In this document: piece by piece, positions 1-64,000 of the stretch | Layout of the letters: every line of letters starts with the position of its first letter | Position numbering within the stretch: position 1 is the first letter of the stretch | Assembly: GCA_902551155.1 (NCBI GenBank) | Contig: CACDBG010000001.1 | Coordinates: 4,532 to 68,531 of the forward strand | DNA length: 64,000 bases | From: an uncultured Verrucomicrobiota bacterium | GTDB lineage: Bacteria; Verrucomicrobiota; Verrucomicrobiia; Limisphaerales; UBA1100 | Direction of reading: 5' to 3' | Position numbers and translations under genes: made by a program | Notes under the pieces: model-generated | Told to the model about the DNA's origin: nothing | Database searches by the model: none | What the model saw: the letters and a program-made list of their open reading frames with translations, nothing else

Positions 1-848
1 ACTGCTTTTACGGGAATTCCATCAATCTCAACAGGGTTATGTTCGCGAAACCATTTGGCGATTAATTTGGTGGCTGCTTTTTGATCTTCCACTTCCAGAA
101 ATTCCGGGTTTTTGCGTTTCACAGGCAGCCATTTTTCGAAGGTTAGTAGCGGCACCAGAATCTCATGACGGACTTCACGGTCATTTAGGTAAATGTAAGA
201 ATATAGGCCTGTGTAACTGGTAATGCCCAGTCGCTGTTGCATTTCTTCCTCACGTTTTTTGCGTAACTCCCGCCAGTTCTTAGGGGCTTGGGTTGGGGGA
301 TTTTCCCAATCTAGAGCTATGGTATGAGGACGTCCATGTTGGAGTTGAGTGGGTTTATCGGTCCAAATACCTTTCTGTAAAACCATGAAATCCATTATGG
401 ATGGGACTACGCTTTTGGTTCCTCCAAATTGTTGCAAGACAGTTAAAAATCTGGGTTTCTCTTTTGCAGGGACATAGCGCATCAAGAAAATGGCGTGTCG
501 TTTCATCAGTTCGGCTTGCGGCACGCCTTCATCTGGGATTGCTGTAAGATCCCGGCGGTCAACTTCTCCTTTCAGGAGTTTTCCATCTGCATCGCGAAGC
601 GAAAAATTTTTTAGCAGAAATTTATCGTGCTTTACCGCTGCTTCACGAAGATCTTTGGCATTAAAGATAGTTTTTGCGTCTGCTTTTAAGCTGTGGAAAA
701 GCACAAGATCTTCGAGCATAACGCGAAGTTCCACTAGCACTTCATCCTCACGCACATTGGCAACGGCATTACTCATCGATATGGGGTGTGCTATTGCCGA
801 AAGAGCAAAAACTAACGAAATAGCTGCAATGATCCTAAGGGAGTTCAA
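1..848 (-). CDS. hypothetical secreted protein; the C-terminus runs off the window start
   Basis: The minus-strand frame is open from the window edge up to the TAA at 897-899. It is missing from the supplied track because it has no in-window stop. A TTG start at 848 gives MNSLRIIAAISLVFALSAIA-HP, which looks like a signal peptide; the first ATG is at 776. It lies directly downstream of the MBL gene in the same frame. I do not recognise the family. Confidence 0.5.
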   Translation of the reverse strand, partial: MNSLRIIAAISLVFALSAIAHPISMSNAVANVREDEVLVELRVMLEDLVLFHSLKADAKTIFNAKDLREAAVKHDKFLLKNFSLRDADGKLLKGEVDRRDLTAIPDEGVPQAELMKRHAIFLMRYVPAKEKPRFLTVLQQFGGTKSVVPSIMDFMVLQKGIWTDKPTQLQHGRPHTIALDWENPPTQAPKNWRELRKKREEEMQQRLGITSYTGLYSYIYLNDREVRHEILVPLLTFEKWLPVKRKNPEFLEVEDQKAATKLIAKWFREHNPVEIDGIPVKA

Positions 849-896
849 GGCCGCATTTTTTATATTAAAATGGCGAATTACGGAAGCTTCAATGAG

Positions 897-2750
897 TTAC
901 TCGACTTCAATTATTGTTTCTATCCACCTTTGAAAATGCATGCCTTGCGAGTCAATATCCGCAGTAATAATGTAAATTCCGGGTACCTTTGGAGTCTGTA
1001 TCTTTATTTTTACTGCTCCTTCAGCCCTTGACTTAAGAAAGATGGAGCTGGGTTTGCTTAGTATTTTAGTCCCTTGGTGGCCGTGTGGAGTGATCTTGAA
1101 TGTGCGCTGTTTTGGAGAATGGTTGATAATGCGTATTTCCACCTCGCTTGTTTCGTTGGGTTTCATTTTGTTCCCGTATGGATAAAATGTCGCCCACCTT
1201 TCATCTATCCCATAGTTTGGATCATCCCACGGAAAGAGATCACGAAGTATTTTGGTGCGTTTGGTATACTGTGTTTCAAGGTAGGTTAGTTCCTTTTCCG
1301 AGAATCGAAATACATGCGGGACATGTTGATTGATCAGCCAAGTATTCCTTGGTAATTCACGTACAATTTTGAAACATTGAGGATAGCCGGAATCAGCGTG
1401 GACAAGATTTCGATTCAATAAGCAGTAATCGTCGATGCCAGAGGGAGCAAACGAATCACCGATAAAAAATACCGGGTTGGTTTTGGGTCGTTCTACGAGT
1501 AATGCTCCGTGGTAATACATTTGCCCAGGGAAAAACCGAAAAGTGAATTGGTATTCTTGCCATTTCATTACATCACCGTCTTTCATGCCTTTGATGTTCT
1601 TAATGGCATTTTTGGTTAGGCCTGGCATGAGGTATCGTCCAGGGTTCTCCAATACATCTTTGTACTCGTTAGTTGCGAATACAGGGCAGTTAAAATACTC
1701 GGCAGCCGCTTTAACCATATGTGAGTGGTCATCATGCGTGTGGGTGACAAAAATGCCGTCGATTTGTTTTATTACACCCTTCGCTACGAGATCTTTAACA
1801 TATTCGAGTTGGTTTTTTCCTCCGCAATCAATCAGGAATCCGTGGCCGTCGTCTGCTACGATGATGCGGCTAGTTGAATATTGAATAATCCAATCGGGGG
1901 TATCCAAGTGTAGGCAGTAAGGCATAAGATTAATCTTAGATCCCTTACCCAATACGCGTTCACCACAAATTCTCATTCGTTCTTCTTTAAAATACCAATG
2001 CAATGCGTTGGTCGAGAGGTAGTTCTGGTAGAGCGCTTGCACACGACTGACCAGTTGGTTGATAGCCTTTTTGGGATTATCGATTACTGGGCCACGTGCA
2101 GGATATATGATGTCTGGTTTCCACGCTTTTATCTTTTCGAGGCTGTTGATTAAATTTGCTAAGCGTCCACCATAACCGTGATATCCCCCAACCTTTGCCT
2201 CGGGAATCGCATCCTGAAAACTGTATAAGTCGAAGATTTTTCCATCTCCGTAAATTAGGTCTCCAGTGAACGCACACCGCTTTCCATCTATAACTGCCAA
2301 ATAAGAGACTGCTCCTCGGGTAAAACCTGGCGTTTCCATTACCTTAAATTTGATACTAGATGAGCCTACGATATCTCCTTCGTTTACCCATTTATCCACT
2401 TTTATCGGCTCCACCAACACCTTGGTGGACTGCTGCTCATAATAATGGAAACGTTTTGAAGACATGGTTTTCCAGTAATCTTTTGTATTTGAGAATAGAT
2501 TTTCTTCTTTTTTCGGCGCCACGACCTCGATGGACTTAGGTATTTCAGTAATGACATCACGTCGGTGATGGGTAAGCAGGACTTGGCCTCTTTTTTGACT
2601 GGATTTATCAAACCTATATATCTGCATGGAAGAGGAATCCTCGAAGTTTTGAATGGAAATCGAATTTCCTGTGGCAAGATGCTCAACCTTGATACTTTCA
2701 GCTCCATTTATTAATTGAACCACCGTTAGCCAAAGAACTAGTATGCGCAT
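897..2750 (-). CDS. secreted metallo-beta-lactamase-fold hydrolase with tandem MBL-like regions
   Basis: 617-aa ORF with a signal-like N-terminus MRILVLWLTVVQLINGAES. It carries the canonical HxHxDH motif HTHDDHSH, followed by YHG...GDSF...QHVP. The N-terminal half has MBL-like but degenerate motifs (LLTHHRRD, TPGFTRG, ARGPV). Confidence 0.8.
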   Translation of the reverse strand: MRILVLWLTVVQLINGAESIKVEHLATGNSISIQNFEDSSSMQIYRFDKSSQKRGQVLLTHHRRDVITEIPKSIEVVAPKKEENLFSNTKDYWKTMSSKRFHYYEQQSTKVLVEPIKVDKWVNEGDIVGSSSIKFKVMETPGFTRGAVSYLAVIDGKRCAFTGDLIYGDGKIFDLYSFQDAIPEAKVGGYHGYGGRLANLINSLEKIKAWKPDIIYPARGPVIDNPKKAINQLVSRVQALYQNYLSTNALHWYFKEERMRICGERVLGKGSKINLMPYCLHLDTPDWIIQYSTSRIIVADDGHGFLIDCGGKNQLEYVKDLVAKGVIKQIDGIFVTHTHDDHSHMVKAAAEYFNCPVFATNEYKDVLENPGRYLMPGLTKNAIKNIKGMKDGDVMKWQEYQFTFRFFPGQMYYHGALLVERPKTNPVFFIGDSFAPSGIDDYCLLNRNLVHADSGYPQCFKIVRELPRNTWLINQHVPHVFRFSEKELTYLETQYTKRTKILRDLFPWDDPNYGIDERWATFYPYGNKMKPNETSEVEIRIINHSPKQRTFKITPHGHQGTKILSKPSSIFLKSRAEGAVKIKIQTPKVPGIYIITADIDSQGMHFQRWIETIIEVE

Positions 2751-3068
2751 CAGAAAAAGGTAGCTTTAAGTCTTTGATTGGCAATAAATGAATATAGCTA
2801 GTGATCATATGCATTATGTGCCCTTTTCATAGTTTGTATTTGCGTGGGTAAGAGTACGTAAAATTCATAAGTTTATGGCTTTAAACTTGCTGAGCGAGGG
2901 TGCCAGGAGTTTTTTCTTTGTTGAGCAGCTAGCATGGTATTACTTGCTTCAAATTTGAAGTTTTAGAGACAAATCAAAGGGCCTGTGGTTTGTATATAAA
3001 GTTAGGATTCAAGGAGGTCTCTCGAAGTGATTGTGCTCGAGGAGAAAGCATCTGCATGGAAAAGAAAT

Positions 3069-3170
3069 ATGACAAAAGTTAAGTTTATTAATCACTCTTC
3101 GATATTGGTTGATGATAGGGAGACCATCATCCTGACAGATCCTTGGCTCCCCACCTTTGATGAGAGTTGA
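3069..3170 (+). pseudogene. 33-codon remnant resembling the N-terminus of a Lactamase_B_3/UPF0173-type MBL hydrolase
   Basis: ATG at 3069 translates to MTKVKFINHSSILVDDRETIILTDPWLPTFDES, then TGA at 3168-3170. This matches the family start pattern M-K-I-x-(F/W)-(L/I)-G-H-S-x-(F/I)-L-(I/V)...IL(I/T)DPW. I see no continuation in any frame. Confidence 0.3.
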
Positions 3171-3284
3171 TAGCACTAAAAATTTCGGGAACAGATCATG
3201 AGTTGAATAGCTTGAACAAACTTGACCGAGGTTAAATAACTGTTTATCCCTCATTGGTCGGGGGTATCCAAAAAAAGAAAGATC

Positions 3285-4052
3285 ATGTATATGGGGAATA
3301 AAGTTTCAGTTTTTATCTTGGCTTATAATTCTGAGGACCGTATCGAGCGCGCAGTAAAAAGCGTTTTGTGGGCAGATGAAGTGGTAGTGGTTGATTCTTT
3401 CAGTAAAGATCGTACTGCGGAAATTGCAGAGAGGCTCGGGGCCAAGGTTGCACAGGTCAAATTCGAAGGGTTTGGGAAATTGCGTTTGGCTGGAATTGAG
3501 CATACTTCCCACGACTGGATTTTCAGCCTTGATTCAGATGAGGAATGTACCCCCGAAGCGGAGAACGAAATTAGGCAGATTATTAATTCCTCGAATCCTT
3601 TCGAGGCCTACCACACGCCACGGAGAAATATCTTTATGGGCCAGCCTATACGGTTTAGCGGCTGGTATCCAGACTACCGTCAGCCGCAGCTTTTCCAACG
3701 CGGGAAGATGACCTATCCGGCTGAAGAGCTAGTACACGAAGGGTATCGGCTGGACGGGCGGTTGGGGTATATGAAGTGCGATATTTTGCAGGAGCCATTT
3801 TGGACTTTGTCAGAGGTTTTGGAGAAGTGTAATAGATATTCAACTTTAGGGGCTGAAGGACTTGCACAAAAAGGTCGTTCCGGAGGGGTCTTCAAAGGAC
3901 TAGGTCACGGGATGGCCCATTTCATTCAAATCTACTTATTTAAACTTGGTATTTTAGACAAAGGACCAGGGCTCATGATTGCTCTGACCAAGGGACTGGG
4001 CTCATTTTTGAAGTACGCAAAGCTGGCTGAAATTAATCGAAAAGTTTGTTGA
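3285..4052 (+). CDS. family 2 glycosyltransferase, KdtX/WaaE-like LPS core type
   Basis: 255 aa. Contains VSVFILAYNSEDRIERAVKSVLWADEVVVVDSFSKDRTAEIA...DWIFSLDSDEE, i.e. the GT-A fold with a DxD-type motif. Confidence 0.85.
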   Translation: MYMGNKVSVFILAYNSEDRIERAVKSVLWADEVVVVDSFSKDRTAEIAERLGAKVAQVKFEGFGKLRLAGIEHTSHDWIFSLDSDEECTPEAENEIRQIINSSNPFEAYHTPRRNIFMGQPIRFSGWYPDYRQPQLFQRGKMTYPAEELVHEGYRLDGRLGYMKCDILQEPFWTLSEVLEKCNRYSTLGAEGLAQKGRSGGVFKGLGHGMAHFIQIYLFKLGILDKGPGLMIALTKGLGSFLKYAKLAEINRKVC

Positions 4053-4094
4053 TAAATAGCTTAAAGTAATATGCGTTGATCTGGGCACTTGGCC

Positions 4095-4874
4095 ATGAGG
4101 GTTTCTCTAATTGTTAGCACCTATAACTCGGTAAATGCACTTCAAAAAGTGCTCGCCGGAATTCGAGGGCAAACCACCTTGCCGGATGAACTTCTGATAG
4201 CCGATGATGGATCAAGCGAGGAAACACGTATATGTGGCTCTTACTTCCAAAAACAATTTATGGGAGATTTTCAGCATATTTGGCATGAGGATAAAGGATT
4301 TCGCAAAACGATTATTTTGAATAAAGCCATTGCGGCAGCAAATTCTCCATACATCATTTTTCTGGACGGTGATTGCGTGCCTCATCCTCGGTTTGTAGAG
4401 GATCACCTTACACTCAGAGAAGAACAATATTGGACACAAGGGCGGAGGGCATTCATCTCAGAGTCGCACGTTGACGCTTTTACGGGTCAGGCAAGTCAAT
4501 TCCTTACACTTTGGCTGCAGGGGCAAGCGAGTGGGTTTTTTAAGGGGGTTCGCTGGCCGTTACCTTGGATTCAAAAGGGTACACCACAGAGGGGGCTTAT
4601 TGGGTGCAATATGGGTGTATGGAAAAAGGATTTAATCGCGATAAATGGTTATGATGAGGAGTATCAAGGTTGGGGGAAGGAAGATTCTGATTTGGGAAAC
4701 CGTTTATATAATATGGGGTTGCTCCGGAAAACTGTGTATGGGAGAGCTATTGTATACCACTTAAACCATCCTCAGGCTTCAAGAAGAAATTTGTCTGAAA
4801 ATGAGAAGCGCCTATTGAGTGTGATTGAAAACGGACACATAGTGTGTCGTCGTGGGCTCAGTCAGTACTTATAA
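4095..4874 (+). CDS. family 2 glycosyltransferase with a galactosyltransferase-like C-terminal region
   Basis: Contains VSLIVSTYNSVNALQKVL...LLIADDGSSEET, FLDGDCVP and GWGKEDSDLGNRL. The track ORF starts at TTG 4089; I prefer ATG 4095. Confidence 0.8.
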   Translation: MRVSLIVSTYNSVNALQKVLAGIRGQTTLPDELLIADDGSSEETRICGSYFQKQFMGDFQHIWHEDKGFRKTIILNKAIAAANSPYIIFLDGDCVPHPRFVEDHLTLREEQYWTQGRRAFISESHVDAFTGQASQFLTLWLQGQASGFFKGVRWPLPWIQKGTPQRGLIGCNMGVWKKDLIAINGYDEEYQGWGKEDSDLGNRLYNMGLLRKTVYGRAIVYHLNHPQASRRNLSENEKRLLSVIENGHIVCRRGLSQYL

Positions 4875-4883
4875 TTATCAGAT

Positions 4884-5942
4884 ATGCGAGTTGTTCAGGT
4901 AGTCAGGAATTTTGGTCCGACGGGTGGGATGGAAGAATATGCATGGCAGCTAACAAACTGTTTGGCACAGAAGGGACTTTCCATAAGCGTTGTCTGTGAA
5001 CGTGCTGAGCATGAAATGCCCGAAGGAGTGCAGATCTACAGAATCCCTCGACAAACCCGGGGTCCCGGCTGGTTTCAAGCTCTAAAGTTCTCCAATAATT
5101 TGAGTGATTGGAAAGCACAGAATGGAAGAGCCACAGATTTTTTTCATTCTCACGAGTTTGTACGAGGGGCTGATATTCTTACTTTTCATACTACTCTTCA
5201 CAGTTCTGGGCAAAATTCTCTACTTAAAAGGTTCGATCCTTCATGGCATGGCAATCAATGGCTTGAAAGAAAGGCGATATTGTCTCCTCAGCTTAAAAGT
5301 TTGGTTCCGGTTTCTGACTTGTTAGGAGACCAGTTAAGAAAAGCGTACCCGAAGGCGAAATCTTTTTTATCAACCGCAATAGTTCCCGGGGTGTTAATGC
5401 CAAGCGCGAATAATTTGAAATCGGATTCTTCAAACGGAAAGGCGATTGGGTTTATGGGGAAAGAATGGGGGAGGAAAGGGCTGAGGCTTGTTATTGAGGT
5501 TTTTCGTCAACTAAATGAACGGGGTCATGAACTAAAGCTAGTTATTGCTGGAGTCGGTCATGATGAAATAGGCAATTTGATTGAGGGGCTTAGTCCAAAG
5601 GTGGAAGTGATGGGCTGGATTACTGACAAAGAGGAATTTTATAATAAGGTAGATTTACTATTGCACCCTGCAAAACTTGAGGCATATGGAATGGTTGTGA
5701 CGGAGGCACTGTCGCGGGGAATTCCAGTACTGGTTTCAGATCAGGTTGGGGCTTCTCAAGAAATAAAGACGGGCCTAGGAAGGGTATTACCACTAACGAA
5801 ACATATTTCGCAATGGGCTGATGCAGCTTGGGGGCTATTGAAGACGGGTCGCACAAATGATCCTATGTATAAAAGAAGTTGGGAACAGGTGGCATCCGAA
5901 TACCAAGAGTTATATGCTAGAGTTCTTTCGGGGAATAAATGA
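4884..5942 (+). CDS. family 4 (GT-B) glycosyltransferase, WaaG/RfaG-like
   Basis: 352 aa with the C-terminal E-x7-E region EAYGMVVTEALSRGIPVLVSD, typical of GT4. Confidence 0.85.
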   Translation: MRVVQVVRNFGPTGGMEEYAWQLTNCLAQKGLSISVVCERAEHEMPEGVQIYRIPRQTRGPGWFQALKFSNNLSDWKAQNGRATDFFHSHEFVRGADILTFHTTLHSSGQNSLLKRFDPSWHGNQWLERKAILSPQLKSLVPVSDLLGDQLRKAYPKAKSFLSTAIVPGVLMPSANNLKSDSSNGKAIGFMGKEWGRKGLRLVIEVFRQLNERGHELKLVIAGVGHDEIGNLIEGLSPKVEVMGWITDKEEFYNKVDLLLHPAKLEAYGMVVTEALSRGIPVLVSDQVGASQEIKTGLGRVLPLTKHISQWADAAWGLLKTGRTNDPMYKRSWEQVASEYQELYARVLSGNK

Positions 5943-6257
5943 GCTAAATCGGCTCTTTCTGACATTACCTCATATTTAAAAAACCTAGTGTGTTGATCGG
6001 TTCGATCGCATTTTGCCAGATAAAGGTTTTTGTGACATTGATCGGATGTTATTTCAAAGCTATTGAGAATAGGCTGTGCGGATTATTACTGTACAAAGAT
6101 ATAGGAAATTTAATGTTTATATTTTGCGGATTGACTCTGTCTGAGATGCTCTCCAGATAAAAAAACTGACCGGCAAAATCCTATTTTTTGGTTTTCTGAG
6201 ATGTTCTTGGATCATTGTTTATTGCTGTATTGAGGCGTGTAGCCTAAAAGGCTGGCA

Positions 6258-8111
6258 GTGGATAACGCGCGGCTGATTTTTGCTTTCGGGTGGCCCTTCA
6301 TGAAAAGATATTGGAGGCGCCTTTTGTTGGGGGTATTATTGGGTGTTTGCTTTGGTGTATTTAATGGTACTTTTGTTTGGGGAACGAAGACACTATTTGA
6401 GCGATTGAATCCAGATGATTCAGCTGAGCGAAATTTTACGGACACAACTGTTGTCCCGAGCGAATGGTCCAAAAAATTGAGTTCAGCAAACGATGTGGTG
6501 AAACGACGACTGGATCCGTGGCTGCCTCGTACAGGCAATGACTTGAGCATGCAACAGATCATAGGGGGGCTTCTTTTTTTACCATTTCTGGTCGGAGTAC
6601 GGAGCGGGATTGGATACGCAAGTGTATATTTTTTGGGATGGGTGAGTGAATATACAGTTCGGGATATCCGAATGGAGGCTCATTCAAACTTGCAGCGGCT
6701 TTCCTTAGATTATTTTTACGCGAAACAATTGGGTGATCATACAATGTTGATGAATCGTAGTACGGAGTCATTGCACCGTTGTCTTACCTACGGTGTTGCC
6801 GATGCAATCAAAGAGCCGTTCACGATATTAAGTTTGGTAACGGCTATGTTTATACTGGATTGGCAACTGGCTTTATTCGGCGTTCTGTTTGCCCCATTGA
6901 GTGCTATTCCAATCATAATAGTCGGCCGCAAACTACGTAAGGTGGCAAAGGTAACCTATAATAAAGGAACGGAACAGGATAGTTTGATGGTGGAGGTATA
7001 TACGAATATGCGCATAATTAAGGCTTATTGTATGGAAAAGATTCAGCTGGATCGGTTTAGTGGAATATACAATAAGCTAGCTCGCGCTGGCATGAAGGGT
7101 CTTCAGGCTCGTCATCTACAGAATCCAGTAATTGAATTACTTAGCACCATTGGAGCTGGGGTAATCATTATTTTTGTCTTCTATACTGACAAATCTGTTC
7201 CCCAGTTGGTGGGATTTTTAACTGGCATGATTATGCTCTATCAGCCAATCAAGAAGCTGGGATCAATAAATCAATATTATCAAGAGGCATCTGTGGGAGT
7301 CGGCATGCTGAAGGAAGTATTTGCTCAACGCCCTTCTGTAACTGAGCGTGAAAATGCTGTAGAATTAGGTCCGTTTCGATCACAGTTGGCTTTTAAAGGA
7401 GTAGATTTTTCCTACGGAGAAGAGGCCGTGCTCAGCGAGTTTGATTTAGAGATTCCTAAAGGAACAAAGTTAGGCGTGGTTGGTGAGAGTGGGGCCGGGA
7501 AAAGCACTTTGGTGAGTTTACTATTGCGGTTTTATGATCCTACTAAAGGGTGTGTTACCCTCGATGAGGTAGACATTAAAACATTCACTTTTCAAAGCTT
7601 ACGTGCGCAGATGGCATTGGTGAGTCAGGAAGTAGTGATTTTCGATCAAACAGTAGCGGAAAATATAGCGTGTGGAAACATTGATGCGTCACCCGAGAAG
7701 ATCATTGAAGCAGCAAAAGCAGCAAATGCTCATGATTTTATTGAGGGTTTGCCCCGGAGATATGACACGCGATTGGGAGAACAGGGGGCCCGACTTTCGG
7801 GAGGGCAACGGCAACGAATTGCCATTGCTAGAGCGTTTGTCAGACAGGCACCGATTCTGATCTTAGACGAGGCTACTGCAGCTTTAGATTCGAAGGCGGA
7901 GGCCGAAGTTCAAGGAGCGATCGACCGATTAGAAGAGGGCCGTACTGTGGTTTGTGTGGCGCACCGGCTGTCAACCCTGCGGAGAATGGATAGGATTATA
8001 GTTCTGGATCAAGGACGCGTAGTGGAGTCCGGTAGTTTTGAGGGATTATTAAATGGTGGCGGAGTTTTTTCTGAGATGGCAGCAAAGCAGGGGCTGAAAA
8101 CGACTGACTAA
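6258..8111 (+). CDS. msbA: ABC transporter permease/ATPase fusion, MsbA-like lipid A/lipid exporter
   Basis: 617 aa: an N-terminal 6-TM type I exporter domain, Walker A GESGAGKST, signature LSGGQRQRIAIARA, and Walker B ILILDEATAALD. It sits among LPS core glycosyltransferase genes. GTG start; an alternative ATG is at 6300. Confidence 0.8.
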   Translation: MDNARLIFAFGWPFMKRYWRRLLLGVLLGVCFGVFNGTFVWGTKTLFERLNPDDSAERNFTDTTVVPSEWSKKLSSANDVVKRRLDPWLPRTGNDLSMQQIIGGLLFLPFLVGVRSGIGYASVYFLGWVSEYTVRDIRMEAHSNLQRLSLDYFYAKQLGDHTMLMNRSTESLHRCLTYGVADAIKEPFTILSLVTAMFILDWQLALFGVLFAPLSAIPIIIVGRKLRKVAKVTYNKGTEQDSLMVEVYTNMRIIKAYCMEKIQLDRFSGIYNKLARAGMKGLQARHLQNPVIELLSTIGAGVIIIFVFYTDKSVPQLVGFLTGMIMLYQPIKKLGSINQYYQEASVGVGMLKEVFAQRPSVTERENAVELGPFRSQLAFKGVDFSYGEEAVLSEFDLEIPKGTKLGVVGESGAGKSTLVSLLLRFYDPTKGCVTLDEVDIKTFTFQSLRAQMALVSQEVVIFDQTVAENIACGNIDASPEKIIEAAKAANAHDFIEGLPRRYDTRLGEQGARLSGGQRQRIAIARAFVRQAPILILDEATAALDSKAEAEVQGAIDRLEEGRTVVCVAHRLSTLRRMDRIIVLDQGRVVESGSFEGLLNGGGVFSEMAAKQGLKTTD

Positions 8112-9094
8112 GTCGATTGTTCGTAACCTTTCGGATTTTTCTTCATCCAAGCCCATGCACTTCCGATTATAGATTCGGTTGAGTGGTGCTTTGCTTTCCA
8201 ACCCAATTGTGTAAGAGCTTTTTGTGTAGAGGCAACTAATTCTGGAGGCTCTTCAGGTCTGGCGGGTAATTCCTTGATCGGTATGGGGTGGTCGGTAATC
8301 TCGCGGCAGGTCTTAATGATTTCGTGTACTGAATCACCCTTGCCTCTGCCTAAATTATAGTCTCCTTTAACCCCTGATTTTAGTGCCAAAATGTGTGCCG
8401 AAGCTAAGTCTTCAACATGGATATAATCTCTAATACAAGTGCCATCAGGTGTGGGGTGATTAGTTCCGTATATCGCGAGCGAATCCAGTTGCCCCATTGC
8501 AACTTGCAGCAGCCTGGGAATTAAGTGCGTCTCAGGATTGTGAAACTCTCCATAATTTTTTGATGCGCCTGCCGCATTAAAATACCTGAAAATTACTGAC
8601 TCCATTTCACTTTGCATCGCCTGTGAAAGTAACATTCGCTCAAACGCCAACTTGGATTCTCCATATGGATTGACGGGGATCTGAGGGGAAGATTCGGTGA
8701 TCAGGGTTTGCGCAGGGATGCCGTAAGTTGCACAGGTAGAACTAAATATGAACTTACGTACACCATAACTTTTTGCGCATTCGAGCAGAGTAAACCCATT
8801 GATAGTGTTATTTTTGAAGTAAACGAGAGGCTTTGCAATAGACTCACTTACGAGGGTGCTTCCTGCAAAGTGTAGAACTGCATCTGGAAGACAATTTTTA
8901 AAGACTTCGTTTAGATTTATGGGGCATCCAATATCACCATGGAAAAAGTTAGCATCTTTAGATACTGCTTCACGATGGCCAGTTTTTAAGTTGTCGATGA
9001 CAGTTACCTGATAGCCTTCAGAGACTAGTTTTTCGACGCAGATGCTGCCGATATAACCGGCTCCTCCTGTAACGAGGATAGACTTTATAGTCAT
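8108..9094 (-). CDS. galE: UDP-glucose 4-epimerase
   Basis: 328 aa with ILVTGGAGYIGS (Rossmann fold) and the YGESK catalytic motif. The overall collinear pattern fits GalE. Its 3' end overlaps msbA convergently by 4 nt. Confidence 0.9.
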   Translation of the reverse strand: MTIKSILVTGGAGYIGSICVEKLVSEGYQVTVIDNLKTGHREAVSKDANFFHGDIGCPINLNEVFKNCLPDAVLHFAGSTLVSESIAKPLVYFKNNTINGFTLLECAKSYGVRKFIFSSTCATYGIPAQTLITESSPQIPVNPYGESKLAFERMLLSQAMQSEMESVIFRYFNAAGASKNYGEFHNPETHLIPRLLQVAMGQLDSLAIYGTNHPTPDGTCIRDYIHVEDLASAHILALKSGVKGDYNLGRGKGDSVHEIIKTCREITDHPIPIKELPARPEEPPELVASTQKALTQLGWKAKHHSTESIIGSAWAWMKKNPKGYEQST

Positions 9095-9223
9095 ATAAAC
9101 GCGTGATATAGGCAGTTCGTTAGAAACAGTTTGCGATCTGAGAGTATAGAATAACCCATCATGCTTCGAGTTCTAAAGAGCAATTGTCCTCAAAAACACG
9201 TTAAGAATCCGGGGAGAATGAAC

Positions 9224-10078
9224 TTATGATGCGACAGCAGTAGGAGATTGGATAATCGGCTGATATTGGACGCCCAAAAGAGTATGCAGCTTTGCATTCA
9301 TGATAGTCATGTTTGGGAAACGGTCTTTGGGCTGGAAGGCGAGGCACTGATGGATGAGTTGGCTCAATCCAACGGGTACCTGTGGGTTATGAAGATGGGC
9401 AGGTTTAAACGAGTATTTTTCATTCAACTGATTACGGCGTGATTCTTCAGGGGTTCGCCCCCCAAAAGGTCGCAATTTGGTGAGCAGCTCATAGGCTGTA
9501 GCTCCCCAAGAGTATATGTCTGCACGATGATCTGTTTCTTTACCCATTAGCTGTTCTGGAGCCATATAGGCCGGGGTGCCAGAAACCTTAGGATATTTTT
9601 TGGGTTTGCGAGGAAACGATTGAGCTGTGTCAAAATCGAGTAAGCTTACATGCCCATTCAGGGAAACCATGATGTTTTCGGGTTTGTAATCCAGATGAAT
9701 CCAGCCTCGGTCATGTAGATGGTTAAGTCCATCAGCCATCTGAATTAGAACGTCTGCAACATTGTCAACCAACTCGAGTCCTCGCGATAAGACTGCTTTC
9801 AGGTCCGCCCCTTGAACGTATTGGAGTACCATGTAAGGTGTTTTATCGGCCTTCCCATGGTTAATGAATCGAATAATGTTGGGATGTGGAGAAAGTTTTT
9901 GGTGAACTTTTAGCCCAGCTTTAAAGAGCTTCGGCGCACTAGAGCTAGTTAGCCCACTACTCCGGAGTTTTCTAACTGCAACTACGTTTTCAAACTCGTC
10001 AGTCGCCATCCAGATCTCGGTGATGCCACCTTGAGCCACACACTCATGTAATAGAAAATTTCCAAATCTTTTCGCCAA
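9224..10078 (-). CDS. stand-alone Ser/Thr protein kinase domain protein with atypical motifs
   Basis: 284 aa with VAVRKL, HLDYKPENIM (HRD-type loop), DFD (DFG position) and GTPAYMAPE. I see no extra domains. Confidence 0.8.
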   Translation of the reverse strand: MAKRFGNFLLHECVAQGGITEIWMATDEFENVVAVRKLRSSGLTSSSAPKLFKAGLKVHQKLSPHPNIIRFINHGKADKTPYMVLQYVQGADLKAVLSRGLELVDNVADVLIQMADGLNHLHDRGWIHLDYKPENIMVSLNGHVSLLDFDTAQSFPRKPKKYPKVSGTPAYMAPEQLMGKETDHRADIYSWGATAYELLTKLRPFGGRTPEESRRNQLNEKYSFKPAHLHNPQVPVGLSQLIHQCLAFQPKDRFPNMTIMNAKLHTLLGVQYQPIIQSPTAVAS

Positions 10079-10323
10079 TTATAATCCTCTCTCCACGAAG
10101 TCAAATCTGCTCATCTATACAAAATAACACTAAAATATTAAAAATAAGAAAAATTTAGACAAATATGGTTAAATTGCCGTTTTTTCTGCGCGCCGAGTAG
10201 AAGATAAGAGTAAAAATCCCGCTAATTTGTCAACCCAAAGCCAATCTTGTGGATAATATTCCAATTTTACTGAAAATTGCGCTAATACCCTGTAACTTTG
10301 GCCTTTGATTTGCTGTTAATAAC

Positions 10324-12051
10324 GTGGGAAAAAGGAATATGTTAAGGGAGGCAAAAGCCAGATTCTATTTTGTTGGCGGCTTGGCGGTTATTGTCGCCTT
10401 GTTTGCATTGGGCTGTGCTGCCGCCAAGCATCGTGAGGCTGCTGATAAGGAGGTATATCAAATTTTGTCCGAACGTCATGAACATGTCTTCGGTCAGCCT
10501 CACAATTATTCCATAGATACTGAATATTCAAAACGCAAACCAACAGATGTGAATGGCAGTGAGCTGATCCTCGACCGTGCTCGGGGAAGCAAGGTGCGGC
10601 TAATCACGCTTCCTGAAGCATTGGAAATAGCAGTCAAATCGAATCGCTCTTATCAGGATAATCGCGAGGAACTATACAAGAAAGCTTTGAGCCTAACAGA
10701 AACCCGTCACAATTTTTCTTTCCAATTTACTAGTGCAAGTGCCGATATAGGAATAAAGCGAAATTCGGATGGAACACAGGATCCGGCTACATCTTCAGCC
10801 AATATTGGGTTAACCAAAAAAATCTGGAAAACCGGAGGCCAAATCACAGCTTCATTAGCTAATGATTTAGTGCTCTACATTAACGGTAAACCTAAAGTGC
10901 CTGATTTAACCTTAAAACTTACCCAGCCATTGTTGCGCGGTGCAGGGGCAGATGTTGCTGCAGAGCTTCTAAAGCTGGCCGAGCGTCAAGTGGTATATCA
11001 AGTGCGCGACTTTAGTCATTATCAGAAGACTTTCGCCCTGAACGTGGTCAATGATTACCTCGACCTTTTACAGCAAGCAGACAGTATGCGTATTTCCTAT
11101 AATAGTTATACGAACTCAATATTTTTCCGTACTGAAATAGAAGCCCGTGCGGATGCTGGTTTGTTAGCGGAGTTTGATGTCAAACAGGCCAAGAAAGATG
11201 AATACGACGCTAAGTTGAGCTATATTGGATCAACCAATTCTTTCCAGAATTCATTGGATAATTTCAAACAAGAACTTTCGCTGCCACAAGGAACATCGAT
11301 CCAGCTTGATTTTAAGGTTTTGGAGCAAATAAATAAGTTAGGGCTACCTCAGGTTCCTATTAATGATTTAACCGGGTACAGCATGGCTATCACTAACCGG
11401 CTCGATTTTCTTAATCATATTGACCGGTTTGAGGATGCCAAGCGCTCAGTTAAGGTTGCTCGAAATAGTTTACTTCCCGGTTTAACTTTTGAAGCTGAGG
11501 CCAAACTAAAGGATCAACTTTATGATTCCTTTGATCCGAATGAATACGACTCTACTATAAAACTGAAACTTGATCTTCCGATATCCAAAGTTAGTGAGCG
11601 CAATGCATATCGCAAAAGTATTATTACTTTTGAGAAGCAACTGCGTACTTTAGCAACTCAGCTCGACACTTTAAGGAAGGGGGTTCGAGCGGATGTCCGC
11701 AATCTTGCTCGTCAAAGAGCTTATTATTATACACAGCTTGCGAAGCAGAAAAACGCTGAGGAGAACTTACTGGCTACCCGAGAACGTTTACGGCTGGGGT
11801 TTCCGGGAGTACGTACTCAAGATATTATTAGAGCTCGAAACAGCCTTACTTCTGCCCAGCAGGCGGTATCTCGGGCGATTGTAGACTATCATAAAACCCG
11901 CTTGAAGCTTCGCAAAGACGTGGGTATTTTAGACACGACACAGGAAGAATTTTGGCTCAAGACCAATGCAACTTCAGGTGGACAACCTGACCCAGCCCCA
12001 GATCAACAGGACCAAGAGGTAATACCGCCAAATCAAATTTTAGGAGATTAA
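10324..12051 (+). CDS. TolC/NodT-family outer membrane efflux lipoprotein
   Basis: 575 aa with lipobox LFALGC near the N-terminus. It has the two-repeat coiled-coil/beta-barrel pattern typical of the OEP family and is the first gene of the efflux operon. GTG start; an alternative ATG is at 10339. Confidence 0.8.
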   Translation: MGKRNMLREAKARFYFVGGLAVIVALFALGCAAAKHREAADKEVYQILSERHEHVFGQPHNYSIDTEYSKRKPTDVNGSELILDRARGSKVRLITLPEALEIAVKSNRSYQDNREELYKKALSLTETRHNFSFQFTSASADIGIKRNSDGTQDPATSSANIGLTKKIWKTGGQITASLANDLVLYINGKPKVPDLTLKLTQPLLRGAGADVAAELLKLAERQVVYQVRDFSHYQKTFALNVVNDYLDLLQQADSMRISYNSYTNSIFFRTEIEARADAGLLAEFDVKQAKKDEYDAKLSYIGSTNSFQNSLDNFKQELSLPQGTSIQLDFKVLEQINKLGLPQVPINDLTGYSMAITNRLDFLNHIDRFEDAKRSVKVARNSLLPGLTFEAEAKLKDQLYDSFDPNEYDSTIKLKLDLPISKVSERNAYRKSIITFEKQLRTLATQLDTLRKGVRADVRNLARQRAYYYTQLAKQKNAEENLLATRERLRLGFPGVRTQDIIRARNSLTSAQQAVSRAIVDYHKTRLKLRKDVGILDTTQEEFWLKTNATSGGQPDPAPDQQDQEVIPPNQILGD

Positions 12052-12052
12052 T

Positions 12053-14452
12053 ATGAGAAAAAGAAACAGATCCAAAAAGGCTAATTCTGCGGCATCAGTT
12101 ACTAATCAACGGGGCAGAGGAGGCTTCGCGATTGCGAAACTGCTCGGCGTTTTGATTCTGTTCGGCGTTGTGGGTGGCGGGGTCTGGGGTGCTAAATATT
12201 ATCTCAATAAAGAGAAGGAAAAGGTTCGCAAGGAAGTTTATCATGTTGCCAATAAATCTGATTTTTTAGTTACAGTTCCGTTGACCGGCCAGTTGAAATC
12301 TACTGATGTAGAAGAGCTTAAGTGTGAATTGGAAGGTTCGACTACCATTGAAACGATTGTGGAAGAAGGGACTAAGGTAAAAGGCCCCGTCACCTATACT
12401 GTTAAATTGGAGGACTCAATAGAGTCCATATCAAAATATCATGATAAGGATCTACTTTGCATCAAGCAGCTGAATAAGGACCTTAAGCTGGACTGGGAAA
12501 AATTGGAGGCAGGTACGGAGATTCAAATCCCTGGCGACTTACTTGTTGAGCTGGACCCCTTAACTTTGAAAGAACGTATTAATTCCCAGGAGATTGCGGT
12601 ACAGCGTGCAGAAAACAATTTGATGCGTGCTAAGGGCAATAAGGAGACGCTCGTGCTTGCTTCGGAACTCGCTCTCAAGGTGGCTCAAAATAATTATACA
12701 AATGCTTTAATGGACCTGGATAAGTTAAAGAATAACACCATTGAGACATATATAACGAATACAGGAATTTCCATTAAGAATTTAGAGACTGACGTAGAGC
12801 TGGCGGAGAAAAATCTGACCGCCTATAACAGACTAAAGGAATTGGGGTTTGTATCTGATTTAGAGGTGCTCAAGGAAAAATCCAGAAGAGATAAGGCCTT
12901 ACATCAGATCAAGGTATTAAGAGACGATTTGGAGACCTATAAAAAGTATGATCAAAAATCTATGCTGAGCGCGAAAGAGCTGACGGTAGATGAGTGCGCG
13001 GTGCAGATAAAGAAACAGGAAGTTATGAATAAGGCCAACTCTGCAGATGCAGACTCCGATGTTTTGACTGCTGAGAAGACCTTGGAGCTAGAGCGGGAAA
13101 AATTGGAGGATCTTTTCGAGCAGATGGCAAATACTAAAATCTACGCGCCTCAGGATGGAACCGTTTTGTATTGGACTCACCGTTATGATCGAGGGGAGCC
13201 GATTATGGATGGAGCGAAAGTCTATAAGGGCAGAAATTTAATTAAGTTGCCCAAGAGTAAATCACTCAAGGTTGATATTAGTGTGCCACAGCTCAAACGT
13301 CCTCAGTTGAAAGTTGGGCAGAAGGCCTATGTTGAAGTTGAAGATATAAAGCTTCCGGGAACTTTATCTATGATCAGCACAACTGTGGATTCCAATCGCC
13401 GAGGGCACACTGATAAATCCTATTTTAAAGCCGAGGTTGCTATTGATAGCAGTAGTTTCCCTGACTCAGTTTCTGAAGGGATGAAGGTTAAAGTGGAAGT
13501 TGTGGTCATGAATCTTGTTGAGGAAGAGCGTTTGATTAAGTTGCCAAACCAGTGTGTGACCACTCGTATGATTAGTGAAGATACTCCAGAAACCGGATGC
13601 TGGGTGCTTAATGAAAAGACTGAAAAACATGAGTGGCGACCTGTGACTATAGAATATAGTGATGAAACCCATATTGCTATACGCGATTGGGCTTCTATCT
13701 TGGATATTACCGATAAACAAAAGGATAAATGGTGGCAGCAGCGCAATAAGGCAAAAAAAGCCCTAGATCAGTTGGCTGAAGAATTAGCGTCAGAAAAAGA
13801 AGCTCTGATGGTAAAGGCCCGTGAGGAAGTAAAGGATTTCTCTAGAGTGGAGCGGCAGGAAGCAATAAAAAATGCCAAGAAAAAAACCGATAAGGATATA
13901 CGAAAAAAACAGGAGGATGGCGCAGCAGAAATTATTGATGCGTTTCGCAAATCGGTCGAGGGATTCCTGTCGGAAAAGCAACTGGTGAAGTTTGATGAGG
14001 CCCCTAGTCAGCTCAAAACAGAGGGAAACAAAACAGAGGGAATTATGGTCTACTTTGATGGGCTAAGGGAGGGGGAGCGCGTCCATCTCTCACCTCTAAC
14101 TGAGGCGGACAATCTAAATCTCGATGAAGCTATTATGGGTAAGGGTTACATTGATCTGGAGACTCAAGCTCCCAAGAAAGCGGGCCTCAATGATCCTGTC
14201 AGTTTACTTGGGATTACAGAGGATCAAAAGCAGGATTGGTCAACTGCACAAGCTAAGGCGAAAAGTGCTAGGGCCAAGTTAATGGCGGGCCTAATGTCAA
14301 AAGAAATTACGAGGGATCAAATCCCAAGTGCTAGTGAAAAAATTCGAAATGACTTTCGAGAAGAAGTACAGAAGTTCCTTAACGAGGAACAAATGCAGAA
14401 GTTCGATCAGCAAATGAAGAAGGATTATAAAGTTCTCTTTCCGAAGCAGTAA
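12053..14452 (+). CDS. HlyD/MacA-family periplasmic adaptor (MFP) with LysM-like and LTXXQ-type insertions
   Basis: 799 aa with an N-terminal TM anchor (FAIAKLLGVLILFGVVGGGVWG) and long coiled-coil hairpins. It has the motif IYAPQDGTVLYW and beta-barrel segments. The ATG is 1 nt after the TolC stop. The extra modules are described in the findings. Confidence 0.8.
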   Translation: MRKRNRSKKANSAASVTNQRGRGGFAIAKLLGVLILFGVVGGGVWGAKYYLNKEKEKVRKEVYHVANKSDFLVTVPLTGQLKSTDVEELKCELEGSTTIETIVEEGTKVKGPVTYTVKLEDSIESISKYHDKDLLCIKQLNKDLKLDWEKLEAGTEIQIPGDLLVELDPLTLKERINSQEIAVQRAENNLMRAKGNKETLVLASELALKVAQNNYTNALMDLDKLKNNTIETYITNTGISIKNLETDVELAEKNLTAYNRLKELGFVSDLEVLKEKSRRDKALHQIKVLRDDLETYKKYDQKSMLSAKELTVDECAVQIKKQEVMNKANSADADSDVLTAEKTLELEREKLEDLFEQMANTKIYAPQDGTVLYWTHRYDRGEPIMDGAKVYKGRNLIKLPKSKSLKVDISVPQLKRPQLKVGQKAYVEVEDIKLPGTLSMISTTVDSNRRGHTDKSYFKAEVAIDSSSFPDSVSEGMKVKVEVVVMNLVEEERLIKLPNQCVTTRMISEDTPETGCWVLNEKTEKHEWRPVTIEYSDETHIAIRDWASILDITDKQKDKWWQQRNKAKKALDQLAEELASEKEALMVKAREEVKDFSRVERQEAIKNAKKKTDKDIRKKQEDGAAEIIDAFRKSVEGFLSEKQLVKFDEAPSQLKTEGNKTEGIMVYFDGLREGERVHLSPLTEADNLNLDEAIMGKGYIDLETQAPKKAGLNDPVSLLGITEDQKQDWSTAQAKAKSARAKLMAGLMSKEITRDQIPSASEKIRNDFREEVQKFLNEEQMQKFDQQMKKDYKVLFPKQ

Positions 14453-14473
14453 GCAAACGTTGTATTTTTTGGC

Positions 14474-15205
14474 ATGGCTGACCGGAACATCATTGAGATT
14501 CGGAATCTTACCAAGATATATGATCTGGGGGCCATTCAAGTGCCGGCACTCAATGGCCTCAATTTTGAAATTGAGGAAGGATCCTACACTGCCATCATGG
14601 GGCCTTCAGGCTCAGGAAAATCGACACTTCTAAATATTCTCGGATGTTTGGATCGACCTACCGCTGGTGCTTATATTCTGGGTAATGACGATGTGGCCCA
14701 TATGAGTGACAAGGAGCTCTCAGGTGTGAGGGGCGCGCGCATTGGATTCATTTTTCAATCCTATAATCTTATTCAGCAGTTAAACGTGATTGAGAATATT
14801 CACGTTCCTCTTTTTTATCAGGGTAAGGACATTAGTGACTACTATGACCACTGCGAAAAGTTGGCTCAAAAAGTTGGTTTGGGTGATCGATTGGATCATC
14901 GGCCCATGGAACTTTCTGGAGGACAACAACAGAGAGTGGCGGTGGCGCGGTCGTTGGTAAATGAGCCTTTGATGCTTTTGGCTGATGAACCCACTGGCAA
15001 CCTCGACTCCACTACAGAGCAGGAGATTCTGGATATACTCGATGAACTTCACGCAGAGGGTCGCACTCTAGTTGTGGTAACGCATGATGACGCGGTTGCT
15101 GAGCGGGCAAGTCGCGTCATTCACCTCAAGGATGGGCAAGTGGATAAGGATATCCGAAAACAAGATTCAGATCGAAAATCCGAGAACCAGTTTCAGGAAG
15201 CCTAA
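14474..15205 (+). CDS. ABC transporter ATP-binding protein, MacB/LolD type
   Basis: 243 aa with Walker [10 protein letters not shown], signature [15 protein letters not shown], and Walker [12 protein letters not shown]. Confidence 0.9.
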
Positions 15206-15208
15206 ATC

Positions 15209-16510
15209 ATGCCCGGTTTTTCCATTCTCCGCCTGATTCAGGTTGGGTTCAGGAGTCTTCGTCTCCATAAGCTGCGAAGTGCCCTTACAATGTTGGGAAT
15301 GATTATTGGTGTCTGGGCAGTTATTCTATTGGTCGCCATTGGGGAAGGGGCAAGTCGAGAAGCACAGGAGGCGATTAAGGCACTGGGCGCTCAAAATGTC
15401 ATCATCCGGAGCATCAAGCCGATATCGGATAAAGTCCAATTGCAGGGTGAAATGCAGTGGGAGTCTATTTACGGACTTAAGAACTCTGATGCTGTGCGGA
15501 TTGAAAAAACGGTTCCTGGAGTAAAACGAGTTCTTCCAATCTTAAGGCACAGAAAAAATGTTACACATGAGCAACGAGACAAGGATTGTCAGTTGATCGG
15601 AACATTCCCTCATTATCCCCAGTTTACCCAATCACGTCTTGTAGCAGGGCAGTTTCTGAATGAAATGGAGGAGGCAAGGAAAGAAAATGCGTGTGTGTTA
15701 ACGATGAGTTTGGCTGGTTTTCTTTTTCCCGGGAAAAATCCTTTGGGGCAGGAAGTAATTGTTCGTGGTCGTGAATCTCACCAAATATTTCGAGTAAAGG
15801 GTATTTTAGAGGAACGTGCTGATTCAGAAAAGTTGCCACAACAGGCTGATGCAACTGGTCACACGATTTTGGCCAACGTTTATATTCCATTATCCACTTT
15901 CAAAGCTTTGTATGGCATCAAGGATATTGATTTAAGTGTGGGGAGTATATCGGTAAACACGGTTGAATTGAGCGAAATCCGGGTTGAATTTGGTTCGGTG
16001 GATGAGGTGGTTCCAGCTTTGCCATTGATTCGAGAGGCATTGGATAAAGTTCGTAAGGATAAGATCGACTATGAAATTCAAGTTCCCATTAATGAACTTA
16101 ATGCTCTGAAGGCCCAAAAAGCGCGAGATACTTGGCTGTTAATGTTGATTGCCTGCATATCTTTACTCGTAGGAGGTATTGGGATCATGAACATCATGCT
16201 TGCCACGGTGACTGAGCGTACACAGGAAATCGGAGTGCGTCGGGCTTTGGGGGCTACCCAGATTGATATCTCAGTCCAGTTTTTAGTTGAAACGCTCATA
16301 CTCTGTTTAATTGGTGGCACCATTGGGGTACTGGGAGGGTGCGGGAATGCAGCCTTTTTCCATTACATTCTTGATCATACCACGATCGTTACAGAGTGGT
16401 CTGTAGTCGTGGCTTTTGGGTTGGCAGTCGGAGTCGGTTTGACTTTTGGTCTTTACCCCGCATGGAGTGCGGCCCGCTTGGACCCGATTGAGGCTTTACG
16501 ACACTCTTGA
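15209..16510 (+). CDS. ABC transporter permease, MacB/FtsX family (paralog 1)
   Basis: 433 aa with MacB_PCD-like periplasmic domain between TM1 and TM2. The C-terminal FtsX region reads LLVGGIGIMNIMLATVTERTQEIGVRRALGAT. Confidence 0.85.
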   Translation: MPGFSILRLIQVGFRSLRLHKLRSALTMLGMIIGVWAVILLVAIGEGASREAQEAIKALGAQNVIIRSIKPISDKVQLQGEMQWESIYGLKNSDAVRIEKTVPGVKRVLPILRHRKNVTHEQRDKDCQLIGTFPHYPQFTQSRLVAGQFLNEMEEARKENACVLTMSLAGFLFPGKNPLGQEVIVRGRESHQIFRVKGILEERADSEKLPQQADATGHTILANVYIPLSTFKALYGIKDIDLSVGSISVNTVELSEIRVEFGSVDEVVPALPLIREALDKVRKDKIDYEIQVPINELNALKAQKARDTWLLMLIACISLLVGGIGIMNIMLATVTERTQEIGVRRALGATQIDISVQFLVETLILCLIGGTIGVLGGCGNAAFFHYILDHTTIVTEWSVVVAFGLAVGVGLTFGLYPAWSAARLDPIEALRHS

Positions 16511-17826
16511 AAATGTATGCATTAGCTCTCATCCGAATTTTTCAAGCTGGCTTAAAGAGTTTGCGACTACACAAGCTACGTAGTGCTCTCACCATGTTGG
16601 GTATGATTATTGGAGTGGGGGCAGTGATTGCGTTGGTGGCTATTGGTGAAGGGGCCAGTCACGATGCTCAAGAAGAGATTCGAGCACTTGGGGCCAAGAA
16701 TGTGATCATTCGCAGTATCAAGCCGCCTTCTATGCGCGAACAGATGCATGGAGATTGGGAAAGTTTTTTTCGCCGTTGGATGGCATTCTACGGACTAAAA
16801 CGAACTGACGCGACACGCATCAAGGACACAGTGCCAGGAGTGAGCCGTGTCCTTCCGATGCTGACCAAGCGAATGAGCGCGGTGCACGAACGTCGGGAAG
16901 TTGGTTGTCAATTGATTGGGACATTCCCCTACTATCCAGAGTTTACACAGGCCGAACTGGTGGCCGGGGAGTTTCTTAATGCTGCAGAAGAAAACACTAA
17001 GGCGTCAGCTTGTGTGATATCTTTATCCTTAGCTGAGCGTTTGTTCGCAGGGCATAATCCATTGGCAGAAGAAATTGTGGTACGTGGTTACGAATCCGAG
17101 CAGGTGTTTCAAGTGAAGGGAATTTTACGTGAAAGGGCGGATACTGAGAAATTACCGCAATTACCCGACTCTATGGGCCAAACGATTGCGGCAAATGTAT
17201 ATATTCCTTTATCCACCTTTAAGTCGTTATACGGAGAAAGAAATGTGGACCGTAGTGTAGGTAATCTCGTACTTGAAGCAGTAGAATTGTCGGAGATACG
17301 AGTCGAATTTGATACGGTTGAAGATGTATTGCCGGCTCTACCATTAATTGATGAGGCATTAAAGGCAGGCAGAGATGAACGTGATTTCGAAATCGTAGTA
17401 CCCATACAGGAAATGGTAGCGCTTCGAAACCAAAAGGCACGTGACACGAGAATGCTTTTGTATATTGCTTGCATCTCACTATTGGTTGGAGGGATCGGCA
17501 TCATGAATATTATGCTGGCGACTGTTACCGAGCGTACTCAGGAAATCGGGGTGCGTCGTGCGTTGGGTGCTACACGCTCAAATATTACCATACAGTTCCT
17601 CGTAGAGACCTTATTGCTTTGTCTTGTTGGTGGGGCAATCGGGGTTTCTGGTGGGTGGGCTTTTTCAGAGTTTCGCGAATTTTTAACGGGTGATTCAACC
17701 ATCGTAAAAGCATGGTCCGTGATAATGGCCTTTGGACTGTCGGTTGTAATCGGATTAGTTTTTGGTCTGTATCCGGCACGTAGAGCAGCGCATTTGGATC
17801 CTATTGAGGCTTTGCGCCATACTTAA
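16507..17826 (+). CDS. ABC transporter permease, MacB/FtsX family (paralog 2)
   Basis: 439 aa, collinear with and highly similar to the upstream permease (LRLHKLRSALTMLGMIIGV and LLVGGIGIMNIMLATVTERTQEIGVRRALGAT are identical). The TTG 16507 start overlaps the upstream TGA; an alternative ATG is at 16513. Confidence 0.85.
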   Translation: MKMYALALIRIFQAGLKSLRLHKLRSALTMLGMIIGVGAVIALVAIGEGASHDAQEEIRALGAKNVIIRSIKPPSMREQMHGDWESFFRRWMAFYGLKRTDATRIKDTVPGVSRVLPMLTKRMSAVHERREVGCQLIGTFPYYPEFTQAELVAGEFLNAAEENTKASACVISLSLAERLFAGHNPLAEEIVVRGYESEQVFQVKGILRERADTEKLPQLPDSMGQTIAANVYIPLSTFKSLYGERNVDRSVGNLVLEAVELSEIRVEFDTVEDVLPALPLIDEALKAGRDERDFEIVVPIQEMVALRNQKARDTRMLLYIACISLLVGGIGIMNIMLATVTERTQEIGVRRALGATRSNITIQFLVETLLLCLVGGAIGVSGGWAFSEFREFLTGDSTIVKAWSVIMAFGLSVVIGLVFGLYPARRAAHLDPIEALRHT

Positions 17827-17834
17827 TTGCCGTT

Positions 17835-17868
17835 GACCGACTAAGTCGGTTCCCGTAGCCTTTTTTTT
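17835..17868 (+). terminator. possible intrinsic terminator after the efflux operon
   Basis: Hairpin GACCGAC-TAA-GTCGGTT (17835-17851), then a T8 run at 17861-17868. The 9-nt spacer between stem and T tract is longer than ideal. Confidence 0.4.
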
Positions 17869-17883
17869 CACCCACTAATAACT

Positions 17884-18729
17884 ATGAGATTTGGTATTAA
17901 CACCTTTCTATTCACTTCGCCCTTCACCACCAAAAGTACGAGTCTTTTCCCCAAATTCAAGAAATGGGGATTTCAGACCATCGAAATCCCAATTGAAGCG
18001 CCTGAACATATTGACTCAGTTAAAGTTAAAAAAGCTCTGGACCGCAATGGTTTAGTTTGCGGTTCGGTTTGTGCCTGCATGGGGCCCGGACGTGATTTTC
18101 GTGGTAGTGCAAAGGATCAGAGAGAAGCGATGAAATATTGCAAAGCTCTGATTGACCATATGGTGAATTTGGGTTGTCCGTCATTAATTGGTCCAGTTTA
18201 TAGTGTAGTAGGTAAGGCAGATGCCGTGGAGCCCAAAGAGCAAAAGAGGGAATTTGCCCTTGTCGTAAAAAACCTGAAAGTGCTTGCTGCTTACGCTGAG
18301 AAGAAGGGTGTTCAGATTTGCGTTGAACCTCTCAATCGATTTGAAACAGATTTTCTTAATACTTGTGAAAAAGGCCTGCGCCTCATAAAGGCTGTTGGGA
18401 GTCCGGCATTAAAGCTGCATCTGGATACCTTCCACATGAATATTGAGGAAAAGAATCAGGCAGCCGCAATCCGCAAGGCAGGCAAACATCTTGGCCATTT
18501 TCATGCGTGCGGTAGTGATCGGGGCACTCCTGGAAACGATCACATTGATTGGGTGCCGATTGTTAAGGCGCTCAAAGGTATACGTTATAAAGGTGACATT
18601 GTGATCGAGAGTTTTACGACTGATGTAAAGGTGATTGCACGTGCAGCAGCAATTTGGAGACGAATGGAGCCTACGCGTGAAGAAATTGCTGTGAAGGGGC
18701 TGAAATTTTTGAAGAAAGCTTTTAAGTAA
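17884..18729 (+). CDS. sugar phosphate isomerase/epimerase (xylose isomerase-like TIM barrel; ketose 3-epimerase-like)
   Basis: 281 aa: MRFGINTFLFTSPF..., the metal-ligand context EPLNRFE, LDTFHMNIEE, HFHACGSDRGTPG, and ESFT. Confidence 0.8.
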   Translation: MRFGINTFLFTSPFTTKSTSLFPKFKKWGFQTIEIPIEAPEHIDSVKVKKALDRNGLVCGSVCACMGPGRDFRGSAKDQREAMKYCKALIDHMVNLGCPSLIGPVYSVVGKADAVEPKEQKREFALVVKNLKVLAAYAEKKGVQICVEPLNRFETDFLNTCEKGLRLIKAVGSPALKLHLDTFHMNIEEKNQAAAIRKAGKHLGHFHACGSDRGTPGNDHIDWVPIVKALKGIRYKGDIVIESFTTDVKVIARAAAIWRRMEPTREEIAVKGLKFLKKAFK

Positions 18730-18748
18730 ACCATCCAACTAATTATCC

Positions 18749-19450
18749 ATGAAAAAAGTAATCATTTTATTATTTGCCCTAGTAATCCTCTTGCCAGCAG
18801 AGCAAAAGGGTTTTCAATCCATCTTTGATGGAAAAACTCTGAAAGGCTGGAACGGAGATCCAACATTCTGGAGTGTTAAGGATGGTGCCATTACGGGCCA
18901 AACGACCAAGGCAAACCCGACCAAAGGCAACACCTTTATCATATGGGAAGGGGGAAAATTAAAAGATTTTATCCTGGAAGTGGATTTTAAAATAATAGGT
19001 GGCAATAGCGGCATTCAGTATCGTAGTTTCAAAAAATCAGGTAACAATGATGGCTGGCGTATTGGTGGGTATCAGGCGGATTTTGCCGCGGGAGCTGGAG
19101 GAGATCGTTATTCAGGCATTTGTTACGGGGAAGCATTTCGCGGTATTCTCTCCCTCCGGGGCGATAAGACCACACTGACTAAAGAGGGAGGTAAGTTAAA
19201 AAAGAAGGTAGAGAAAATCGGGGATGCGGCTGCTTTGGGTAAGCTGGTCAAAAAAGAAGATTGGAATACGTTTCGCATTGAAGCGAAAGGTTTTGAACTG
19301 ACCCATTATATTAATAATAAAAAAATGACGGTACTTGTTGATAATGACGAGAAAACACGCCGAGCTGACGGGTTGCTGGCATTCCAATTACATGCCGGTC
19401 CTCCAATGGTGGTTCAGTTTAAGAATATTCGCATAAAGCATTTAAATTAG
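18749..19450 (+). CDS. DUF1080 (3-keto-disaccharide hydrolase family) secreted protein
   Basis: 233 aa with a signal peptide. Contains FQSIFDGKTLKGWNGDPTFWSVKDGAITGQ, GNSGIQYRS, and LAFQLHAGPPMVVQFKNIRIK, all hallmark strings of DUF1080. Confidence 0.85.
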   Translation: MKKVIILLFALVILLPAEQKGFQSIFDGKTLKGWNGDPTFWSVKDGAITGQTTKANPTKGNTFIIWEGGKLKDFILEVDFKIIGGNSGIQYRSFKKSGNNDGWRIGGYQADFAAGAGGDRYSGICYGEAFRGILSLRGDKTTLTKEGGKLKKKVEKIGDAAALGKLVKKEDWNTFRIEAKGFELTHYINNKKMTVLVDNDEKTRRADGLLAFQLHAGPPMVVQFKNIRIKHLN

Positions 19451-19494
19451 TTGTAATTTAAGGTGCGAATAACCACGCGTCCTTATTGTTTTAT

Positions 19495-20382
19495 ATGAAA
19501 AGTATCTTTCAGGTTTTCTGCTTTTTATTGATGGGCGTGTTTGTTGCTCAATCAGCTGACAAAAAAATTATTTTGATTGCGGGTCGGCCCAGTCATGGCC
19601 CTGGTGATCATGAATTTCGTGCTGGCTCTCTTTTGTTAGAGAAATGTTTGGATAAATTGCCGGGTATAACGGCTGAGGTTCATGATATGGGCTGGCCTAA
19701 AAGTGACGCTGTTTTCAAGGGGGCCGATGCTATTCTGGTGTATGCCGATGGCGGCGGGCGGCACCCAGCCATGCATCCTGAGCGAGTTCAGTTAATAAAT
19801 GAGCTCATTGCCAAAGGAGCGGGTGTGGGGTGCGCTCATTATGGAGTGGAAGTTCCTGCAGGGGATACGGGGAAAACCATGCAGGATTGGATTGGAGGTT
19901 ATTACGAACATAAGTTTTCCGTGAACCCTATGTGGGCGCCAGATTATCAAAAATTTCCCAATCATCCCATTGCCAATGGGGTGAAGCCCTTCAAGGTAGT
20001 GGATGAATGGTATTTTAACATGAGATTTCGCAATGATGGTGTGGGAAAAGTTACCCCCATTCTTACGGCTAAACCCGGCAAGGATGTGCGGGATGGGCCT
20101 TATGTGTATCCGCGCGGGCCGTATAAACACATCGTTGAAGGAGAAGGTCGCGCTGAAACTATGATGTGGGCTTATGAGCGACCTAATGGCAGTCGTGGAT
20201 TTGGTTTTACCGGCGGCCATAAACACATAAATTGGGGTAATGAAAACTACCGTAAGGTGGTGCTCAATGGTCTACTCTGGTTAGCCAAGGCCAAGGTGCC
20301 CAAAAACGGAGTTGTGTCCAGTGTTTCACCGGAGCAACTCGAGACAAATCTTGATCCCAAGGGGCGCAAAAAAAAGAAATAA
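19495..20382 (+). CDS. ThuA domain protein (secreted)
   Basis: Signal MKSIFQVFCFLLMGVFVAQSA, then KKIILIAGRPSHGPGDHEFRAG...YADGGGRHP...GFGFTGGHKHINW. The track ORF starts at TTG 19486; I prefer ATG 19495. Confidence 0.8.
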   Translation: MKSIFQVFCFLLMGVFVAQSADKKIILIAGRPSHGPGDHEFRAGSLLLEKCLDKLPGITAEVHDMGWPKSDAVFKGADAILVYADGGGRHPAMHPERVQLINELIAKGAGVGCAHYGVEVPAGDTGKTMQDWIGGYYEHKFSVNPMWAPDYQKFPNHPIANGVKPFKVVDEWYFNMRFRNDGVGKVTPILTAKPGKDVRDGPYVYPRGPYKHIVEGEGRAETMMWAYERPNGSRGFGFTGGHKHINWGNENYRKVVLNGLLWLAKAKVPKNGVVSSVSPEQLETNLDPKGRKKKK

Positions 20383-20398
20383 CTTAAACAGATTATCA

Positions 20399-23300
20399 AT
20401 GAAAAAATTCCTGACTCTTTCTCTCACTTTCGCGCTCGTGCTGGGCGTTCTAGCCAAACCAAAAAAGGTCGTAATGATCGCTGGCAAACAAAGTCATGGG
20501 CCTTTATCACATGAACATAAGGCGGGCATCATGCTGCTTGCCAAGTGCCTAAAGGAAGGCGCGTCCAAGCTCGTGGCACCCACTGTGGTGCTTAATGGCT
20601 GGCCTGAGGATAATGGTGTCTTTGATGGTGCCGATGCTGTCGTGATATACAGTGATGGGGGCGGGCGCCATCCCGCGCTAGGCGGCAACAATCTAGAAAT
20701 TCTCTCCAAATTGATGGATAAGGGGGTTGGCTTTCTTACTATTCATTATGCGGTAGAGCCCACCACCAATAAGGGCAACAAGGAATTTATCAAGTGGCAG
20801 GGCGGTTGTTTTGAGACACACTGGTCGGTAAACCCGCATTGGGTTGCTAATTTTAAAAAGCTGCCAAAGCATCCAATCACTCAGGGTGTTAAGCCTTTTA
20901 AGGCAAATGACGAGTGGTATTTTCATATGCGTTTCGCTCCGAATATGAAGGGTGTGACACCGATTCTTTCGGATGTGGCACCCAAGGAAACTATGAAGCG
21001 GCGTGACGGCGCCCACAGCGGTAATACGGCAGTGCGTAAGAGTGTGACTTCGGGTGAAATGCAGCATGTGGCTTGGGCCTTTGAGCGGACTAATGGCGGT
21101 CGCGGGTTTGGTTTCACCGGCGGTCACAACCACCTCAATTGGGGAGAAGATAATTTTCGCAGGACGGTTCTTAATGCAATCGTCTGGGTAGCCAAGGCTG
21201 AAGTACCCAAGGGTGGTGTGCCTAGTAAGTTGGTGGAGAAGGATTTATATGCCAATCTCGATAACAAAGGACGTAAGCCCAAGCCCAGAAGTAATCCTGG
21301 GCCCAAGCCTTCAGGTAAGGTGGCCGGCCCCAAGCCGGTTGTTGAATCGAAATTGATTACTAAGAACACCGGTCCTGCCAAGCTGGAGGCAAAGATCAAG
21401 GGCGCTAAGGAATTGCATTTGGTAGTGACTGATGGGGGCAACGGCTACAGTTGTGATTGGGCCGATTGGGCCCAACCCATGCTGATTGATGAGGCCGGGA
21501 CACAGACAAAGTTGACGTCATTAAAATGGAAAAGTGCTGCCAGCGGTTTTGGAGTCGTTCAATTGGATAAAAATTGTGGCGGCAAGCCCTTACGCATTGC
21601 AGGTAAGTCCGTGGAGTTCGGGATCGGAACCCATGCTAATTCGCTTATTAGCTATACACTTCCTAAAGGCCACAAGTTTGTGAAATTCGTCTCCACGGTA
21701 GGACTCGATAATGGCGGCACCGATCAAGGAGCTTGTGGGAATGTATCCAGCGTGCAGTTCCATGTTTTTACCCAGCAACCTAAGTTCACCAAGGTGGCTT
21801 CAGGGGGAGGGCAATTCGTTGGCGAGAGGAAGCCTGAGGAAGCTTTGGAAAACCTTGATGTGCATGAGGCGTTGCAGGCGGAGTTATTTGCTGCAGAACC
21901 AATGATGCTTAGCCCGGCAAATATCGATATTGATCACCGCGGTCGCGTGTGGGTTTGTGAAGTGATCAACTATCGCCGTCACAATGGCAAGCGACCGGAG
22001 GGGGACACTATTCTCATCCTTGAGGACACCAATGGTGACGGGAAAGCAGATTCCAAGAAGATTTTTTATCAGGGACGTGATATTGATTCAGCGCATGGCG
22101 TATGTGTGTTGGGTACGCCTGATGGTAAAAATACAAGGGTTATTGTTAGTGCTTTGGACAAAGTGCAGGTTTTTACCGACATCGATGGCGATGATAAGGC
22201 CGATAAAAAAGAAACACTTTTTTCCGGTATTAGTGGTTCGCAGCATGACCATGGAATCCATCAGTTCATGTTTGGCCCTGATGGGCGTTTATACTTCAAT
22301 TTTGGCAATACCGGGAAACAGCTCAAAGATAAGAATGGTAAGCCGGTTATCGACCTTGCAGGAAATGAGGTGAATGATCGCCGTAACCCTTATCAGCAGG
22401 GAATGGTATTTCGCTGTGAGCTTGATGGTAGTCGTCTTGAAACTCTGGGATGGAATTTTCGTAACAACTGGATGGTCGCCGTTGATAGTTTCGGCTCACT
22501 TTGGCAGAGCGATAATGATGATGATGGAAATCGGGGTGTGCGTATCAACTATGTTATGGAATACGGCAACTACGGCTATCGCAACGAAGTAACTGGAGCC
22601 GGTTGGCGAACTAAACGCACTAATATGGAGAAAACAATTCCTGAACGGCATTGGCATCTCAATGATCCGGGGGTAATGCCGAACTTACTCCACACAGGAG
22701 CGGGTTCGCCGACAGGTATTTGTATCTATGAAGGTGATCTTCTTCCCAAGGTGTTTAAAGGCCAGATGATCCATTGTGATGCCGGCCCCAGTATTGTACG
22801 TGCGTACCCGGTGAAAAGTAGTGGAGCAGGTTATACTGCCTCTATCGTTAACATTTTAGATGGTGCGAAACGTGACAAGTGGTTCCGGCCTTCCGATGTG
22901 AAGGTTGCTCCAGATGGATCTCTCATTGTTGCAGACTGGTATGATCCAGGTGTGGGAGGCCACAACATGCGTGATTTAGATCGGGGCCGCCTCTTCCGGG
23001 TTACGCCTAAGGGACACAAGGGGTATAAGCTAACAAAAAACGACTTCCATTCGACTAAAGGTTTAATTACCGCCTTGGGAAATCCAAATAACTCTGTGCG
23101 ACATGTCGCTTGGACGGAGCTTAACAAGCGTCAGAAATCTGTAGAGCCTGCACTACAAAAGATGGCTCAAGATGCTAATCCCCGCATGCGTGCGCGTGCC
23201 CTTTGGTTATTGGCTAAGATTACAGGTAATGCTCAAGGGACTGTGGATCAGGCCGCAAAGGATAAGGATGAAAATATACGTGGCATGGCTTTACGCATAG

Positions 23301-23737
23301 CGCGTCAGCACGAGCTGGATGTCATTGGGCTTATCAAGCAGCTTGCCGAGGACAAAAGTGCTTTGGTTCGCCGCGAATGCCTGATAGCCATTCGCCATAA
23401 CAAAAGCAAGGAGGCCCCTGCGTTGTGGGCGAAGCTGGCTAATGCCCACGATGGCAAGGACCGCTGGTATCTTGAGGCTCTGGGACTTGCTGCTGACAAG
23501 CAGGAGAACAAGTTTTTTGATGCTTGGGTGAGTGAAGCCAAGCTTAACACAGCTGGTGCTCGTGACATCATCTGGCGTAACCGTGGCACTCATGGAGCAA
23601 AGTTACTCGCTGATATTATTCTTGATAAGAAAACCACCGAAGCTGAAAAGCCTCGTTATATCCGGGCATTAGATTTTATACCCAAGAGTAAAGAAAAGGA
23701 TGAAGCTCTTGCCCGTATTGCGCTAGGTTCTTTGTAG
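20399..23737 (+). CDS. multidomain secreted protein: ThuA + NPCBM-like + PVC-type 'membrane-bound dehydrogenase' beta-propeller + HEAT repeats
   Basis: Signal MKKFLTLSLTFALVLGVLA at ATG 20399; the track start at 20312 overlaps the upstream gene. Domains in order: ThuA (AGKQSHGPLSHEHKAG...GFGFTGGHNHLNW), a P/K-rich linker, NPCBM-like (NGYSCDWADWAQPMLID...FGIGTHANSLISY...VGLDNG), a dehydrogenase domain (LFAAEPMMLSPANIDIDHRGRVWVCEV), and C-terminal HEAT repeats (NPRMRARALWLL, ENIRGMALRIA, SALVRRECLIAI). Confidence 0.85.
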   Translation: MKKFLTLSLTFALVLGVLAKPKKVVMIAGKQSHGPLSHEHKAGIMLLAKCLKEGASKLVAPTVVLNGWPEDNGVFDGADAVVIYSDGGGRHPALGGNNLEILSKLMDKGVGFLTIHYAVEPTTNKGNKEFIKWQGGCFETHWSVNPHWVANFKKLPKHPITQGVKPFKANDEWYFHMRFAPNMKGVTPILSDVAPKETMKRRDGAHSGNTAVRKSVTSGEMQHVAWAFERTNGGRGFGFTGGHNHLNWGEDNFRRTVLNAIVWVAKAEVPKGGVPSKLVEKDLYANLDNKGRKPKPRSNPGPKPSGKVAGPKPVVESKLITKNTGPAKLEAKIKGAKELHLVVTDGGNGYSCDWADWAQPMLIDEAGTQTKLTSLKWKSAASGFGVVQLDKNCGGKPLRIAGKSVEFGIGTHANSLISYTLPKGHKFVKFVSTVGLDNGGTDQGACGNVSSVQFHVFTQQPKFTKVASGGGQFVGERKPEEALENLDVHEALQAELFAAEPMMLSPANIDIDHRGRVWVCEVINYRRHNGKRPEGDTILILEDTNGDGKADSKKIFYQGRDIDSAHGVCVLGTPDGKNTRVIVSALDKVQVFTDIDGDDKADKKETLFSGISGSQHDHGIHQFMFGPDGRLYFNFGNTGKQLKDKNGKPVIDLAGNEVNDRRNPYQQGMVFRCELDGSRLETLGWNFRNNWMVAVDSFGSLWQSDNDDDGNRGVRINYVMEYGNYGYRNEVTGAGWRTKRTNMEKTIPERHWHLNDPGVMPNLLHTGAGSPTGICIYEGDLLPKVFKGQMIHCDAGPSIVRAYPVKSSGAGYTASIVNILDGAKRDKWFRPSDVKVAPDGSLIVADWYDPGVGGHNMRDLDRGRLFRVTPKGHKGYKLTKNDFHSTKGLITALGNPNNSVRHVAWTELNKRQKSVEPALQKMAQDANPRMRARALWLLAKITGNAQGTVDQAAKDKDENIRGMALRIARQHELDVIGLIKQLAEDKSALVRRECLIAIRHNKSKEAPALWAKLANAHDGKDRWYLEALGLAADKQENKFFDAWVSEAKLNTAGARDIIWRNRGTHGAKLLADIILDKKTTEAEKPRYIRALDFIPKSKEKDEALARIALGSL

Positions 23738-23760
23738 ATTTAGCTAAAGGATTTGTTAAT

Positions 23761-23793
23761 CGGCCACACTTCGGTGCTGGCCGATTTTTTTTT
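23761..23793 (+). terminator. Rho-independent terminator
   Basis: CGGCCACAC-TTCG-GTG(C)TGGCCG forms a hairpin of 6 bp + bulge + 3 bp with a UUCG tetraloop (23761-23783). It is followed by A and T9 (23785-23793), 24 nt after the TAG stop. Confidence 0.8.
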
Positions 23794-23812
23794 ATAGCGT
23801 TAGGATATAGCC

Positions 23813-24919
23813 GTGAAGTGGTTTATAGCGATGTTGCTTTTGGTGTTCACGACTTCTGCCGCAGATAAACTGACACCAGAAAAAGTGAATACGATGATTG
23901 AGGCATTGAGCCGCCTGGATCCTGCCGTAGTGAATGGCAATGAGCGTCTTAAAATGGTTCTTGGCCAGATATTAAATGCTACCCGTGGGGAAACGCGCTT
24001 TGTGGAATTGGTCAAAAAATTTGAGGTAAAAGGTCGTGAAACAGATTTGCTGGATGTGGTGATAAAGCATCCGTCCGATCCGGCTGGTGTAGAGGCATTG
24101 GGCATGGTGCTTGGTGGCGAAGGGCAAAAGGCGTTGACTGCGATTTTACACGGTGAAGATGCAAAGCAGGCGGTGGCAGTGTCCAAGGCTTTAGGAAGCA
24201 GTAATAACCAGAAAGTTATTGGATTACTCGTGCCTTTGGTGACTGAAACAAAGGTTCACAACAATGTCCGTCAAGAAGCTATTAAAGGGTTGGTTAATTT
24301 TGAGGCGGGAGCAAAACAGATTCTCACCTTGGCTAAGTCGGGCAAATTACCCCAGAGCGCAAAATTTACTGCCAGTATGGCGCTGAGCACGGTGCGCTGG
24401 GATGGGATTAAGCAAGAGGCAGCTAAGGTTTTGCCTTTGCCATTCGGGCAAAATGCTAAACCACTTCCACCAATATCAGAACTGGTTAATCGCAAAGGGG
24501 ATGTGACCAATGGTGCACAGGTGTTTTTTCGTGAGTCGGTGACTTGTGCTCGTTGCCACAAGGTGGGTGATCAGGGCATTGATGTTGGTCCGGCATTGAC
24601 AGAGATCGGTAGTAAGCTGCCAAAAGAGGAGTTGTATACGGCAATTCTGGATCCCAGCGCGGGGATTTCCTTTGGATATGAAGCTTGGCTGGTGACGATG
24701 AAAGATGGCAATGTGGCTTACGGTATTATCGAAAGTGAAACTCGTGAGGAGATTTCTGTAAAAGGGCCGACCGGGGTGACTACTAGGCATGCAAAGAAGA
24801 AGGTGAAAAGCCGCGTGCAACAGTCAGTTTCATTAATGCCGCCGGGTTTACATCTCACAATGAAAGAGAGTGAACTGGTGGATTTGATCGAATATCTGGC
24901 CTCTCTGAAGAAGAGGTAG
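23813..24919 (+). CDS. HEAT-repeat protein with a C-terminal PVC-type heme-binding (CxxCH) cytochrome c domain
   Basis: 368 aa with signal MKWFIAMLLLVFTTSA (GTG start). Contains CARCHKVGDQGIDVGPALTEIGSK...ILDPSAGISFGYE...SLMPPGL, which matches the Pirellula/Verrucomicrobium-type heme-binding domain pattern. Confidence 0.8.
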   Translation: MKWFIAMLLLVFTTSAADKLTPEKVNTMIEALSRLDPAVVNGNERLKMVLGQILNATRGETRFVELVKKFEVKGRETDLLDVVIKHPSDPAGVEALGMVLGGEGQKALTAILHGEDAKQAVAVSKALGSSNNQKVIGLLVPLVTETKVHNNVRQEAIKGLVNFEAGAKQILTLAKSGKLPQSAKFTASMALSTVRWDGIKQEAAKVLPLPFGQNAKPLPPISELVNRKGDVTNGAQVFFRESVTCARCHKVGDQGIDVGPALTEIGSKLPKEELYTAILDPSAGISFGYEAWLVTMKDGNVAYGIIESETREEISVKGPTGVTTRHAKKKVKSRVQQSVSLMPPGLHLTMKESELVDLIEYLASLKKR

Positions 24920-24920
24920 T

Positions 24921-25259
24921 TTAGCCCGGAGGCCAGGTCATTTGCCGACCTCCGAGGATGTGCAAATGCATATGCGGCACCGTTTCGCCGGCATCGGCGC
25001 CATTGTTAAAGACCAAACGGAACCCCTTTTCGTGCAACCCGAGCTCGCCCGCGACTTCACCCGCTTTTAACAGCAGATGGCCCAGAACCTGTTGATCTTC
25101 CGGTTGGGCTTCGGCAATGCGTGGGATAGGTTTTTTCGGAATGATAAGGATATGAGTGGGAGCCTTTGGATTTACGTCGTTAAAGGCCAAGACGAGATCG
25201 TCCTCGTAAATAATTTCTGCAGGGATTTCGCGAGCGATAATTTTCTCAAACAAAGTCAT
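24921..25259 (-). CDS. HIT family (histidine triad) nucleotide hydrolase
   Basis: 112 aa with IFEKIIAREIPA and the histidine triad HMHLHILGG. Confidence 0.9.
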   Translation of the reverse strand: MTLFEKIIAREIPAEIIYEDDLVLAFNDVNPKAPTHILIIPKKPIPRIAEAQPEDQQVLGHLLLKAGEVAGELGLHEKGFRLVFNNGADAGETVPHMHLHILGGRQMTWPPG

Positions 25260-25260
25260 A

Positions 25261-25818
25261 CTACACGATCATGAGCGTGAGTTTGGCTTCCTGCTGATGT
25301 TTGGAAACAATGTCACGCAGATAATCGACAATCTGATCATTGAGTTTTTGCGAACGGGGCCCCCAGTTTTTGGTACCGGTGAGTTTATTTACCGCTTCAC
25401 GTAGTCCTTTTACTTTGAGCATCTCCGGTTTGCCATGCAGATCGGCATGAATCTGATTTCGCAACGTGCAAAAGAAAACGACCTCCAAGCCTTCGCCGGC
25501 TTGATGAGCTAAATGATTAAGATCAGTTTCAGCAGAATTAAAATCTGATTCTTTTTCATCAGCGGCCATAACCTTATAGCCGAACCCGCGAAGAATCTGC
25601 TCCAAGGCTATGGTAAATTCAGATACCTTAATAGAGGTCCGGTCGAGGTCTATTTTAAAATGGTAGAGCACCGCTTCAGTTGCCTCAGTAATCAAACTGG
25701 GTTCAATTTCATTAAGGGCATCGCCCAATAACTCGATGGTTACGTCGTGAGCCGAACAGGGGATGGATTCGCCTTCTGAAGTTTCAAAAACCAGGCAATC
25801 GGTATGTAGCTGAATCAT
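25261..25818 (-). CDS. hypothetical acidic protein
   Basis: 185-aa ORF packed tightly between nrdR (35-nt overlap) and the HIT gene (1-nt gap). I recognise no motif. Confidence 0.55.
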   Translation of the reverse strand: MIQLHTDCLVFETSEGESIPCSAHDVTIELLGDALNEIEPSLITEATEAVLYHFKIDLDRTSIKVSEFTIALEQILRGFGYKVMAADEKESDFNSAETDLNHLAHQAGEGLEVVFFCTLRNQIHADLHGKPEMLKVKGLREAVNKLTGTKNWGPRSQKLNDQIVDYLRDIVSKHQQEAKLTLMIV

Positions 25819-26269
25819 GCTTTGTTTCCAGTTTCTTTACTGCTTGGACAAAATCGTCCGCCTCCTCAAAACGACGATAAACGCTGGCGTATCGTACATA
25901 GGCCACCTGATCGATCTCCCGAAGACCATTCATGACGGCTTCACCAATCATAATACCCGGGATTTCCTCAGTGTATTCCTCTGAAATGGTATCATAAATA
26001 TGCTGCGTTAAATCTTCAATGACCTGTTGGCTGATAGGGCGTTTTTGGCAGGCTTTGGAGATACCGGAAAAAAGCTTTTCCCGTGAAAATTCCTCCCTGC
26101 GGCCGTCCCGTTTTACCACCATCAACCGCTGGTGTTCTATCTGCTCATAGGTAGTGAAGCGGTGCTGGCATTCGTCGCATTCACGACGGCGGCGAATAAT
26201 AGCGCCCTCTTTTGAAGAGCGAGAATCAATCACCTTGTCCTCGACACAACCGCACTTCGGACAACGCAT
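25784..26269 (-). CDS. nrdR: transcriptional repressor NrdR
   Basis: MRCPKCGCVEDKVIDSRSSKEGAIIRRRRECDECQHRFTTYE is the zinc ribbon, followed by an ATP-cone. I prefer the start at ATG 26269; the track ORF extends to 26305. Confidence 0.9.
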   Translation of the reverse strand: MRCPKCGCVEDKVIDSRSSKEGAIIRRRRECDECQHRFTTYEQIEHQRLMVVKRDGRREEFSREKLFSGISKACQKRPISQQVIEDLTQHIYDTISEEYTEEIPGIMIGEAVMNGLREIDQVAYVRYASVYRRFEEADDFVQAVKKLETKHDSATYRLPGF

Positions 26270-26532
26270 TTTGTTGTTCCAAACCTCCCTGGCAGAAAGC
26301 CACACAACTGTGGCCGACCATTATGTATCACAGTGTTTGTTGCAGGGTCAAGGTTGCGCAGGGTATGTCTTGTTAACACGAAGGGTAAGTTGCCTGAATA
26401 ACAATGAAGCGGATTAAAGTTTGTAAGCGCGGGTGGCCTGTAGTTTATGGCTCTAGTTTATTTAAGCCATAGCTTGGTAAGCATGAATACTGACGAGGTT
26501 TTTGAGGTCGATGTTTTTCCTGATCAGATTTT

Positions 26533-27231
26533 TTAACTATCAGTCAGGATTGCCTTTTTTAATAACCGAACTTCTCGTGAATTAACGCCAGGCCTACCCT
26601 TGTTCGCTGCGGAGTGGAATTCTTTGATTTCGGCAATATTAGCCAGTGATTCTACGTTAGAAGAACGAATTCCTCCACATGCCAGAAGAAGTGGTTTTTG
26701 CCCCGCGTTTTTCGCTAAATTCATAATTTTTTCTGGGTTGTCAGAGGCCTTAGGGAGTCCTCCTGAAGTTAGCAGTCGACTAACGCCCAGATCGCGAAGT
26801 TTTGTGATGCCCTCAGAAAAATTCTGTAATTTATCGAATGCTTTGTGGAAAGTTAATGGTAGTGGGTTTGCGGCTTCCACGAAGCGTTGAGTAGCTAACT
26901 CATTGATTTGATTTTTACTTGTAAGCGCTCCAATTACTATGCCCTCTGAGCCCAGATATTTCATTTGGTGGATTTGTTCAATCATTAGTGAAATTTCACT
27001 CTCTGTGAATTCGAAATCTCCCGGGCGACACCTAATCAAGGTGAATATTGGCAATGTGCAGACTGCTTTTACTTCCTGAAATAACTTAATTGAAGGAGTA
27101 AGGCCCCCAATATCTAAACGTTCACATAGCTCAATTCTGTCGGCTTTTCCATCTTGAGCTGCAATAGCGCAATTAAGTGAAGTGCAGCAAATCTCAAGAA
27201 GCCGTATATTTTTTTTAGTCGTCTTTTTCAA
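26533..27231 (-). CDS. cutC: copper homeostasis protein CutC family
   Basis: 232 aa. LEICCTSLNCAIAAQDGKADRIELCERLDIGGLTPS is collinear with the CutC N-terminal signature. Confidence 0.85.
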   Translation of the reverse strand: MKKTTKKNIRLLEICCTSLNCAIAAQDGKADRIELCERLDIGGLTPSIKLFQEVKAVCTLPIFTLIRCRPGDFEFTESEISLMIEQIHQMKYLGSEGIVIGALTSKNQINELATQRFVEAANPLPLTFHKAFDKLQNFSEGITKLRDLGVSRLLTSGGLPKASDNPEKIMNLAKNAGQKPLLLACGGIRSSNVESLANIAEIKEFHSAANKGRPGVNSREVRLLKKAILTDS

Positions 27232-28390
27232 TGAATAGTTCTATCCGCTCATCGACTTTGCCACTTGGGTAAAATTTACGAATTAGCACTTTATTTTCCC
27301 CCGTTGCTATTCTTATTTGATGTTCGGTGGTGTTGTTTAGTTTAATGGAAAAAATATCATTGGTATCATTGTTTGAGTCACGGGTTTTACCGGCAGCAAT
27401 TTTTCGACCTTCATGGAACACTTCTACATTTGCTGCTACCCGCTTACCTCCTGGACGCGTTAAAATGTCGATGAAAACTCTGTTTATTTTTTTTCCAGAA
27501 TAACGTTCGGTTACATTGATTGCATTCACGTAACGTATTGAAAAATCCCAGACCAAGGGAAAATGGGTCGTCGCTTTTTCCCATGAAGAAGCATAAATTG
27601 CATGCTTCGGATTATCTTTGATTGCTTTTGCAGCGTTCCCGGCAAACCACGCTTTTCCAAGTCCGGCTGGGTTATATTCACAAGCCCCTGTAAATTGCCA
27701 ACTCTTCCCATCCCATACTTCAACCCAACTATGGTTTCCACGATTATTGGACCACATTGGGGTGCCAGCAAACCGGGCAGGAATGCCAACAGAACGACAT
27801 GCGTTTATCAGGAGAATGGATAAGCCACTACAGGAGGCATATTTCGCCTTAATCGATTCATAAGGGCTTTGATCCGGTTTTGGGCGTTTTATAGCGTGGT
27901 AGGAAACTCCAACCATTGACCACATTTCTTTATTGAGAATTTGAGCTGCTTCCCCGGGGGTTTTGCATTCTTTAACTAACGGTGAAAAGCGTTTGAAGAA
28001 ATCTTTGCGCCATTGATCCCTCCGTTCATTAATGCTGGCATAAGGAATTACATCATTTAAAAAAAGTTCTTCCTTGATTTCTTTTGACCATGGAAATGTT
28101 GTGCGGGCAAGATAAGCGTAACGAATATTCTCTGCTAGGTAGTTGCTGCTAAGGGAGGTGAGATCTCGTTCTGGCATGTGGGAAATTAAAAACGCCAGGC
28201 CTGATACTTCCTCATCTTTTATTTTCCCGAAGGTAAGACGTAATTCTTTTGCGTTATCACCTGCTTTTGAAAAAGCCTCGGTGAGGCCTGAGGTATAAAT
28301 TTCAGGAATTTTTTTGCCTGATAATTCAAGCCCATTAGCAGTAAAACTAATTAGTAAGAAAGTAAGGAAAATGGAAAAGGATTTGTACAT
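27215..28390 (-). CDS. transglutaminase-like cysteine protease superfamily protein (secreted)
   Basis: 391 aa with a signal peptide. The Cys/His core is YASCSGLSILLINACRSVGIPARF ... GNHSWVEVWDG. Confidence 0.8.
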   Translation of the reverse strand: MYKSFSIFLTFLLISFTANGLELSGKKIPEIYTSGLTEAFSKAGDNAKELRLTFGKIKDEEVSGLAFLISHMPERDLTSLSSNYLAENIRYAYLARTTFPWSKEIKEELFLNDVIPYASINERRDQWRKDFFKRFSPLVKECKTPGEAAQILNKEMWSMVGVSYHAIKRPKPDQSPYESIKAKYASCSGLSILLINACRSVGIPARFAGTPMWSNNRGNHSWVEVWDGKSWQFTGACEYNPAGLGKAWFAGNAAKAIKDNPKHAIYASSWEKATTHFPLVWDFSIRYVNAINVTERYSGKKINRVFIDILTRPGGKRVAANVEVFHEGRKIAAGKTRDSNNDTNDIFSIKLNNTTEHQIRIATGENKVLIRKFYPSGKVDERIELFIEKDD

Positions 28391-28564
28391 GATGCAATAG
28401 CCCGACTAAGAGATTGATAATATCGGGGCCTTTTGGCAAGTCCACACCATTATTAACTCAAACGAAACGTGCGAATGCGTGTCACTTTTATTAACGAGGT
28501 TCTGACGAGGTTTATTGCGTTGGTTGAAGGGATGATTGTGATGATTAAACAAACCCCGGTTCGA

Positions 28565-29164
28565 TTATTTCATCACCCGACCCGTGTGCCGCGCATTCTG
28601 CCCACGCATGGGCCATGGGCTTTTGGCGAGACCTTTGGAGTTGGTCTTGATGGCATAAAGCTTTTTGTCAGCTGATCCAACGTATACTGTTCCATCTGAT
28701 CCAATGGCGGGGGAGGAGGACACATGATCTCCCGTTTCAAAATCCCATAGCTTGACCCCGGTTTTGCCATTGATCGCATAGAGCTTGTTGTCCCATGACC
28801 CGACGTAAACCGTGCCATCAGAGCCGATGGCGGGGGAGGAGTGCACACTCCCTCCCGTTTTATATTCCCAAAGCTTGACCCCAGTCTTGCCATTGATGGC
28901 ATAGAGCTTGGTGTCATTTGACCCGACGTAAACTGTCCCATCAGAGCCGATGGCGGGGGAGGAGGACACAGGGCTTCCAGTTTCAAATTCCCATATAGGT
29001 GTGCCGACTTCGACCTTGGAGGTTTGGTTGATGCCTTGGGGATTGGGCTTGGAATCTGGCGTAGTAGTTCCGCAACCCACAGCAACGACAAGACCCAACA
29101 AAGCAATCAGCACGTGTGTTTCATGCCCCAAATCTACTGCCCCCCTGTCTGCTATCAATATCAA
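28565..29164 (-). CDS. PQQ-like beta-propeller repeat lipoprotein (3 blades)
   Basis: Lipobox LVVAVGC, then three 40-aa repeats LW(E/D)(F/Y)xTGxxVxSSPAIGSDGTVYVGSxDxKLYAINGKTGVK and the tail SPWPMRGQNARHTGR. The start is uncertain: TTG 29164, or the internal TTG/GTG just before HETHVLIALLG. Confidence 0.75.
   Translation of the reverse strand: MILIADRGAVDLGHETHVLIALLGLVVAVGCGTTTPDSKPNPQGINQTSKVEVGTPIWEFETGSPVSSSPAIGSDGTVYVGSNDTKLYAINGKTGVKLWEYKTGGSVHSSPAIGSDGTVYVGSWDNKLYAINGKTGVKLWDFETGDHVSSSPAIGSDGTVYVGSADKKLYAIKTNSKGLAKSPWPMRGQNARHTGRVMK
28648..28999 (-). repeat. three tandem ~120-bp coding repeats (PQQ-like blades)
   Basis: The string gccgatggcgggggaggag...cccgacgtaaac... recurs with a 120-nt period and high DNA identity. 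Confidence 0.8.
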
Positions 29165-29346
29165 AGACGATCTCCATAAATTACTCTGACCAATTCCTGA
29201 CCAACTTTTTTGGTCACAACCCGTGGAGAAAACTGTTTTTCACATTCATAGAGTTATTAAGGTAATGAGTATTAAACGCGTTATTTAGCGTTTTTAATCA
29301 CTTCAATTGGAGAGTATTTAACAGGTTATGCCTCGTTAACTAATTT

Positions 29347-29817
29347 ATGTTTGTTACTGGGATAACCTATTCTTTGTCAGAGGCTGATTTATGGCAGACT
29401 CATTTTTTGCCAATGACAAGTAAGCGTGTTCAACCAGTTAGTGCCCATACGCCCTCTCGGGCCGCTAGGAGTATATTAGCCCAATGGCGTGGAGTAGATC
29501 TCACTAGTCAGGAAAAGGCCCGCACCGATCATGCCCGCCATACTGCAGATCTTATGCCTGCAGTCATGAAAAAGCTCGGAATGGAACGTCGCCAGAGTGA
29601 GGCAGAGATTAGTAAGGTGTGGTTCGAATTAATCGATCCGGCCATTACGGCCCATGCTCGGCCAGTAGGTATTCGTAAGGGTACGTTGTTTGTGAATGTG
29701 GATAGTAACGTCTGGTTAAGCGAAATTGTGCGTTATCGTCGTCGTGAAATTTTACAACGGCTCCAGCATGCTTTTGGGCCAAATCTGATTGCACGAATTT
29801 CGTTTCGAGTCGGATAA
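29347..29817 (+). CDS. DUF721 (DciA-like) domain protein
   Basis: C-terminal region ISKVWFELIDPAITAHARPVGIRKGTLFVNVDSNVWLSEIVRYRRREILQRL fits the DUF721 pattern. The start is uncertain, with an alternative ATG at 29413. Confidence 0.65.
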   Translation: MFVTGITYSLSEADLWQTHFLPMTSKRVQPVSAHTPSRAARSILAQWRGVDLTSQEKARTDHARHTADLMPAVMKKLGMERRQSEAEISKVWFELIDPAITAHARPVGIRKGTLFVNVDSNVWLSEIVRYRRREILQRLQHAFGPNLIARISFRVG

Positions 29818-29832
29818 AAACCAGAATTCCCG

Positions 29833-30654
29833 CTACTCTTTAATAAGAGTTTCGTAACCTTCCCTAAAAGTGGGATAATTCAAAGTCCAGCCTGCTGTCT
29901 TTAGTTTCTTGTTGGAGACACGCTTGCTGGTGGTAGTTCTTTTCCGGTGAGTTACTTCCCCCTCTGGTGGCATGGGTTTCCCAAGCCGGTTAGTCAGCCA
30001 CTCGTAAAATTCCCCTTGAGTGACAGGTTTATCATCGCAGGCATTGTAAGTACCCGGTTGAGTTTTCATCACAGTCAGGATCGCACCCACGACATCATCG
30101 CGGTGAATCATATTCATCCATCTCTTTCCCTTGTCTGTAATCACCGCTTCATTATTGAGTAGTTGACGGTAAAAATACCCACGGTCAGGGCCGTAAATGC
30201 CCGCCACCCGAAGAATGGAGTAAGTGATGCCAGACTCTATTAATGCAGTTTCAGCATCGACAAGATTTTGAGCTGTTCCTGTTACCGGTTGTCGGGGGGT
30301 GTTCTCATCTACCCAATTACCGTCAGTCAGGGGGTAGATATTGGTGCTGCTGGTAAAAAGAACCCGTGCAGAAGTTTCACCCAGCCAGTCGATGAGATTA
30401 TTTATCCCATCAACAAACACAGCGCGGTGGGCTTCAGCACTACCTCGTCCTGAAGAAGCGCAAAAGATAATCCAGTCAAAATTACGGGGGAGAGATTTGA
30501 AAGAGTCAGGTTGAGTTATATCAACCTGATGGGCTTTTACTCCTTCAATACTCAGAGAGCTACGACGAGCGGCGTGCACCTCGTAGGCTAATTTCATTAA
30601 TTCCTTTGCCAGAGGTTGTCCAACATAGCCGCAGCCAAGGATGAGAATGCGCAT
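29833..30654 (-). CDS. NAD(P)-dependent epimerase/dehydratase-family (SDR) protein
   Basis: MRILILGCGYVGQPLAKEL is a Rossmann GxGxxG motif. The ATG at 30654 overlaps the upstream TAA (TAATG). The track ORF is extended to 30720. Confidence 0.8.
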   Translation of the reverse strand: MRILILGCGYVGQPLAKELMKLAYEVHAARRSSLSIEGVKAHQVDITQPDSFKSLPRNFDWIIFCASSGRGSAEAHRAVFVDGINNLIDWLGETSARVLFTSSTNIYPLTDGNWVDENTPRQPVTGTAQNLVDAETALIESGITYSILRVAGIYGPDRGYFYRQLLNNEAVITDKGKRWMNMIHRDDVVGAILTVMKTQPGTYNACDDKPVTQGEFYEWLTNRLGKPMPPEGEVTHRKRTTTSKRVSNKKLKTAGWTLNYPTFREGYETLIKE

Positions 30655-31298
30655 TATTGAGGCCGTAAGGCAGCGCGGGCGGGGGCTCCATCGCTGCCAA
30701 TAATTTTTAGAGGCAGACAAGCTAGATCATATTTGCCCGGTTCAATTTCACTTAGGTTCAGCCCTTCGATAATCCACACTTTGGCCCCAAGTAGTTCCAC
30801 GTGTGTTTCTACCCCATCCCTTTTGAAACCACCCACGCTGAGGTAGTCCACCCCCACAGTCTGGACTCCGCGGGCCGTAATGTGGCGGGCGCCATCTTGT
30901 GAGATATAGATAAAATCCTCATCGAAATCGTCACTTGTCCAACTACGGCTGGAGTTACGTGTTTTGAATAGGATTCTCTCGTTCCTTTGAAGTTGGTGAG
31001 CCTCCAGTTCGGAAGATGTGATAGCGGTTGAATCACGGATTTCAATGACTCGGCATGGGCCCAAGACTGCTTCTAGCGGCATTGTTTCCATGGTATCGCC
31101 TCCGGCAATGAAATGGCGGGGGGCATCCATATGTGTGCCGGTGTGGGCGCTCAGGTTGAGGCGAGTTAGGTTACATGGGCTGCCATTTTCATCGCCTATT
31201 TTCTTTTCGAGACGCGATTCAAAGCCGGGATCTCCAGGCCAATGAACCATCCCGTTTCGGACGGGGACACTGATATCTATCCAGGATTTTTTCTGCAC
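30654..31298 (-). CDS. cyclase family protein (kynurenine formamidase-like)
   Basis: 214 aa with the HTGTHMDAPRHF motif (HxGTHxDxPxH), which is diagnostic of the putative cyclase/arylformamidase family. Confidence 0.85.
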   Translation of the reverse strand: MQKKSWIDISVPVRNGMVHWPGDPGFESRLEKKIGDENGSPCNLTRLNLSAHTGTHMDAPRHFIAGGDTMETMPLEAVLGPCRVIEIRDSTAITSSELEAHQLQRNERILFKTRNSSRSWTSDDFDEDFIYISQDGARHITARGVQTVGVDYLSVGGFKRDGVETHVELLGAKVWIIEGLNLSEIEPGKYDLACLPLKIIGSDGAPARAALRPQ

Positions 31299-31309
31299 TT
31301 GAAAAAGTT

Positions 31310-31732
31310 CTAATGAGTAGGGCGTTTAGATTTGAACTGTTCAAGTACCTTTGGGTTCTGTCTAAAAAATTCAGAGAGATCGGCAAAGGTGTCAAGGGTT
31401 TCACCGCTCAGATGATGTTCGATACCTTCAATATCACGCGCCTGAGTTTTATCATCCAGATCAAGGAGAGTGAAGAATTCAGCGAGTACCTTGTGTCGAT
31501 CACGGATGCGCTTGGCGATCGAAAGACCACTATCAGTTAGCGTAAGGGAGCGATATTTCTCATAATTGAGATAGCCCTCATCGGCCAGTTTTTGCACCAT
31601 ACTTGTTACGCTGGGTTTTCCGACTCCCAGAGACTGGGCAATATCTGCCACATGAGCAGTACCCTTGCTCTCAATGAGTTCATGGATGCGTTCAAGGTAG
31701 TCTTCTGCGCTCTGGCTTGGGGTTCCGGCCAC
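31310..31732 (-). CDS. mntR: DtxR/MntR-family metal-dependent transcriptional regulator
   Basis: 140 aa. SAEDYLERIHELIESKGTAHVADIAQSLGVGKPSVTSMVQKLADEGYL is a winged HTH, followed by a dimerisation/metal domain with no SH3-like tail (MntR-like length). Confidence 0.8.
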   Translation of the reverse strand: MAGTPSQSAEDYLERIHELIESKGTAHVADIAQSLGVGKPSVTSMVQKLADEGYLNYEKYRSLTLTDSGLSIAKRIRDRHKVLAEFFTLLDLDDKTQARDIEGIEHHLSGETLDTFADLSEFFRQNPKVLEQFKSKRPTH

Positions 31733-31832
31733 ACTTTTATTTTATGTATTACAATTGATTGTGGCAACGCGCATTTTGCTTGAGAAAAAGCACTGTTTAA
31801 CTAGATTAGCGAGAAGGAGGCATCCTAAATCC

Positions 31833-32894
31833 ATGGAAGAGGAATCGCCCAGTGAGATCATAGCAGCAATTAGGAGAGCTCAGGAATTGGGCGAACCTTT
31901 AGGGGCTGATTGTAAAAATCTCAAAGGCCAAACACTAACAGACCAGGATTTATCGGGCTTGGATTTGGCTGGGTTTGATTTTTCCGATTGTGAGATGAGT
32001 CGTTGTAATTTGTTTCAGGCCAAATGTCCGAGTGCAAATTTCGATGGAGCAACTTTATATAAGGCAAAGCTCGATGAGGGCGAATTCCTTGGGGCCACGT
32101 TTAAGGGGACTAATTTGTCGGGATGTTCAGCAAAAAAAGCTGGATTCGGCATGAGCGTGATTAGCTCCGCTAATTTTTTTGATGCAAACCTAGAGGATGC
32201 TACTTTTGTGGAAACCCAAGTGATTCAGTCTGATTTTCGGGCTGCCAAACTGGATCGAAGCCGCTTTTTTGGGGCAGATTTGAAGCAATCGGATTTTTCT
32301 CAGGCAGAGCTCAAAGATTCGGATTTACGCGAAACAAATGTGGAAGGGGTGAGTTTTTATAACGCCAGCTTACAGCGATCCCAGTTGAGAGATATTCGGA
32401 ATTTTAAGAGTGCCAACTGGATAGGAACTGATATTCGGGACATTGATTTTTCGGGGGCTTATTTGGTTCGTCGGCATGTCATTGACGAGAACTTTCTGCA
32501 TGAATTTCGCCATCAGGACAAACTACACCGGTTTTTGTATTGGGGATGGAATGTTACTTCAAAATGCGGACGAAGCATGACCCGTTGGGGGCTTTTTTTA
32601 GCGCTAAATATTTTGTTTTTTTCCTGTGTCTATTGGGCTATGGATCAATGGATGACTCCTGCGGGCTTAGACAGTCATTTGAAGGGAATTGGTGGTGACT
32701 CAGGTTTGCCAGGGGGGTTTATTCCTTATTTGTATTTTAGTGTAGTGACCTTTACGACCCTCGGTTTTGGAGATGTGTCTCCAGTGACGGTTGCAGGACA
32801 AGTTGTACTCATTACACATATCACCATAGGCTACTTGGGCTTGGGTGCACTTTTATCCATTTTGGCCACCAAATTCGCCTCTCGTGGAAACTGA
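31833..32894 (+). CDS. pentapeptide-repeat protein fused to a 2-TM potassium channel pore
   Basis: AAGGAGG at 31814-31820 lies 12 nt upstream of ATG 31833. About 190 aa of A(D/N)LxX pentapeptide repeats are followed by TM1, pore helix and filter VVTFTTLGFGDVSP, then TM2. The track ORF starts at 31755. Confidence 0.8.
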   Translation: MEEESPSEIIAAIRRAQELGEPLGADCKNLKGQTLTDQDLSGLDLAGFDFSDCEMSRCNLFQAKCPSANFDGATLYKAKLDEGEFLGATFKGTNLSGCSAKKAGFGMSVISSANFFDANLEDATFVETQVIQSDFRAAKLDRSRFFGADLKQSDFSQAELKDSDLRETNVEGVSFYNASLQRSQLRDIRNFKSANWIGTDIRDIDFSGAYLVRRHVIDENFLHEFRHQDKLHRFLYWGWNVTSKCGRSMTRWGLFLALNILFFSCVYWAMDQWMTPAGLDSHLKGIGGDSGLPGGFIPYLYFSVVTFTTLGFGDVSPVTVAGQVVLITHITIGYLGLGALLSILATKFASRGN

Positions 32895-32897
32895 GTT

Positions 32898-33737
32898 ATG
32901 TTTTCTTTCCTGAAACAAAAAGATCCTCATGCCCGGCTCCGTGAGATTTTGGGTGAATATGATCTACCGCGATTCCGCAAAACAATTTTTGAAACCCTAA
33001 GTCGTTTACGTGATCCTAAAGCCACCTCCAAAGATATTGCTGAAGTGATGAGTATGGATGCTGACCTTACCTCTAAGGTCATGCGAACCGTTAATTCATT
33101 GGCTTACGCCCCCAAAATACCAATCAAGGGTCTGGATCATGCAGTCACTATGTTGGGTAAGTCGGAATTGGAACGTGTCGTTATGATGGTAGGGGCAAAA
33201 GTGGCTATCCCAACCCATGTTCCCAGCGATCTGAATTTGAGCTCTTTTTGGCTTGATGCCAGTCTCCGGGCGATTATTGCCCGTGACTTGGCAAACTTGG
33301 TGGATCCTCCTCGAGCTGGACTATGTTTTTCATCCGGTTTTTTGGAAGATTTGAGTGTGCCTATAATTGCTGCCAGCAAAGGTAATGAGTATGTGGAGGT
33401 ATATCAGACCTCAATTGAAGGTCAAAAACCTCTCCATGAAATAGAACAGGAAAAATTCGGATGGGACCATGCGGAATTAGGTGCCTTGGTTTGTAATGAG
33501 TGGGATTTGCCCGAGGATATCGGTGCTGCCATTAGCGCACAAAATGAGCCCAATAGTGAACTTCGACCTGATCCAGTCTATTACGTGAGTGATCTTTCAG
33601 TTCAATCCAATGAGACATGGCAAGAGCATTTTAAGGATAAGGTTATGACACGCCATCAGATTAAAGAACAGGCGCTGGATTCAATTCTTGGGGGGGTAGA
33701 AGATAAAGCTCGTGATTTGGTTCGTTTGATCTCCTGA
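32898..33737 (+). CDS. HDOD domain protein
   Basis: 279 aa. LPRFRKTIFETLSRLRDPKATSKDIAEVMSMDADLTSKVMRTVNSLAYA fits the HDOD N-terminal pattern. It starts 3 nt after the channel gene. Confidence 0.7.
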   Translation: MFSFLKQKDPHARLREILGEYDLPRFRKTIFETLSRLRDPKATSKDIAEVMSMDADLTSKVMRTVNSLAYAPKIPIKGLDHAVTMLGKSELERVVMMVGAKVAIPTHVPSDLNLSSFWLDASLRAIIARDLANLVDPPRAGLCFSSGFLEDLSVPIIAASKGNEYVEVYQTSIEGQKPLHEIEQEKFGWDHAELGALVCNEWDLPEDIGAAISAQNEPNSELRPDPVYYVSDLSVQSNETWQEHFKDKVMTRHQIKEQALDSILGGVEDKARDLVRLIS

Positions 33738-33896
33738 TTGGCGATCTGCAGTCAGTAAGTTCATCTACGAGATCTGGGATTAAAATATTTTTGTTTTTGC
33801 CGAAGAAAAGGCTTGTGAAAAAAATCACTTATCCTATTTTGGGCCTCCGCCTGACAGTATTTTAACCCTGTTTTTGAGGCTCAAATTGGCCGCTTA

Positions 33897-34844
33897 ATGC
33901 AACTGCGTAAAATTTTAATCGCCCTGTTTTTGGTGATCACCGGTTCCTTCGTTTTGGCTGACGAGGGTGGGGCTATCAGCTCAGAGAAATCTGAGGCAGT
34001 TGGCCATCATCATGAAGGAGATCATCATGAAGAGGCTCACATGCTACCCCCCGCTGCACCGGTGATTTTCGAGGTTGGACCAATGAAAATCACAAACTCG
34101 ATGTTTGTGACCTTCATTGTGGCTTTGGGGATTATCATTATTGCTCAGATGGCCACGAGTAACATACAGCTTATTCCATCAGGTCTGCAAAACTTCGTGG
34201 AACTGCTGGTTGAAAGTCTCTACGGATTTTTTGAAAGCATCATTGGTACTCATATGGTCAAGCGGACATTTTGGTTTTTTGGCACCACATTTATTTTTAT
34301 TTTATTTGCCAATTGGTTTGGGCTTATTCCTGGACTTGGAACGATTGGGTACACTTATCATGATTACGGTTTGTTCCATAATCATCACTTGGATGCACCT
34401 CTGATGCGTGGAGTGAATGCGGATGTGAACATGACTCTTGCTATGTCGGGTATGTTCATGGTGTTGTGGTTGTACTGGAGCCTTAAGGCCTTGGGGCCCG
34501 GTGGGTTTATTGGTCACATTTTCAACGTGAAAGGCCATGGAGCCGGATTCTTTGGAGTGTTTTTGGTAGTGGTGTTTATTTTTGTGGGTATTATTGAGAT
34601 CGTTTCCATTGGGGTGCGGCCAGTTGCGCTCACGTTCCGTCTCTATGGAAATGTATTTGCGGGTGAAAATATATTGGAGACCGTGATGAAGTTGGGAGGT
34701 CCGTGGTTTGGTTGGCTGGCGGTTCTTCCATTTTATTTTTTAGAATTATTAGTGGGCTTGGTCCAAGCTCTGGTGTTTTCACTACTTGCAGCTGTGTTTA
34801 CAGCGTTGATGTGTGAGCACCACGGAGAGGAACACGCGCACTAA
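33897..34844 (+). CDS. atpB: F0F1 ATP synthase subunit a
   Basis: 315 aa. Contains the conserved Arg helix VALTFRLYGNVFAGE. It is the first gene of the atp operon and has N- and C-terminal His-rich extensions. Confidence 0.9.
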   Translation: MQLRKILIALFLVITGSFVLADEGGAISSEKSEAVGHHHEGDHHEEAHMLPPAAPVIFEVGPMKITNSMFVTFIVALGIIIIAQMATSNIQLIPSGLQNFVELLVESLYGFFESIIGTHMVKRTFWFFGTTFIFILFANWFGLIPGLGTIGYTYHDYGLFHNHHLDAPLMRGVNADVNMTLAMSGMFMVLWLYWSLKALGPGGFIGHIFNVKGHGAGFFGVFLVVVFIFVGIIEIVSIGVRPVALTFRLYGNVFAGENILETVMKLGGPWFGWLAVLPFYFLELLVGLVQALVFSLLAAVFTALMCEHHGEEHAH

Positions 34845-34913
34845 ATAATTTCGATGATCGGACCATGCATGTCAGTGGCGATCATCGGGAACAACTAAAA
34901 TGAAAGGTAAAAA

Positions 34914-35111
34914 ATGACTGGAAGTCTTCATATTGGACTGGCAGCCCTGGGTTCTGCAATTGGTGTAGGATTAGTGGGCATGAAAGCCGCTGAGGCCACT
35001 GGCCGAAACCCTGGAGCCGCCGGTGAAATCCGGACGCAGGCGATCATCTTCGCCGCGTTGGCCGAAGGTGTTGTGTTTATTGCGATCTTCCTTGGGAAGA
35101 TGGGCGCGTAA
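34914..35111 (+). CDS. atpE: F0F1 ATP synthase subunit c
   Basis: 65-aa hairpin proteolipid with loop GRNPG and carboxylate AALAEGV. A TAA 6 nt upstream prevents N-terminal extension. Confidence 0.85.
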   Translation: MTGSLHIGLAALGSAIGVGLVGMKAAEATGRNPGAAGEIRTQAIIFAALAEGVVFIAIFLGKMGA

Positions 35112-35161
35112 AGATCAACTCAATCGGGCAGGGAATCCTGCCCGATTAATCAATTTTTAAC

Positions 35162-35695
35162 ATGGAAAATCTAATTATACTGGCCGCAGCAAAAGGGGAA
35201 GGTTTGCCGCAGCAATTTGGCGTTACTTGGGAATTGTTGCTTTCGCAATGCATAGCGTTCCTCGTGCTGGCGTTTGCGCTCAAGAAATTTGCATATGGAC
35301 CGGTGCTGAAGGTGTTGGAAGAGCGTAAGCAGCGCATTGCCGAAGGCATCGAAAACGCAGACAAGATCAAGGCTGAGCTGGAAGATACTCAGGCACAAAA
35401 AGACGCTATTCTTAAGGAAGCCGGCGAGAAGCGTCAGGAGATAATAGACGCAGCAAAAGCTGCTGCTGCAAAACTAGAAAGAGAAGAAGCTGAAAAAGCA
35501 TTGAAGAAAGCTGAGGATATTATCGCCAAGGCTCAGGAAGCAACCGAAGCCTCACGCCAAGAGATGATGAGCGAACTTAAGGCCGAGATTGGCAGGCTTG
35601 TAGTTGATACTACAATAAAGGTCAGCGGGAAGGTTCTTAGTGAGGATGATCAGCAGCGTTTGATTGATGAAACCAACAAAGAATTGGCTGCTTAA
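35162..35695 (+). CDS. atpF: F0F1 ATP synthase subunit b
   Basis: 177 aa with a single N-terminal TM, then a long charged helix (YGPVLKVLEERKQRIAEGI...). Its operon position fits subunit b. Confidence 0.8.
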   Translation: MENLIILAAAKGEGLPQQFGVTWELLLSQCIAFLVLAFALKKFAYGPVLKVLEERKQRIAEGIENADKIKAELEDTQAQKDAILKEAGEKRQEIIDAAKAAAAKLEREEAEKALKKAEDIIAKAQEATEASRQEMMSELKAEIGRLVVDTTIKVSGKVLSEDDQQRLIDETNKELAA

Positions 35696-35701
35696 TAGAC
35701 T

Positions 35702-36094
35702 ATGAAAGGTGGTAAACAATCTCGCCGTGATGCGAAACAGCTTTTTAAGAGCTGTCAGGTTAATGGCCAGCTTGACGAAGATCGAGCGAGGCAGGCCGTG
35801 GCGTTGCTTATCGAGAGGAAACCACGTGGCTATTTTGGAACTCTGCAGGAGTTGCAGCGGTTGGTGAAGCTGGACGTAAACAGTCGTTCAGCGAGTGTAG
35901 AAAGTGCGATTGATCTGACTGAAGGACAAAAACAAAGTGTCAGTGAGAGCTTGAGCCGAATGAAAGGAAGTGATGTGGCTGTTGAATTTACCCAAAATGC
36001 TGAATTGATAGGTGGTATGCGTGTGAAGATTGGGGATGATGTGTTTGATGGTAGCGTTAAGACACGATTAACGCGGCTTGGGGAAAAATTTTAA
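35702..36094 (+). CDS. atpH: F0F1 ATP synthase subunit delta (short form)
   Basis: 130 aa with the C-terminal OSCP signature NAELIGGMRVKIGDDVFDGSVKTRL. It sits between atpF and atpA. Confidence 0.7.
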   Translation: MKGGKQSRRDAKQLFKSCQVNGQLDEDRARQAVALLIERKPRGYFGTLQELQRLVKLDVNSRSASVESAIDLTEGQKQSVSESLSRMKGSDVAVEFTQNAELIGGMRVKIGDDVFDGSVKTRLTRLGEKF

Positions 36095-36118
36095 ACTTTT
36101 ATAATAGAACAAAGAATC

Positions 36119-37642
36119 ATGAGTAACCTATTACAGGATATTGAAGCCCAAATAGCTGGAGCTAAGACAGATGTGGCACGTGAAAACGTGGGGATAGTGC
36201 GTGAGATCGGTGATGGTGTAGCCAAGATTGAAGGCCTGACTGGTGCTATGATGAATGAGCGCCTCGACTTTGGTAATGGAGTGAGCGGATTGGCTCTGAA
36301 TTTGGAGGAGACTGAAGTTGGCGCCGTGATCCTTGGTGATCATACGGGTATTAATGAGGGAACTGAAGTGCGGACAACCGGAGAACTCCTTTCGGTACCG
36401 GTGGGTAAAGGGCTCTTGGGTCGTGTAGTGGATTCTCTGGGTCAACCGATTGACGACAAGGGAGAAGTGGCACATGAAGAGACTTATCCGGTTGAAAAAA
36501 TTGCTGCGGGGATCATTGACCGGCAGTCGGTGAGTCAGCCGATGCAGACAGGGATTATGCCTGTTGATGCAATGATTCCGATTGGCCGAGGGCAACGAGA
36601 GTTGATCATTGGGGACCGCCAGACTGGCAAGACGGCTGTGGCCGTTGATACGATCATTAATAATGCCCGCATCAATAAGGAAAATGAAGGGGTCGAAGGT
36701 TTCCGCCCCCTTTACAGCATATACGTTGCTGTCGGTCAGAAGCGCGCAAACGTCGCCAAGGTAATTCAGGATCTGACTGATGCAGGGGCTATGGAGCACA
36801 CCATCGTGGTTGCGGCTACAGCCAGTGATTCTGCTACTAATCAGTATCTGGCTCCTTTTTCTGGCGCAGCCATGGGTGAGTGGTTCATGGATAATGATAT
36901 GGATTCACTTATTGTTTATGATGATTTATCGAAGCACGCTGTAGCTTATCGTCAGGTTTCTTTGGTTTTGAAGCGTCCCTCTGGTCGTGAAGCTTATCCT
37001 GGTGATGTATTTTATCTTCATAGCCGCCTTCTGGAGCGATCTGCTCGCTTGCGTAAGGCAGCTGGTGGAGGTTCGCTTACCGCTTTGCCCATTATTGAAA
37101 CGCAGGCTGGTGACGTATCGGCTTATATTCCCACCAATGTTATTTCAATTACTGATGGTCAGATTTTCTTGGAGACAGACTTGTTCTACCAAGGTGTGCG
37201 CCCGGCAATTTCAGTGGGCTTATCAGTTAGTCGTGTTGGTTCCGCTGCTCAGGTGAAGGCCATGAAGCAGGTAGCCGGTACCGTGAAACTGGATTTAGCT
37301 CAGTTCCGTGAGTTGGCCGCCTTTGCGCAGTTTGGCAGTGATCTTGATGATGCTACTAAGGCAAAGCTTGAGCGAGGAAAGCGGATTGTTGAAGTATTCA
37401 AACAACCACAATTCCAGCCGGTAGCAGTCCCTATGCAAGTGGCCGTTCTCTGGGCTGTGCAAAATGGATATTTCGATGATGTGGATGTAGAGGCTCTGAA
37501 ACAGACCCAAAACGATATGACGACCTTCCTGAAAGACAGTAAGGGAGATTTAGTTAAGAAGATTGAGACAGAAGGGGCAGTGACTGAAGAGGTCGAATCT
37601 GGCCTCAAGTCTGCATTGGATGAATTTAAGTCACAGAGTTAG
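36119..37642 (+). CDS. atpA: F0F1 ATP synthase subunit alpha
   Basis: 507 aa with the P-loop GDRQTGKT and a sequence collinear with alpha subunits throughout. Confidence 0.97.
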
Positions 37643-37646
37643 GTAA

Positions 37647-38531
37647 ATGCCGAGCACAAGAGACATCAGGCGGCGTATTAAGTCCGTCAAGAATACATCG
37701 CAAATCACCAAGGCGATGGAAAAGGTGGCCCAAGCCAAGATGGCGAAGGCTCAGCAATCGGCTATATCTGGGCGATCCTATGCCGACCTTATGAATAGGG
37801 TTCTAGGTGAAGTTGTGACTCATGCTGGAGACTTTGATCATCCTTATATGGAGAGTCAGGGAAGCGAAAAACGAGCACTGATTTTGGTCACAACCGACAA
37901 AGGCCTTTGCGGCGCTCTAAATACAAATCTTTTACGTAAAGTTTCCGACGAGTTTGTGGCGCCCGATACCCAAATAATTTCAGCCGGTAGGAAAGGCGCT
38001 CAGCACGCTACACGTGCGGGATGGGATTTGACCGCTGAATTTTCTTTTGGCGATCCACCCTCCATAAGTGAAGCAAGAGCCATTACCAAGGTTGCAGTGG
38101 AACTCTTTGAGAGCGGCGCCGTTGGCCATGTGGATATTGCGTTTACTAATTTTATTAACACCATTACCCAAAAGCCGGAGGTGCAGACCTTGTTGCCGAT
38201 TACTGAAATTAAGGGCGTATCGGCTGGAGTTGAAGGTGAAGAGACCTCTGAGGATTTGTCTGGAGGCACGACTGAATTTCTTTTTGAGCCTTCACCAGCT
38301 GCGGTTTTGGGTGAATTGCTGCCTCACTACCTTAACTTCCAAGTATTGCAGATTTTATTGGAAAATAGGGCAAGTGAGCACAGCGCTCGAATGGTAGCCA
38401 TGAAAAACGCTACTGATAACGCAAACCAACTGATTAAAGACCTCACTCTAGAGTATAACAAATTGCGTCAGGCCGCTATTACTAACGAACTTTTGGAGAT
38501 AACCACCGCCCAGATGGCGTTGGGTAATTAA
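37647..38531 (+). CDS. atpG: F0F1 ATP synthase subunit gamma
   Basis: 294 aa with N-terminus IRRRIKSVKNTSQITKAMEKVAQAKM and C-terminus LRQAAITNELLEITTA. Confidence 0.93.
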   Translation: MPSTRDIRRRIKSVKNTSQITKAMEKVAQAKMAKAQQSAISGRSYADLMNRVLGEVVTHAGDFDHPYMESQGSEKRALILVTTDKGLCGALNTNLLRKVSDEFVAPDTQIISAGRKGAQHATRAGWDLTAEFSFGDPPSISEARAITKVAVELFESGAVGHVDIAFTNFINTITQKPEVQTLLPITEIKGVSAGVEGEETSEDLSGGTTEFLFEPSPAAVLGELLPHYLNFQVLQILLENRASEHSARMVAMKNATDNANQLIKDLTLEYNKLRQAAITNELLEITTAQMALGN

Positions 38532-38537
38532 ATATAA

Positions 38538-40025
<1,488 letters not shown>

Positions 40026-40029
40026 ACTA

Positions 40030-40443
40030 ATGGCGGACACTCTTAAATTGGAGATTGTCACTCCCGAAGCGGTTATCTATTCGGAAGACGTAGATATGGT
40101 GACTTTACCGGGTTCGGAGGGGGAAGCAGGAGTGTACCCCAACCACGTCCCACTAATGACCAAGGTTCAAGCTGGTGAGCTTATTGCCAAGAAGGATGGG
40201 GCTGAAGAGATTCTTGCAATAGGTGAGGGCTTTGCTGAAATTACTGGTGATCATGTCGCTATTCTTACCGACAACGCTATTGGTAGTGATGCCATTGATG
40301 AAGCTGTCGTCGAAGAGGCGAGAGCCAAAGCTCAAAAGCGACTCGATGAAGGGGGCGATATATCAGAGGACGAAGCCAAAGCGCTTACTCAAGCCATACT
40401 TTATTCTCAAGCTCAACTTAAAGTCAAACGTCATCGTCGTTAG
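40030..40443 (+). CDS. atpC: F0F1 ATP synthase subunit epsilon
   Basis: 137 aa. LKLEIVTPEAVIYSEDVDMVTLPGSEGEAGVYPNHVPLMT is the typical epsilon N-terminal beta-sandwich. Confidence 0.9.
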   Translation: MADTLKLEIVTPEAVIYSEDVDMVTLPGSEGEAGVYPNHVPLMTKVQAGELIAKKDGAEEILAIGEGFAEITGDHVAILTDNAIGSDAIDEAVVEEARAKAQKRLDEGGDISEDEAKALTQAILYSQAQLKVKRHRR

Positions 40444-40446
40444 TCC

Positions 40447-42261
40447 TTATTCGCTAGATTTTTCCACTTTTAATAGGGGAAAGAGTATAATTTCACAGGC
40501 GTTGTAGGTGTTCAGTGGAAATTCAAAAACCACTGGTTCCTGTTCAAGTGGATCGGTTGCGTAGGCATAAAAGTTTAAAGATTGAGTTTGCTTTCCAAAC
40601 TGCACTTTACGTACAAAAGTTTTGCCTTCACGTTTTATCTCCAGAGTAATTGATTTTTTACGTTTGAGTATATCATATGTTGCTAATTTATCCGCTCCCC
40701 GAGCAGTCCAATTGGTAACCTGAAGGCGTCCTAGAGCATTTAAAGCAGTTGAAATGTCTTTGCTCTTTTCTGTTGAAATCGGATTATCAGTATATGACCA
40801 TACTCCATCGGTGTTTCGGATAATTTCGGCGATTTCTTCACCTTGGTTTATAATAATTTTAACCACCTCTTTCTCAGAAAAATTCCAATATTTTCGGTTG
40901 CGTAACTGGTAAGAATAAACTGGAAGACTTCTGCGATCTGCCTGTGAAATGAGATATACAGTTCCTTCATCATGACGTTTGATAAAGGTCTTATTGCCAT
41001 TCTCACCCGTTGGAGAGCCAAATGAAATCCTTGAAGTAATGGCATTGGTGCCTCCGCGTTGTCTGAGGGTATATTGTCCTGAAGGTTGATCTAATCCATA
41101 AGTTGAATAATCTCCAACCACCTCCCTTTCTGGTGCAATGGCTTCTAATGATCTCAATTTTTCCAAAAAATTAAAAACCAGTTCATTGTCAGCCGGCAAA
41201 GTTGAAGGTTGGTTAATATTCCAAACCCCATTGGTTGTTTGCTCCAATATGAATGGTTCTACAGACCCAACCTCTATTCTCCATAAAGAATCCGGGCTAG
41301 GATCGAATGAATCTACCATACGGTGATCACAATATTCCCATACTCGGGCACGTAGATCCTTTAGCCATGGGTTTGGGATTACTACTATATTTGTGTGGTT
41401 TAGCCGGCGCGCATAGACGTGTCCGGGCTGATTGGTGGGGCTGTTTCCAAATTGAATTACTGCTAGGCGATTAGTTCCTTGGCCAAGTATCAATTCCGCC
41501 TCAGGTGAATGTAGTCCATAGCGTTGCAGGTCTATTTTGACATCATCACTTTCGAAAGCAGTTGCACTCCAATTCCATAATTTTACCAGTGTTTGTTTAA
41601 TTCGCGTCTGGTTTGCGCGTTTGGTAGGTTCGGGCTGTGTAATTTGCCAAATACTATTTGTATTTTTTTGGAGTAACATTTGCCTTGGGCCTGAACGAAT
41701 GCTTATTCGATCAATATCTATACGGTTGGTTTCAAGGTGAAAAAGCTTAGGATCCCGCCAGTGGTTTGCAGTGAAAGGTAAAACACCGAGAAACTGTCGG
41801 TTGATGGTAAACACGCCTGTTTTATCTGGGATTCGGGCATAAACTTTGTCCTCTAGCGGGGTGAAATCTCCAAGCTGTAATTCTATTTTCCCATCATTTT
41901 TTTCTAGGCTGATATTGACGCGAGGAGGGGCAAAGCCAAACTTGGATAGGGTTTTTGACTGTCGGTGATAACTTAATGGCTTGAGTTTGGTAAGCTCTTG
42001 CAACATTGCGTTTGGACCCTCTGCTATAGCTGGGTAGTTGATGGGTGTTTCTAGCATCCATCTTTCAGAGGTTCTAACTGTTCTTACTGTGTTAGTACCG
42101 TTATAGGTAATCTGAATTGCGACAATTTCATCAGCTGTGAAAGGTTGAAAAAAACCGGGCATTGATTCAGGTTGATCGGTTCGATCAAATTCAAATATGT
42201 AAAGGTAAGTAACAGAAGTTACTGCTATGCAAATTAACCACCATGTTTCTTTCTTTATCAT
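40447..42261 (-). CDS. DUF4340-like protein, last gene of the ABC-2/GldG operon
   Basis: 604 aa with an N-terminal TM and repetitive beta-rich modules. The call rests mainly on its position immediately after a GldG-like gene, the usual DUF4340 context. Sequence-only recognition of the family is moderate. Confidence 0.6.
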   Translation of the reverse strand: MIKKETWWLICIAVTSVTYLYIFEFDRTDQPESMPGFFQPFTADEIVAIQITYNGTNTVRTVRTSERWMLETPINYPAIAEGPNAMLQELTKLKPLSYHRQSKTLSKFGFAPPRVNISLEKNDGKIELQLGDFTPLEDKVYARIPDKTGVFTINRQFLGVLPFTANHWRDPKLFHLETNRIDIDRISIRSGPRQMLLQKNTNSIWQITQPEPTKRANQTRIKQTLVKLWNWSATAFESDDVKIDLQRYGLHSPEAELILGQGTNRLAVIQFGNSPTNQPGHVYARRLNHTNIVVIPNPWLKDLRARVWEYCDHRMVDSFDPSPDSLWRIEVGSVEPFILEQTTNGVWNINQPSTLPADNELVFNFLEKLRSLEAIAPEREVVGDYSTYGLDQPSGQYTLRQRGGTNAITSRISFGSPTGENGNKTFIKRHDEGTVYLISQADRRSLPVYSYQLRNRKYWNFSEKEVVKIIINQGEEIAEIIRNTDGVWSYTDNPISTEKSKDISTALNALGRLQVTNWTARGADKLATYDILKRKKSITLEIKREGKTFVRKVQFGKQTQSLNFYAYATDPLEQEPVVFEFPLNTYNACEIILFPLLKVEKSSE

Positions 42262-42262
42262 G

Positions 42263-43726
42263 TTATGTGCGTCGGCGAAGCCAAACTAAACTTCCAATTG
42301 CTAATGTTCCTACTGGCATAATTCCAATTAAAATTAAGGCCAAACGGCTGAACTCGTTTGCCTTAAATTCAAAACGATAATTTTTAATGGGTTGTGGTCC
42401 TATAGTTTTTAATAGGTTTGATCGGTCTAATAACCAATTCACAGAATGCCATGCCAGTTCCCGATTGCCTTCCTTATCAATCATCTGATTGCTAAGAAAC
42501 AGTGAATCTCCAATAACTATAATTCGGGCCAGATCATCTGTCTTTAATTCTGCTAAGGTATCACGCTCTACCACGGCAGCTACAGGGAGTGATCCCGGGC
42601 CAGCTTCGGGAACAGGCTTGGAGTTATTTTCATTATTCAAAAAATTTCGGTAGGCAGTGCCTTTTTGTCCGGTTTGGATAAGAGGCTGCATTTTTTGCTT
42701 GGCAGCTAAAGGGTCACTTTCGGGCAGGGGGCTTACGGTCCTGGGTAACAGGAGTCGCACAGGGAGGCTCTCTTTCTGAAGTGCTTGAACAACCGGATGG
42801 TAAACGTAATTTTTAAGAGTTATGGAGCCGTCACCCAATGTATTGTCTGGGTCCAATACTGTGTTATCACCTATGGATACTCCCCAGAACCTAAGCAGAC
42901 TTTTTATTCCTCCGTTGGAACGATGATTTAGTAAGACCAGGAGTCGGCCACCTTTATCCAGATATCGATTTAAACTTCTTTGTTCCTCAAGGTTGAGTTC
43001 GGTTTTAGGGCCTGGAATAATGAGGAGCCTGCAGTCTCCGGGCACGGTTGTTTGTTGTTGGAGAGATAGATCGCGAACTCGTGTGTTCATTTCACCCAGT
43101 AATTGCCCGAATTCGCCATATCCACTACTATTTAAGTTAGTAATGCTGTGCTCCCCATGCCCTGTTAGACAATAGACGGTGGGTTGCTCACTATTGGATA
43201 CTGCTAAAAGTGCGGAGGTAAATAGGCGCTCACCAAGAAAATCCGACCTTTCCATCGTTTTTACATTTACCCGTGAAAGTTGCCCTTGGGAAATAATTTT
43301 ATGCCTTTTGTTAGCTGAAAAAATAACCACGTTATTCTGTTCTTCACTGAGTCTAAACTTGGCTTGAATCTTACGAGCTAGCTTTGGATGTTGTAACGGA
43401 TCGATGCTGTTGATAGTGAGGTTTTTATTAATGTGTCCATATTTCCGGAGAAGTTCATCTACCATTTTATATGTTGATTCGGTGCGGTCATAGAAAACGA
43501 TAATATCTACTTTATTTGTCATTTCGGTCAGCAATTGTTCGGTGCGTGCAGAGAGTTTGTGCTGAAGATTATCTGTCCACGAAGTTCTTTGATAATGGCG
43601 GTGGGAAAAGTAGTTTAAGGCTATCACTAAAACTAGTGCTGAGACGACTGAGAACCATATGTTAATCCAGCCGCTCCACCGATGCCTTGCTGAGAAGCCT
43701 TCTTCCTGATCCTGAATTATTTCCAT
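42263..43726 (-). CDS. GldG-like ABC transport auxiliary component
   Basis: 487 aa with N- and C-terminal TM anchors and a large periplasmic domain (KLSARTEQLLTEMTNKVDIIVFYDR...). It follows an ABC-2 permease. Confidence 0.7.
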   Translation of the reverse strand: MEIIQDQEEGFSARHRWSGWINIWFSVVSALVLVIALNYFSHRHYQRTSWTDNLQHKLSARTEQLLTEMTNKVDIIVFYDRTESTYKMVDELLRKYGHINKNLTINSIDPLQHPKLARKIQAKFRLSEEQNNVVIFSANKRHKIISQGQLSRVNVKTMERSDFLGERLFTSALLAVSNSEQPTVYCLTGHGEHSITNLNSSGYGEFGQLLGEMNTRVRDLSLQQQTTVPGDCRLLIIPGPKTELNLEEQRSLNRYLDKGGRLLVLLNHRSNGGIKSLLRFWGVSIGDNTVLDPDNTLGDGSITLKNYVYHPVVQALQKESLPVRLLLPRTVSPLPESDPLAAKQKMQPLIQTGQKGTAYRNFLNNENNSKPVPEAGPGSLPVAAVVERDTLAELKTDDLARIIVIGDSLFLSNQMIDKEGNRELAWHSVNWLLDRSNLLKTIGPQPIKNYRFEFKANEFSRLALILIGIMPVGTLAIGSLVWLRRRT

Positions 43727-44469
43727 TTTCGGCTACCTATGGATTTGGTGGTTAGGAATAGAAATAGAGCTGTCAGACTTAGATAGTATAGAATGTGTCT
43801 ACTATCTACTATCCCCGTGGAAAAATCTTCCATGTGGTTTAACATGGAAATGTGCTGAAAGATGTAATGCCACCATTTCATTTCCGGTGGCTGGAGATCG
43901 GCAAAATATCCGAGCATAAATAAACAAGTGCCGACAGCGAAGGTTAATACAGCAGCTACGATCTGACTGCGTGTCAGCGATGAGGCAAAACAACCCAAAG
44001 CCATAAAAAACGACCCGAATAAAGTGATTCCTAAGCCTAAACTTAACAATGCGCCAGCATCCACCGCAACTGATTCATGGGTATAACGTTCTAATATGAA
44101 TGGATATAAAAGCATTGGGAGGAATGCGGTTAAATAGAAAAAATATGAGCCCAAAAACTTTGCTAAAACTACCTGTATATCAGATACAGGAGTGGTCATT
44201 AGCGTCTCGAAAGTGCCGCTTGATTTTTCCTGGGCGAATGTACGCATAGTGATTACTGGTGAAATCATTAAAAGCACTAACCAGAAAAATTCTGTTTGCG
44301 GAAATTTTTCGGTCAACGGAAGATCATAAGCTCTGCCGTTCAAGAGATATACCACAGTCAACAGACTTCCTCCCATCAACAACTGAACTCCGGAAAGGAT
44401 AATATACCCTCGAAGGCAAAGAAAGTGGCCGGATAATTCACGACGGGTTAATGTGGTAATTGCCGACAT
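43717..44469 (-). CDS. ABC-2 family transporter permease (GldF-like)
   Basis: 250 aa, polytopic (about 6 TM). Its start overlaps the ATPase stop (TAATG). Confidence 0.75.
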   Translation of the reverse strand: MSAITTLTRRELSGHFLCLRGYIILSGVQLLMGGSLLTVVYLLNGRAYDLPLTEKFPQTEFFWLVLLMISPVITMRTFAQEKSSGTFETLMTTPVSDIQVVLAKFLGSYFFYLTAFLPMLLYPFILERYTHESVAVDAGALLSLGLGITLFGSFFMALGCFASSLTRSQIVAAVLTFAVGTCLFMLGYFADLQPPEMKWWHYIFQHISMLNHMEDFSTGIVDSRHILYYLSLTALFLFLTTKSIGSRKWK

Positions 44470-45440
44470 TAGAATTCTTCCTCTGATCGGGTAATATGAA
44501 TGAAGATATCTTCCAATGTGTGTCGGTCTCTTGTTAGCTCCTTCAAGGGCCAGCCTCTAGCTCGTGCAAGGGCTGATATTCGAGGGCGTAAGTCTTCACC
44601 GTCACGCGGAGTTAAGATGCTTCGAAAGAAATCCCCTTCAGCAGGAGAAACACGATGATACTCTACTTCAGCCATTTCTTCCCATGTTTGATTGAGATCT
44701 TGCAGAGATGCTTTCAATTCGACAGTGATTTTATGCCTTTCGCCCATGGAATTTTCCAGTGCCCTTGGGGTGTCATTAGCGCGAATGTTACCTTCGTGAA
44801 AGATCAATACTCTAGAACATGTAACTTCTACTTCTGGTAAGATGTGTGAGGACATCAGTATTGTGTGTTGCCCTCCCATAGACTTAATATGCTGCCGGAC
44901 TGTTCGAATCTGGTGAGGATCTAGGCCAATAGTAGGTTCATCTAGTACAAGTAATTCGGGCTCATGAACAAGTGCGTCAGCTAGTCCAACGCGCTGCCGA
45001 AATCCTTTAGAGAGTTCGCCGATAATCGAGTTACGGGCATCATATAAATCAAATTGTTCTATTACCTCTTCAGCACGGTTTCGACTTTTTTGGGATGTTA
45101 GCCCTTTAATACGAGCCCGAAATTTTAGGTATTCCCGTACACGCATATCTTCATGGAGTGGGTTGTTTTCCGGCATGAATCCAATCCTGCGCCGCACTTC
45201 TTCTGATTTCTTAGTAATATCAAAACCAGCAATGCAAGCACTACCGCTAGAGGCAGACAGGTAACCGGCAATGATCCGCATGGTGGTGCTTTTACCGGCA
45301 CCGTTGGGCCCTAGAAAACCGATTATTTCTCCTCTTGGTATAGAAAAAGAGAGGTCTTTTATGGCTGCCTTTGCTCCATAATATTTGGTGAGATTTTGCA
45401 CCTCAATTACTAGTCCGGAGTCTGACTGTGAGTCAGTCAT
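44469..45440 (-). CDS. ABC transporter ATP-binding protein (GldA/ABC-2 type)
   Basis: 323 aa with Walker A GPNGAGKST, signature LSKGFRQRVGLADAL, and Walker B LVLDEPTIGLD. Confidence 0.9.
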   Translation of the reverse strand: MTDSQSDSGLVIEVQNLTKYYGAKAAIKDLSFSIPRGEIIGFLGPNGAGKSTTMRIIAGYLSASSGSACIAGFDITKKSEEVRRRIGFMPENNPLHEDMRVREYLKFRARIKGLTSQKSRNRAEEVIEQFDLYDARNSIIGELSKGFRQRVGLADALVHEPELLVLDEPTIGLDPHQIRTVRQHIKSMGGQHTILMSSHILPEVEVTCSRVLIFHEGNIRANDTPRALENSMGERHKITVELKASLQDLNQTWEEMAEVEYHRVSPAEGDFFRSILTPRDGEDLRPRISALARARGWPLKELTRDRHTLEDIFIHITRSEEEF

Positions 45441-45441
45441 A

Positions 45442-46815
45442 TTATCGTATTTTCACCTTTACCTCTCCAGACTGTCGCTGCAGAAAAGCCCCTCTTCGGA
45501 TTTCCCATACCAGATTAAGTTGAACCAAATCACCGGTCCGACGCGATAGGATATCTTTGGCAAAAGCTACTAGGCTTTCGAGCTGTTGCCCATCTATTCT
45601 TTGAATTACTCCGCCTGGCTCAATGCCTGCTCGATCGGCTTGGCTTTGTTTTTCGACTTTGGTAATGAGGTACCCTCCATAGAAAGACATTCCTAGTTGT
45701 TCCGCTAAATTTTTGGTAAGCGTGCGGACGGTTATTCCAAGGCGTTCCTGAATCACTTTGGAATTAAAAACTTTTTCTTCGGCTAGTAAAGTAACGGGTA
45801 CATTAAGAAAACGGCCTCCACGAAATATTTTTATCTGAACAGTTTTGAGCCCACGACCAGATATTTCTTTGGCCCAGTCGACGAAATCGGTTACATCCCG
45901 CTCGTTTACTTGTACCACCTTATCACCAGTTCGTAGTCCAGCTTTGGCTGCTGGACTATTAGGTTCTACCCGGGATAAGCGCAAGCTGTTACCTTCGATT
46001 TTTACTCGGGCACCAAACCAAAGTCCTCGTAATTGTTCGGGGGCAAAAAATTCACCAAGAGATTCTTGAACTCTTGCAATTGGGATCGCAAACCCAATGC
46101 CTTGTCCTTCTCGGTGAACAGCAACATTAATCCCAATTAATTCGCCGTTTAGATTGATGAGAGGTCCACCACTATTTCCCGGATTGATTGCGGCATCTGT
46201 CTGCAGCCAGTTCTCAATATCTAATATTTCTCTTTCGCGCGGAGCTTGACGGTCTCGACTGCTGAGGATTCCTTGACTTACCGATCCCCCTAACCCGAAA
46301 GGATTGCCTAAAGCAATTACTGTTTCTCCTAAAAGAAGGTCACTATCTCTTCCAAATTTAATAGTTTCGAATCTATTATTTAATCCCTTGGGAACTTTAA
46401 TTTTTAATAAGGCTAAATCACTTCGTTGATCGTAAGCTACTCGGTCTGCTTCAAATTCACGTCCGTCAGCAAATTTAACTCGAATTTTGGTGGCACGTCG
46501 CACCACATGATCATTGGTAAGAACATAACCCTCCGCGTGGATTATCACACCAGAACCAAGACTTCGCCTGACATCCTGCTTTGGTTGACGGTAATAGGGA
46601 TTCCAAAAATCCTGAAATAATTCAGTGAAAGGGTCGCGTACCTCTACTACGGTTTCGGTTCGGATATTCACAACCGAAGATAGAGTTTTTGATATAGCCT
46701 GAACTACGGGTGTTTTCCGAATATTATCCGCTCCGGTGGCAATTTCCCCCAATGCATGTAGCCCTATGAGAACCAGAAAATTCAAATATTTTGACGGGCG
46801 GAAAATCATAAACAT
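45442..46815 (-). CDS. HtrA/DegP-family serine protease with two PDZ domains
   Basis: Catalytic triad context TNDHVV / DLALLK / GNSGGPLIN, followed by two PDZ-like regions. I prefer the start at MFMIFRPSKYLNFLVLIGL (46815 or 46809); the track ORF starts at 46875. Confidence 0.9.
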   Translation of the reverse strand: MFMIFRPSKYLNFLVLIGLHALGEIATGADNIRKTPVVQAISKTLSSVVNIRTETVVEVRDPFTELFQDFWNPYYRQPKQDVRRSLGSGVIIHAEGYVLTNDHVVRRATKIRVKFADGREFEADRVAYDQRSDLALLKIKVPKGLNNRFETIKFGRDSDLLLGETVIALGNPFGLGGSVSQGILSSRDRQAPREREILDIENWLQTDAAINPGNSGGPLINLNGELIGINVAVHREGQGIGFAIPIARVQESLGEFFAPEQLRGLWFGARVKIEGNSLRLSRVEPNSPAAKAGLRTGDKVVQVNERDVTDFVDWAKEISGRGLKTVQIKIFRGGRFLNVPVTLLAEEKVFNSKVIQERLGITVRTLTKNLAEQLGMSFYGGYLITKVEKQSQADRAGIEPGGVIQRIDGQQLESLVAFAKDILSRRTGDLVQLNLVWEIRRGAFLQRQSGEVKVKIR

Positions 46816-47020
46816 CCTTTTAAGGAAATACTTCGAACACAATTTGACAAAAAAAGCGGAACTGTGCAACGGCAAGCCGATAAACTGACCGAATTGTTTT
46901 ATTCACATCAATCATTTGATTGGCCTTCTTAGGCCAGTTTTAGGAAAACTTTGGCTAGAATAAAATCGACAGAGTGGGCTGCTTGCTTTTTCCTTCAGTC
47001 CTGTGAGTAGATAACTGGTT

Positions 47021-48592
47021 ATGAATCTCCTAGCTACTGTTTCTCCCGATTATACCCCTTTTTGGATTCTTGCCGCTGGTGTGATCTTTGTCATTACGAG
47101 TATAGTTAAATTACGGCTTCATCCCTTCTTGGGGCTAACTTTAGCAGCTCTTCTAGTCGGGCTGCTTACGCCGCAATTACCGGAACTAACAAAAGCCAAT
47201 GGTTTTTGGTCTGACAGTGAGGGAGCCACACACCTAATTCAATCGATCAACTGGGCTATGGCGGGCTTTGGCACATTGGTCGGCAAAATTGGATTTGTCA
47301 TAGCGATGGCTGCAGTGATTGGCACTTGTATGATGGAAAGTGGCGCTGCTGACAAAGTTGTTCGCCGTCTTATAGATTCTTTGGGAGAGAATCGTGCAGC
47401 GTGGGCGATGTTAATCAGCGGATTTGTTCTGTCTATTCCGGTCTTTTTTGACACGGTTTTTTTCTTACTAATTCCGTTGGCTCGGGCTCTGGCTTTGCGA
47501 ACGGGGAAAAACTATACGCTTTACGTGTGTGCAGTTGCTGGTGCTGGAGCAATTACGCACACCATCGTTCCTCCTACTCCCGGCCCGCTTATTATCGCTG
47601 AGAACCTGAGTCAACCCGCTGGTAATGCCATTATTGCAGGTTTGCTGGCGGCAATTGTTCCTGTTGCGCTGGTGATGTGGTTGGCAAAAAGGTTCAATGA
47701 AAAACTGAATATTCCCTTGCGGGAAACAAAGGGCTCCTCTTTGGATGAGCTCGGCAACGTCATCAACAAGAAGGATGATGAACTGCCCGGTTTTGGTATT
47801 TCCGTTCTGCCGGTTATTCTGCCGGTGATTTTAATTTCGATGGTCACCTTTATTGAATTGGCGGGAAAGTTTGGGATGGGGGTATCGCCTGAGTTCAAAA
47901 AATGGATGGAATTTGTTGGTAACAAAAATGTGGCGATGTTCCTTGCAGCGCTGATTGCCATGTACACATTGGCCAAGCAACGTGGGTGGACTTTTGAAAA
48001 GCTAGGTGAATCGATGAATACTCCTTTGGAGACAGCGGGAGTTATTATCTTGATTACCGGTGCTGGTGGCGCTTTTGGGTCAATGATTGGCCATACTGGC
48101 ATAGGGGATACTATTAAAGCAATTGGAGTGAATGAGGGAGGGACTGTTGGAATGCTCTTTATGGCGTGGTTATTGACGGCGGTGATCCGAGCTGCACAAG
48201 GTTCGGCTACTGTATCAATGATCACCGGCTCAGGAATTATGGCTCCTATCGTTTCAGGTATGATTGAGGCCGGCACACTTGGATGTCATCCTATATATTT
48301 CTGTTTGGCGATTGGCTTTGGCGCATTCCCGCTATCGTGGATGAACGACAGCGGATTCTGGGTGGTGCAGCGCATGAGCGGGTTTACCGAAAAGGAAACG
48401 CTGAAGACTTGGACGGTGATGCTCACGGCCATCGGCGTGGCGGGCATCATTCAGGTGATGGTAATGGCTACCATCCTGCCTTTGAAACCTGATAAACCTA
48501 GTGAATCACCGGCGGAAAATGCTCGGGTTAGTTCAACTGAAGGGTTGGCTTCGCTGGAAAATCTTCAGATGCCGCTTCGTCCGCAAAAATAA
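47021..48592 (+). CDS. GntP-family (gluconate/organic anion:H+) permease
   Basis: 523 aa, polytopic. The C-terminal string NDSGFWVVQRMSGFTEKETLKTWTV is typical of GntP permeases. Confidence 0.8.
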   Translation: MNLLATVSPDYTPFWILAAGVIFVITSIVKLRLHPFLGLTLAALLVGLLTPQLPELTKANGFWSDSEGATHLIQSINWAMAGFGTLVGKIGFVIAMAAVIGTCMMESGAADKVVRRLIDSLGENRAAWAMLISGFVLSIPVFFDTVFFLLIPLARALALRTGKNYTLYVCAVAGAGAITHTIVPPTPGPLIIAENLSQPAGNAIIAGLLAAIVPVALVMWLAKRFNEKLNIPLRETKGSSLDELGNVINKKDDELPGFGISVLPVILPVILISMVTFIELAGKFGMGVSPEFKKWMEFVGNKNVAMFLAALIAMYTLAKQRGWTFEKLGESMNTPLETAGVIILITGAGGAFGSMIGHTGIGDTIKAIGVNEGGTVGMLFMAWLLTAVIRAAQGSATVSMITGSGIMAPIVSGMIEAGTLGCHPIYFCLAIGFGAFPLSWMNDSGFWVVQRMSGFTEKETLKTWTVMLTAIGVAGIIQVMVMATILPLKPDKPSESPAENARVSSTEGLASLENLQMPLRPQK

Positions 48593-49340
48593 CAGTAATT
48601 GTAAGAAACCGGTCTTTTCTCCAGTGGTCCTCTTTCATTAGCCACTGACGAACAAACTCGGCTACCGTTTTGCGTGCGTGTTCGCGAACAAGTTTTACAT
48701 GGCTGTCAGATGATGCGTGTGAAGTGAGGCGCGGAGTAATACTTTTCATTAGTCCATCCATTTGTTCTTCCTTATTAAAACGCGCCCAGCCGCGTTCTGA
48801 GTATTTCTCGATCCTATCAGTGTGGATGGCAACTGGAATAGTAGGCTGCATCATTGGGCTAATGACAAAACACTGTTGATCTCGCACCTCCAATTTCCAA
48901 GGATCAGAGAGTTTGATATGGTAGCGAAAAGTAGCAGGCACTCGGATTTCGGTAACAGTAGTTCCCAAGCTAATCTTATCCCAGAGGATCGTGCGTTTAT
49001 TTGTTCGTTTGAAGTGCTTGGTATTCTCCAACGTGGCAACTTCAAGACGACCTTCGCCCGCATCATTGGCCTCTGGTAGTGATTCAGTAAAGGTATGAGT
49101 AATTTTTGACTGTTGAAAATTTTCGGCGATGGTAATGGCTGATTCTTTAATATCCACAATGGCCTCTTGGGTTTTACGCACCGTGTTCTCTGTAATATCC
49201 TTTGCTGTTTTGACGGAATAAATGTAGGCGATGAATGCCATGGCCGTGATACCCAGAAGCACAATCGGCCAACGCCACTGGCTGAGGTCAGAACTGGATT
49301 GGTGATTAACCTTTGACTGAGATTTCAGCTCGTTATCCAT
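48528..49340 (-). CDS. hypothetical membrane-anchored protein (possibly DUF4230-like)
   Basis: One N-terminal TM (WRWPIVLLGITAMAFIAYIY), then a soluble domain. I prefer ATG 49340 over the track start at TTG 49358. The family call is tentative. Confidence 0.5.
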   Translation of the reverse strand: MDNELKSQSKVNHQSSSDLSQWRWPIVLLGITAMAFIAYIYSVKTAKDITENTVRKTQEAIVDIKESAITIAENFQQSKITHTFTESLPEANDAGEGRLEVATLENTKHFKRTNKRTILWDKISLGTTVTEIRVPATFRYHIKLSDPWKLEVRDQQCFVISPMMQPTIPVAIHTDRIEKYSERGWARFNKEEQMDGLMKSITPRLTSHASSDSHVKLVREHARKTVAEFVRQWLMKEDHWRKDRFLTITVIFADEAASEDFPAKPTLQLN

Positions 49341-49418
49341 GATAAGTAACCCTATCAATTATCTTCAGAAATGGCGAGATTTGTGTAACTGCTAGTAGTT
49401 CGTGCCGTCTACTTTAGT

Positions 49419-50156
49419 ATGATCTCGGACTGGAAACTGACCGGTCGAAGGCGCTTGCGGGCGTTTACCTTTGTCGAGCTTTTGGTGGTTATCACCCTTT
49501 TAGGAGTGCTAGTTTCAATGATGGCACCGGCAATGGCAAAGGCTCTAACTAAGGCTCAAGAGACGTATTGTATGAACAATCTTCGCAATGTCTCGATAGG
49601 CCAAATCCTTTATACTCAGGATCATGATGACCATCTTGTGCCTCATGCGATCAACCGCAAACCTCCTCCTAACGCCATCATTCCTAATGCTAAAATGACC
49701 ATGTGGCCAGATTTGTTGGAGACCTATGTAGGAGATAGGCGGGCATTCCGTTGTCCTTGTATGAAATGTGATCCAGGTCGGGGAATTGGGTTTGGTATGA
49801 ATTTGGGAGTGGCTGGAGAATTCGTGGTAGAGTCGGAAGTAAAAGCACCCCATGCATCGCGCATACTGAAACCTGCACTTACCATTTATTTCGCTGATTC
49901 AGCCTTTATTACCCCTGAGACAATGCATCGTCCCATGAATGAATGGCAGGAGGATACTTCAAGGCCACTGGGCTCGTGGACGATTCGTACACCTGACGAT
50001 CGATTTTGGGATTGGATTCCGACACGCGTAATACCCCGACATGGGGGTAGAGCTAATGTGGGTTTTGTGGATGGGCACGTAGAGTCACTTGAGATCAACC
50101 AACTCGGATTTGGTCACCCAGTTGGTCATCCGGAGAATCTTTGGGATCGCTATTAG
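49419..50156 (+). CDS. prepilin-type N-terminal cleavage/methylation domain protein, H-X9-DG (DUF1559) family
   Basis: RAFTFVELLVVITLLGVLVSMMAP is a type IV pilin-like leader and helix. C-terminal HGGRANVGFVDGHVESL is the H-x9-DGH motif. Confidence 0.85.
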   Translation: MISDWKLTGRRRLRAFTFVELLVVITLLGVLVSMMAPAMAKALTKAQETYCMNNLRNVSIGQILYTQDHDDHLVPHAINRKPPPNAIIPNAKMTMWPDLLETYVGDRRAFRCPCMKCDPGRGIGFGMNLGVAGEFVVESEVKAPHASRILKPALTIYFADSAFITPETMHRPMNEWQEDTSRPLGSWTIRTPDDRFWDWIPTRVIPRHGGRANVGFVDGHVESLEINQLGFGHPVGHPENLWDRY

Positions 50157-50944
50157 CCTTCCCATCGTTTGCCTAAAATGATCTCTGTGCCTTCCGGCCA
50201 TTGTTCCTGCGGTTCAAAATTTGCAATTTCTCCAGCGGATTTAAGGCAGTAACGCTGTTTATCCACGGGGTTACTGGTGGCATACAAGATGGCGAGCGAA
50301 ACAGTTTCCTCAGCCTCCACACAACCGGAAAAGAATCGGCCTGCGTCACTGGGGCTAAGGTAAACATCCTGATAAATGGTTTCGTCGGCAATCTCGCGCA
50401 CCTGTTCTGCATCGCGGGGGCACCATCCCAATCGAGCGATGATGACGCTCATGCCATGCGTGGCCGCGTAGCTGTGCCCGATGCTTTCCAAAAACATCTT
50501 GGTGGCCGCGTACCAGCCCTTGGGCGAGACCGGCACGGTTTCATCGAGCGGCCAGGGGCCCTCGAAATTGCGGAACCAATTCACCTGACCGCTGCTGGGT
50601 AGCACGAGCCGTTGCACGCCGGCTTCGCGTGCGAGTTCCAGAGCGTGATACAGTCCCGTGATGTTGGGCGGAAATAGATTGTTCACCGGATCCTCCACGT
50701 CATCAGGCGTGGCGGCCAAATGAACTAAGACATCAATTCCTTTCATTGACTTTGTGAGCGAATCCAAGTCACAGAGGTCGGCAACGGTGGCATCGGGCAA
50801 GTGTGGAGAAGGCGCGCGGTCAAATCCCCGAACGTTATGGCCTCGTTTTAGAAGGCCATTGACTGCCGCTTGCCCAACTCTACCAGCTGAGCCGGTGACC
50901 AACACCGTTTTCTTTTCTATCATTCGTGATTGAGAGTGTTTCAT
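50153..50944 (-). CDS. NAD-dependent epimerase/dehydratase family protein
   Basis: 263 aa with VLVTGSAGRVGQAAV (Rossmann fold) and the YAATK (YxxxK) catalytic motif. Confidence 0.8.
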   Translation of the reverse strand: MKHSQSRMIEKKTVLVTGSAGRVGQAAVNGLLKRGHNVRGFDRAPSPHLPDATVADLCDLDSLTKSMKGIDVLVHLAATPDDVEDPVNNLFPPNITGLYHALELAREAGVQRLVLPSSGQVNWFRNFEGPWPLDETVPVSPKGWYAATKMFLESIGHSYAATHGMSVIIARLGWCPRDAEQVREIADETIYQDVYLSPSDAGRFFSGCVEAEETVSLAILYATSNPVDKQRYCLKSAGEIANFEPQEQWPEGTEIILGKRWEG

Positions 50945-51003
50945 ATTCCGCTGCTGAGGCCAATTTATTTGCCATATTGGAACCCTCTGCCAGAGTATTT
51001 CGT

Positions 51004-51933
51004 ATGCGGCACATCATGTTTATATTGCTGGTAATTTTGGTTCATACAGTTTCAGCCCAGCGCCAAAAGGAATGGCCCGCTGCCATTAAAGGTTCGGAGA
51101 AGGTGGTTTACAAAACCATCGGTGAAGTAAAATTACATTTACATATCTTTCATCCCTCAAAACAAAAAAATAATGCGGCAGCTATAGTGTTTTTCTTTGG
51201 GGGAGGATGGAAGGGAGGTACTCCGGTTCAGTTTGAGCAGCAGTGCCGTTATTTTGCCAGTCGGGGCATGGTGGCAATTACTGCCGAGTATCGTATTCGC
51301 AATCTACACGGCACGCTGGCTACGGCCTGCGTAGAGGATGGTAAGAGTGCAATTCGCTGGATCCGTAGTCATGCAGGAAAACTAGGAGTGAACCCGGATC
51401 GTATTGCCGCCGGCGGTGGTTCGGCAGGGGGGCATGTGGCTGCCTGTTCAGGTGTGGTGAAGGGGTTTGAGGCAAAGGCAGAGAAAACAAAAATCAGTTC
51501 GGTGCCTAATGCAATGATTCTATACAATCCAGCTTGCGTGCTGGCTCCGATCCCCAGTCATAAAGATTACTTAAATGAGGCGAATATTGCCGGCTTGCGC
51601 GAACGAATGGGAGTGGCGCTTGAGAGGCTTTCGCCCTGGCACAATGTAGAAAAAGGCGCTCCGCCATCTCTGGTCTTGCATGGCGAGTCAGATTCAACCG
51701 TGCCCTTTTGGACTTCCAAAGTATTTGTAGAAAAAATGCAAAAGATGAGCAACCAAGCCGAGCTGGCTGCTTACCCCGGAGAAGGTCATGGGTTCTTTAA
51801 TTTTGGCCGTAAAGAAAATAAAATGTTTGTAGCCACCATGAGGCGCACCGATGAATTTTTAGCCAAGCTCGGTTGGTTGAAGGGTAAGCCGACGGTTGAT
51901 CGGTTTATTGCCTCGTTGCCCAAGGGCCGGTGA
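51004..51933 (+). CDS. secreted alpha/beta hydrolase (esterase/lipase, HSL-like)
   Basis: Signal MRHIMFILLVILVHTVSA at ATG 51004. Oxyanion-type VFFFGGGW, nucleophile elbow GGSAGG (GxSxG), and a C-terminal GEGHGF histidine. Confidence 0.8.
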   Translation: MRHIMFILLVILVHTVSAQRQKEWPAAIKGSEKVVYKTIGEVKLHLHIFHPSKQKNNAAAIVFFFGGGWKGGTPVQFEQQCRYFASRGMVAITAEYRIRNLHGTLATACVEDGKSAIRWIRSHAGKLGVNPDRIAAGGGSAGGHVAACSGVVKGFEAKAEKTKISSVPNAMILYNPACVLAPIPSHKDYLNEANIAGLRERMGVALERLSPWHNVEKGAPPSLVLHGESDSTVPFWTSKVFVEKMQKMSNQAELAAYPGEGHGFFNFGRKENKMFVATMRRTDEFLAKLGWLKGKPTVDRFIASLPKGR

Positions 51934-53260
51934 CAGCTAGGGTAAAGCCGGCATGTTGGATGTTAACGAATAATGTTGTGCCGTCCGGGGAAAAACAGGC
52001 CCCGGCAAATTCACTGTTGCTTTTAGCATTGCGGCCGAGCTTAAAGAATTTTCCCTCAGGCGTAATGCCTACTAGGAACTGTTCGGCGCCGCCATCCTCG
52101 CACAGGATAAGGTCTCCCCACGGGGCTACGGTGAGGTTGTCGCAATTGTCGCACAGTGCCTCGTCGTTCGGCTCAGCAAACAGTTCCAGTGTGTTACCGG
52201 TAAGCCGCCAAACTTGCCCGTCCTTTTTCTTGCCACCGTTGGTGCAGGCAAAATAAATTGAGTCGCGCGAATACCACATGCCTTCACCGCGGGCGAATTG
52301 TGCCGCCCCTTTTTTGAAGCCGCGTTGGCGCAGGTCGTCCTTGGGCGATTCCACGTTATCCATGTCCAGCCACTTCACAGGCAGCTTTGCACCCACCTCT
52401 ACGCTTTGTTTTTCCCAGTTTCGTGTATCCAGAGACGGTAAGCCGTCCACGGCCAGTGCCTGAAGTTTTCCGCCTTTCGCGAGTTGTCCTTTTACTTTGG
52501 GAATGAACCGGTAAATCAAACCATCACCGCGATCTTCCGTCTCGTAAACAATACCTGTTTTGGGATCAACCGCTACTGCCTCGTGGTTGAACCGTCCCAT
52601 TGCTTTAAGCGGTACTGCCTTGGTCAGCGTGGGTTTAGCAGTGACGGGTACTTCAAAATTATAGCCATGATCCTGCGCCAATGTTTTGCTGGTCCGGTCT
52701 GTGGTTTCTTCGCAAGTGATCCAGCTGCCCCAAGGGGTCAGACCGCCTGCACAATTCTTGAGAGTGCCGGCGAGGCTGAGAAACTGGCGTACCACCTTAT
52801 GGCTTTTGGTGTCGTACACCATGGTGCTGGTTCCACCGAGGCAGGCTGCCGTTGAGCCTTCCTTCAATTTCGTATCGGCATCATACATCTTGGCGCGAAT
52901 GGCATCGGTCAGTAGCGCGTTTTGTTTGCCGAAAGCCCCGAGGGAAGGATTCACGGCGGGACTGATCTCGTGATTACGAATAAGGATCGTCGTACCGTTT
53001 GGTCCGGGAAAAGCTGCCATGCCATCGGGCTTGCCGGGCAGGATGAGTCCGTCATCCATCTTCTCGCCCGCCTTGGAAATGATTTTGTAGGAAAACCCCT
53101 TGGGCAGCTCCAATACCTTGGCTTTATCCGGCAACAAAGGCCCATAACCTTCAGTGCGTAAAGAATCCTTTTGTGCCAAGCGCGCACTCAGCGTTTGCAA
53201 TCCACTAAAGCCTATTGCAATAGCGGTGGAATTTCTTAGAAATTGTCGGCGGGTATCCAT
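51905..53260 (-). CDS. Tat-exported DUF839/PhoX-like protein
   Basis: Twin-arginine leader MDTRRQFLRNSTAIAIGFSG. LPKGFSYKIISKAGEKMDDGLILPGKPDGMAAFPG...IRNHE is collinear with the DUF839/PhoX pattern. Confidence 0.75.
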   Translation of the reverse strand: MDTRRQFLRNSTAIAIGFSGLQTLSARLAQKDSLRTEGYGPLLPDKAKVLELPKGFSYKIISKAGEKMDDGLILPGKPDGMAAFPGPNGTTILIRNHEISPAVNPSLGAFGKQNALLTDAIRAKMYDADTKLKEGSTAACLGGTSTMVYDTKSHKVVRQFLSLAGTLKNCAGGLTPWGSWITCEETTDRTSKTLAQDHGYNFEVPVTAKPTLTKAVPLKAMGRFNHEAVAVDPKTGIVYETEDRGDGLIYRFIPKVKGQLAKGGKLQALAVDGLPSLDTRNWEKQSVEVGAKLPVKWLDMDNVESPKDDLRQRGFKKGAAQFARGEGMWYSRDSIYFACTNGGKKKDGQVWRLTGNTLELFAEPNDEALCDNCDNLTVAPWGDLILCEDGGAEQFLVGITPEGKFFKLGRNAKSNSEFAGACFSPDGTTLFVNIQHAGFTLAVTGPWATRQ

Positions 53261-53267
53261 AATTTGG

Positions 53268-54677
53268 TTATTTCAGTATTGGATCTTTTATTTTTTTCAT
53301 TCGTGCTAGAATCATGCCGTGCAGTTCCTTCACCACAGTTGCATTTTTCTTTTCTGCAATTACATTGCGCGATTCGGCGGGGTCATTCTTCAGGTCAAAT
53401 AACTCATCACGTTCCGGGTTCAGAAAGTCGCGCACCAGTTTCCAGTTCGTTGTGCGGATCATACGCATGTGCGTCTTGCTCTGGTGATGGGTGCTGTACT
53501 CGCCGTAGCACACGTCCGGCCAACTGGTTTTTTCACCGAGTAACGTCCCACTAATGTCACGTCCACGAATGATCTCACCCTTGGGTGATGCTACGCCTAC
53601 TAACTTCAGCAGCGTGGGATACCAGTCAAGGTTGCTTACCGGCAGCTCCAGCACTGTTCCCGGTGTAATGTGGCCGGGCCAGCGTACGGCGGTGGGCACG
53701 AAGATGGAGTTGTCATACATATTCGGTCGTTGATTACGCGGGATGTTCTTGTTGGTGACGGCCGGTGGTGGCTTTAGCACCCAATGACCGTTGCCTTTGT
53801 GCCAAATACCGTTATGGCCCATGCTGTAGCCGTGGTCGCTGGTGAATACCACGATGGTATTATCAGCCAACTTTAACTTATCCAGCAGTTTCAACACCCG
53901 ACCCACGTTGCGGTCCACCCCCTTCACGCTGCCGAGGTATTCGCGCGTCATCCGCTTCACGCGCGCCACATCAAGGTTCGGGTAATCGGGATTGGGAATC
54001 TGCGGATCCAGATTCTCGAAGGGCTTACGGTCACTCTCCGGCTGGGGAAGCCAGCGCGTATGCGGCGCGCGATAATGCAGGCACAAGAGAAACTCTTTCT
54101 TTTGGTTACGCTTGATAAACTCCAACGCATCGTCGGTCAGCACATCATACGTGTACCCCTCCGTCTTGGCGTTCTTACCGTTCACCTCCAGCGTGGGATT
54201 AATCACCACCGTGCCGCCGGTACGAAAACCCATGAAATAATCGAAACCCGTTTTGGTTGGGTGAAACTTGTCCGGCACACCCAGGTGCCACTTGCCCACC
54301 AGCCCGGTGTGATACCCCGCTGCCTGCATGGCCTCGGTCCAAGTCACCGTCTTGGGTGGCAGCCCCAGCTGTGGCTCATTACGCGGATGAATCCAGTCAG
54401 TGATCCCCAATTCGCTGCCGTACCGGCTGGTCATCAGGCTGGTGCGCGAGGGACTGCAAACCGGCGTCACCACATACGCTTTTTTGAGATACATCCCCTG
54501 CTTGAAAAGCTTGTCCAGATGTGGCGTATCCGCATTCGGATGCCCTGAAACCCCCAACGCCCACGGTGCCTGATCATCGGTGAGGATGAAGACCACATTC
54601 GGTCGCTGCTCCTTGGCGGTGGCCAATGAGCAGAGTAAGGCGACTAATACCAGAGGAACCCGGGAGAAAATCTGCAT
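53268..54677 (-). CDS. sulfatase (formylglycine-dependent arylsulfatase family)
   Basis: 469 aa with a signal peptide, PNVVFILTDDQ, and the CSPSRTSLMTSRY (CxPxR) motif. Confidence 0.9.
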   Translation of the reverse strand: MQIFSRVPLVLVALLCSLATAKEQRPNVVFILTDDQAPWALGVSGHPNADTPHLDKLFKQGMYLKKAYVVTPVCSPSRTSLMTSRYGSELGITDWIHPRNEPQLGLPPKTVTWTEAMQAAGYHTGLVGKWHLGVPDKFHPTKTGFDYFMGFRTGGTVVINPTLEVNGKNAKTEGYTYDVLTDDALEFIKRNQKKEFLLCLHYRAPHTRWLPQPESDRKPFENLDPQIPNPDYPNLDVARVKRMTREYLGSVKGVDRNVGRVLKLLDKLKLADNTIVVFTSDHGYSMGHNGIWHKGNGHWVLKPPPAVTNKNIPRNQRPNMYDNSIFVPTAVRWPGHITPGTVLELPVSNLDWYPTLLKLVGVASPKGEIIRGRDISGTLLGEKTSWPDVCYGEYSTHHQSKTHMRMIRTTNWKLVRDFLNPERDELFDLKNDPAESRNVIAEKKNATVVKELHGMILARMKKIKDPILK

Positions 54678-54749
54678 CTCTGATGCTAGTCACCATACGA
54701 TGCTTCGCCAAGCGGTTTTGTTTCTTAAACCACCCATTCGCCACACCCA

Positions 54750-55844
54750 TCACTCCTTCAGCGCGTCCAGTTGGGCCTTGGCCTTCTTGGTATGGGGATG
54801 ATTGGGGCCCAGTTTCTTGAGAAAAATGGCGTGACCTTTCCCGATAAACTCCTTGGACTTGGCCAGATCCTTCTTGGCTTTGTAGACATAAGCCATGTTG
54901 TGGTAGTTGATGGCCACATTAGGATGCTCCGGCCCCAGTTGTTTGAGCTGGATCGCCAATGATTTCTGGTAATGCTCTAACGCCTTATCGTACTTGCCCT
55001 TCTTACGGTGCACCCTCCCGATGTTGTTGTAGCTCATGGCCACATCGGGATGCTCCGGCCCTAGTTGTATGAGCTGGATCGCCAGTGCTTTCTGGAAATA
55101 CTCTAACGCCTTATCGTACTCGCCCTTGTTATCGTGCTCCAACCCTATGATGTTGTAGCTGATGGCCACATCAGGATGCTCCGGCCCTAGTTGTTTGATC
55201 TTGATCGCCAGTGATTTCTGGAAATACTCTAACGCCTTATCGTACTCGCCCTTGTTACGGTGCACCCCCCCGATGTTGTTGTAGCTGTTGGCCACATCTG
55301 TATGCTCCGGCCCCAAGTGTTTGAGCTTAATCGCCAGTGATTTTTGGTGATGCTTCAGAGCCTTGTCGTACTCGCCTTTGTTATTGTGCACCAACCCGAT
55401 GTTGTTGTAGCTGGTGGCCACCTCAGGATGCTCCGGCCCCAGGTGTCTGAGCTTAATCGCCAGTGATTTTTGGTGATGCTTCAGCGCCTTGTCGTATAGG
55501 CCGGCATAATCCAGGGCGCTTCCCAGTTCATTGTGCAGGTGGGATAATTGCACCCAGTTGGGCGCAAGCTTGGCTTCTTCAGCGGCCAGTTCCACGGTGT
55601 ACAACTGCGCCGCTTCCCAATAGTTACCGGCTTCATGGGCCTTTTCGGCTGCTTTCATCCCGGGCGTCAACGTGGCCTTGGTCGGCTCTACCTTGGGCTT
55701 GGCTGGTGGCTGCTCGGGCTCCTTGACCGGAGGTTGAGCCGGTGGATTAACTTCTGGCCCATTGGCCTCTTGCTCAGGCGCTTTCTTCCCGCAGCCAATC
55801 AGCAGGGAAAGGGACAAAATAAGCAGTCCGCAGCTGGGTTTCAT
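54750..55844 (-). CDS. TPR-repeat lipoprotein (kinesin-light-chain-like 42-aa TPRs)
   Basis: Lipobox LSLLIGC after MKPSCGLLILS (ATG 55844), a P/E/K-rich linker, then at least 5 units of YDKAL(K/E)xxQKSLAIxLxxLGPEHPxVAxSYNNIGxVHxxKGE. Confidence 0.85.
   Translation of the reverse strand: MKPSCGLLILSLSLLIGCGKKAPEQEANGPEVNPPAQPPVKEPEQPPAKPKVEPTKATLTPGMKAAEKAHEAGNYWEAAQLYTVELAAEEAKLAPNWVQLSHLHNELGSALDYAGLYDKALKHHQKSLAIKLRHLGPEHPEVATSYNNIGLVHNNKGEYDKALKHHQKSLAIKLKHLGPEHTDVANSYNNIGGVHRNKGEYDKALEYFQKSLAIKIKQLGPEHPDVAISYNIIGLEHDNKGEYDKALEYFQKALAIQLIQLGPEHPDVAMSYNNIGRVHRKKGKYDKALEHYQKSLAIQLKQLGPEHPNVAINYHNMAYVYKAKKDLAKSKEFIGKGHAIFLKKLGPNHPHTKKAKAQLDALKE
54867..55496 (-). repeat. five tandem 126-bp coding repeats (TPR units)
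   Basis: The string ggccacatc.ggatgctccggcccc/tagttgt.tgagct.gatcgccagtg.tttctgg recurs with a 126-nt period. Confidence 0.85.
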
Positions 55845-55931
55845 GGGGCCAATCCTACCCGAGCTCTGGTTACTCCACAAGTCGATGCTGCAGGCTTGTG
55901 TGTCGGTGAGATTGCGGCAGACTCAGGGCCT

Positions 55932-56627
55932 ATGAGCACTAACTTTTTGCGCCTGTTGGGTGCCTATGTTGTAATGGGGATTCTTTTCGCATTAACCGCA
56001 CGGGCTGCTGAGGCCCCCAAGGTTGCGAGTTTTTCCACGGCATTAAATTGGGTAACCAAGTCGCGCGAGTATCAGGCGGTTTGTTTACAGACTTACGCCA
56101 ATGCCTGGGACAAGGTTGCGGCCGCTGCCAAGAAGCAAAAGGGGCCGTGGACCATCGTGATGGATTTGGATGAAACCGTGCTCGATAATTCCGGTTACCA
56201 ACGGCGGTTGGAGGCCAGTGGGCAAGGGCACACACAGGAGGCTTGGGAGGTTTGGGTCGCGGAGCGCAAAGCCGGACTCGTGCCGGGGGCCAAGGAATTC
56301 ATCGCCAAGGTGCGCAAGCTACCGAATGGGCGGATTATATTTATCAGTAACCGTTATGCCCGAAACACCGACCACTCACGCGCCAACGTGAACCAACTGG
56401 GTCTCGGCGATAAGAGTGATATTTACCTGCTACGCAAGGATCGCAAGGATCGCAAGAATCTCCGCCGCGCCGAGGTGCTGCAAGGCAAAGGCCGCATCAA
56501 GTCACACGGTGCGCAGAAGGTGCTGGCATGGTTCGGTGACGCTGCTCACGATTTTCCTGATGATTCCAAGCTCAAGTGGGGGACACACAAGTTTATGCTT
56601 CCTAATCCGGTTTACGGCGATTGGTAG
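55932..56627 (+). CDS. class B/C acid phosphatase, 5'-nucleotidase lipoprotein e(P4)-like (HAD superfamily)
   Basis: Signal MSTNFLRLLGAYVVMGILFALTARA at ATG 55932. The HAD motif I context is WTIVMDLDETVLDNSGYQ, and FISNR also occurs. The track ORF start at 55548 is an antisense artefact over the TPR gene. Confidence 0.8.
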   Translation: MSTNFLRLLGAYVVMGILFALTARAAEAPKVASFSTALNWVTKSREYQAVCLQTYANAWDKVAAAAKKQKGPWTIVMDLDETVLDNSGYQRRLEASGQGHTQEAWEVWVAERKAGLVPGAKEFIAKVRKLPNGRIIFISNRYARNTDHSRANVNQLGLGDKSDIYLLRKDRKDRKNLRRAEVLQGKGRIKSHGAQKVLAWFGDAAHDFPDDSKLKWGTHKFMLPNPVYGDW

Positions 56628-56629
56628 AG

Positions 56630-57565
56630 CTATTGATTTAATAAAGCCATTACCGCCCAGCAGGTGGCACTGATGGAGATAAATTGATCCTGTCCATGAG
56701 GGAAACCGCTTTCAAAATATTTCTGGATGGGCTTACTGCGGGTCTTGACCTGCCATGAGCCATCGGCCTTCTGGTTTTTGAGTAGCCATTGCGCGCCGCG
56801 TTTGTATTGCGGATAGTCTGTCTTGATAAATCCACTTTGTCTTAGCACGGTTAAGGCTTGGCCGGTGGCATAAGCATCACTATTCATCGTCGGTAATTGT
56901 GCCCACCCTCCATCCTTACGTTGCAGTTTTAAAAGAGCTTTGGCTGCAGTGTGGGTTTCTTCTTTTAGTCCGGCCCAGTACAGGCCGAGAATTTTGTAGG
57001 TGTGATCTTCATTGGTATTGGCTTGGTTTTTCACCAGCCATTGTGTGGCTTTCTCAGCGTGTTTGGTTTGAGCCGTGGCCTTAAGCCCTAAGGCGGTGGC
57101 GGTAAAGTGGCTATTCTCCAGTGGTGGCCTATGGGTACGGATACGCCAACTGCCATCAGATTTTTGTGTTTTGATGAGATACTGGATTAAGGCGTGAGTG
57201 GTTTCATCGGCTGGTTCTTTTGCTGCAGCCAATCCGGCAAGGGCATAGCCCGCACTGTAGGATCCCCCTGGAACGCCCTCGCCCTTGGGGAGGCGATCCT
57301 TGCGGTCAGTGAAATATTCCAAGGTAAATTTGGATTGCGCCGAAACGATTTCATCTTGAATGGTAAATCCGGCCAATTTGCTCTGGCTTAGTGCTATAAC
57401 GGTGAGTGCCTGATGATGACAGGAGAAACAGGAACGTTCCTCAATATATGTTGCCGCGCTTTTTTCAATTAGACCAATAGCACGCTTCACAGCCGTGTGA
57501 ACGGCATCCTCGGCACTGAGCCACTGGATGGGAGTGACAAAAAATAATAAAACAGAGATTCTCAT
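56630..57565 (-). CDS. prenyltransferase/squalene-oxidase-repeat (alpha/alpha toroid) protein with a CxxCH motif
   Basis: Signal MRISVLLFFVTPIQWLSA. CFSCH lies at 57416-57430. Repeats KSDGSW, RKDGGW and KADGSW are typical of terpenoid-cyclase-like toroid repeats. The ATG at 57565 overlaps the upstream TGA (ATGA). Confidence 0.75.
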   Translation of the reverse strand: MRISVLLFFVTPIQWLSAEDAVHTAVKRAIGLIEKSAATYIEERSCFSCHHQALTVIALSQSKLAGFTIQDEIVSAQSKFTLEYFTDRKDRLPKGEGVPGGSYSAGYALAGLAAAKEPADETTHALIQYLIKTQKSDGSWRIRTHRPPLENSHFTATALGLKATAQTKHAEKATQWLVKNQANTNEDHTYKILGLYWAGLKEETHTAAKALLKLQRKDGGWAQLPTMNSDAYATGQALTVLRQSGFIKTDYPQYKRGAQWLLKNQKADGSWQVKTRSKPIQKYFESGFPHGQDQFISISATCWAVMALLNQ

Positions 57566-58752
57566 TGAATATAACCCTGCACCCAACCTCTGGAACCCTG
57601 GGGGGGGATGGTGTCGGCAGTATCCTTGCCATCGGCCAAAGTAAATGCGATGGCGAGAGGGAATTTATCTTTGGGTGCGTTTCGGGTGTAGGCGCCTTCG
57701 CCCCAGAATTGCCCCTTGGCAACCAGGTCAAGGCGGGTGACCTTGCCATTTTTTGTTTCGAGTTTCCCCAAAAGCTGCGTGTCGTAACCGCGATCGCCCT
57801 TGGCGGTTTTTAACTGAACCGTTGCACGTAATTGTCCGTTTATGATTTTTCCTTCAAGTTTTTTAATCTCGTTTTCCCGCCACATGGTTGGTTCACCGCG
57901 GGTGTTATCGACGAGGTGATAACGGGCGAGGCGTTTAAGTAAGCTTTTAGGTAATTGGCCTCTGGCCAGCGTGGTATGCTCGTCGGCGCGAATCCACAGG
58001 TTATCACGTCCCAAAGACGTCTGGAAAATCCGGCGGAATTCATTCTCCGGCTTCTCGTAGCCACTTAGGATTTTGGAAGTGACACGCACCACCAATCCGC
58101 CTTCGGGTGGCTGCGGGTTGTATCGTGCATCCGGCGATCCTTTCGTGATAGCTGCCACTTTCACCGGTTGATGCTTTTGCAGGGCTGTTTGCAACATACG
58201 TTGCAGGCGTTGCGCGCCGCGGTTGTTGGTAAACGCCAAAAGCGTTCCAGCTGCATCAGCTGTATAAAGCCCCTGTGTGGTGCCGCGGCCTATCTTTCGT
58301 GGACCTTGATTGGCAATCTTTTGGTAGAAGCGTCCTTCATTATCCTTTTGCCGGCGCTGGTAGGCTTGATCGATGGCTACGGGGATAAAGCGGGTTTGGA
58401 GGAGCTTAACGATGGTGGGATCGGCAAAAGTCGACTCACGGTCGAGCACACCATTGTTTCACGTGCAACCCAGGGGATGTCCGTCCATGGCCCAGATAAA
58501 AATCGGCTTTCCTTCCCGGTTGGCAGCTGCCTGCGCATCCAGCACTGAGGTTTTCCATGGGATGGTCCGCCAGGTTGCTTTGGGATTGGGCTGCAACTCA
58601 CGGTGCAATTTTTGAAACTCCTCTTTGGTCAGTGCCAAAGCGGATTGGACAAAAAGAAGGGGTACCATCCCCCATAAAATTATTAATTTGGGTCTCAAGA
58701 TTTTGCTCCAATCATAGTAATTATTTTTTATCCCGGTGGTAACGCGCCGCAA
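57562..58752 (-). CDS. secreted thioredoxin-fold-like protein interrupted by an in-frame TGA (58459-58461): candidate selenoprotein or disrupted gene
   Basis: Track ORFs 58459..58752 and 57562..58449 share one frame and are separated only by TGA plus 9 nt. The joined sequence reads ...REGKPIFIWAMDGHPLGCT[TGA]NNGVLDRESTFADPTIVKLLQTRFIPVAIDQ..., with signal-like LIILWGMVPLLFVQSALA. An alternative start is ATG 58668. Confidence 0.45.
58423..58461 (-). other. TGA plus downstream hairpin (SECIS-compatible geometry)
   Basis: Numbering from the U of UGA as +1: the upper stem UCGAC/GUCGA spans +17..+21/+27..+31, the loop CGUGA spans +22..+26, and the weaker lower pairs GGUG/UGCC span +10..+13/+36..+39. 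I folded this by eye only. Confidence 0.3.
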
Positions 58753-58980
58753 TTGGCACCAAAACGCAATCGAGTCCAGTCAGCTGCCTGAGCTACCAAG
58801 TAAAGGATAGGGGAAAAGAAAAGAACAAGGAGCTGGCGCATGACACAAAGTATTCATCTACGTGTATTCTCTGGCAAGAGCTCATCCTGCTATGAACCAG
58901 AAAAATAGCGGAAGGATTGCAGGCAATTCGGCCGGTTTTCTTGACATTTCGCGGCAATTCCTAGATAGACTCTGCCCCTC

Positions 58981-60624
58981 ATGGCACAGGATAATTCACT
59001 GATGGATGCGATTGTCTCGCTCTGTAAGCGGCGCGGTTTTGCCTTTCAGTCCTCTGAGATTTACGGCGGGCTAAAGGGTCTTTGGGATTACGGGCCTCTG
59101 GGAGTGGAGCTCAAGCGCAATATCAAGGAAGCCTGGTGGCGTGATATGATTACCACTCATGATGAGCTGGAGCAGCCTCAAGGTGCGCCCAGTGCCTTTC
59201 AAATGGTCGGGATTGAATCCTCCATTATCATGCATCCGCGGGTATGGAAGACTTCCGGTCATTACGATCTATTTCATGATTCAATGGTCGATTGTCGTGA
59301 GAGTAAAAAGAGATACCGCTATGATCATGTGAAAGGGCGTTGGGTGATTTATGAGGGCAGTAAAGTATTTATTACCATTGCGGGAGATGAGGATGATTTG
59401 CAATCGGCTTTGAGTACCCGTGCTTTGCAGTATTTTGGATTAAAGGCGAAGTATGCTGATAGACTCGAGTGGGAGGGTAAGATCTGCGATTTGCCGTCGG
59501 TTAAAGATCACAGTCAGGTAGTAGGCCCTGATACCAAGGAGCTGGGAACGTTAACTGAGCCTCGTGAATTTAACCTGATGTTTGAAACTTATATCGGGGC
59601 AATGCGTGATGAGGATAATAAGGCATTCCTGCGTCCTGAGACCGCGCAGGGCATGTTCGTCAACTTCAAGAACATCATAGATAGCAACCGTGTAAAAGTG
59701 CCCTTTGGTATTGCCCAGCAGGGTAAGAGTTTTCGTAATGAGATTACCCCGCGTAACTTCACCTTTCGCAGCCGTGAGTTTGAGCAGATGGAGATGGAGT
59801 TTTTCTGTCATCCCGACGATTCCTTTAAATGGTATACCTACTGGCGCGATCGTCGTTTCAAGTGGTACACCGATCTGGGAATTGACGCCTCCAAGTTGAT
59901 CCTGCGCGATCACGAAAAAGATGAACTCTCCCATTATTCAGTTGGGACTGCAGACGTGGAATATGCCTTTCCTTTTTGCGAGGAAGGGGAATTTGGTGAA
60001 CTGGAGGGCGTTGCCCACCGTGGTGATTTCGATTTGCGTTCCCACATGGAAGGCAAGCTCGTGCGCGAAGGCGAGGAACTGGTGGTGGAAAAGGATCAGG
60101 CAGGAAATCCAAGATATCCAGGAAGTGGCAAGGATCTCACTTTCTATAATGACGAAACCAAGGAACGTTTTGTTCCTCATGTAATCGAGCCGGCTGCGGG
60201 TGCCGATCGCACGGTTTTGGCCTTTATTTGTAACGCCTACAATGAAGAGACGATTACCAATGAAAAAGGCAAGGAAGAGACGCGTATCGTGATGAAGTTT
60301 CATCCGCGTATTGCCCCATACAAGGTGGGGGTTTTTCCGTTGCTCAAGAATAAACCGGAACTGGTAGCCAAGGCACGTGAGGTTTGTAATTTGTTACGGC
60401 CTTACATGGCTGTTTTCTACGATGAAGGCGGGGCCATTGGGCGGCGTTATCGTCGTCAGGATGAGGCAGGCACACCCTTTGGGGTGACGATTGATTTTGA
60501 TACACTGGGTGAGAACGGTGAAGAAACAAAGGATACCATTACTTTGCGTGATCGGGATACCATGAAACAGACCCGCATGCCCATTAGTGAACTTTTGCCG
60601 TTTCTGCTGGAGAAAATCCGGTAG
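58981..60624 (+). CDS. glyQS: glycine--tRNA ligase (homodimeric class II type)
   Basis: 547 aa. MDAIVSLCKRRGFAFQSSEIYGGLKGLWDYGPLGVELKRNIKEAWW, RPETAQGMFVNF, and FRNEITPRNFTFRSREFEQMEMEFF are collinear with GlyQS. Confidence 0.95.
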   Translation: MAQDNSLMDAIVSLCKRRGFAFQSSEIYGGLKGLWDYGPLGVELKRNIKEAWWRDMITTHDELEQPQGAPSAFQMVGIESSIIMHPRVWKTSGHYDLFHDSMVDCRESKKRYRYDHVKGRWVIYEGSKVFITIAGDEDDLQSALSTRALQYFGLKAKYADRLEWEGKICDLPSVKDHSQVVGPDTKELGTLTEPREFNLMFETYIGAMRDEDNKAFLRPETAQGMFVNFKNIIDSNRVKVPFGIAQQGKSFRNEITPRNFTFRSREFEQMEMEFFCHPDDSFKWYTYWRDRRFKWYTDLGIDASKLILRDHEKDELSHYSVGTADVEYAFPFCEEGEFGELEGVAHRGDFDLRSHMEGKLVREGEELVVEKDQAGNPRYPGSGKDLTFYNDETKERFVPHVIEPAAGADRTVLAFICNAYNEETITNEKGKEETRIVMKFHPRIAPYKVGVFPLLKNKPELVAKAREVCNLLRPYMAVFYDEGGAIGRRYRRQDEAGTPFGVTIDFDTLGENGEETKDTITLRDRDTMKQTRMPISELLPFLLEKIR

Positions 60625-60642
60625 TTCTTCATACACTTTGTC

Positions 60643-61401
60643 ATGACCCCAGATGAGGCAGCTCAGTTGCTCGAGAAGTTCCGTGCCGGCAAAATTAGCC
60701 AAGCGAAGGTGCTGGCGGCATTGGGTAAGGAGCCGGTTAAGGATCTTGGTTTCGCCCAAGTGGATCAGCATCGTGCTCTGCGACAGGGGTTTCCCGAGGT
60801 GATTTTCGGGGCCGGTAAGACGCCCGTGCAGGTCGTCAAAATAGCTGGTGAAATTCTTAAACAAAGTGATCGGGTGCTTATTACCCGCATTACGCATGAT
60901 CACGCCAAGCCATTAAAGAAGAAGTTCAGCAAAGCCGTTCATCATGAGGCTGCCCGTTGTGTGGTGATTGAAAAGAAAAAGGTTAAATCCAGAGCAGGCA
61001 CCATCGCCATCCTTTCTGCAGGGACCAGTGATCAACCGGTCGCTGAGGAAGCAGCCATTACCGCTGAGACGATGGGAAACAAAGTCCAGCGTCTTTACGA
61101 TGTGGGGGTTGCCGGCCTGCACCGGCTGCTTGGGCGTATGGAGGATTTCCGCGAGGCAAATGTTATTATTGTGGTAGCGGGCATGGAAGGGGCTCTTCCC
61201 AGTGTGGTTGCAGGTTTGGTGGATAAACCGGTTATCGCGGTGCCGACCAGTATCGGGTATGGTGCCAGCTTTGAAGGTGTGGCGGCTTTACTCGGCATGC
61301 TTAATAGTTGTGGCAGTGGGGTTACGGTGGTGAATATTGACAACGGTTTTGGTGCGGCTTATGCCGCCAGTCAAATTAACTGCCTCGTGAAGGACCAATG
61401 A
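60643..61401 (+). CDS. larB: nickel pincer cofactor biosynthesis protein LarB (AIR carboxylase-like)
   Basis: 252 aa with DQHRALRQGFPEVIFGAGKT, AILSAGTSDQPVAEEA, and VVAGMEGALPSVVAGLVDKPVIAVPTSIGYGA. Confidence 0.85.
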   Translation: MTPDEAAQLLEKFRAGKISQAKVLAALGKEPVKDLGFAQVDQHRALRQGFPEVIFGAGKTPVQVVKIAGEILKQSDRVLITRITHDHAKPLKKKFSKAVHHEAARCVVIEKKKVKSRAGTIAILSAGTSDQPVAEEAAITAETMGNKVQRLYDVGVAGLHRLLGRMEDFREANVIIVVAGMEGALPSVVAGLVDKPVIAVPTSIGYGASFEGVAALLGMLNSCGSGVTVVNIDNGFGAAYAASQINCLVKDQ

Positions 61402-62357
61402 AAAGCCTGTTCACCTATATTACTATGATATCGGTTTGGCTCGGGGTTTCAATAGCCTGCGGAGCTACCCCCCCAAAGATTTATGCACAATTGCAGGCAG
61501 CCTCAGTGGAGATTCTGGTCAATGGACGTTTGGCAGGATCAGGAAGTGTAGTCGATAGCCAAGGACATGTACTCATAGCCAACCATATGGCGCCGGGTGG
61601 TGGGGTAAGGATTGAAGCTCAATCAAAATCTTTAGGCAGGCACGCACTCAAGATCGTGGCACGAGATAAGGCTCATGACTTGATGCTGCTTGTGCTGCCT
61701 CCGCGCAAGGAGGCCTATTCGCATCTTACATTGGCCAAGGATCAACCCAAAGCCGGCCAACCGGTTTTTCTTTTTGGCGCTCCGGTGTTCCGCCATGAAG
61801 TAATGATTTCAGGCAAGATGGCTCGAAGTCAGCCAGCTTATGAATTTTATGATGGGGCGTTCCGGGAGATCTTTCACATTTCAGCAATTGCCCCGATCGG
61901 TACTTCCGGCGGGCCTTGGGTGAATGGCAGAGGGGAATTGATTGGAGTGCAGAGTGCAGCCATGACTATTAATGGTGCTCATCAGGGGATCGCTTATGCC
62001 AGCCCTTTGGCTTCACTAAAAGGACTGCTGAAACAAAAGCAGACCACCCAAAGTGCTACTCTGCAGACAGGAGTTGAGGAGTTATGGGGGCAGGAACCCG
62101 GTTTCATTAAAAAATTACCCAAGGATTTTCACGGATTGGTGGTAAGGCAGTTGCAAGCCAACGGAGTTGCCGCCAAGGCGGGTTTAAAAGAGTGGGATAT
62201 TATTGTGGCTGTTGCGGGTAAGCCGGTCGACCGGACTGACGAACTGATCGGTTTTATTCGGAGTCAGAAGCCGGGTCAAAGCGTTGAAATAAAGGCTACT
62301 GATCGGGAGGGAAAGAATGTGCGTAAACTCTCGATTAAATTGGTTCCGCTTCAATAA
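61398..62357 (+). CDS. trypsin-like (S1C) serine protease with a C-terminal PDZ domain
   Basis: 319 aa with a signal peptide. Triad context IANHMA / AHDLMLLVL / GTSGGPWVN. The PDZ-like region is GLVVRQLQANGVAAKAGLKEWDIIVAVAGKPV. Its start overlaps the larB stop by 4 nt. Confidence 0.85.
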   Translation: MKSLFTYITMISVWLGVSIACGATPPKIYAQLQAASVEILVNGRLAGSGSVVDSQGHVLIANHMAPGGGVRIEAQSKSLGRHALKIVARDKAHDLMLLVLPPRKEAYSHLTLAKDQPKAGQPVFLFGAPVFRHEVMISGKMARSQPAYEFYDGAFREIFHISAIAPIGTSGGPWVNGRGELIGVQSAAMTINGAHQGIAYASPLASLKGLLKQKQTTQSATLQTGVEELWGQEPGFIKKLPKDFHGLVVRQLQANGVAAKAGLKEWDIIVAVAGKPVDRTDELIGFIRSQKPGQSVEIKATDREGKNVRKLSIKLVPLQ

Positions 62358-62367
62358 TTTAAAGCGG

Positions 62368-63927
62368 CTACTTCTTAGGAGGCAGGATAAGCGGTAGTTC
62401 TCCTTTTTCTTTGTCGCGTTGAAGTTTCTTTAATTCCTTTTTGGTTAGGGTCTTGGCTTTGCTGTTGCGTTTACTTGATGCGTTGAAGCTAAGTGAATCA
62501 ATCATCGTACCATTCAGGGTGGCTTTTCCAAAAACGGGGCTTTCCACTTCAAGTTTGTCTTCAACCCAGCTGATCAGTTTGAAGTCCAGTATTCCACCAC
62601 CTTTCAGGGTTGCTCGAACCATTCCTTTACCCGGTTCTTGATCACCGGTCTCTTGGCTGGATTTGGTAAATTGAATCAGGCTTGAATTAGCCCAGGGAAT
62701 ATCCACTTCACCGAAGCTACTCTTTATTTTTACCTTTCCATCTTCAATCCGGATGATAGTTCCGGTGACGGTATCGTCATTAACCAGTCGGATGGTATCC
62801 TGCTTGGGGCTGATACTTGTATCGGTTGTGGCAATCGGTTTGCTTCCATCCCATTGGCTAATCCGGATATTACTGATTTTCAACGGGGAAGACGCTCTTG
62901 AAGTAAAGAGAAGCCCGTTGCCCTTGCCCGCAAAGGGTTCCTTATCCTTCCAGTTGGCGATCTGAACGCCATTCACTGAAAGAAAAAAGGATCGGGCTTT
63001 TTTGTTGGTTCTTAGTGAAAACCTTGCCCGGGAACCAATCCCGGTAAGGTTAACCCGGGCGTTAGGGCCGAGACGCTCGGACATGAAATTGTCATTCTCT
63101 TTACTCTGCCGGGCGAGGTTAGCTCCGGTTTGACTGAGCTTGAGTACGTAAGAGCTTCCGTTGGATGGAGATTTAAGGTTATCGGTAAACAAGTTAACAT
63201 TTAGCGAAAAGTAACCGGAGTTGCGTCCGGTGGTGGACCAGTCCAGATCAAATTCTATTAATGCCTTATCAGGAAATTCCACCTTACGTCCTGCGGTAGC
63301 TCCCGTCCCGTTACTGGTAATGGCCCCCGCTTTAAACTCAAATTTACCGGTATTTTTTTTGGGGGGTATAAGGGGAGCTCCTCCACCAAATAAAAGGTTA
63401 CCGAAGCCACCCGCGGCAGCGTTTTTGGAGGAACCAAATACCCAGTCTTTTTCTGAGGAAGGCCCACTGAAGACGATTTTTCCTGCACCGGTAGTTGCGG
63501 GAATAATGGCTTTAAGGTGGGCGCGTTTAAATTCTATCTGGCCTGCAGGGGTATGGTTCATGACTACGCGTTGGGCATCTGCCAAGTCCAACTGGCCTGA
63601 GAGGGCGTTTCCATTGGCAAGAATCACCCGGCTCAGGCCCGATGGAATATTGCCAGTACCTATAAAGGTAACACGGTCGATACCCGATGGATCAATTTGT
63701 AAAGCAGGTTTAATATTATTTGCCTCCCATACCAGTCCAAGCTTGGAATCGAACTTGAGAAACTTACCACTGATAACATCACCATTGAGCATGTATACTG
63801 CTTCTACATTGGCTGAGGCTTTTCCCAGAGCGGGCACGCTCATCATGGGGGCCCGGGCAGCTTGAGTGGAGATAGTTGCCAGCAAAGCCCCAAGGAAAAT
63901 AAAGTACAGGCGGAACATCGGCTTCAT
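62368..63927 (-). CDS. hypothetical secreted protein with repeated beta modules and a jelly-roll-like core
   Basis: 519 aa with signal MKPMFRLYFIFLGALLATISTQAARA and a Lys-rich tail. I recognise no catalytic motif. Confidence 0.6.
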   Translation of the reverse strand: MKPMFRLYFIFLGALLATISTQAARAPMMSVPALGKASANVEAVYMLNGDVISGKFLKFDSKLGLVWEANNIKPALQIDPSGIDRVTFIGTGNIPSGLSRVILANGNALSGQLDLADAQRVVMNHTPAGQIEFKRAHLKAIIPATTGAGKIVFSGPSSEKDWVFGSSKNAAAGGFGNLLFGGGAPLIPPKKNTGKFEFKAGAITSNGTGATAGRKVEFPDKALIEFDLDWSTTGRNSGYFSLNVNLFTDNLKSPSNGSSYVLKLSQTGANLARQSKENDNFMSERLGPNARVNLTGIGSRARFSLRTNKKARSFFLSVNGVQIANWKDKEPFAGKGNGLLFTSRASSPLKISNIRISQWDGSKPIATTDTSISPKQDTIRLVNDDTVTGTIIRIEDGKVKIKSSFGEVDIPWANSSLIQFTKSSQETGDQEPGKGMVRATLKGGGILDFKLISWVEDKLEVESPVFGKATLNGTMIDSLSFNASSKRNSKAKTLTKKELKKLQRDKEKGELPLILPPKK

Positions 63928-64000
63928 CCTGAGGTAAAACTCACCTTAGCGTCAAGCTGCCGGGTAAAAGGCGAGGTGTTTTCATTATTTCTGGTTTAGT

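What the first reader, a model, noticed from the sequence alone, without database searches (positions are those of the whole stretch)
12392..12535. A LysM-like module is inserted inside the lipoyl-hairpin motif of the efflux adaptor
Canonical MFPs have V-x-E-G-x-x-V-K-K-G-D/Q-x-L-x-x-L-D. Here that motif is split: VEEGTKVKGP-[VTYTVKLEDSIESISKYHDKDLLCIKQLNKDLKLDWEKLEAGTEIQIP]-GDLLVELD. The inserted ~48 aa follow the LysM consensus (YTVKxGD(S/T)(L/I)xSI(A/S)xxY...L...N....L..G..(L/I).IP). A peptidoglycan-binding module inside the adaptor of a tripartite pump would tether the pump to the sacculus. I do not know of this architecture being characterised.
Basis: partly seen in the sequence, partly recalled or inferred. 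Interest (0 to 1): 0.55.

Follow-up and report, generated by a model that had tools for sequence, protein, structure and literature searches.

The report
LysM domain nested in efflux adaptor
The periplasmic adaptor of a three-part export pump in uncultured marine Verrucomicrobiota carries a real, conserved sugar-binding LysM domain spliced into a tight turn of one of its core domains; this probably lets the pump grip the cell wall, which no described pump adaptor is known to do with a dedicated domain.

Summary
ORF 12053-14452 (799 aa) is a MacA/HlyD-type periplasmic adaptor. It sits in an operon of outer-membrane factor, adaptor, ABC ATPase and two MacB/FtsX permeases. In relatives without the insert, the motif reads "EGxxVK-KGDLLVELD" without a break. 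Here 50 residues (aa 111-160, nt 12383-12532) sit in that turn.

The insert is a LysM domain on three counts:
- **Sequence:** the excised insert scores 24.0 bits against Pfam PF01476 (cut-off 20.9), and 24 of 25 homologous inserts match (best E 5e-10).
- **Fold:** the AlphaFold model is beta-alpha-alpha-beta (pLDDT 90.8), and about the first 30 Foldseek PDB hits are solved LysM domains (TM 0.64-0.83).
- **Binding residues:** the positions that matter most for glycan binding in the AtlA LysM are conserved across the family.

The insert is present in all 120 listed homologues and in all 25 genome loci that cover the site. All named sources are Verrucomicrobiota MAGs. It is also present in a 34%-identical orthologue with the same gene order, and absent from more distant adaptors.

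That it tethers the pump to peptidoglycan is plausible but untested. The predicted hairpin is about 140 Å long, which puts the LysM ring far from where E. coli peptidoglycan sits. I found no paper describing this architecture. I rate it a new variant of a known kind, of moderate interest.

The parts
10324..12051 (+). Outer-membrane factor (TolC/OprM-like), 575 aa, first gene of the operon
   Evidence: Pfam OEP PF02321, E 6.4e-18, two stretches. It lies next to the adaptor gene in most related loci.
12053..14452 (+). Periplasmic adaptor / membrane fusion protein, 799 aa, carrying the LysM insert
   Evidence: Foldseek of the AF2 model: the top hits are MacA (5nik_D, E 3.9e-14), EmrA, AcrA and MexA. 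Weak Pfam HlyD_D23 and NCBIfam HlyD/RND_mfp hits.
12125..12193 (+). N-terminal membrane anchor (aa 25-47, FAIAKLLGVLILFGVVGGGVWGA), which places the rest of the protein in the periplasm
   Evidence: A hydrophobic stretch read directly from the sequence. AF2 predicts helix 27-58.
12338..12382 (+). N-terminal lipoyl-domain strands ending in ...IVEEGTKVK (aa 96-110), the first half of the split motif
   Evidence: Alignment with insert-less adaptors. AF2 strand 98-102.
12383..12532 (+). The 50-aa insert (aa 111-160). The LysM domain proper is aa 115-160 (nt 12395-12532): beta1 113-116, helix 123-130, helix 134-140, beta2 156-159.
   Evidence: Pfam LysM hits. Profile search against PDB sequences finds LysM proteins as its 17 best matches and most of the rest. 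AF2 pLDDT is 83-88 in context and 90.8 in isolation. Foldseek top hits are all LysM.
12533..12559 (+). Strand GDLLVELDP (aa 161-169), the second half of the split motif, leading into the hairpin
   Evidence: G161, L163, D168 and P169 are invariant in 30 homologues. AF2 strand 163-168.
12560..13129 (+). Alpha-helical hairpin (aa 170-359): two helices of 94 and 91 residues, about 140 Å at 1.5 Å per residue
   Evidence: AF2 helices H170-263 and H269-359, pLDDT about 87-95.
13130..13687 (+). C-terminal half of the lipoyl domain, plus beta-barrel and membrane-proximal strands (aa 360-545)
   Evidence: Pfam HlyD_D23 stretch 321-450. AF2 strands. Residues 375-402 have low confidence.
13688..14056 (+). 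Helical module, copy 1 (aa 546-668), itself inserted between strands of the C-terminal beta region. Function unknown.
   Evidence: Present only in the 799-858-aa homologues. 29% identical to copy 2, pairwise E 7e-7.
14186..14437 (+). Helical module, copy 2 (aa 712-795), at the C-terminus. Only weakly LTXXQ-like.
   Evidence: LTXXQ hits in 6 of 10 members, all below the Pfam cut-off. No relative among PDB sequences.
14474..15205 (+). ABC ATPase (MacB/LolD-type, a separate polypeptide)
   Evidence: Pfam ABC_tran, E 7.5e-31.
15209..16510 (+). MacB/FtsX-type permease 1
   Evidence: Pfam MacB_PCD E 3e-29 and FtsX E 5e-21.
16507..17826 (+). MacB/FtsX-type permease 2. It overlaps permease 1 by 4 nt, which suggests a heterodimeric permease.
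   Evidence: Pfam MacB_PCD E 8.6e-30 and FtsX E 4.4e-22.

Best explanation
A complete LysM (CBM50) domain has been inserted into the beta-turn between the 'V-K' and 'G-D-L-L' strands of the lipoyl domain of a MacA/HlyD-type periplasmic adaptor. The adaptor belongs to an ABC (MacB-type) tripartite pump of marine Verrucomicrobiota. The two LysM strands pair with each other, so its ends lie side by side and it can sit in a tight turn without disturbing the host domain. An N-terminal membrane helix anchors the adaptor and puts the LysM in the periplasm. Adaptors of this kind assemble as hexamers. The pump would therefore carry a collar of six LysM domains on the outside of the ring, at the base of the hairpin. 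Each LysM binds GlcNAc-containing glycan strands weakly, so together they would bind with avidity only once the ring has formed. The most likely ligand is the peptidoglycan sacculus. Binding would dock, position or immobilise the adaptor-transporter complex relative to the cell wall. Shown here: the insert, its LysM identity by sequence and predicted fold, its conservation, and the operon. Inferred: hexameric display, outward orientation, glycan binding, and peptidoglycan as the ligand.
For: LysM identity: Pfam PF01476 covers the full model, scoring 22.6-24.0 bits on the excised insert against a cut-off of 20.9. 24 of 25 homologous inserts hit it, best E 5e-10. The insert profile finds LysM proteins as its 17 best matches among PDB sequences (Ecp6 1.5e-8, YkuD 9e-6, LytE, MltD) and as most of the weaker ones. 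AF2 gives beta-alpha-alpha-beta at pLDDT 90.8. About the first 30 Foldseek hits are LysM domains, TM 0.64-0.83, rmsd 1.1-2.4 Å.

Likely binding competence: in the AtlA LysM the substitutions T13A, L14A and I39A cut affinity 60-80 fold (PMC4083421). By my manual alignment, the equivalent positions here are T122 (29 of 30), L/I123 (28 of 30) and L151 (30 of 30). D121 and N141 are invariant. The insert evolves at about the same rate as the hairpin: mean pairwise identity 0.54 against 0.54-0.59.

Age and constancy: the insert is in all 120 listed homologues and in all 25 genome loci that cover the site. It is also in a 34%-identical orthologue with the same gene order.

Context: the genes for the outer-membrane factor, ATPase and two permeases stay linked to the adaptor. 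The whole model matches MacA, EmrA and AcrA.

Precedents: the AcrA hairpin contacts peptidoglycan in situ (PMC6570770). A single LysM binds weakly and binding rises with copy number. LysM nested inside another domain is known from MoCVNH3, which is among the Foldseek hits.
Against: No binding was measured. The window's own copy departs from the family consensus at three motif positions (G120E, T122S, A127S) and has one of the weakest LysM scores. Geometry is a concern. With 94- and 91-residue hairpin helices, the LysM collar would lie about 140 Å below the hairpin tips. In E. coli, peptidoglycan meets the pump at the hairpin and TolC junction. Where the sacculus lies in these uncultured bacteria is unknown. 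I could not obtain model coordinates, so the outward orientation rests on a steric argument only: six domains of about 50 aa cannot fit in the channel lumen. The family has an extra, invariant D147-W148 in the helix 2-strand 2 loop that canonical LysM domains lack, which could change specificity.
Confidence: 0.55

Rival explanations
1. The LysM collar binds a GlcNAc-containing molecule other than the sacculus. Candidates are the pump's cargo or its precursor (a glycolipid, an exopolysaccharide, chito-oligosaccharides, or released or nascent glycan strands). In that case it acts as a substrate-capture or sensing module rather than an anchor.
For: LysM recognises GlcNAc-X-GlcNAc in chitin and Nod factors as well as in peptidoglycan. 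The collar is predicted to lie near the inner-membrane end of the pump, far from the hairpin tip. That position is closer to where MacB-type pumps take up periplasmic substrates (established knowledge of MacAB-TolC). The family-specific invariant D147-W148 in the ligand-side loop could mean an altered specificity.
Against: No glycan-synthesis or chitin-related gene stays linked to the operon in the loci examined. The conserved neighbours are an ABC exporter and a protein kinase. A domain on the outside of the adaptor ring is not on the known substrate path. Most bacterial periplasmic LysM domains bind peptidoglycan.
Confidence: 0.15
2. The LysM fold is used here as a protein-protein or purely structural module. 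It might brace neighbouring protomers of the ring or recruit a partner protein, and it no longer binds glycan.
For: LysM-like folds used for protein contacts occur in phage and contractile-injection baseplates and in a mitoribosomal protein, all of which appear lower in the Foldseek list. The window's copy has lost the G and the T of the GDT motif. A different, beta-rich insert occupies the same turn in a neighbouring adaptor clade, so the site may simply tolerate decoration.
Against: The residues conserved across the family are the ones that line the glycan groove in characterised LysM domains (D121, T122, L/I123, S125, I126, N141, L151). They are not a novel surface. Sequence-level LysM hits as strong as 5e-10 are typical of glycan-binding LysM domains, not of the remote structural look-alikes.
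Confidence: 0.15
3. The family's LysM does anchor to peptidoglycan, but in this particular lineage (the window and its 86-99% relatives) the domain is decaying and contributes little.
For: Only the window protein and P0002 have E at position 120. The window alone has S122. Both have S127. Its Pfam score falls below the cut-off when the whole protein is scored (19.0 against 20.9).
Against: The changes are conservative (T to S, A to S, L to I). All other invariant positions (D121, N141, D147, W148, L151, G154, P160) are kept. The domain is intact, with no deletions or frameshifts. It is predicted to fold with pLDDT 83-91.
Confidence: 0.1
4. The resemblance to LysM is a chance match in a linker, or an annotation or assembly artefact.
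For: The whole-protein Pfam score is just under the gathering threshold.
Against: The model is covered end to end. 24 of 25 homologues hit it. The fold prediction is confident and all top structural neighbours are LysM. The insert is found in independent MAGs from many samples.
Confidence: 0.01

Closest known systems
MacA of MacAB-TolC (E. coli; PDB 5NIK, 3FPP), and long-hairpin adaptors such as EmrA and HlyD
   Same: Both have an N-terminal membrane anchor, a lipoyl domain split by an alpha-hairpin, and beta-barrel and membrane-proximal regions. Both are encoded in an operon with a MacB-type ABC transporter and an outer-membrane factor. MacA is the best structural match (E 3.9e-14). The hairpin length resembles EmrA, whose coiled coil is described as 127 Å long (PMC4158417, abstract).
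   Different: None of these has a domain inserted in the lipoyl turn. This protein adds a LysM there, plus one or two helical modules near the C-terminus. The permease is encoded as two separate paralogous genes with a separate ATPase, as in LolCDE, rather than as a fused MacB homodimer. Its sequence scores fall below the curated cut-offs of the Pfam and NCBIfam adaptor models.
Canonical bacterial LysM domains (Pfam PF01476 / CBM50), e.g. B. subtilis YkuD, E. coli MltD, E. faecalis AtlA, T. thermophilus NlpC/P60
   Same: Same beta-alpha-alpha-beta fold, GDTLxSIA...N motif and length class. TM 0.64-0.83 and rmsd 1.6-2.3 Å to these structures.
   Different: Those LysM domains sit as terminal or tandem beads on wall hydrolases and transpeptidases. 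This one is a single copy nested inside another domain of a transport protein. It also has three extra residues, including an invariant Asp-Trp, before strand 2.
MoCVNH3 / MoCVNH-LysM of Magnaporthe oryzae (PDB 2L9Y, 5C8O)
   Same: A LysM domain nested inside a loop of a host domain, which shows that the fold tolerates insertion. It appears among the Foldseek hits.
   Different: It is a eukaryotic lectin, unrelated to transport, and its host domain is CVNH rather than a lipoyl or barrel-sandwich hybrid.
Peptidoglycan anchors of other envelope-spanning machines: TsaP (a LysM protein associated with the type IV pilus secretin PilQ) and GspB/OutB of the type 2 secretion system
   Same: Same logic: a peptidoglycan-binding module fixes a trans-envelope machine to the wall (papers listed, e.g. 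PMC9239104; the TsaP role is from my own knowledge of the literature).
   Different: In those systems the binding module is a separate accessory protein acting on an outer-membrane secretin. Here it is built into the core periplasmic adaptor of a tripartite pump.
AcrA-peptidoglycan contact in AcrAB-TolC (in situ cryo-tomography, PMC6570770)
   Same: A periplasmic adaptor that touches the sacculus. That contact was proposed to position and stabilise the adaptor-transporter subcomplex.
   Different: In AcrA the contact is made by the hairpin itself, with no dedicated binding domain. Here a dedicated glycan-binding domain sits at the other end of a much longer hairpin.

Membership tests
LysM domain (Pfam PF01476 / CBM50) | Match to the family HMM at or above the curated threshold, across the whole model | tested here: met
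   The excised insert scores 22.6 and 24.0 bits against a cut-off of 20.9, covering model positions 1-43 of 43. In the whole protein it scores 19.0 bits, just below the cut-off. 24 of 25 homologous inserts match, best E 5e-10.
LysM domain (Pfam PF01476 / CBM50) | Beta-alpha-alpha-beta fold with the two strands paired | tested here: met
   AF2 gives E2-5, H12-19, H23-29 and E45-48 at pLDDT 90.8, and the same elements in the full-length model. About the first 30 Foldseek PDB hits are LysM domains, TM 0.64-0.83. This is a predicted structure, not a solved one.
LysM domain (Pfam PF01476 / CBM50) | Conserved groove residues (GDT-L-x-x-I-A after strand 1; Asn after helix 2; a hydrophobic residue before strand 2) | tested here: met
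   Family counts out of 30: G120 24, D121 30, T122 29, L/I123 28, S125 28, I126 28, A127 25, N141 30, L151 30. The window's copy has E120, S122, I123 and S127. The mapping to AtlA T13, L14 and I39 follows and my own manual alignment.
LysM domain (Pfam PF01476 / CBM50) | Binds GlcNAc-containing glycans (peptidoglycan or chitin) | not testable with these tools
   This needs a pull-down with sacculi, or ITC/SPR/NMR with (GlcNAc)n or glycan strands.
Periplasmic adaptor / membrane fusion protein (HlyD, MacA, AcrA superfamily) | Lipoyl domain interrupted by an alpha-helical hairpin, followed by beta-barrel and membrane-proximal domains | tested here: met
   AF2 topology. Foldseek gives 73 PDB matches at E <= 1e-3, and all 50 listed are adaptors (MacA 3.9e-14, EmrA 5.5e-13, AcrA, MexA).
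Periplasmic adaptor / membrane fusion protein (HlyD, MacA, AcrA superfamily) | Match to curated sequence models at threshold | tested here: not met
   Pfam HlyD_D23 scores 22.3 bits against a cut-off of 30. NCBIfam type_I_hlyD scores 39 against 208.65, and RND_mfp 36.6 against 94.9. The protein is a divergent member. Homologues P0123, P0133 and P0136 do pass the HlyD_D23 or HlyD_3 cut-offs.
Periplasmic adaptor / membrane fusion protein (HlyD, MacA, AcrA superfamily) | Encoded with an inner-membrane transporter and an outer-membrane factor | tested here: met
   OEP, adaptor, ABC_tran and two MacB_PCD+FtsX genes are adjacent in the window and linked in about 25 related loci.
Periplasmic adaptor / membrane fusion protein (HlyD, MacA, AcrA superfamily) | Forms a hexameric ring that bridges transporter and outer-membrane channel | not testable with these tools
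   No multimer prediction and no model coordinates were available. This is assumed by analogy with MacA in 5NIK.
MacB-type (type VII ABC) tripartite pump | Permease with four transmembrane helices, a large periplasmic core domain (MacB_PCD) and an FtsX C-terminal domain, plus a cognate ATPase | tested here: met
   Pfam MacB_PCD and FtsX match in both permeases (E 3e-29 to 4e-22), and ABC_tran matches at E 7.5e-31. Unlike E. coli MacB, the ATPase is a separate gene and there are two permease paralogues.

The most novel reading that the evidence does not exclude
The six-fold LysM collar is a glycan receptor rather than a passive anchor. Either it captures GlcNAc-containing polymers (released or nascent peptidoglycan strands, or an exported glycan) and presents them to the MacB-type pump, or it couples pump assembly to the state of the cell wall. 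This would be a first example of a tripartite pump whose adaptor reads a carbohydrate. The invariant Asp-Trp added to the ligand-side loop would then mark a new specificity.
Probability: 0.12. Interest if true: 0.75.

Novelty: new variant of a known kind. Interest (0 to 1): 0.48.

Why it matters
How envelope-spanning pumps relate to the peptidoglycan layer they must cross is still poorly understood. For AcrAB-TolC, a contact between the adaptor hairpin and peptidoglycan was seen in situ and proposed to guide assembly (PMC6570770). No adaptor is known to carry a dedicated wall-binding domain, however. This family appears to be a natural case in which evolution fused one into the adaptor core and kept it across a deep lineage of marine Verrucomicrobiota.

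If the LysM binds the sacculus, that would be independent support for the idea that wall contact matters for pump assembly or stability. It would also say where the sacculus lies in the periplasm of these bacteria. And it would provide a portable design: a domain that can be spliced into a defined adaptor turn. A second, unrelated insert occupies the same turn in a neighbouring clade, which marks that turn as a tolerant engineering site.

The limits are plain. All carriers are uncultured, the substrate of the pump is unknown, and binding has not been shown.

Tried and rejected
1. A profile of the N-terminal region of the four most distant LysM-bearing adaptors (A3), searched against the 5.8-billion-protein set, returned only 28 hits. 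All were short fragments, and the one with a taxon name was Verrucomicrobiota. This added nothing on distribution outside the phylum.
3. The genome scan used peptide patterns specific to this family, so its all-Verrucomicrobiota result says nothing about other adaptor families.
4. I tried to name the helical C-terminal modules. The profile search against PDB sequences gave only noise (best E 0.08). Pfam gave sub-threshold LTXXQ hits in 6 of 10 members. I leave them unnamed.
5. I considered whether the system could be an FtsEX-EnvC-like regulator of wall hydrolases rather than a pump, since it combines a MacB-family permease, a long coiled coil and a wall-binding domain. I rejected this because an OEP-family outer-membrane factor gene stays linked to the operon and the adaptor has the full MacA-like domain set.
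6. I considered that the insert is ancestral and was lost elsewhere. I rejected this because the large majority of the 150 best-scoring relatives, like canonical adaptors, have the uninterrupted motif.
7. Three literature searches for LysM together with HlyD, membrane fusion protein, periplasmic adaptor or HlyD_D23 found no relevant paper.
Full report
**Observation**

They are aa 114-161 of a 799-aa ORF at 12053-14452. The flanks are ...IVEEGTKVKGP and GDLLVELD.

I aligned the protein with more distant adaptors from an exhaustive HMMER search of 1.84 billion representative proteins (1949 hits at E <= 1e-3). The ordinary relatives, at 25-31% identity, read "EGS.VK-KGDLLVELD" without interruption. 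Their best matched stretch typically begins at query residue 160 or 161. So the motif really is split. By that alignment the insert is aa 111-160 (nt 12383-12532), taking the place of a single residue.

**Is the insert a LysM domain?**

Four lines of evidence agree.
- **Pfam.** PF01476 matches across its whole length (1-43 of 43). It scores 19.0 bits (E 1.4e-3) in the whole protein, just under the 20.9-bit cut-off. It scores 22.6 and 24.0 bits (E 1e-4 and 3.7e-5) on two excised segments.
- **Homologues.** The homologous inserts are clearer. 24 of 25 non-redundant inserts hit PF01476, best E 5e-10. Their consensus is Y-x-I-x-x-G-D-T-L-x-S-I-A...L-x-I-x-x-L-N...L-D-W-x-N-L-x-x-G-x-E-I-x-I-P-G.
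- **Profile against PDB.** A profile of the inserts has LysM proteins as its 17 best matches among PDB sequences, and as most of the weaker ones. They include Ecp6 (1.5e-8), YkuD (9e-6), LytE and MltD.
- **Predicted fold.** AlphaFold2 predicts strand 113-116, helix 123-130, helix 134-140 and strand 156-159, at pLDDT 83-88 within the full-length model. The insert modelled alone reaches pLDDT 90.8. About the first 30 Foldseek hits for that model are solved LysM domains: T. thermophilus NlpC/P60, fern and Volvox chitinases, YkuD, MltD, Ecp6, intimin and AtlA. Query-normalised TM is 0.64-0.83 and rmsd 1.1-2.4 Å. The E-values are modest (4e-3 and up) because the domain is only 51 residues, but the list is uniform.

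Neither holds.

The family differs from canonical LysM in one respect. Three extra residues, including an invariant Asp147-Trp148, sit between helix 2 and strand 2.

The window's own copy is a mildly degenerate member. It has E120, S122 and S127 where most homologues have G, T and A.

**The host protein and its operon**

The full-length model's best structural matches are MacA in the MacAB-TolC complex (5nik_D, E 3.9e-14), then EmrA, AcrA and MexA. Sequence models hit only below their curated thresholds: Pfam HlyD_D23 at 22.3 against 30 bits, plus NCBIfam HlyD and RND_mfp. The protein is therefore a divergent adaptor.

- It has an N-terminal hydrophobic anchor (aa 25-47).
- Its hairpin is predicted as two helices of 94 and 91 residues, about 140 Å. 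That is in the class of EmrA and HlyD rather than MacA.
- The neighbouring genes are an OEP-family outer-membrane factor (10324-12051), an ABC ATPase (14474-15205) and two MacB_PCD+FtsX permeases (15209-16510 and 16507-17826).
- This linkage recurs in about 25 related loci.

**Distribution**

A word-indexed search found 234 homologues. All 120 listed carry the insert. Where the sources name a taxon, it is Verrucomicrobia, Opitutales or Verrucomicrobiales, and every named entry is a metagenome-assembled genome.

A scan of one genome per GTDB species found 29 loci. All are Verrucomicrobiota MAGs (Verrucomicrobiales, Opitutales/Opitutia, Limisphaerales), many from ocean metagenomes. One is 99% identical to the window (a Verrucomicrobiales MAG labelled ERR599156). 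All 25 loci that cover the site keep the insert. A 27%-identical Opitutaceae paralogue lacks it.

Among 50%-identity representatives, LysM-type inserts persist in proteins only 30-40% identical to the query (P0124, P0126, P0133, P0136). Those with names are Verrucomicrobiales. The locus of P0126 has the same gene order as the window: ABC exporter, divergent protein kinase, outer-membrane factor, adaptor, ATPase, MacB permease. The insert is therefore old within this lineage and has been kept.

Mean pairwise identity in the insert is 0.54. That equals the hairpin (0.54-0.59) and is lower than the beta domains (0.67-0.70).

**Likely mechanism**

In the E. faecalis AtlA LysM, the substitutions that most reduce glycan affinity are T13A, L14A and I39A, by 60-80 fold. 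A single module binds weakly, needs at least four sugars, and binding rises with the number of modules (PMC4083421). By my manual alignment, the equivalent positions here are T122 (29 of 30), L/I123 (28 of 30) and L151 (30 of 30). D121 and N141 are invariant. Selection has thus preserved the glycan groove, which argues for a binding-competent domain.

Adaptors of this class form hexamers (established for MacA in 5NIK; not tested here). The pump would therefore present six LysM domains. Six 50-residue domains cannot fit in the channel lumen, so they should sit on the outside. They would lie at the end of the lipoyl domain opposite the hairpin, because the strand that follows the insert runs directly into the first hairpin helix (sequence).

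I propose that this collar binds peptidoglycan glycan strands with an avidity that appears only on ring assembly, docking or immobilising the pump. The AcrA hairpin is already known to touch peptidoglycan in situ, and this was proposed to position the AcrAB subcomplex (PMC6570770). Verrucomicrobia do have peptidoglycan walls (PMC5303756, listed).

**Weak points**

- Nothing was measured.
- I could not obtain model coordinates or a multimer prediction.
- The collar would lie about 140 Å from the hairpin tips, far from where E. coli peptidoglycan meets its pumps. Contact requires either a sacculus nearer the inner membrane in these bacteria or binding in a pre-assembly state.

For these reasons I put 0.55 on the anchor model. 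Substantial weight remains on a non-wall GlcNAc ligand, on a protein-contact role, and on partial decay in the window's own lineage.

**Comparison with what is known, and novelty**

The parts are all known kinds: a LysM domain, a MacA/HlyD-type adaptor, a MacB-type pump. LysM nested inside another domain also has a precedent in the fungal MoCVNH-LysM lectin, which appears among the Foldseek hits. Peptidoglycan anchoring of other envelope machines by accessory proteins is established too (TsaP, GspB/OutB).

What I could not find described is a peptidoglycan-binding domain built into a tripartite-pump adaptor. Three full-text searches returned nothing relevant, and two dedicated adaptor-protein reviews contain no mention of LysM. 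Automated pipelines have already flagged PF01476 on some of these proteins, so the architecture exists in databases without comment.

I could not survey other phyla because the AlphaFold database library was unavailable. I rate the finding a new variant of a known kind, with moderate interest.

Noticed in passing
window 13688-14056 and 14186-14437 (aa 546-668 and 712-795 of the adaptor): There are two copies of a helical module: 'L-(D/G)-I-T-x-x-Q-K-x-x-W ... F-R-x-x-V-x-x-F-L-x-E-x-Q-x-x-K-F-D'. The copies are 29% identical, pairwise E 7e-7. The first copy is itself inserted between beta strands of the C-terminal barrel/membrane-proximal region and occurs only in the 799-858-aa homologues. 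The second is C-terminal and is absent from the roughly 605-aa homologues. Only sub-threshold Pfam LTXXQ (Spy/CpxP-type) hits were found, and no relative among PDB sequences.
   Followed up: partly
proteins P0159, P0168, P0197, P0223, P0229 (relatives at 23-29% identity; no window coordinates): A neighbouring adaptor clade carries a different, beta-rich insert of about 55 aa at exactly the same turn. It ends in a second 'V-x-E-G-Q-x-V-x-A-G-D' hybrid motif and gives weak Pfam hits to Peptidase_M23, Apocytochr_F_C and Biotin_lipoyl. Four of the five proteins end in EF-hand calcium-binding motifs; P0223 has no EF-hand hit. The turn is therefore a recurrent insertion site.
   Followed up: partly
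window 15209-16510 and 16507-17826: Two paralogous MacB_PCD+FtsX permease genes overlap by 4 nt and share one separate ATPase gene. This is a LolCDE-like heterodimeric arrangement rather than a fused MacB homodimer, and it is conserved in related loci.
   Followed up: partly
window 9224-10078 (-) and 6258-8111 (+): A divergently transcribed 284-aa ORF lies upstream; its orthologue in L030 matches Pfam Pkinase, but the window ORF itself was not scanned. A half-transporter-type ABC exporter (ABC_membrane + ABC_tran) lies beside it. Both remain syntenic with the pump operon even in a locus whose adaptor is only 34% identical. This suggests a functional or regulatory link.
   Followed up: no
L001 7514-9166, compared with window 17884-18729: The MAG contig whose adaptor is 99% identical to the window's differs downstream of the second permease. 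It has a second outer-membrane-factor-like gene (45% identical to the window's) where the window has a xylose-isomerase-like TIM-barrel gene (AP_endonuc_2). The window is therefore not simply that contig.
   Followed up: no
L030 11399-16154: In the distant orthologous locus, a second complete MacB-type tripartite set follows immediately downstream of the first: OEP, a YknX-like adaptor without LysM, ATPase and permease.
   Followed up: no
window 17884-20382: Directly downstream of the operon are genes for a xylose-isomerase-like TIM barrel, a 3-keto-disaccharide hydrolase and a ThuA-like protein. This is a sugar-oxidation and utilisation cluster typical of polysaccharide-degrading Verrucomicrobiota.
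   Followed up: no

What the first reader, a model, noticed from the sequence alone, without database searches (positions are those of the whole stretch)
13697..14452. Two Spy/CpxP-like LTXXQ modules lie in the C-terminal part of the same adaptor
Two related segments occur. Segment 1 (about 13697..14003) reads ILDITDKQKDKWWQQRNKAKKAL...AFRKSVEGFLSEKQLVKFDEA. Segment 2 (about 14204..14430) reads LLGITEDQKQDWSTAQAKAKSARAKL...DFREEVQKFLNEEQMQKFDQQ. Each carries two (L/I)-(T/S/N)-x-x-Q motifs about 60-90 residues apart, which is the signature arrangement of the periplasmic chaperone/stress family Spy/CpxP/ZraP. Segment 1 interrupts what looks like the membrane-proximal beta domain (THIAIRD ... IMVYFDGLREGERVHLSP), and segment 2 forms the C-terminal tail. 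An efflux adaptor with built-in Spy-like chaperone modules may indicate export or handling of unfolded periplasmic proteins or peptides, not small molecules.
Basis: partly seen in the sequence, partly recalled or inferred. Interest (0 to 1): 0.6.

Follow-up and report, generated by a model that had tools for sequence, protein, structure and literature searches.

The report
Efflux adaptor carrying two Spy-like domains
A periplasmic adaptor protein of a MacB-type export pump from an uncultured marine Verrucomicrobium carries two extra folded helical domains distantly related to the chaperone Spy, a domain combination I found no paper describing; what the domains do is untested.

Summary
The 799-aa adaptor ORF (12053..14452) has two related helical segments: aa 544-653, inserted in a loop of the membrane-proximal domain, and aa 713-798, a C-terminal domain on a disordered tether. 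Each begins and ends with an (I/L)-(T/S/N)-x-x-Q motif. Their similarity beats shuffles (z=7.2, 0/2000).

Direct Pfam LTXXQ scores are below threshold (12.6-14.7 bits against 24.3), and PF13801 does not hit. Homology to the Spy/CpxP superfamily is supported through intermediates. A profile of the adaptor modules alone finds about 200 mostly two-copy proteins, several passing Pfam's LTXXQ cut-off. A profile of 43 module copies from those proteins matches the query modules and E. coli Spy (E=3.5e-8).

AlphaFold2 gives a confident three-helix unit (pLDDT 92). Fold similarity to Spy is weak and inconclusive.

The modules are accessory. Of 120 orthologues, 73 have none, 40 only the C-terminal one and 7 both. 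Proteins 92% identical differ by the internal module.

The chaperone or unfolded-protein-export idea is plausible but untested. This is a new domain architecture of known parts, of moderate interest.

The parts
12053..14452 (+). 799-aa periplasmic adaptor (membrane fusion protein) of MacA/HlyD type that carries the modules
   Evidence: ORF. The full-length AlphaFold2 model matches MacA in MacAB-TolC (9qgy_G E=6.7e-16, 5nik_D E=1.4e-15) as well as AcrA, MexA and EmrA. Pfam HlyD_D23 and the NCBIfam HlyD and RND_mfp models score below their cut-offs.
12131..12226 (+). N-terminal membrane helix (aa 27-58) after a basic cytoplasmic tail, which places the rest of the protein in the periplasm
   Evidence: AlphaFold2 helix 27-58. 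The sequence MRKRNRSKK...GGFAIAKLLGVLILFGVVGGGVWG is. The topology is inferred from the positive-inside rule.
12389..12532 (+). LysM-like insert (aa 113-160), a beta-alpha-alpha-beta unit
   Evidence: Pfam LysM scores 19.0 bits in the whole protein and 22.6 bits, above the 20.9 cut-off, when excised. The orthologue profile hits LysM proteins Ecp6 and YkuD in the PDB.
12566..13129 (+). Very long alpha-helical hairpin (aa 172-263 and 269-359)
   Evidence: AlphaFold2, pLDDT about 90-96.
13682..14011 (+). Module 1 (aa 544-653): an LTXXQ-type helical domain inserted in a loop of the membrane-proximal domain. Motifs are ITDKQ at 13706..13720 and LSEKQ at 13967..13981. It has a long helical hairpin (554-592 and 598-635) plus a third helix (641-653).
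   Evidence: hhalign of the module-1 alignment against the profile of 43 module copies from non-adaptor proteins gives probability 97.9%, E=4e-13.
14030..14098 (+). Return to the membrane-proximal domain (IMVYFDGLREGERVHLSPL), with the last conserved strand
   Evidence: G670, E675, L679, P681 and L682 are invariant in all 57 aligned proteins. AlphaFold2 places a strand at 676-679.
14099..14188 (+). Disordered tether (aa 683-712) between the adaptor core and module 2; its length varies among orthologues
   Evidence: pLDDT below 50. The alignment shows length variation, with a much longer tether in P0003 and P0004. Distant adaptors P0139, P0171 and P0250 have Gly-rich tethers.
14189..14446 (+). 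Module 2 (aa 713-798): a compact C-terminal LTXXQ-type three-helix domain. Motifs are ITEDQ at 14213..14227 and LNEEQ at 14378..14392.
   Evidence: AlphaFold2 pLDDT 91.9 with helices 11-36, 42-61 and 66-83 of the module. The non-adaptor profile matches it end to end at 61.7 bits. hhalign of the adaptor modules against that profile gives 99.6%, E=9e-25.
10324..12051 (+). TolC-like outer-membrane channel gene immediately upstream
   Evidence: Pfam OEP 65.7 bits; NCBIfam TolC family below cut-off.
14474..15205 (+). Separate MacB/LolD-type ABC ATPase
   Evidence: Pfam ABC_tran 108 bits. The best NCBIfam matches are the MacB N-terminal part, LolD, DarD and DevA, all below their cut-offs.
15209..17826 (+). 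Two paralogous MacB-type permeases (15209..16510 and 16507..17826), each with MacB_PCD and FtsX domains
   Evidence: Pfam hits; ORFs.
9224..10078 (-). Divergently transcribed small Ser/Thr protein kinase. It is syntenic with this pump family in distant relatives; any role is unknown.
   Evidence: Pfam Pkinase 147 bits. The same arrangement is seen in L005, L008, L041 and L042.

Best explanation
What it is. The two segments are diverged copies of one small, autonomously folding helical domain. It is a compact, roughly 75-residue three-helix form of the LTXXQ (Spy/CpxP) superfamily, and its other matches are mostly two-copy proteins of 200-400 aa, most with an N-terminal hydrophobic stretch. Both copies have been grafted onto a MacA-type adaptor of a tripartite pump made of a TolC-like channel, the adaptor, a separate ATPase and two MacB-type permeases.

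Where the copies sit. The C-terminal copy hangs on a disordered tether and appears to be the older feature, because early-branching members of all three orthologue clades have it. The internal copy is spliced into a loop of the membrane-proximal domain and behaves as a presence/absence cassette among close relatives.

How it most likely works (inferred, not shown). MacA adaptors form hexamers whose membrane-proximal ring sits on the periplasmic domain of MacB (established knowledge from the E. coli MacAB-TolC structure). The modules would therefore be displayed in 6 or 12 copies around the periplasmic base of the pump. I think they most likely act there as tethered, ATP-independent binding surfaces in the manner of Spy. 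They would capture the pump's periplasmic cargo, or a partner protein, and concentrate it at the MacB entrance. Pairs of modules, within one chain or between neighbouring chains, would mimic the two-domain unit seen in Spy dimers and in the tandem proteins. They tune the pump rather than being essential to it.
For: Shown.
- The internal repeat is real.
- Both modules are confidently folded helical units.
- The link to Spy runs through intermediates. A profile of adaptor modules alone finds 197 proteins at E<=1e-3 among 1.84 billion. Among them, P0130 (57.4 bits, plus Metal_resist 37.3), P0125 (37.8) and P0124 (30.3, at the same residues as the module match) pass Pfam's LTXXQ cut-off.
- A profile of 43 module copies from those proteins, with no adaptor sequences, matches query module 2 at 61.7 bits, module 1 in two halves, Spy at E=3.5e-8 and CpxP at E=0.03.
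- An extended profile puts four Spy entries on top of the PDB at E=1e-7 to 8e-7, and hhalign against Spy gives 96%.
- 104 of 148 family proteins have exactly two copies, and 98 of the 134 that start with Met have an N-terminal hydrophobic stretch.
- The adaptor fold and the pump operon are confirmed.
- The tether is disordered.
- The same C-terminal module recurs on distantly related adaptors of the same kind of operon: P0139, P0250, and a paralogous adaptor in L005.
- The modules are mildly basic (pI 8.8-8.9) on an acidic core (pI 5.9). Spy is described as a cradle-shaped dimer with two LTxxQ motifs that holds clients without ATP (PMC4791398).
Against: - No experiment or structure shows binding of anything.
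- Direct Pfam scores are below threshold. Adaptor modules alone do not reach Spy.
- The monomer model is a compact three-helix unit, and Foldseek similarity to Spy is not significant, so a Spy-like cradle is unproven.
- The residues conserved in the modules (Q13, W17, F63, L64, Q68) look structural.
- 73 of 120 orthologues work without any module, and no separate LTXXQ gene lies within 10 kb in a module-less locus. The modules cannot be central to transport.
- The position and orientation of the modules in the assembled pump were not modelled.
Confidence: 0.5

Rival explanations
1. The modules have an assembly or docking role only. They pair with each other or with a neighbouring protein (adjacent protomers, a second adaptor, the MacB periplasmic domain) to stabilise or space the oversized pump, and bind no cargo.
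For: The conserved residues look structural. Two-copy arrangements dominate the family, which suggests domain-domain pairing. Related loci carry two adaptors in one gene cluster, both with the module. The adaptor has other structural add-ons, a LysM insert and a roughly 90-residue-per-arm hairpin.
Against: A disordered tether of variable length is an odd way to attach a brace. Orthologues 92% identical differ by the internal module, which argues against a role in core assembly.
Confidence: 0.25
2. The modules are a CpxP-like regulatory element. The tethered module docks on the pump's periplasmic domain, or on a sensor, and is displaced by misfolded proteins or cargo, switching the pump on or off.
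For: CpxP, a family member, regulates its partner kinase by binding its periplasmic domain and being titrated away (established knowledge). The tether geometry suits an autoinhibitory domain. A protein kinase gene is conserved next to the operon.
Against: The neighbouring kinase is a 284-aa kinase domain, and Pfam finds no other domain in it. The match to CpxP is much weaker than to Spy. Nothing was tested.
Confidence: 0.12
3. The modules are a metal-binding or metal-sensing element like ZraP or CnrX, on a metal efflux adaptor.
For: Foldseek lists CnrXs among its weak, non-significant hits. Some family relatives also match PF13801 Metal_resist.
Against: Neither module contains a His or Cys. 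PF13801 does not match the query segments even at E<=10. The pump is MacB-type, not a CusCBA- or Czc-type metal pump.
Confidence: 0.03
4. There is no domain. The segments are charged coiled-coil or low-complexity spacers in which LTXXQ-like helix-capping motifs occur by chance.
For: The segments are rich in K and E. The motif is a common helix N-cap. The segments are absent from most orthologues. Direct Pfam scores are below threshold.
Against: The repeat similarity far exceeds shuffles and exceeds the protein's own coiled coil. The AlphaFold2 model has pLDDT 92. Profile matches run end to end with E down to 9e-25. In the PDB search Spy stands 4-5 orders of magnitude above any natural coiled coil.
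Confidence: 0.02

Closest known systems
Spy, and more distantly CpxP, of E. coli (Pfam PF07813 LTXXQ; PDB 3O39, 3OEO, 3QZC, 3ITF)
   Same: Paired LTXXQ motifs, each at the start of a helix. All-helical. Periplasmic. The profile alignment to Spy is collinear over about 75 columns. A two-domain unit is common: Spy is a dimer, and the related proteins are mostly two-copy (PMC4791398).
   Different: The module is shorter than the aligned part of Spy. Spy carries two extra stretches of 8 and 10 residues in the alignment. The predicted unit has three helices. Direct Pfam scores are below threshold and fold similarity is not significant. The module is covalently part of a pump adaptor rather than a free soluble protein. 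Chaperone activity is untested.
MacA of the MacAB-TolC pump (PDB 5NIK, 9QGY, 3FPP)
   Same: Best fold matches of the full-length model. An N-terminal membrane helix. An operon with a TolC-like channel and MacB-type ABC components.
   Different: About twice the size (799 against about 370 aa), with three additions: a LysM insert, an internal LTXXQ module and a tethered C-terminal LTXXQ module. The hairpin has about 90 residues per arm. The MacB partner is split into a separate ATPase and two different permeases. There is no sequence-level match to any solved adaptor.
Uncharacterised proteins with mostly two tandem LTXXQ-type modules (for example P0130, P0124, P0125)
   Same: The same compact module: hhalign 99.6%, E=9e-25. 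Gly-rich or low-complexity linkers between modules.
   Different: They are 200-400-aa proteins with an N-terminal hydrophobic stretch and no adaptor domains. The two whose neighbourhoods could be read are not next to pumps. No function is known for them either.
DevBCA-type and LolCDE-type MacB-family systems
   Same: A separate ATPase subunit, as in both. Two different permease subunits, as in LolCDE. The ATPase scores 185-227 bits against the DevA and LolD models.
   Different: All scores are far below the curated cut-offs. Unlike Lol, this system has an adaptor and an outer-membrane channel. As far as I know, neither system has LTXXQ modules.

Membership tests
LTXXQ / Spy-CpxP family (Pfam PF07813) | Two LTXXQ motifs, each at the start of a helix | tested here: met
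   ITDKQ 552 and LSEKQ 639; ITEDQ 721 and LNEEQ 776. In the models the motifs sit at helix starts. The Q of both motifs is invariant in 19 module sequences.
LTXXQ / Spy-CpxP family (Pfam PF07813) | Score at or above Pfam's gathering cut-off (24.3 bits) | tested here: not met
   No hit for the whole protein. The excised segments score 12.6 and 14.5 bits, and 14.7 bits for a slightly different excision of module 2. 13 of 19 adaptor modules give weak hits, the best at E=0.0026.
LTXXQ / Spy-CpxP family (Pfam PF07813) | Homology to Spy or CpxP by profile methods | tested here: met
   Only through intermediates. Adaptor modules to the non-adaptor profile: 99.6%, E=9e-25. That profile to Spy: E=3.5e-8; to CpxP: E=0.03. 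Extended profile to Spy: hhalign 96%, E=3.8e-9, and PDB E=1.1e-7. Direct tests fail.
LTXXQ / Spy-CpxP family (Pfam PF07813) | Spy-like helical fold | tested here: inconclusive
LTXXQ / Spy-CpxP family (Pfam PF07813) | Antiparallel dimer forming a cradle | not testable with these tools
   Only monomer prediction was available. The only indirect hint is the predominance of two-copy proteins in the family.
LTXXQ / Spy-CpxP family (Pfam PF07813) | Periplasmic location | tested here: met
   Predicted only. A basic N-terminus followed by one membrane helix (aa 27-58), then the adaptor domains that are periplasmic in all known pumps.
LTXXQ / Spy-CpxP family (Pfam PF07813) | ATP-independent chaperone (holdase or foldase) activity | not testable with these tools
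   Needs purified protein and aggregation or refolding assays.
ZraP / Metal_resist (Pfam PF13801) | HMM match and metal-ligand residues | tested here: not met
   No PF13801 hit at E<=10 for the segments. Neither module has a His or Cys.
MacA-type periplasmic adaptor (membrane fusion protein) | Adaptor fold (lipoyl, hairpin, barrel and membrane-proximal domains) | tested here: met
   Foldseek gives 74 hits at E<=1e-3; all 50 hits shown are adaptors, headed by MacA.
MacA-type periplasmic adaptor (membrane fusion protein) | Curated sequence-model cut-offs (Pfam HlyD_D23; NCBIfam type_I_hlyD and RND_mfp) | tested here: not met
   22.3 bits against 30; 39.1 against 208.65; 36.6 against 94.9. This is a divergent lineage.
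MacA-type periplasmic adaptor (membrane fusion protein) | Encoded with a MacB-type ABC transporter and a TolC-like channel | tested here: met
   The gene order is OEP, adaptor, ABC_tran, then two MacB_PCD+FtsX permeases in the window. Related loci keep the OEP, adaptor, ATPase and MacB-type permease genes, with differing gene order and copy number.
LysM domain (Pfam PF01476) | Score at or above the gathering cut-off, and a beta-alpha-alpha-beta unit | tested here: met
   22.6 bits against 20.9 for the excised aa 101-171, but 19.0 bits in the whole protein. The model has E113-116, H123-130, H134-140 and E156-159.

The most novel reading that the evidence does not exclude
The pump is a periplasmic disposal or secretion route for non-native proteins or peptides. 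Six to twelve Spy-like holdase domains, built into the adaptor ring and partly on flexible tethers, would catch unfolded periplasmic clients and feed them to a MacB-type 'bellows' for expulsion through the TolC-like channel. That would be a chaperone physically fused to an efflux machine.
Probability: 0.1. Interest if true: 0.8.

Novelty: new variant of a known kind. Interest (0 to 1): 0.45.

Why it matters
Periplasmic adaptors are usually treated as passive bridges, or at most as gatekeepers. In the text libraries I could search, I found no paper describing an adaptor that carries domains of a chaperone or stress-protein family: one paper contains both 'LTXXQ' and 'membrane fusion protein', and its title and abstract concern an unrelated proteomics study.

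If the modules bind cargo, this would be a natural example of substrate recruitment built into a tripartite pump. It would also give a handle on what MacB-type pumps export in Verrucomicrobiota, where these systems are uncharacterised.

The natural series of orthologues with no module, one module or both, including a pair 92% identical that differs only by the internal module, is a ready-made comparative experiment. The work also defines a compact, roughly 75-residue LTXXQ unit that scores near or below Pfam's threshold and occurs mostly in two copies per protein.

Tried and rejected
- Whole-protein Pfam and NCBIfam scans gave no LTXXQ hit. Excised segments scored below threshold.
- A profile of adaptor modules alone against the PDB found no Spy or CpxP at E<=10. 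hhalign of the same profile against Spy gave 2%. The family link therefore rests on intermediates.
- Foldseek of the module model against the PDB found nothing significant.
- Full-length sequence and profile searches against the PDB found no solved adaptor, only LysM proteins.
- I looked for a separately encoded LTXXQ protein near a module-less orthologue and elsewhere in the 64-kb window. There was none.
- I read the neighbourhoods of two non-adaptor module proteins. One contig was too short, and the other showed no pump.
- DNA repeats around the internal module gave no convincing recombination signature, only a 14-nt tandem duplication at 14014..14042.
- The metal-binding idea is rejected: the modules have no His or Cys and no PF13801 hit.
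- The low-complexity or coiled-coil idea is rejected.
- Three literature searches found nothing on such fusions.
Full report
**Setting.** The finding lies in a 799-aa ORF (12053..14452, + strand). This ORF is the second gene of a five-gene cluster:
- a TolC-like outer-membrane protein (10324..12051);
- this protein;
- a MacB/LolD-type ABC ATPase (14474..15205);
- two paralogous permeases with MacB_PCD and FtsX domains (15209..16510 and 16507..17826).

The closest genome is a Tara Oceans MAG of an uncultured marine Verrucomicrobiales bacterium, at 99% identity. All 29 relatives found in genomes are from uncultured Verrucomicrobiota: 28 MAGs and one other uncultured isolate assembly.

**The protein is a periplasmic adaptor.** Curated sequence models score below their cut-offs (HlyD_D23 22.3 bits against 30), and no solved adaptor is found by sequence. 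The AlphaFold2 model (mean pLDDT 78.5) nevertheless has the canonical order of parts:
- a membrane helix at aa 27-58;
- beta-rich domains;
- a very long hairpin at aa 172-263 and 269-359;
- barrel and membrane-proximal strands.

Its best PDB matches are MacA in MacAB-TolC (9qgy_G E=6.7e-16, 5nik_D E=1.4e-15), followed by AcrA, MexA and EmrA.

**Checking the observation.** The quoted sequences are there. Segment 1 begins at I549 (nt 13697). Segment 2 begins at L718 (nt 14204). The motifs are ITDKQ 552 and LSEKQ 639, and ITEDQ 721 and LNEEQ 776.

The two segments are related well beyond chance:
- BLASTP gives E=7e-7.
- The local alignment score is 83, against 35.9 +/- 6.6 for 2000 shuffles (z=7.2, none reaches it).
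- The score against windows of the protein's own coiled coil is only 20-44.
- HMMs built from each module type in orthologues detect the other type collinearly.

Module 1 is module 2 with about 33 extra residues in the middle.

**Placement.** An alignment with orthologues shows that module 1 (aa 544-653) replaces a short loop, K-EE(T/S)DPG-RGL, between two conserved strands of the membrane-proximal domain. AlphaFold2 places strands at 540-543 and 676-679 on either side of it. It models the insert as a long helical hairpin (554-592 and 598-635) plus a third helix (641-653), with pLDDT 80-89. Module 2 (aa 713-798) follows a 30-residue stretch with pLDDT below 50. Predicted alone with an alignment of 19 modules, it is a confident three-helix unit (pLDDT 91.9). 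The second and fourth helices of the model begin at the two motifs.

- The whole protein gives no LTXXQ hit.
- The excised segments score 12.6 and 14.5 bits against a cut-off of 24.3. PF13801 gives nothing.
- 13 of 19 adaptor modules do pick PF07813 as a weak hit, while no other family is picked by more than 3.
- A profile of adaptor modules alone does not retrieve Spy or CpxP from the PDB. hhalign against E. coli Spy gives 2% probability.

The link appears through intermediates:
1. The adaptor-module profile, searched against 1.84 billion representative proteins, finds 197 at E<=1e-3.
2. Of the 148 examined, 104 have two copies. They are mostly 200-400 aa long. Of the 134 that start with Met, 98 have an N-terminal hydrophobic stretch.
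3. Several pass Pfam's LTXXQ cut-off: P0130 at 57.4 bits (and Metal_resist at 37.3), P0125 at 37.8, and P0124 at 30.3 at the same residues as the module match.
4. A profile built only from 43 module copies from these proteins, with no adaptor sequence in it, matches query module 2 end to end (61.7 bits). It matches module 1 in two halves (14.5 and 16.5 bits), E. coli Spy at E=3.5e-8 and CpxP at E=0.03, for a database the size of the PDB. It gives nothing on the protein's own coiled coil.
5. hhalign gives 99.6% (E=9e-25) for the adaptor modules against that profile, and 97.9% (E=4e-13) for module 1 alone.
6. An extended profile (five adaptor-orthologue modules plus 46 module copies from the hits) puts four Spy sequences on top of the PDB at E=1e-7 to 8e-7. 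CpxP follows at 0.01-0.02. hhalign of this profile against Spy gives 96% over 75 columns.

In these alignments Spy carries two extra stretches of 8 and 10 residues. The module is therefore a compact version of the aligned part of Spy.

I conclude that homology to the Spy/CpxP superfamily is well supported. Formal membership of PF07813 by its own threshold is not met.

The fold evidence is inconclusive. Foldseek ranks Spy (6bie, 6owy), the VirG-like protein 5io8 and CnrXs among the top hits of 350,542 chains. The values are not significant, with E=3-9 and TM 0.4-0.6. More sensitive libraries were not available.

**Distribution among orthologues.** Among the 120 best orthologues, 73 have no module (585-659 aa), 40 have only the C-terminal one (665-761 aa) and 7 have both (799-858 aa). 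None has the internal one alone.

On a neighbour-joining tree of the core, C-terminal-only forms sit at the base of all three clades. This suggests the C-terminal module is ancestral and was lost at least twice.

The internal module is patchy. It occurs in two clades, interleaved with proteins that lack it. P0016 (with it) and P0073 (without it) are 92.3% identical over 715 shared residues, with a clean in-frame replacement of the loop. Across clades, module 1 is about as conserved as the hairpin (45-51% identity to the query) and more conserved than module 2 (about 30%). This is compatible with lateral movement of the cassette, which I did not test.

A module-less orthologue keeps the same operon, and no separate LTXXQ gene lies within 10 kb. 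No other ORF in the 64-kb window carries the module.

**Recurrence on other adaptors.** More distant adaptors also end in this module after long, mostly Gly-rich tethers. They include P0139 (717 aa), P0250 (627 aa), P0171 (793 aa, with EF-hands) and a 785-aa paralogue in L005.

The two whose neighbourhoods I read (P0139 and P0250) are in the same kind of operon. The order is a divergent small Ser/Thr kinase, then OEP, adaptor, ATPase and MacB-type permease. The association between this module and this pump family is therefore old and repeated.

**How it may work.** The following are shown:
- two homologous folded helical domains of the Spy/CpxP superfamily;
- one rigidly inserted in the membrane-proximal domain;
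- one on a flexible tether;
- both dispensable in evolution;
- both predicted to be periplasmic.

The rest is inferred. MacA adaptors are hexamers whose membrane-proximal ring sits on MacB's periplasmic domain, where cargo enters (established knowledge from MacAB-TolC structures). The modules should therefore surround the periplasmic base of the pump in 6 or 12 copies.

Three facts point the same way. Spy is a dimer of two-LTxxQ subunits that holds clients without ATP (PMC4791398). Most relatives have two copies. The modules are mildly basic on an acidic core. Together these make tethered binding surfaces that capture cargo or a partner the most economical reading. I give it about even odds overall: high confidence for the identity of the modules and much lower for the mechanism.

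The rivals are:
- a purely structural pairing role;
- a CpxP-like autoinhibitory or sensing role;
- metal binding, largely excluded because the modules have no His or Cys and no PF13801 hit;
- chance motifs in a charged linker, excluded.

**The cargo is unknown.** The upstream neighbourhood has three glycosyltransferases, an MsbA-like ABC exporter and an NAD-dependent epimerase. Parts of this neighbourhood recur in L008 and L041. The split ATPase/permease organisation is shared with DevBCA and Lol systems. These features fit envelope glycolipids or glycoconjugates just as well.

**Novelty.** Both parts are known kinds. I found no paper describing the combination of a pump adaptor with built-in LTXXQ-family domains, one of them as an insertion cassette. 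I class it as a new variant of a known kind, of moderate interest, and higher if cargo binding is shown.

Noticed in passing
window 12389..12532 (aa 113-160 of the adaptor): A LysM-like beta-alpha-alpha-beta unit is inserted in the N-terminal beta-rich part of the adaptor and conserved in orthologues. It scores 22.6 bits (cut-off 20.9) when excised. This suggests the pump is anchored to peptidoglycan.
   Followed up: partly
window 12566..13129 (aa 172-359): The alpha-hairpin has about 90 residues per arm at high confidence, much longer than I recall for E. coli MacA. Some orthologue clades lengthen it further with 7-residue inserts (alignment columns about 346-380).
   Followed up: no
window 14474..17826: The MacB partner is split into a separate ATPase and two different permeases whose genes overlap by 4 nt (16507 and 16510). 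This composition resembles LolCDE, but here it comes with an adaptor and an outer-membrane channel.
   Followed up: partly
window 17826..17884, compared with L006 7493..12254: A Tara MAG contig whose adaptor is 99% identical carries an extra OEP, 548-aa adaptor and permease set (about 4.8 kb) between permease 2 and the AP_endonuc_2 gene. The window lacks it, so whole pump modules come and go between near-identical genomes.
   Followed up: no
window 9224..10078 (-); also L005 578..1357, L008 1692..2564, L041 3049..3894, L042 3164..4000: A small (about 260-290 aa) Ser/Thr protein kinase in which Pfam finds only kinase-type domains is conserved, divergently transcribed, directly upstream of the OEP gene of this pump family, even in distant relatives. 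The module-less locus L003 lacks it.
   Followed up: partly
P0016 and P0017 against P0073 and P0105; window 14014..14042: The internal module is present or absent between proteins 86-92% identical. P0016 and P0017 have a duplicated DWASVLD at the N-terminal junction. The window has a perfect 14-nt tandem duplication (KTEGN-KTEG) just after module 1. These may be traces of how the cassette moves.
   Followed up: partly
L005 3559..5916; P0171, P0123: A paralogous adaptor family combines the C-terminal LTXXQ module with EF-hand calcium-binding motifs at the extreme C-terminus.
   Followed up: no
window 897..9094: Upstream lie a metallo-beta-lactamase-fold protein, three glycosyltransferases (GT2, GT2, GT4), an MsbA-like ABC exporter and an NAD-dependent epimerase. 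The Lactamase_B, ABC exporter and kinase order recurs in L041. This may hint that the pump handles envelope glycoconjugates.
   Followed up: partly
L042 12501..13884: Two DegP/HtrA-like protease genes (Trypsin_2 + PDZ) lie downstream of a distant module-bearing pump operon (P0250). This may be coincidence, or a link to periplasmic protein quality control.
   Followed up: no
P0124-P0268: A family of uncharacterised proteins with two to four compact LTXXQ-type modules, several separated by Gly-rich linkers. Individual modules often score near or below Pfam's LTXXQ threshold.
   Followed up: partly
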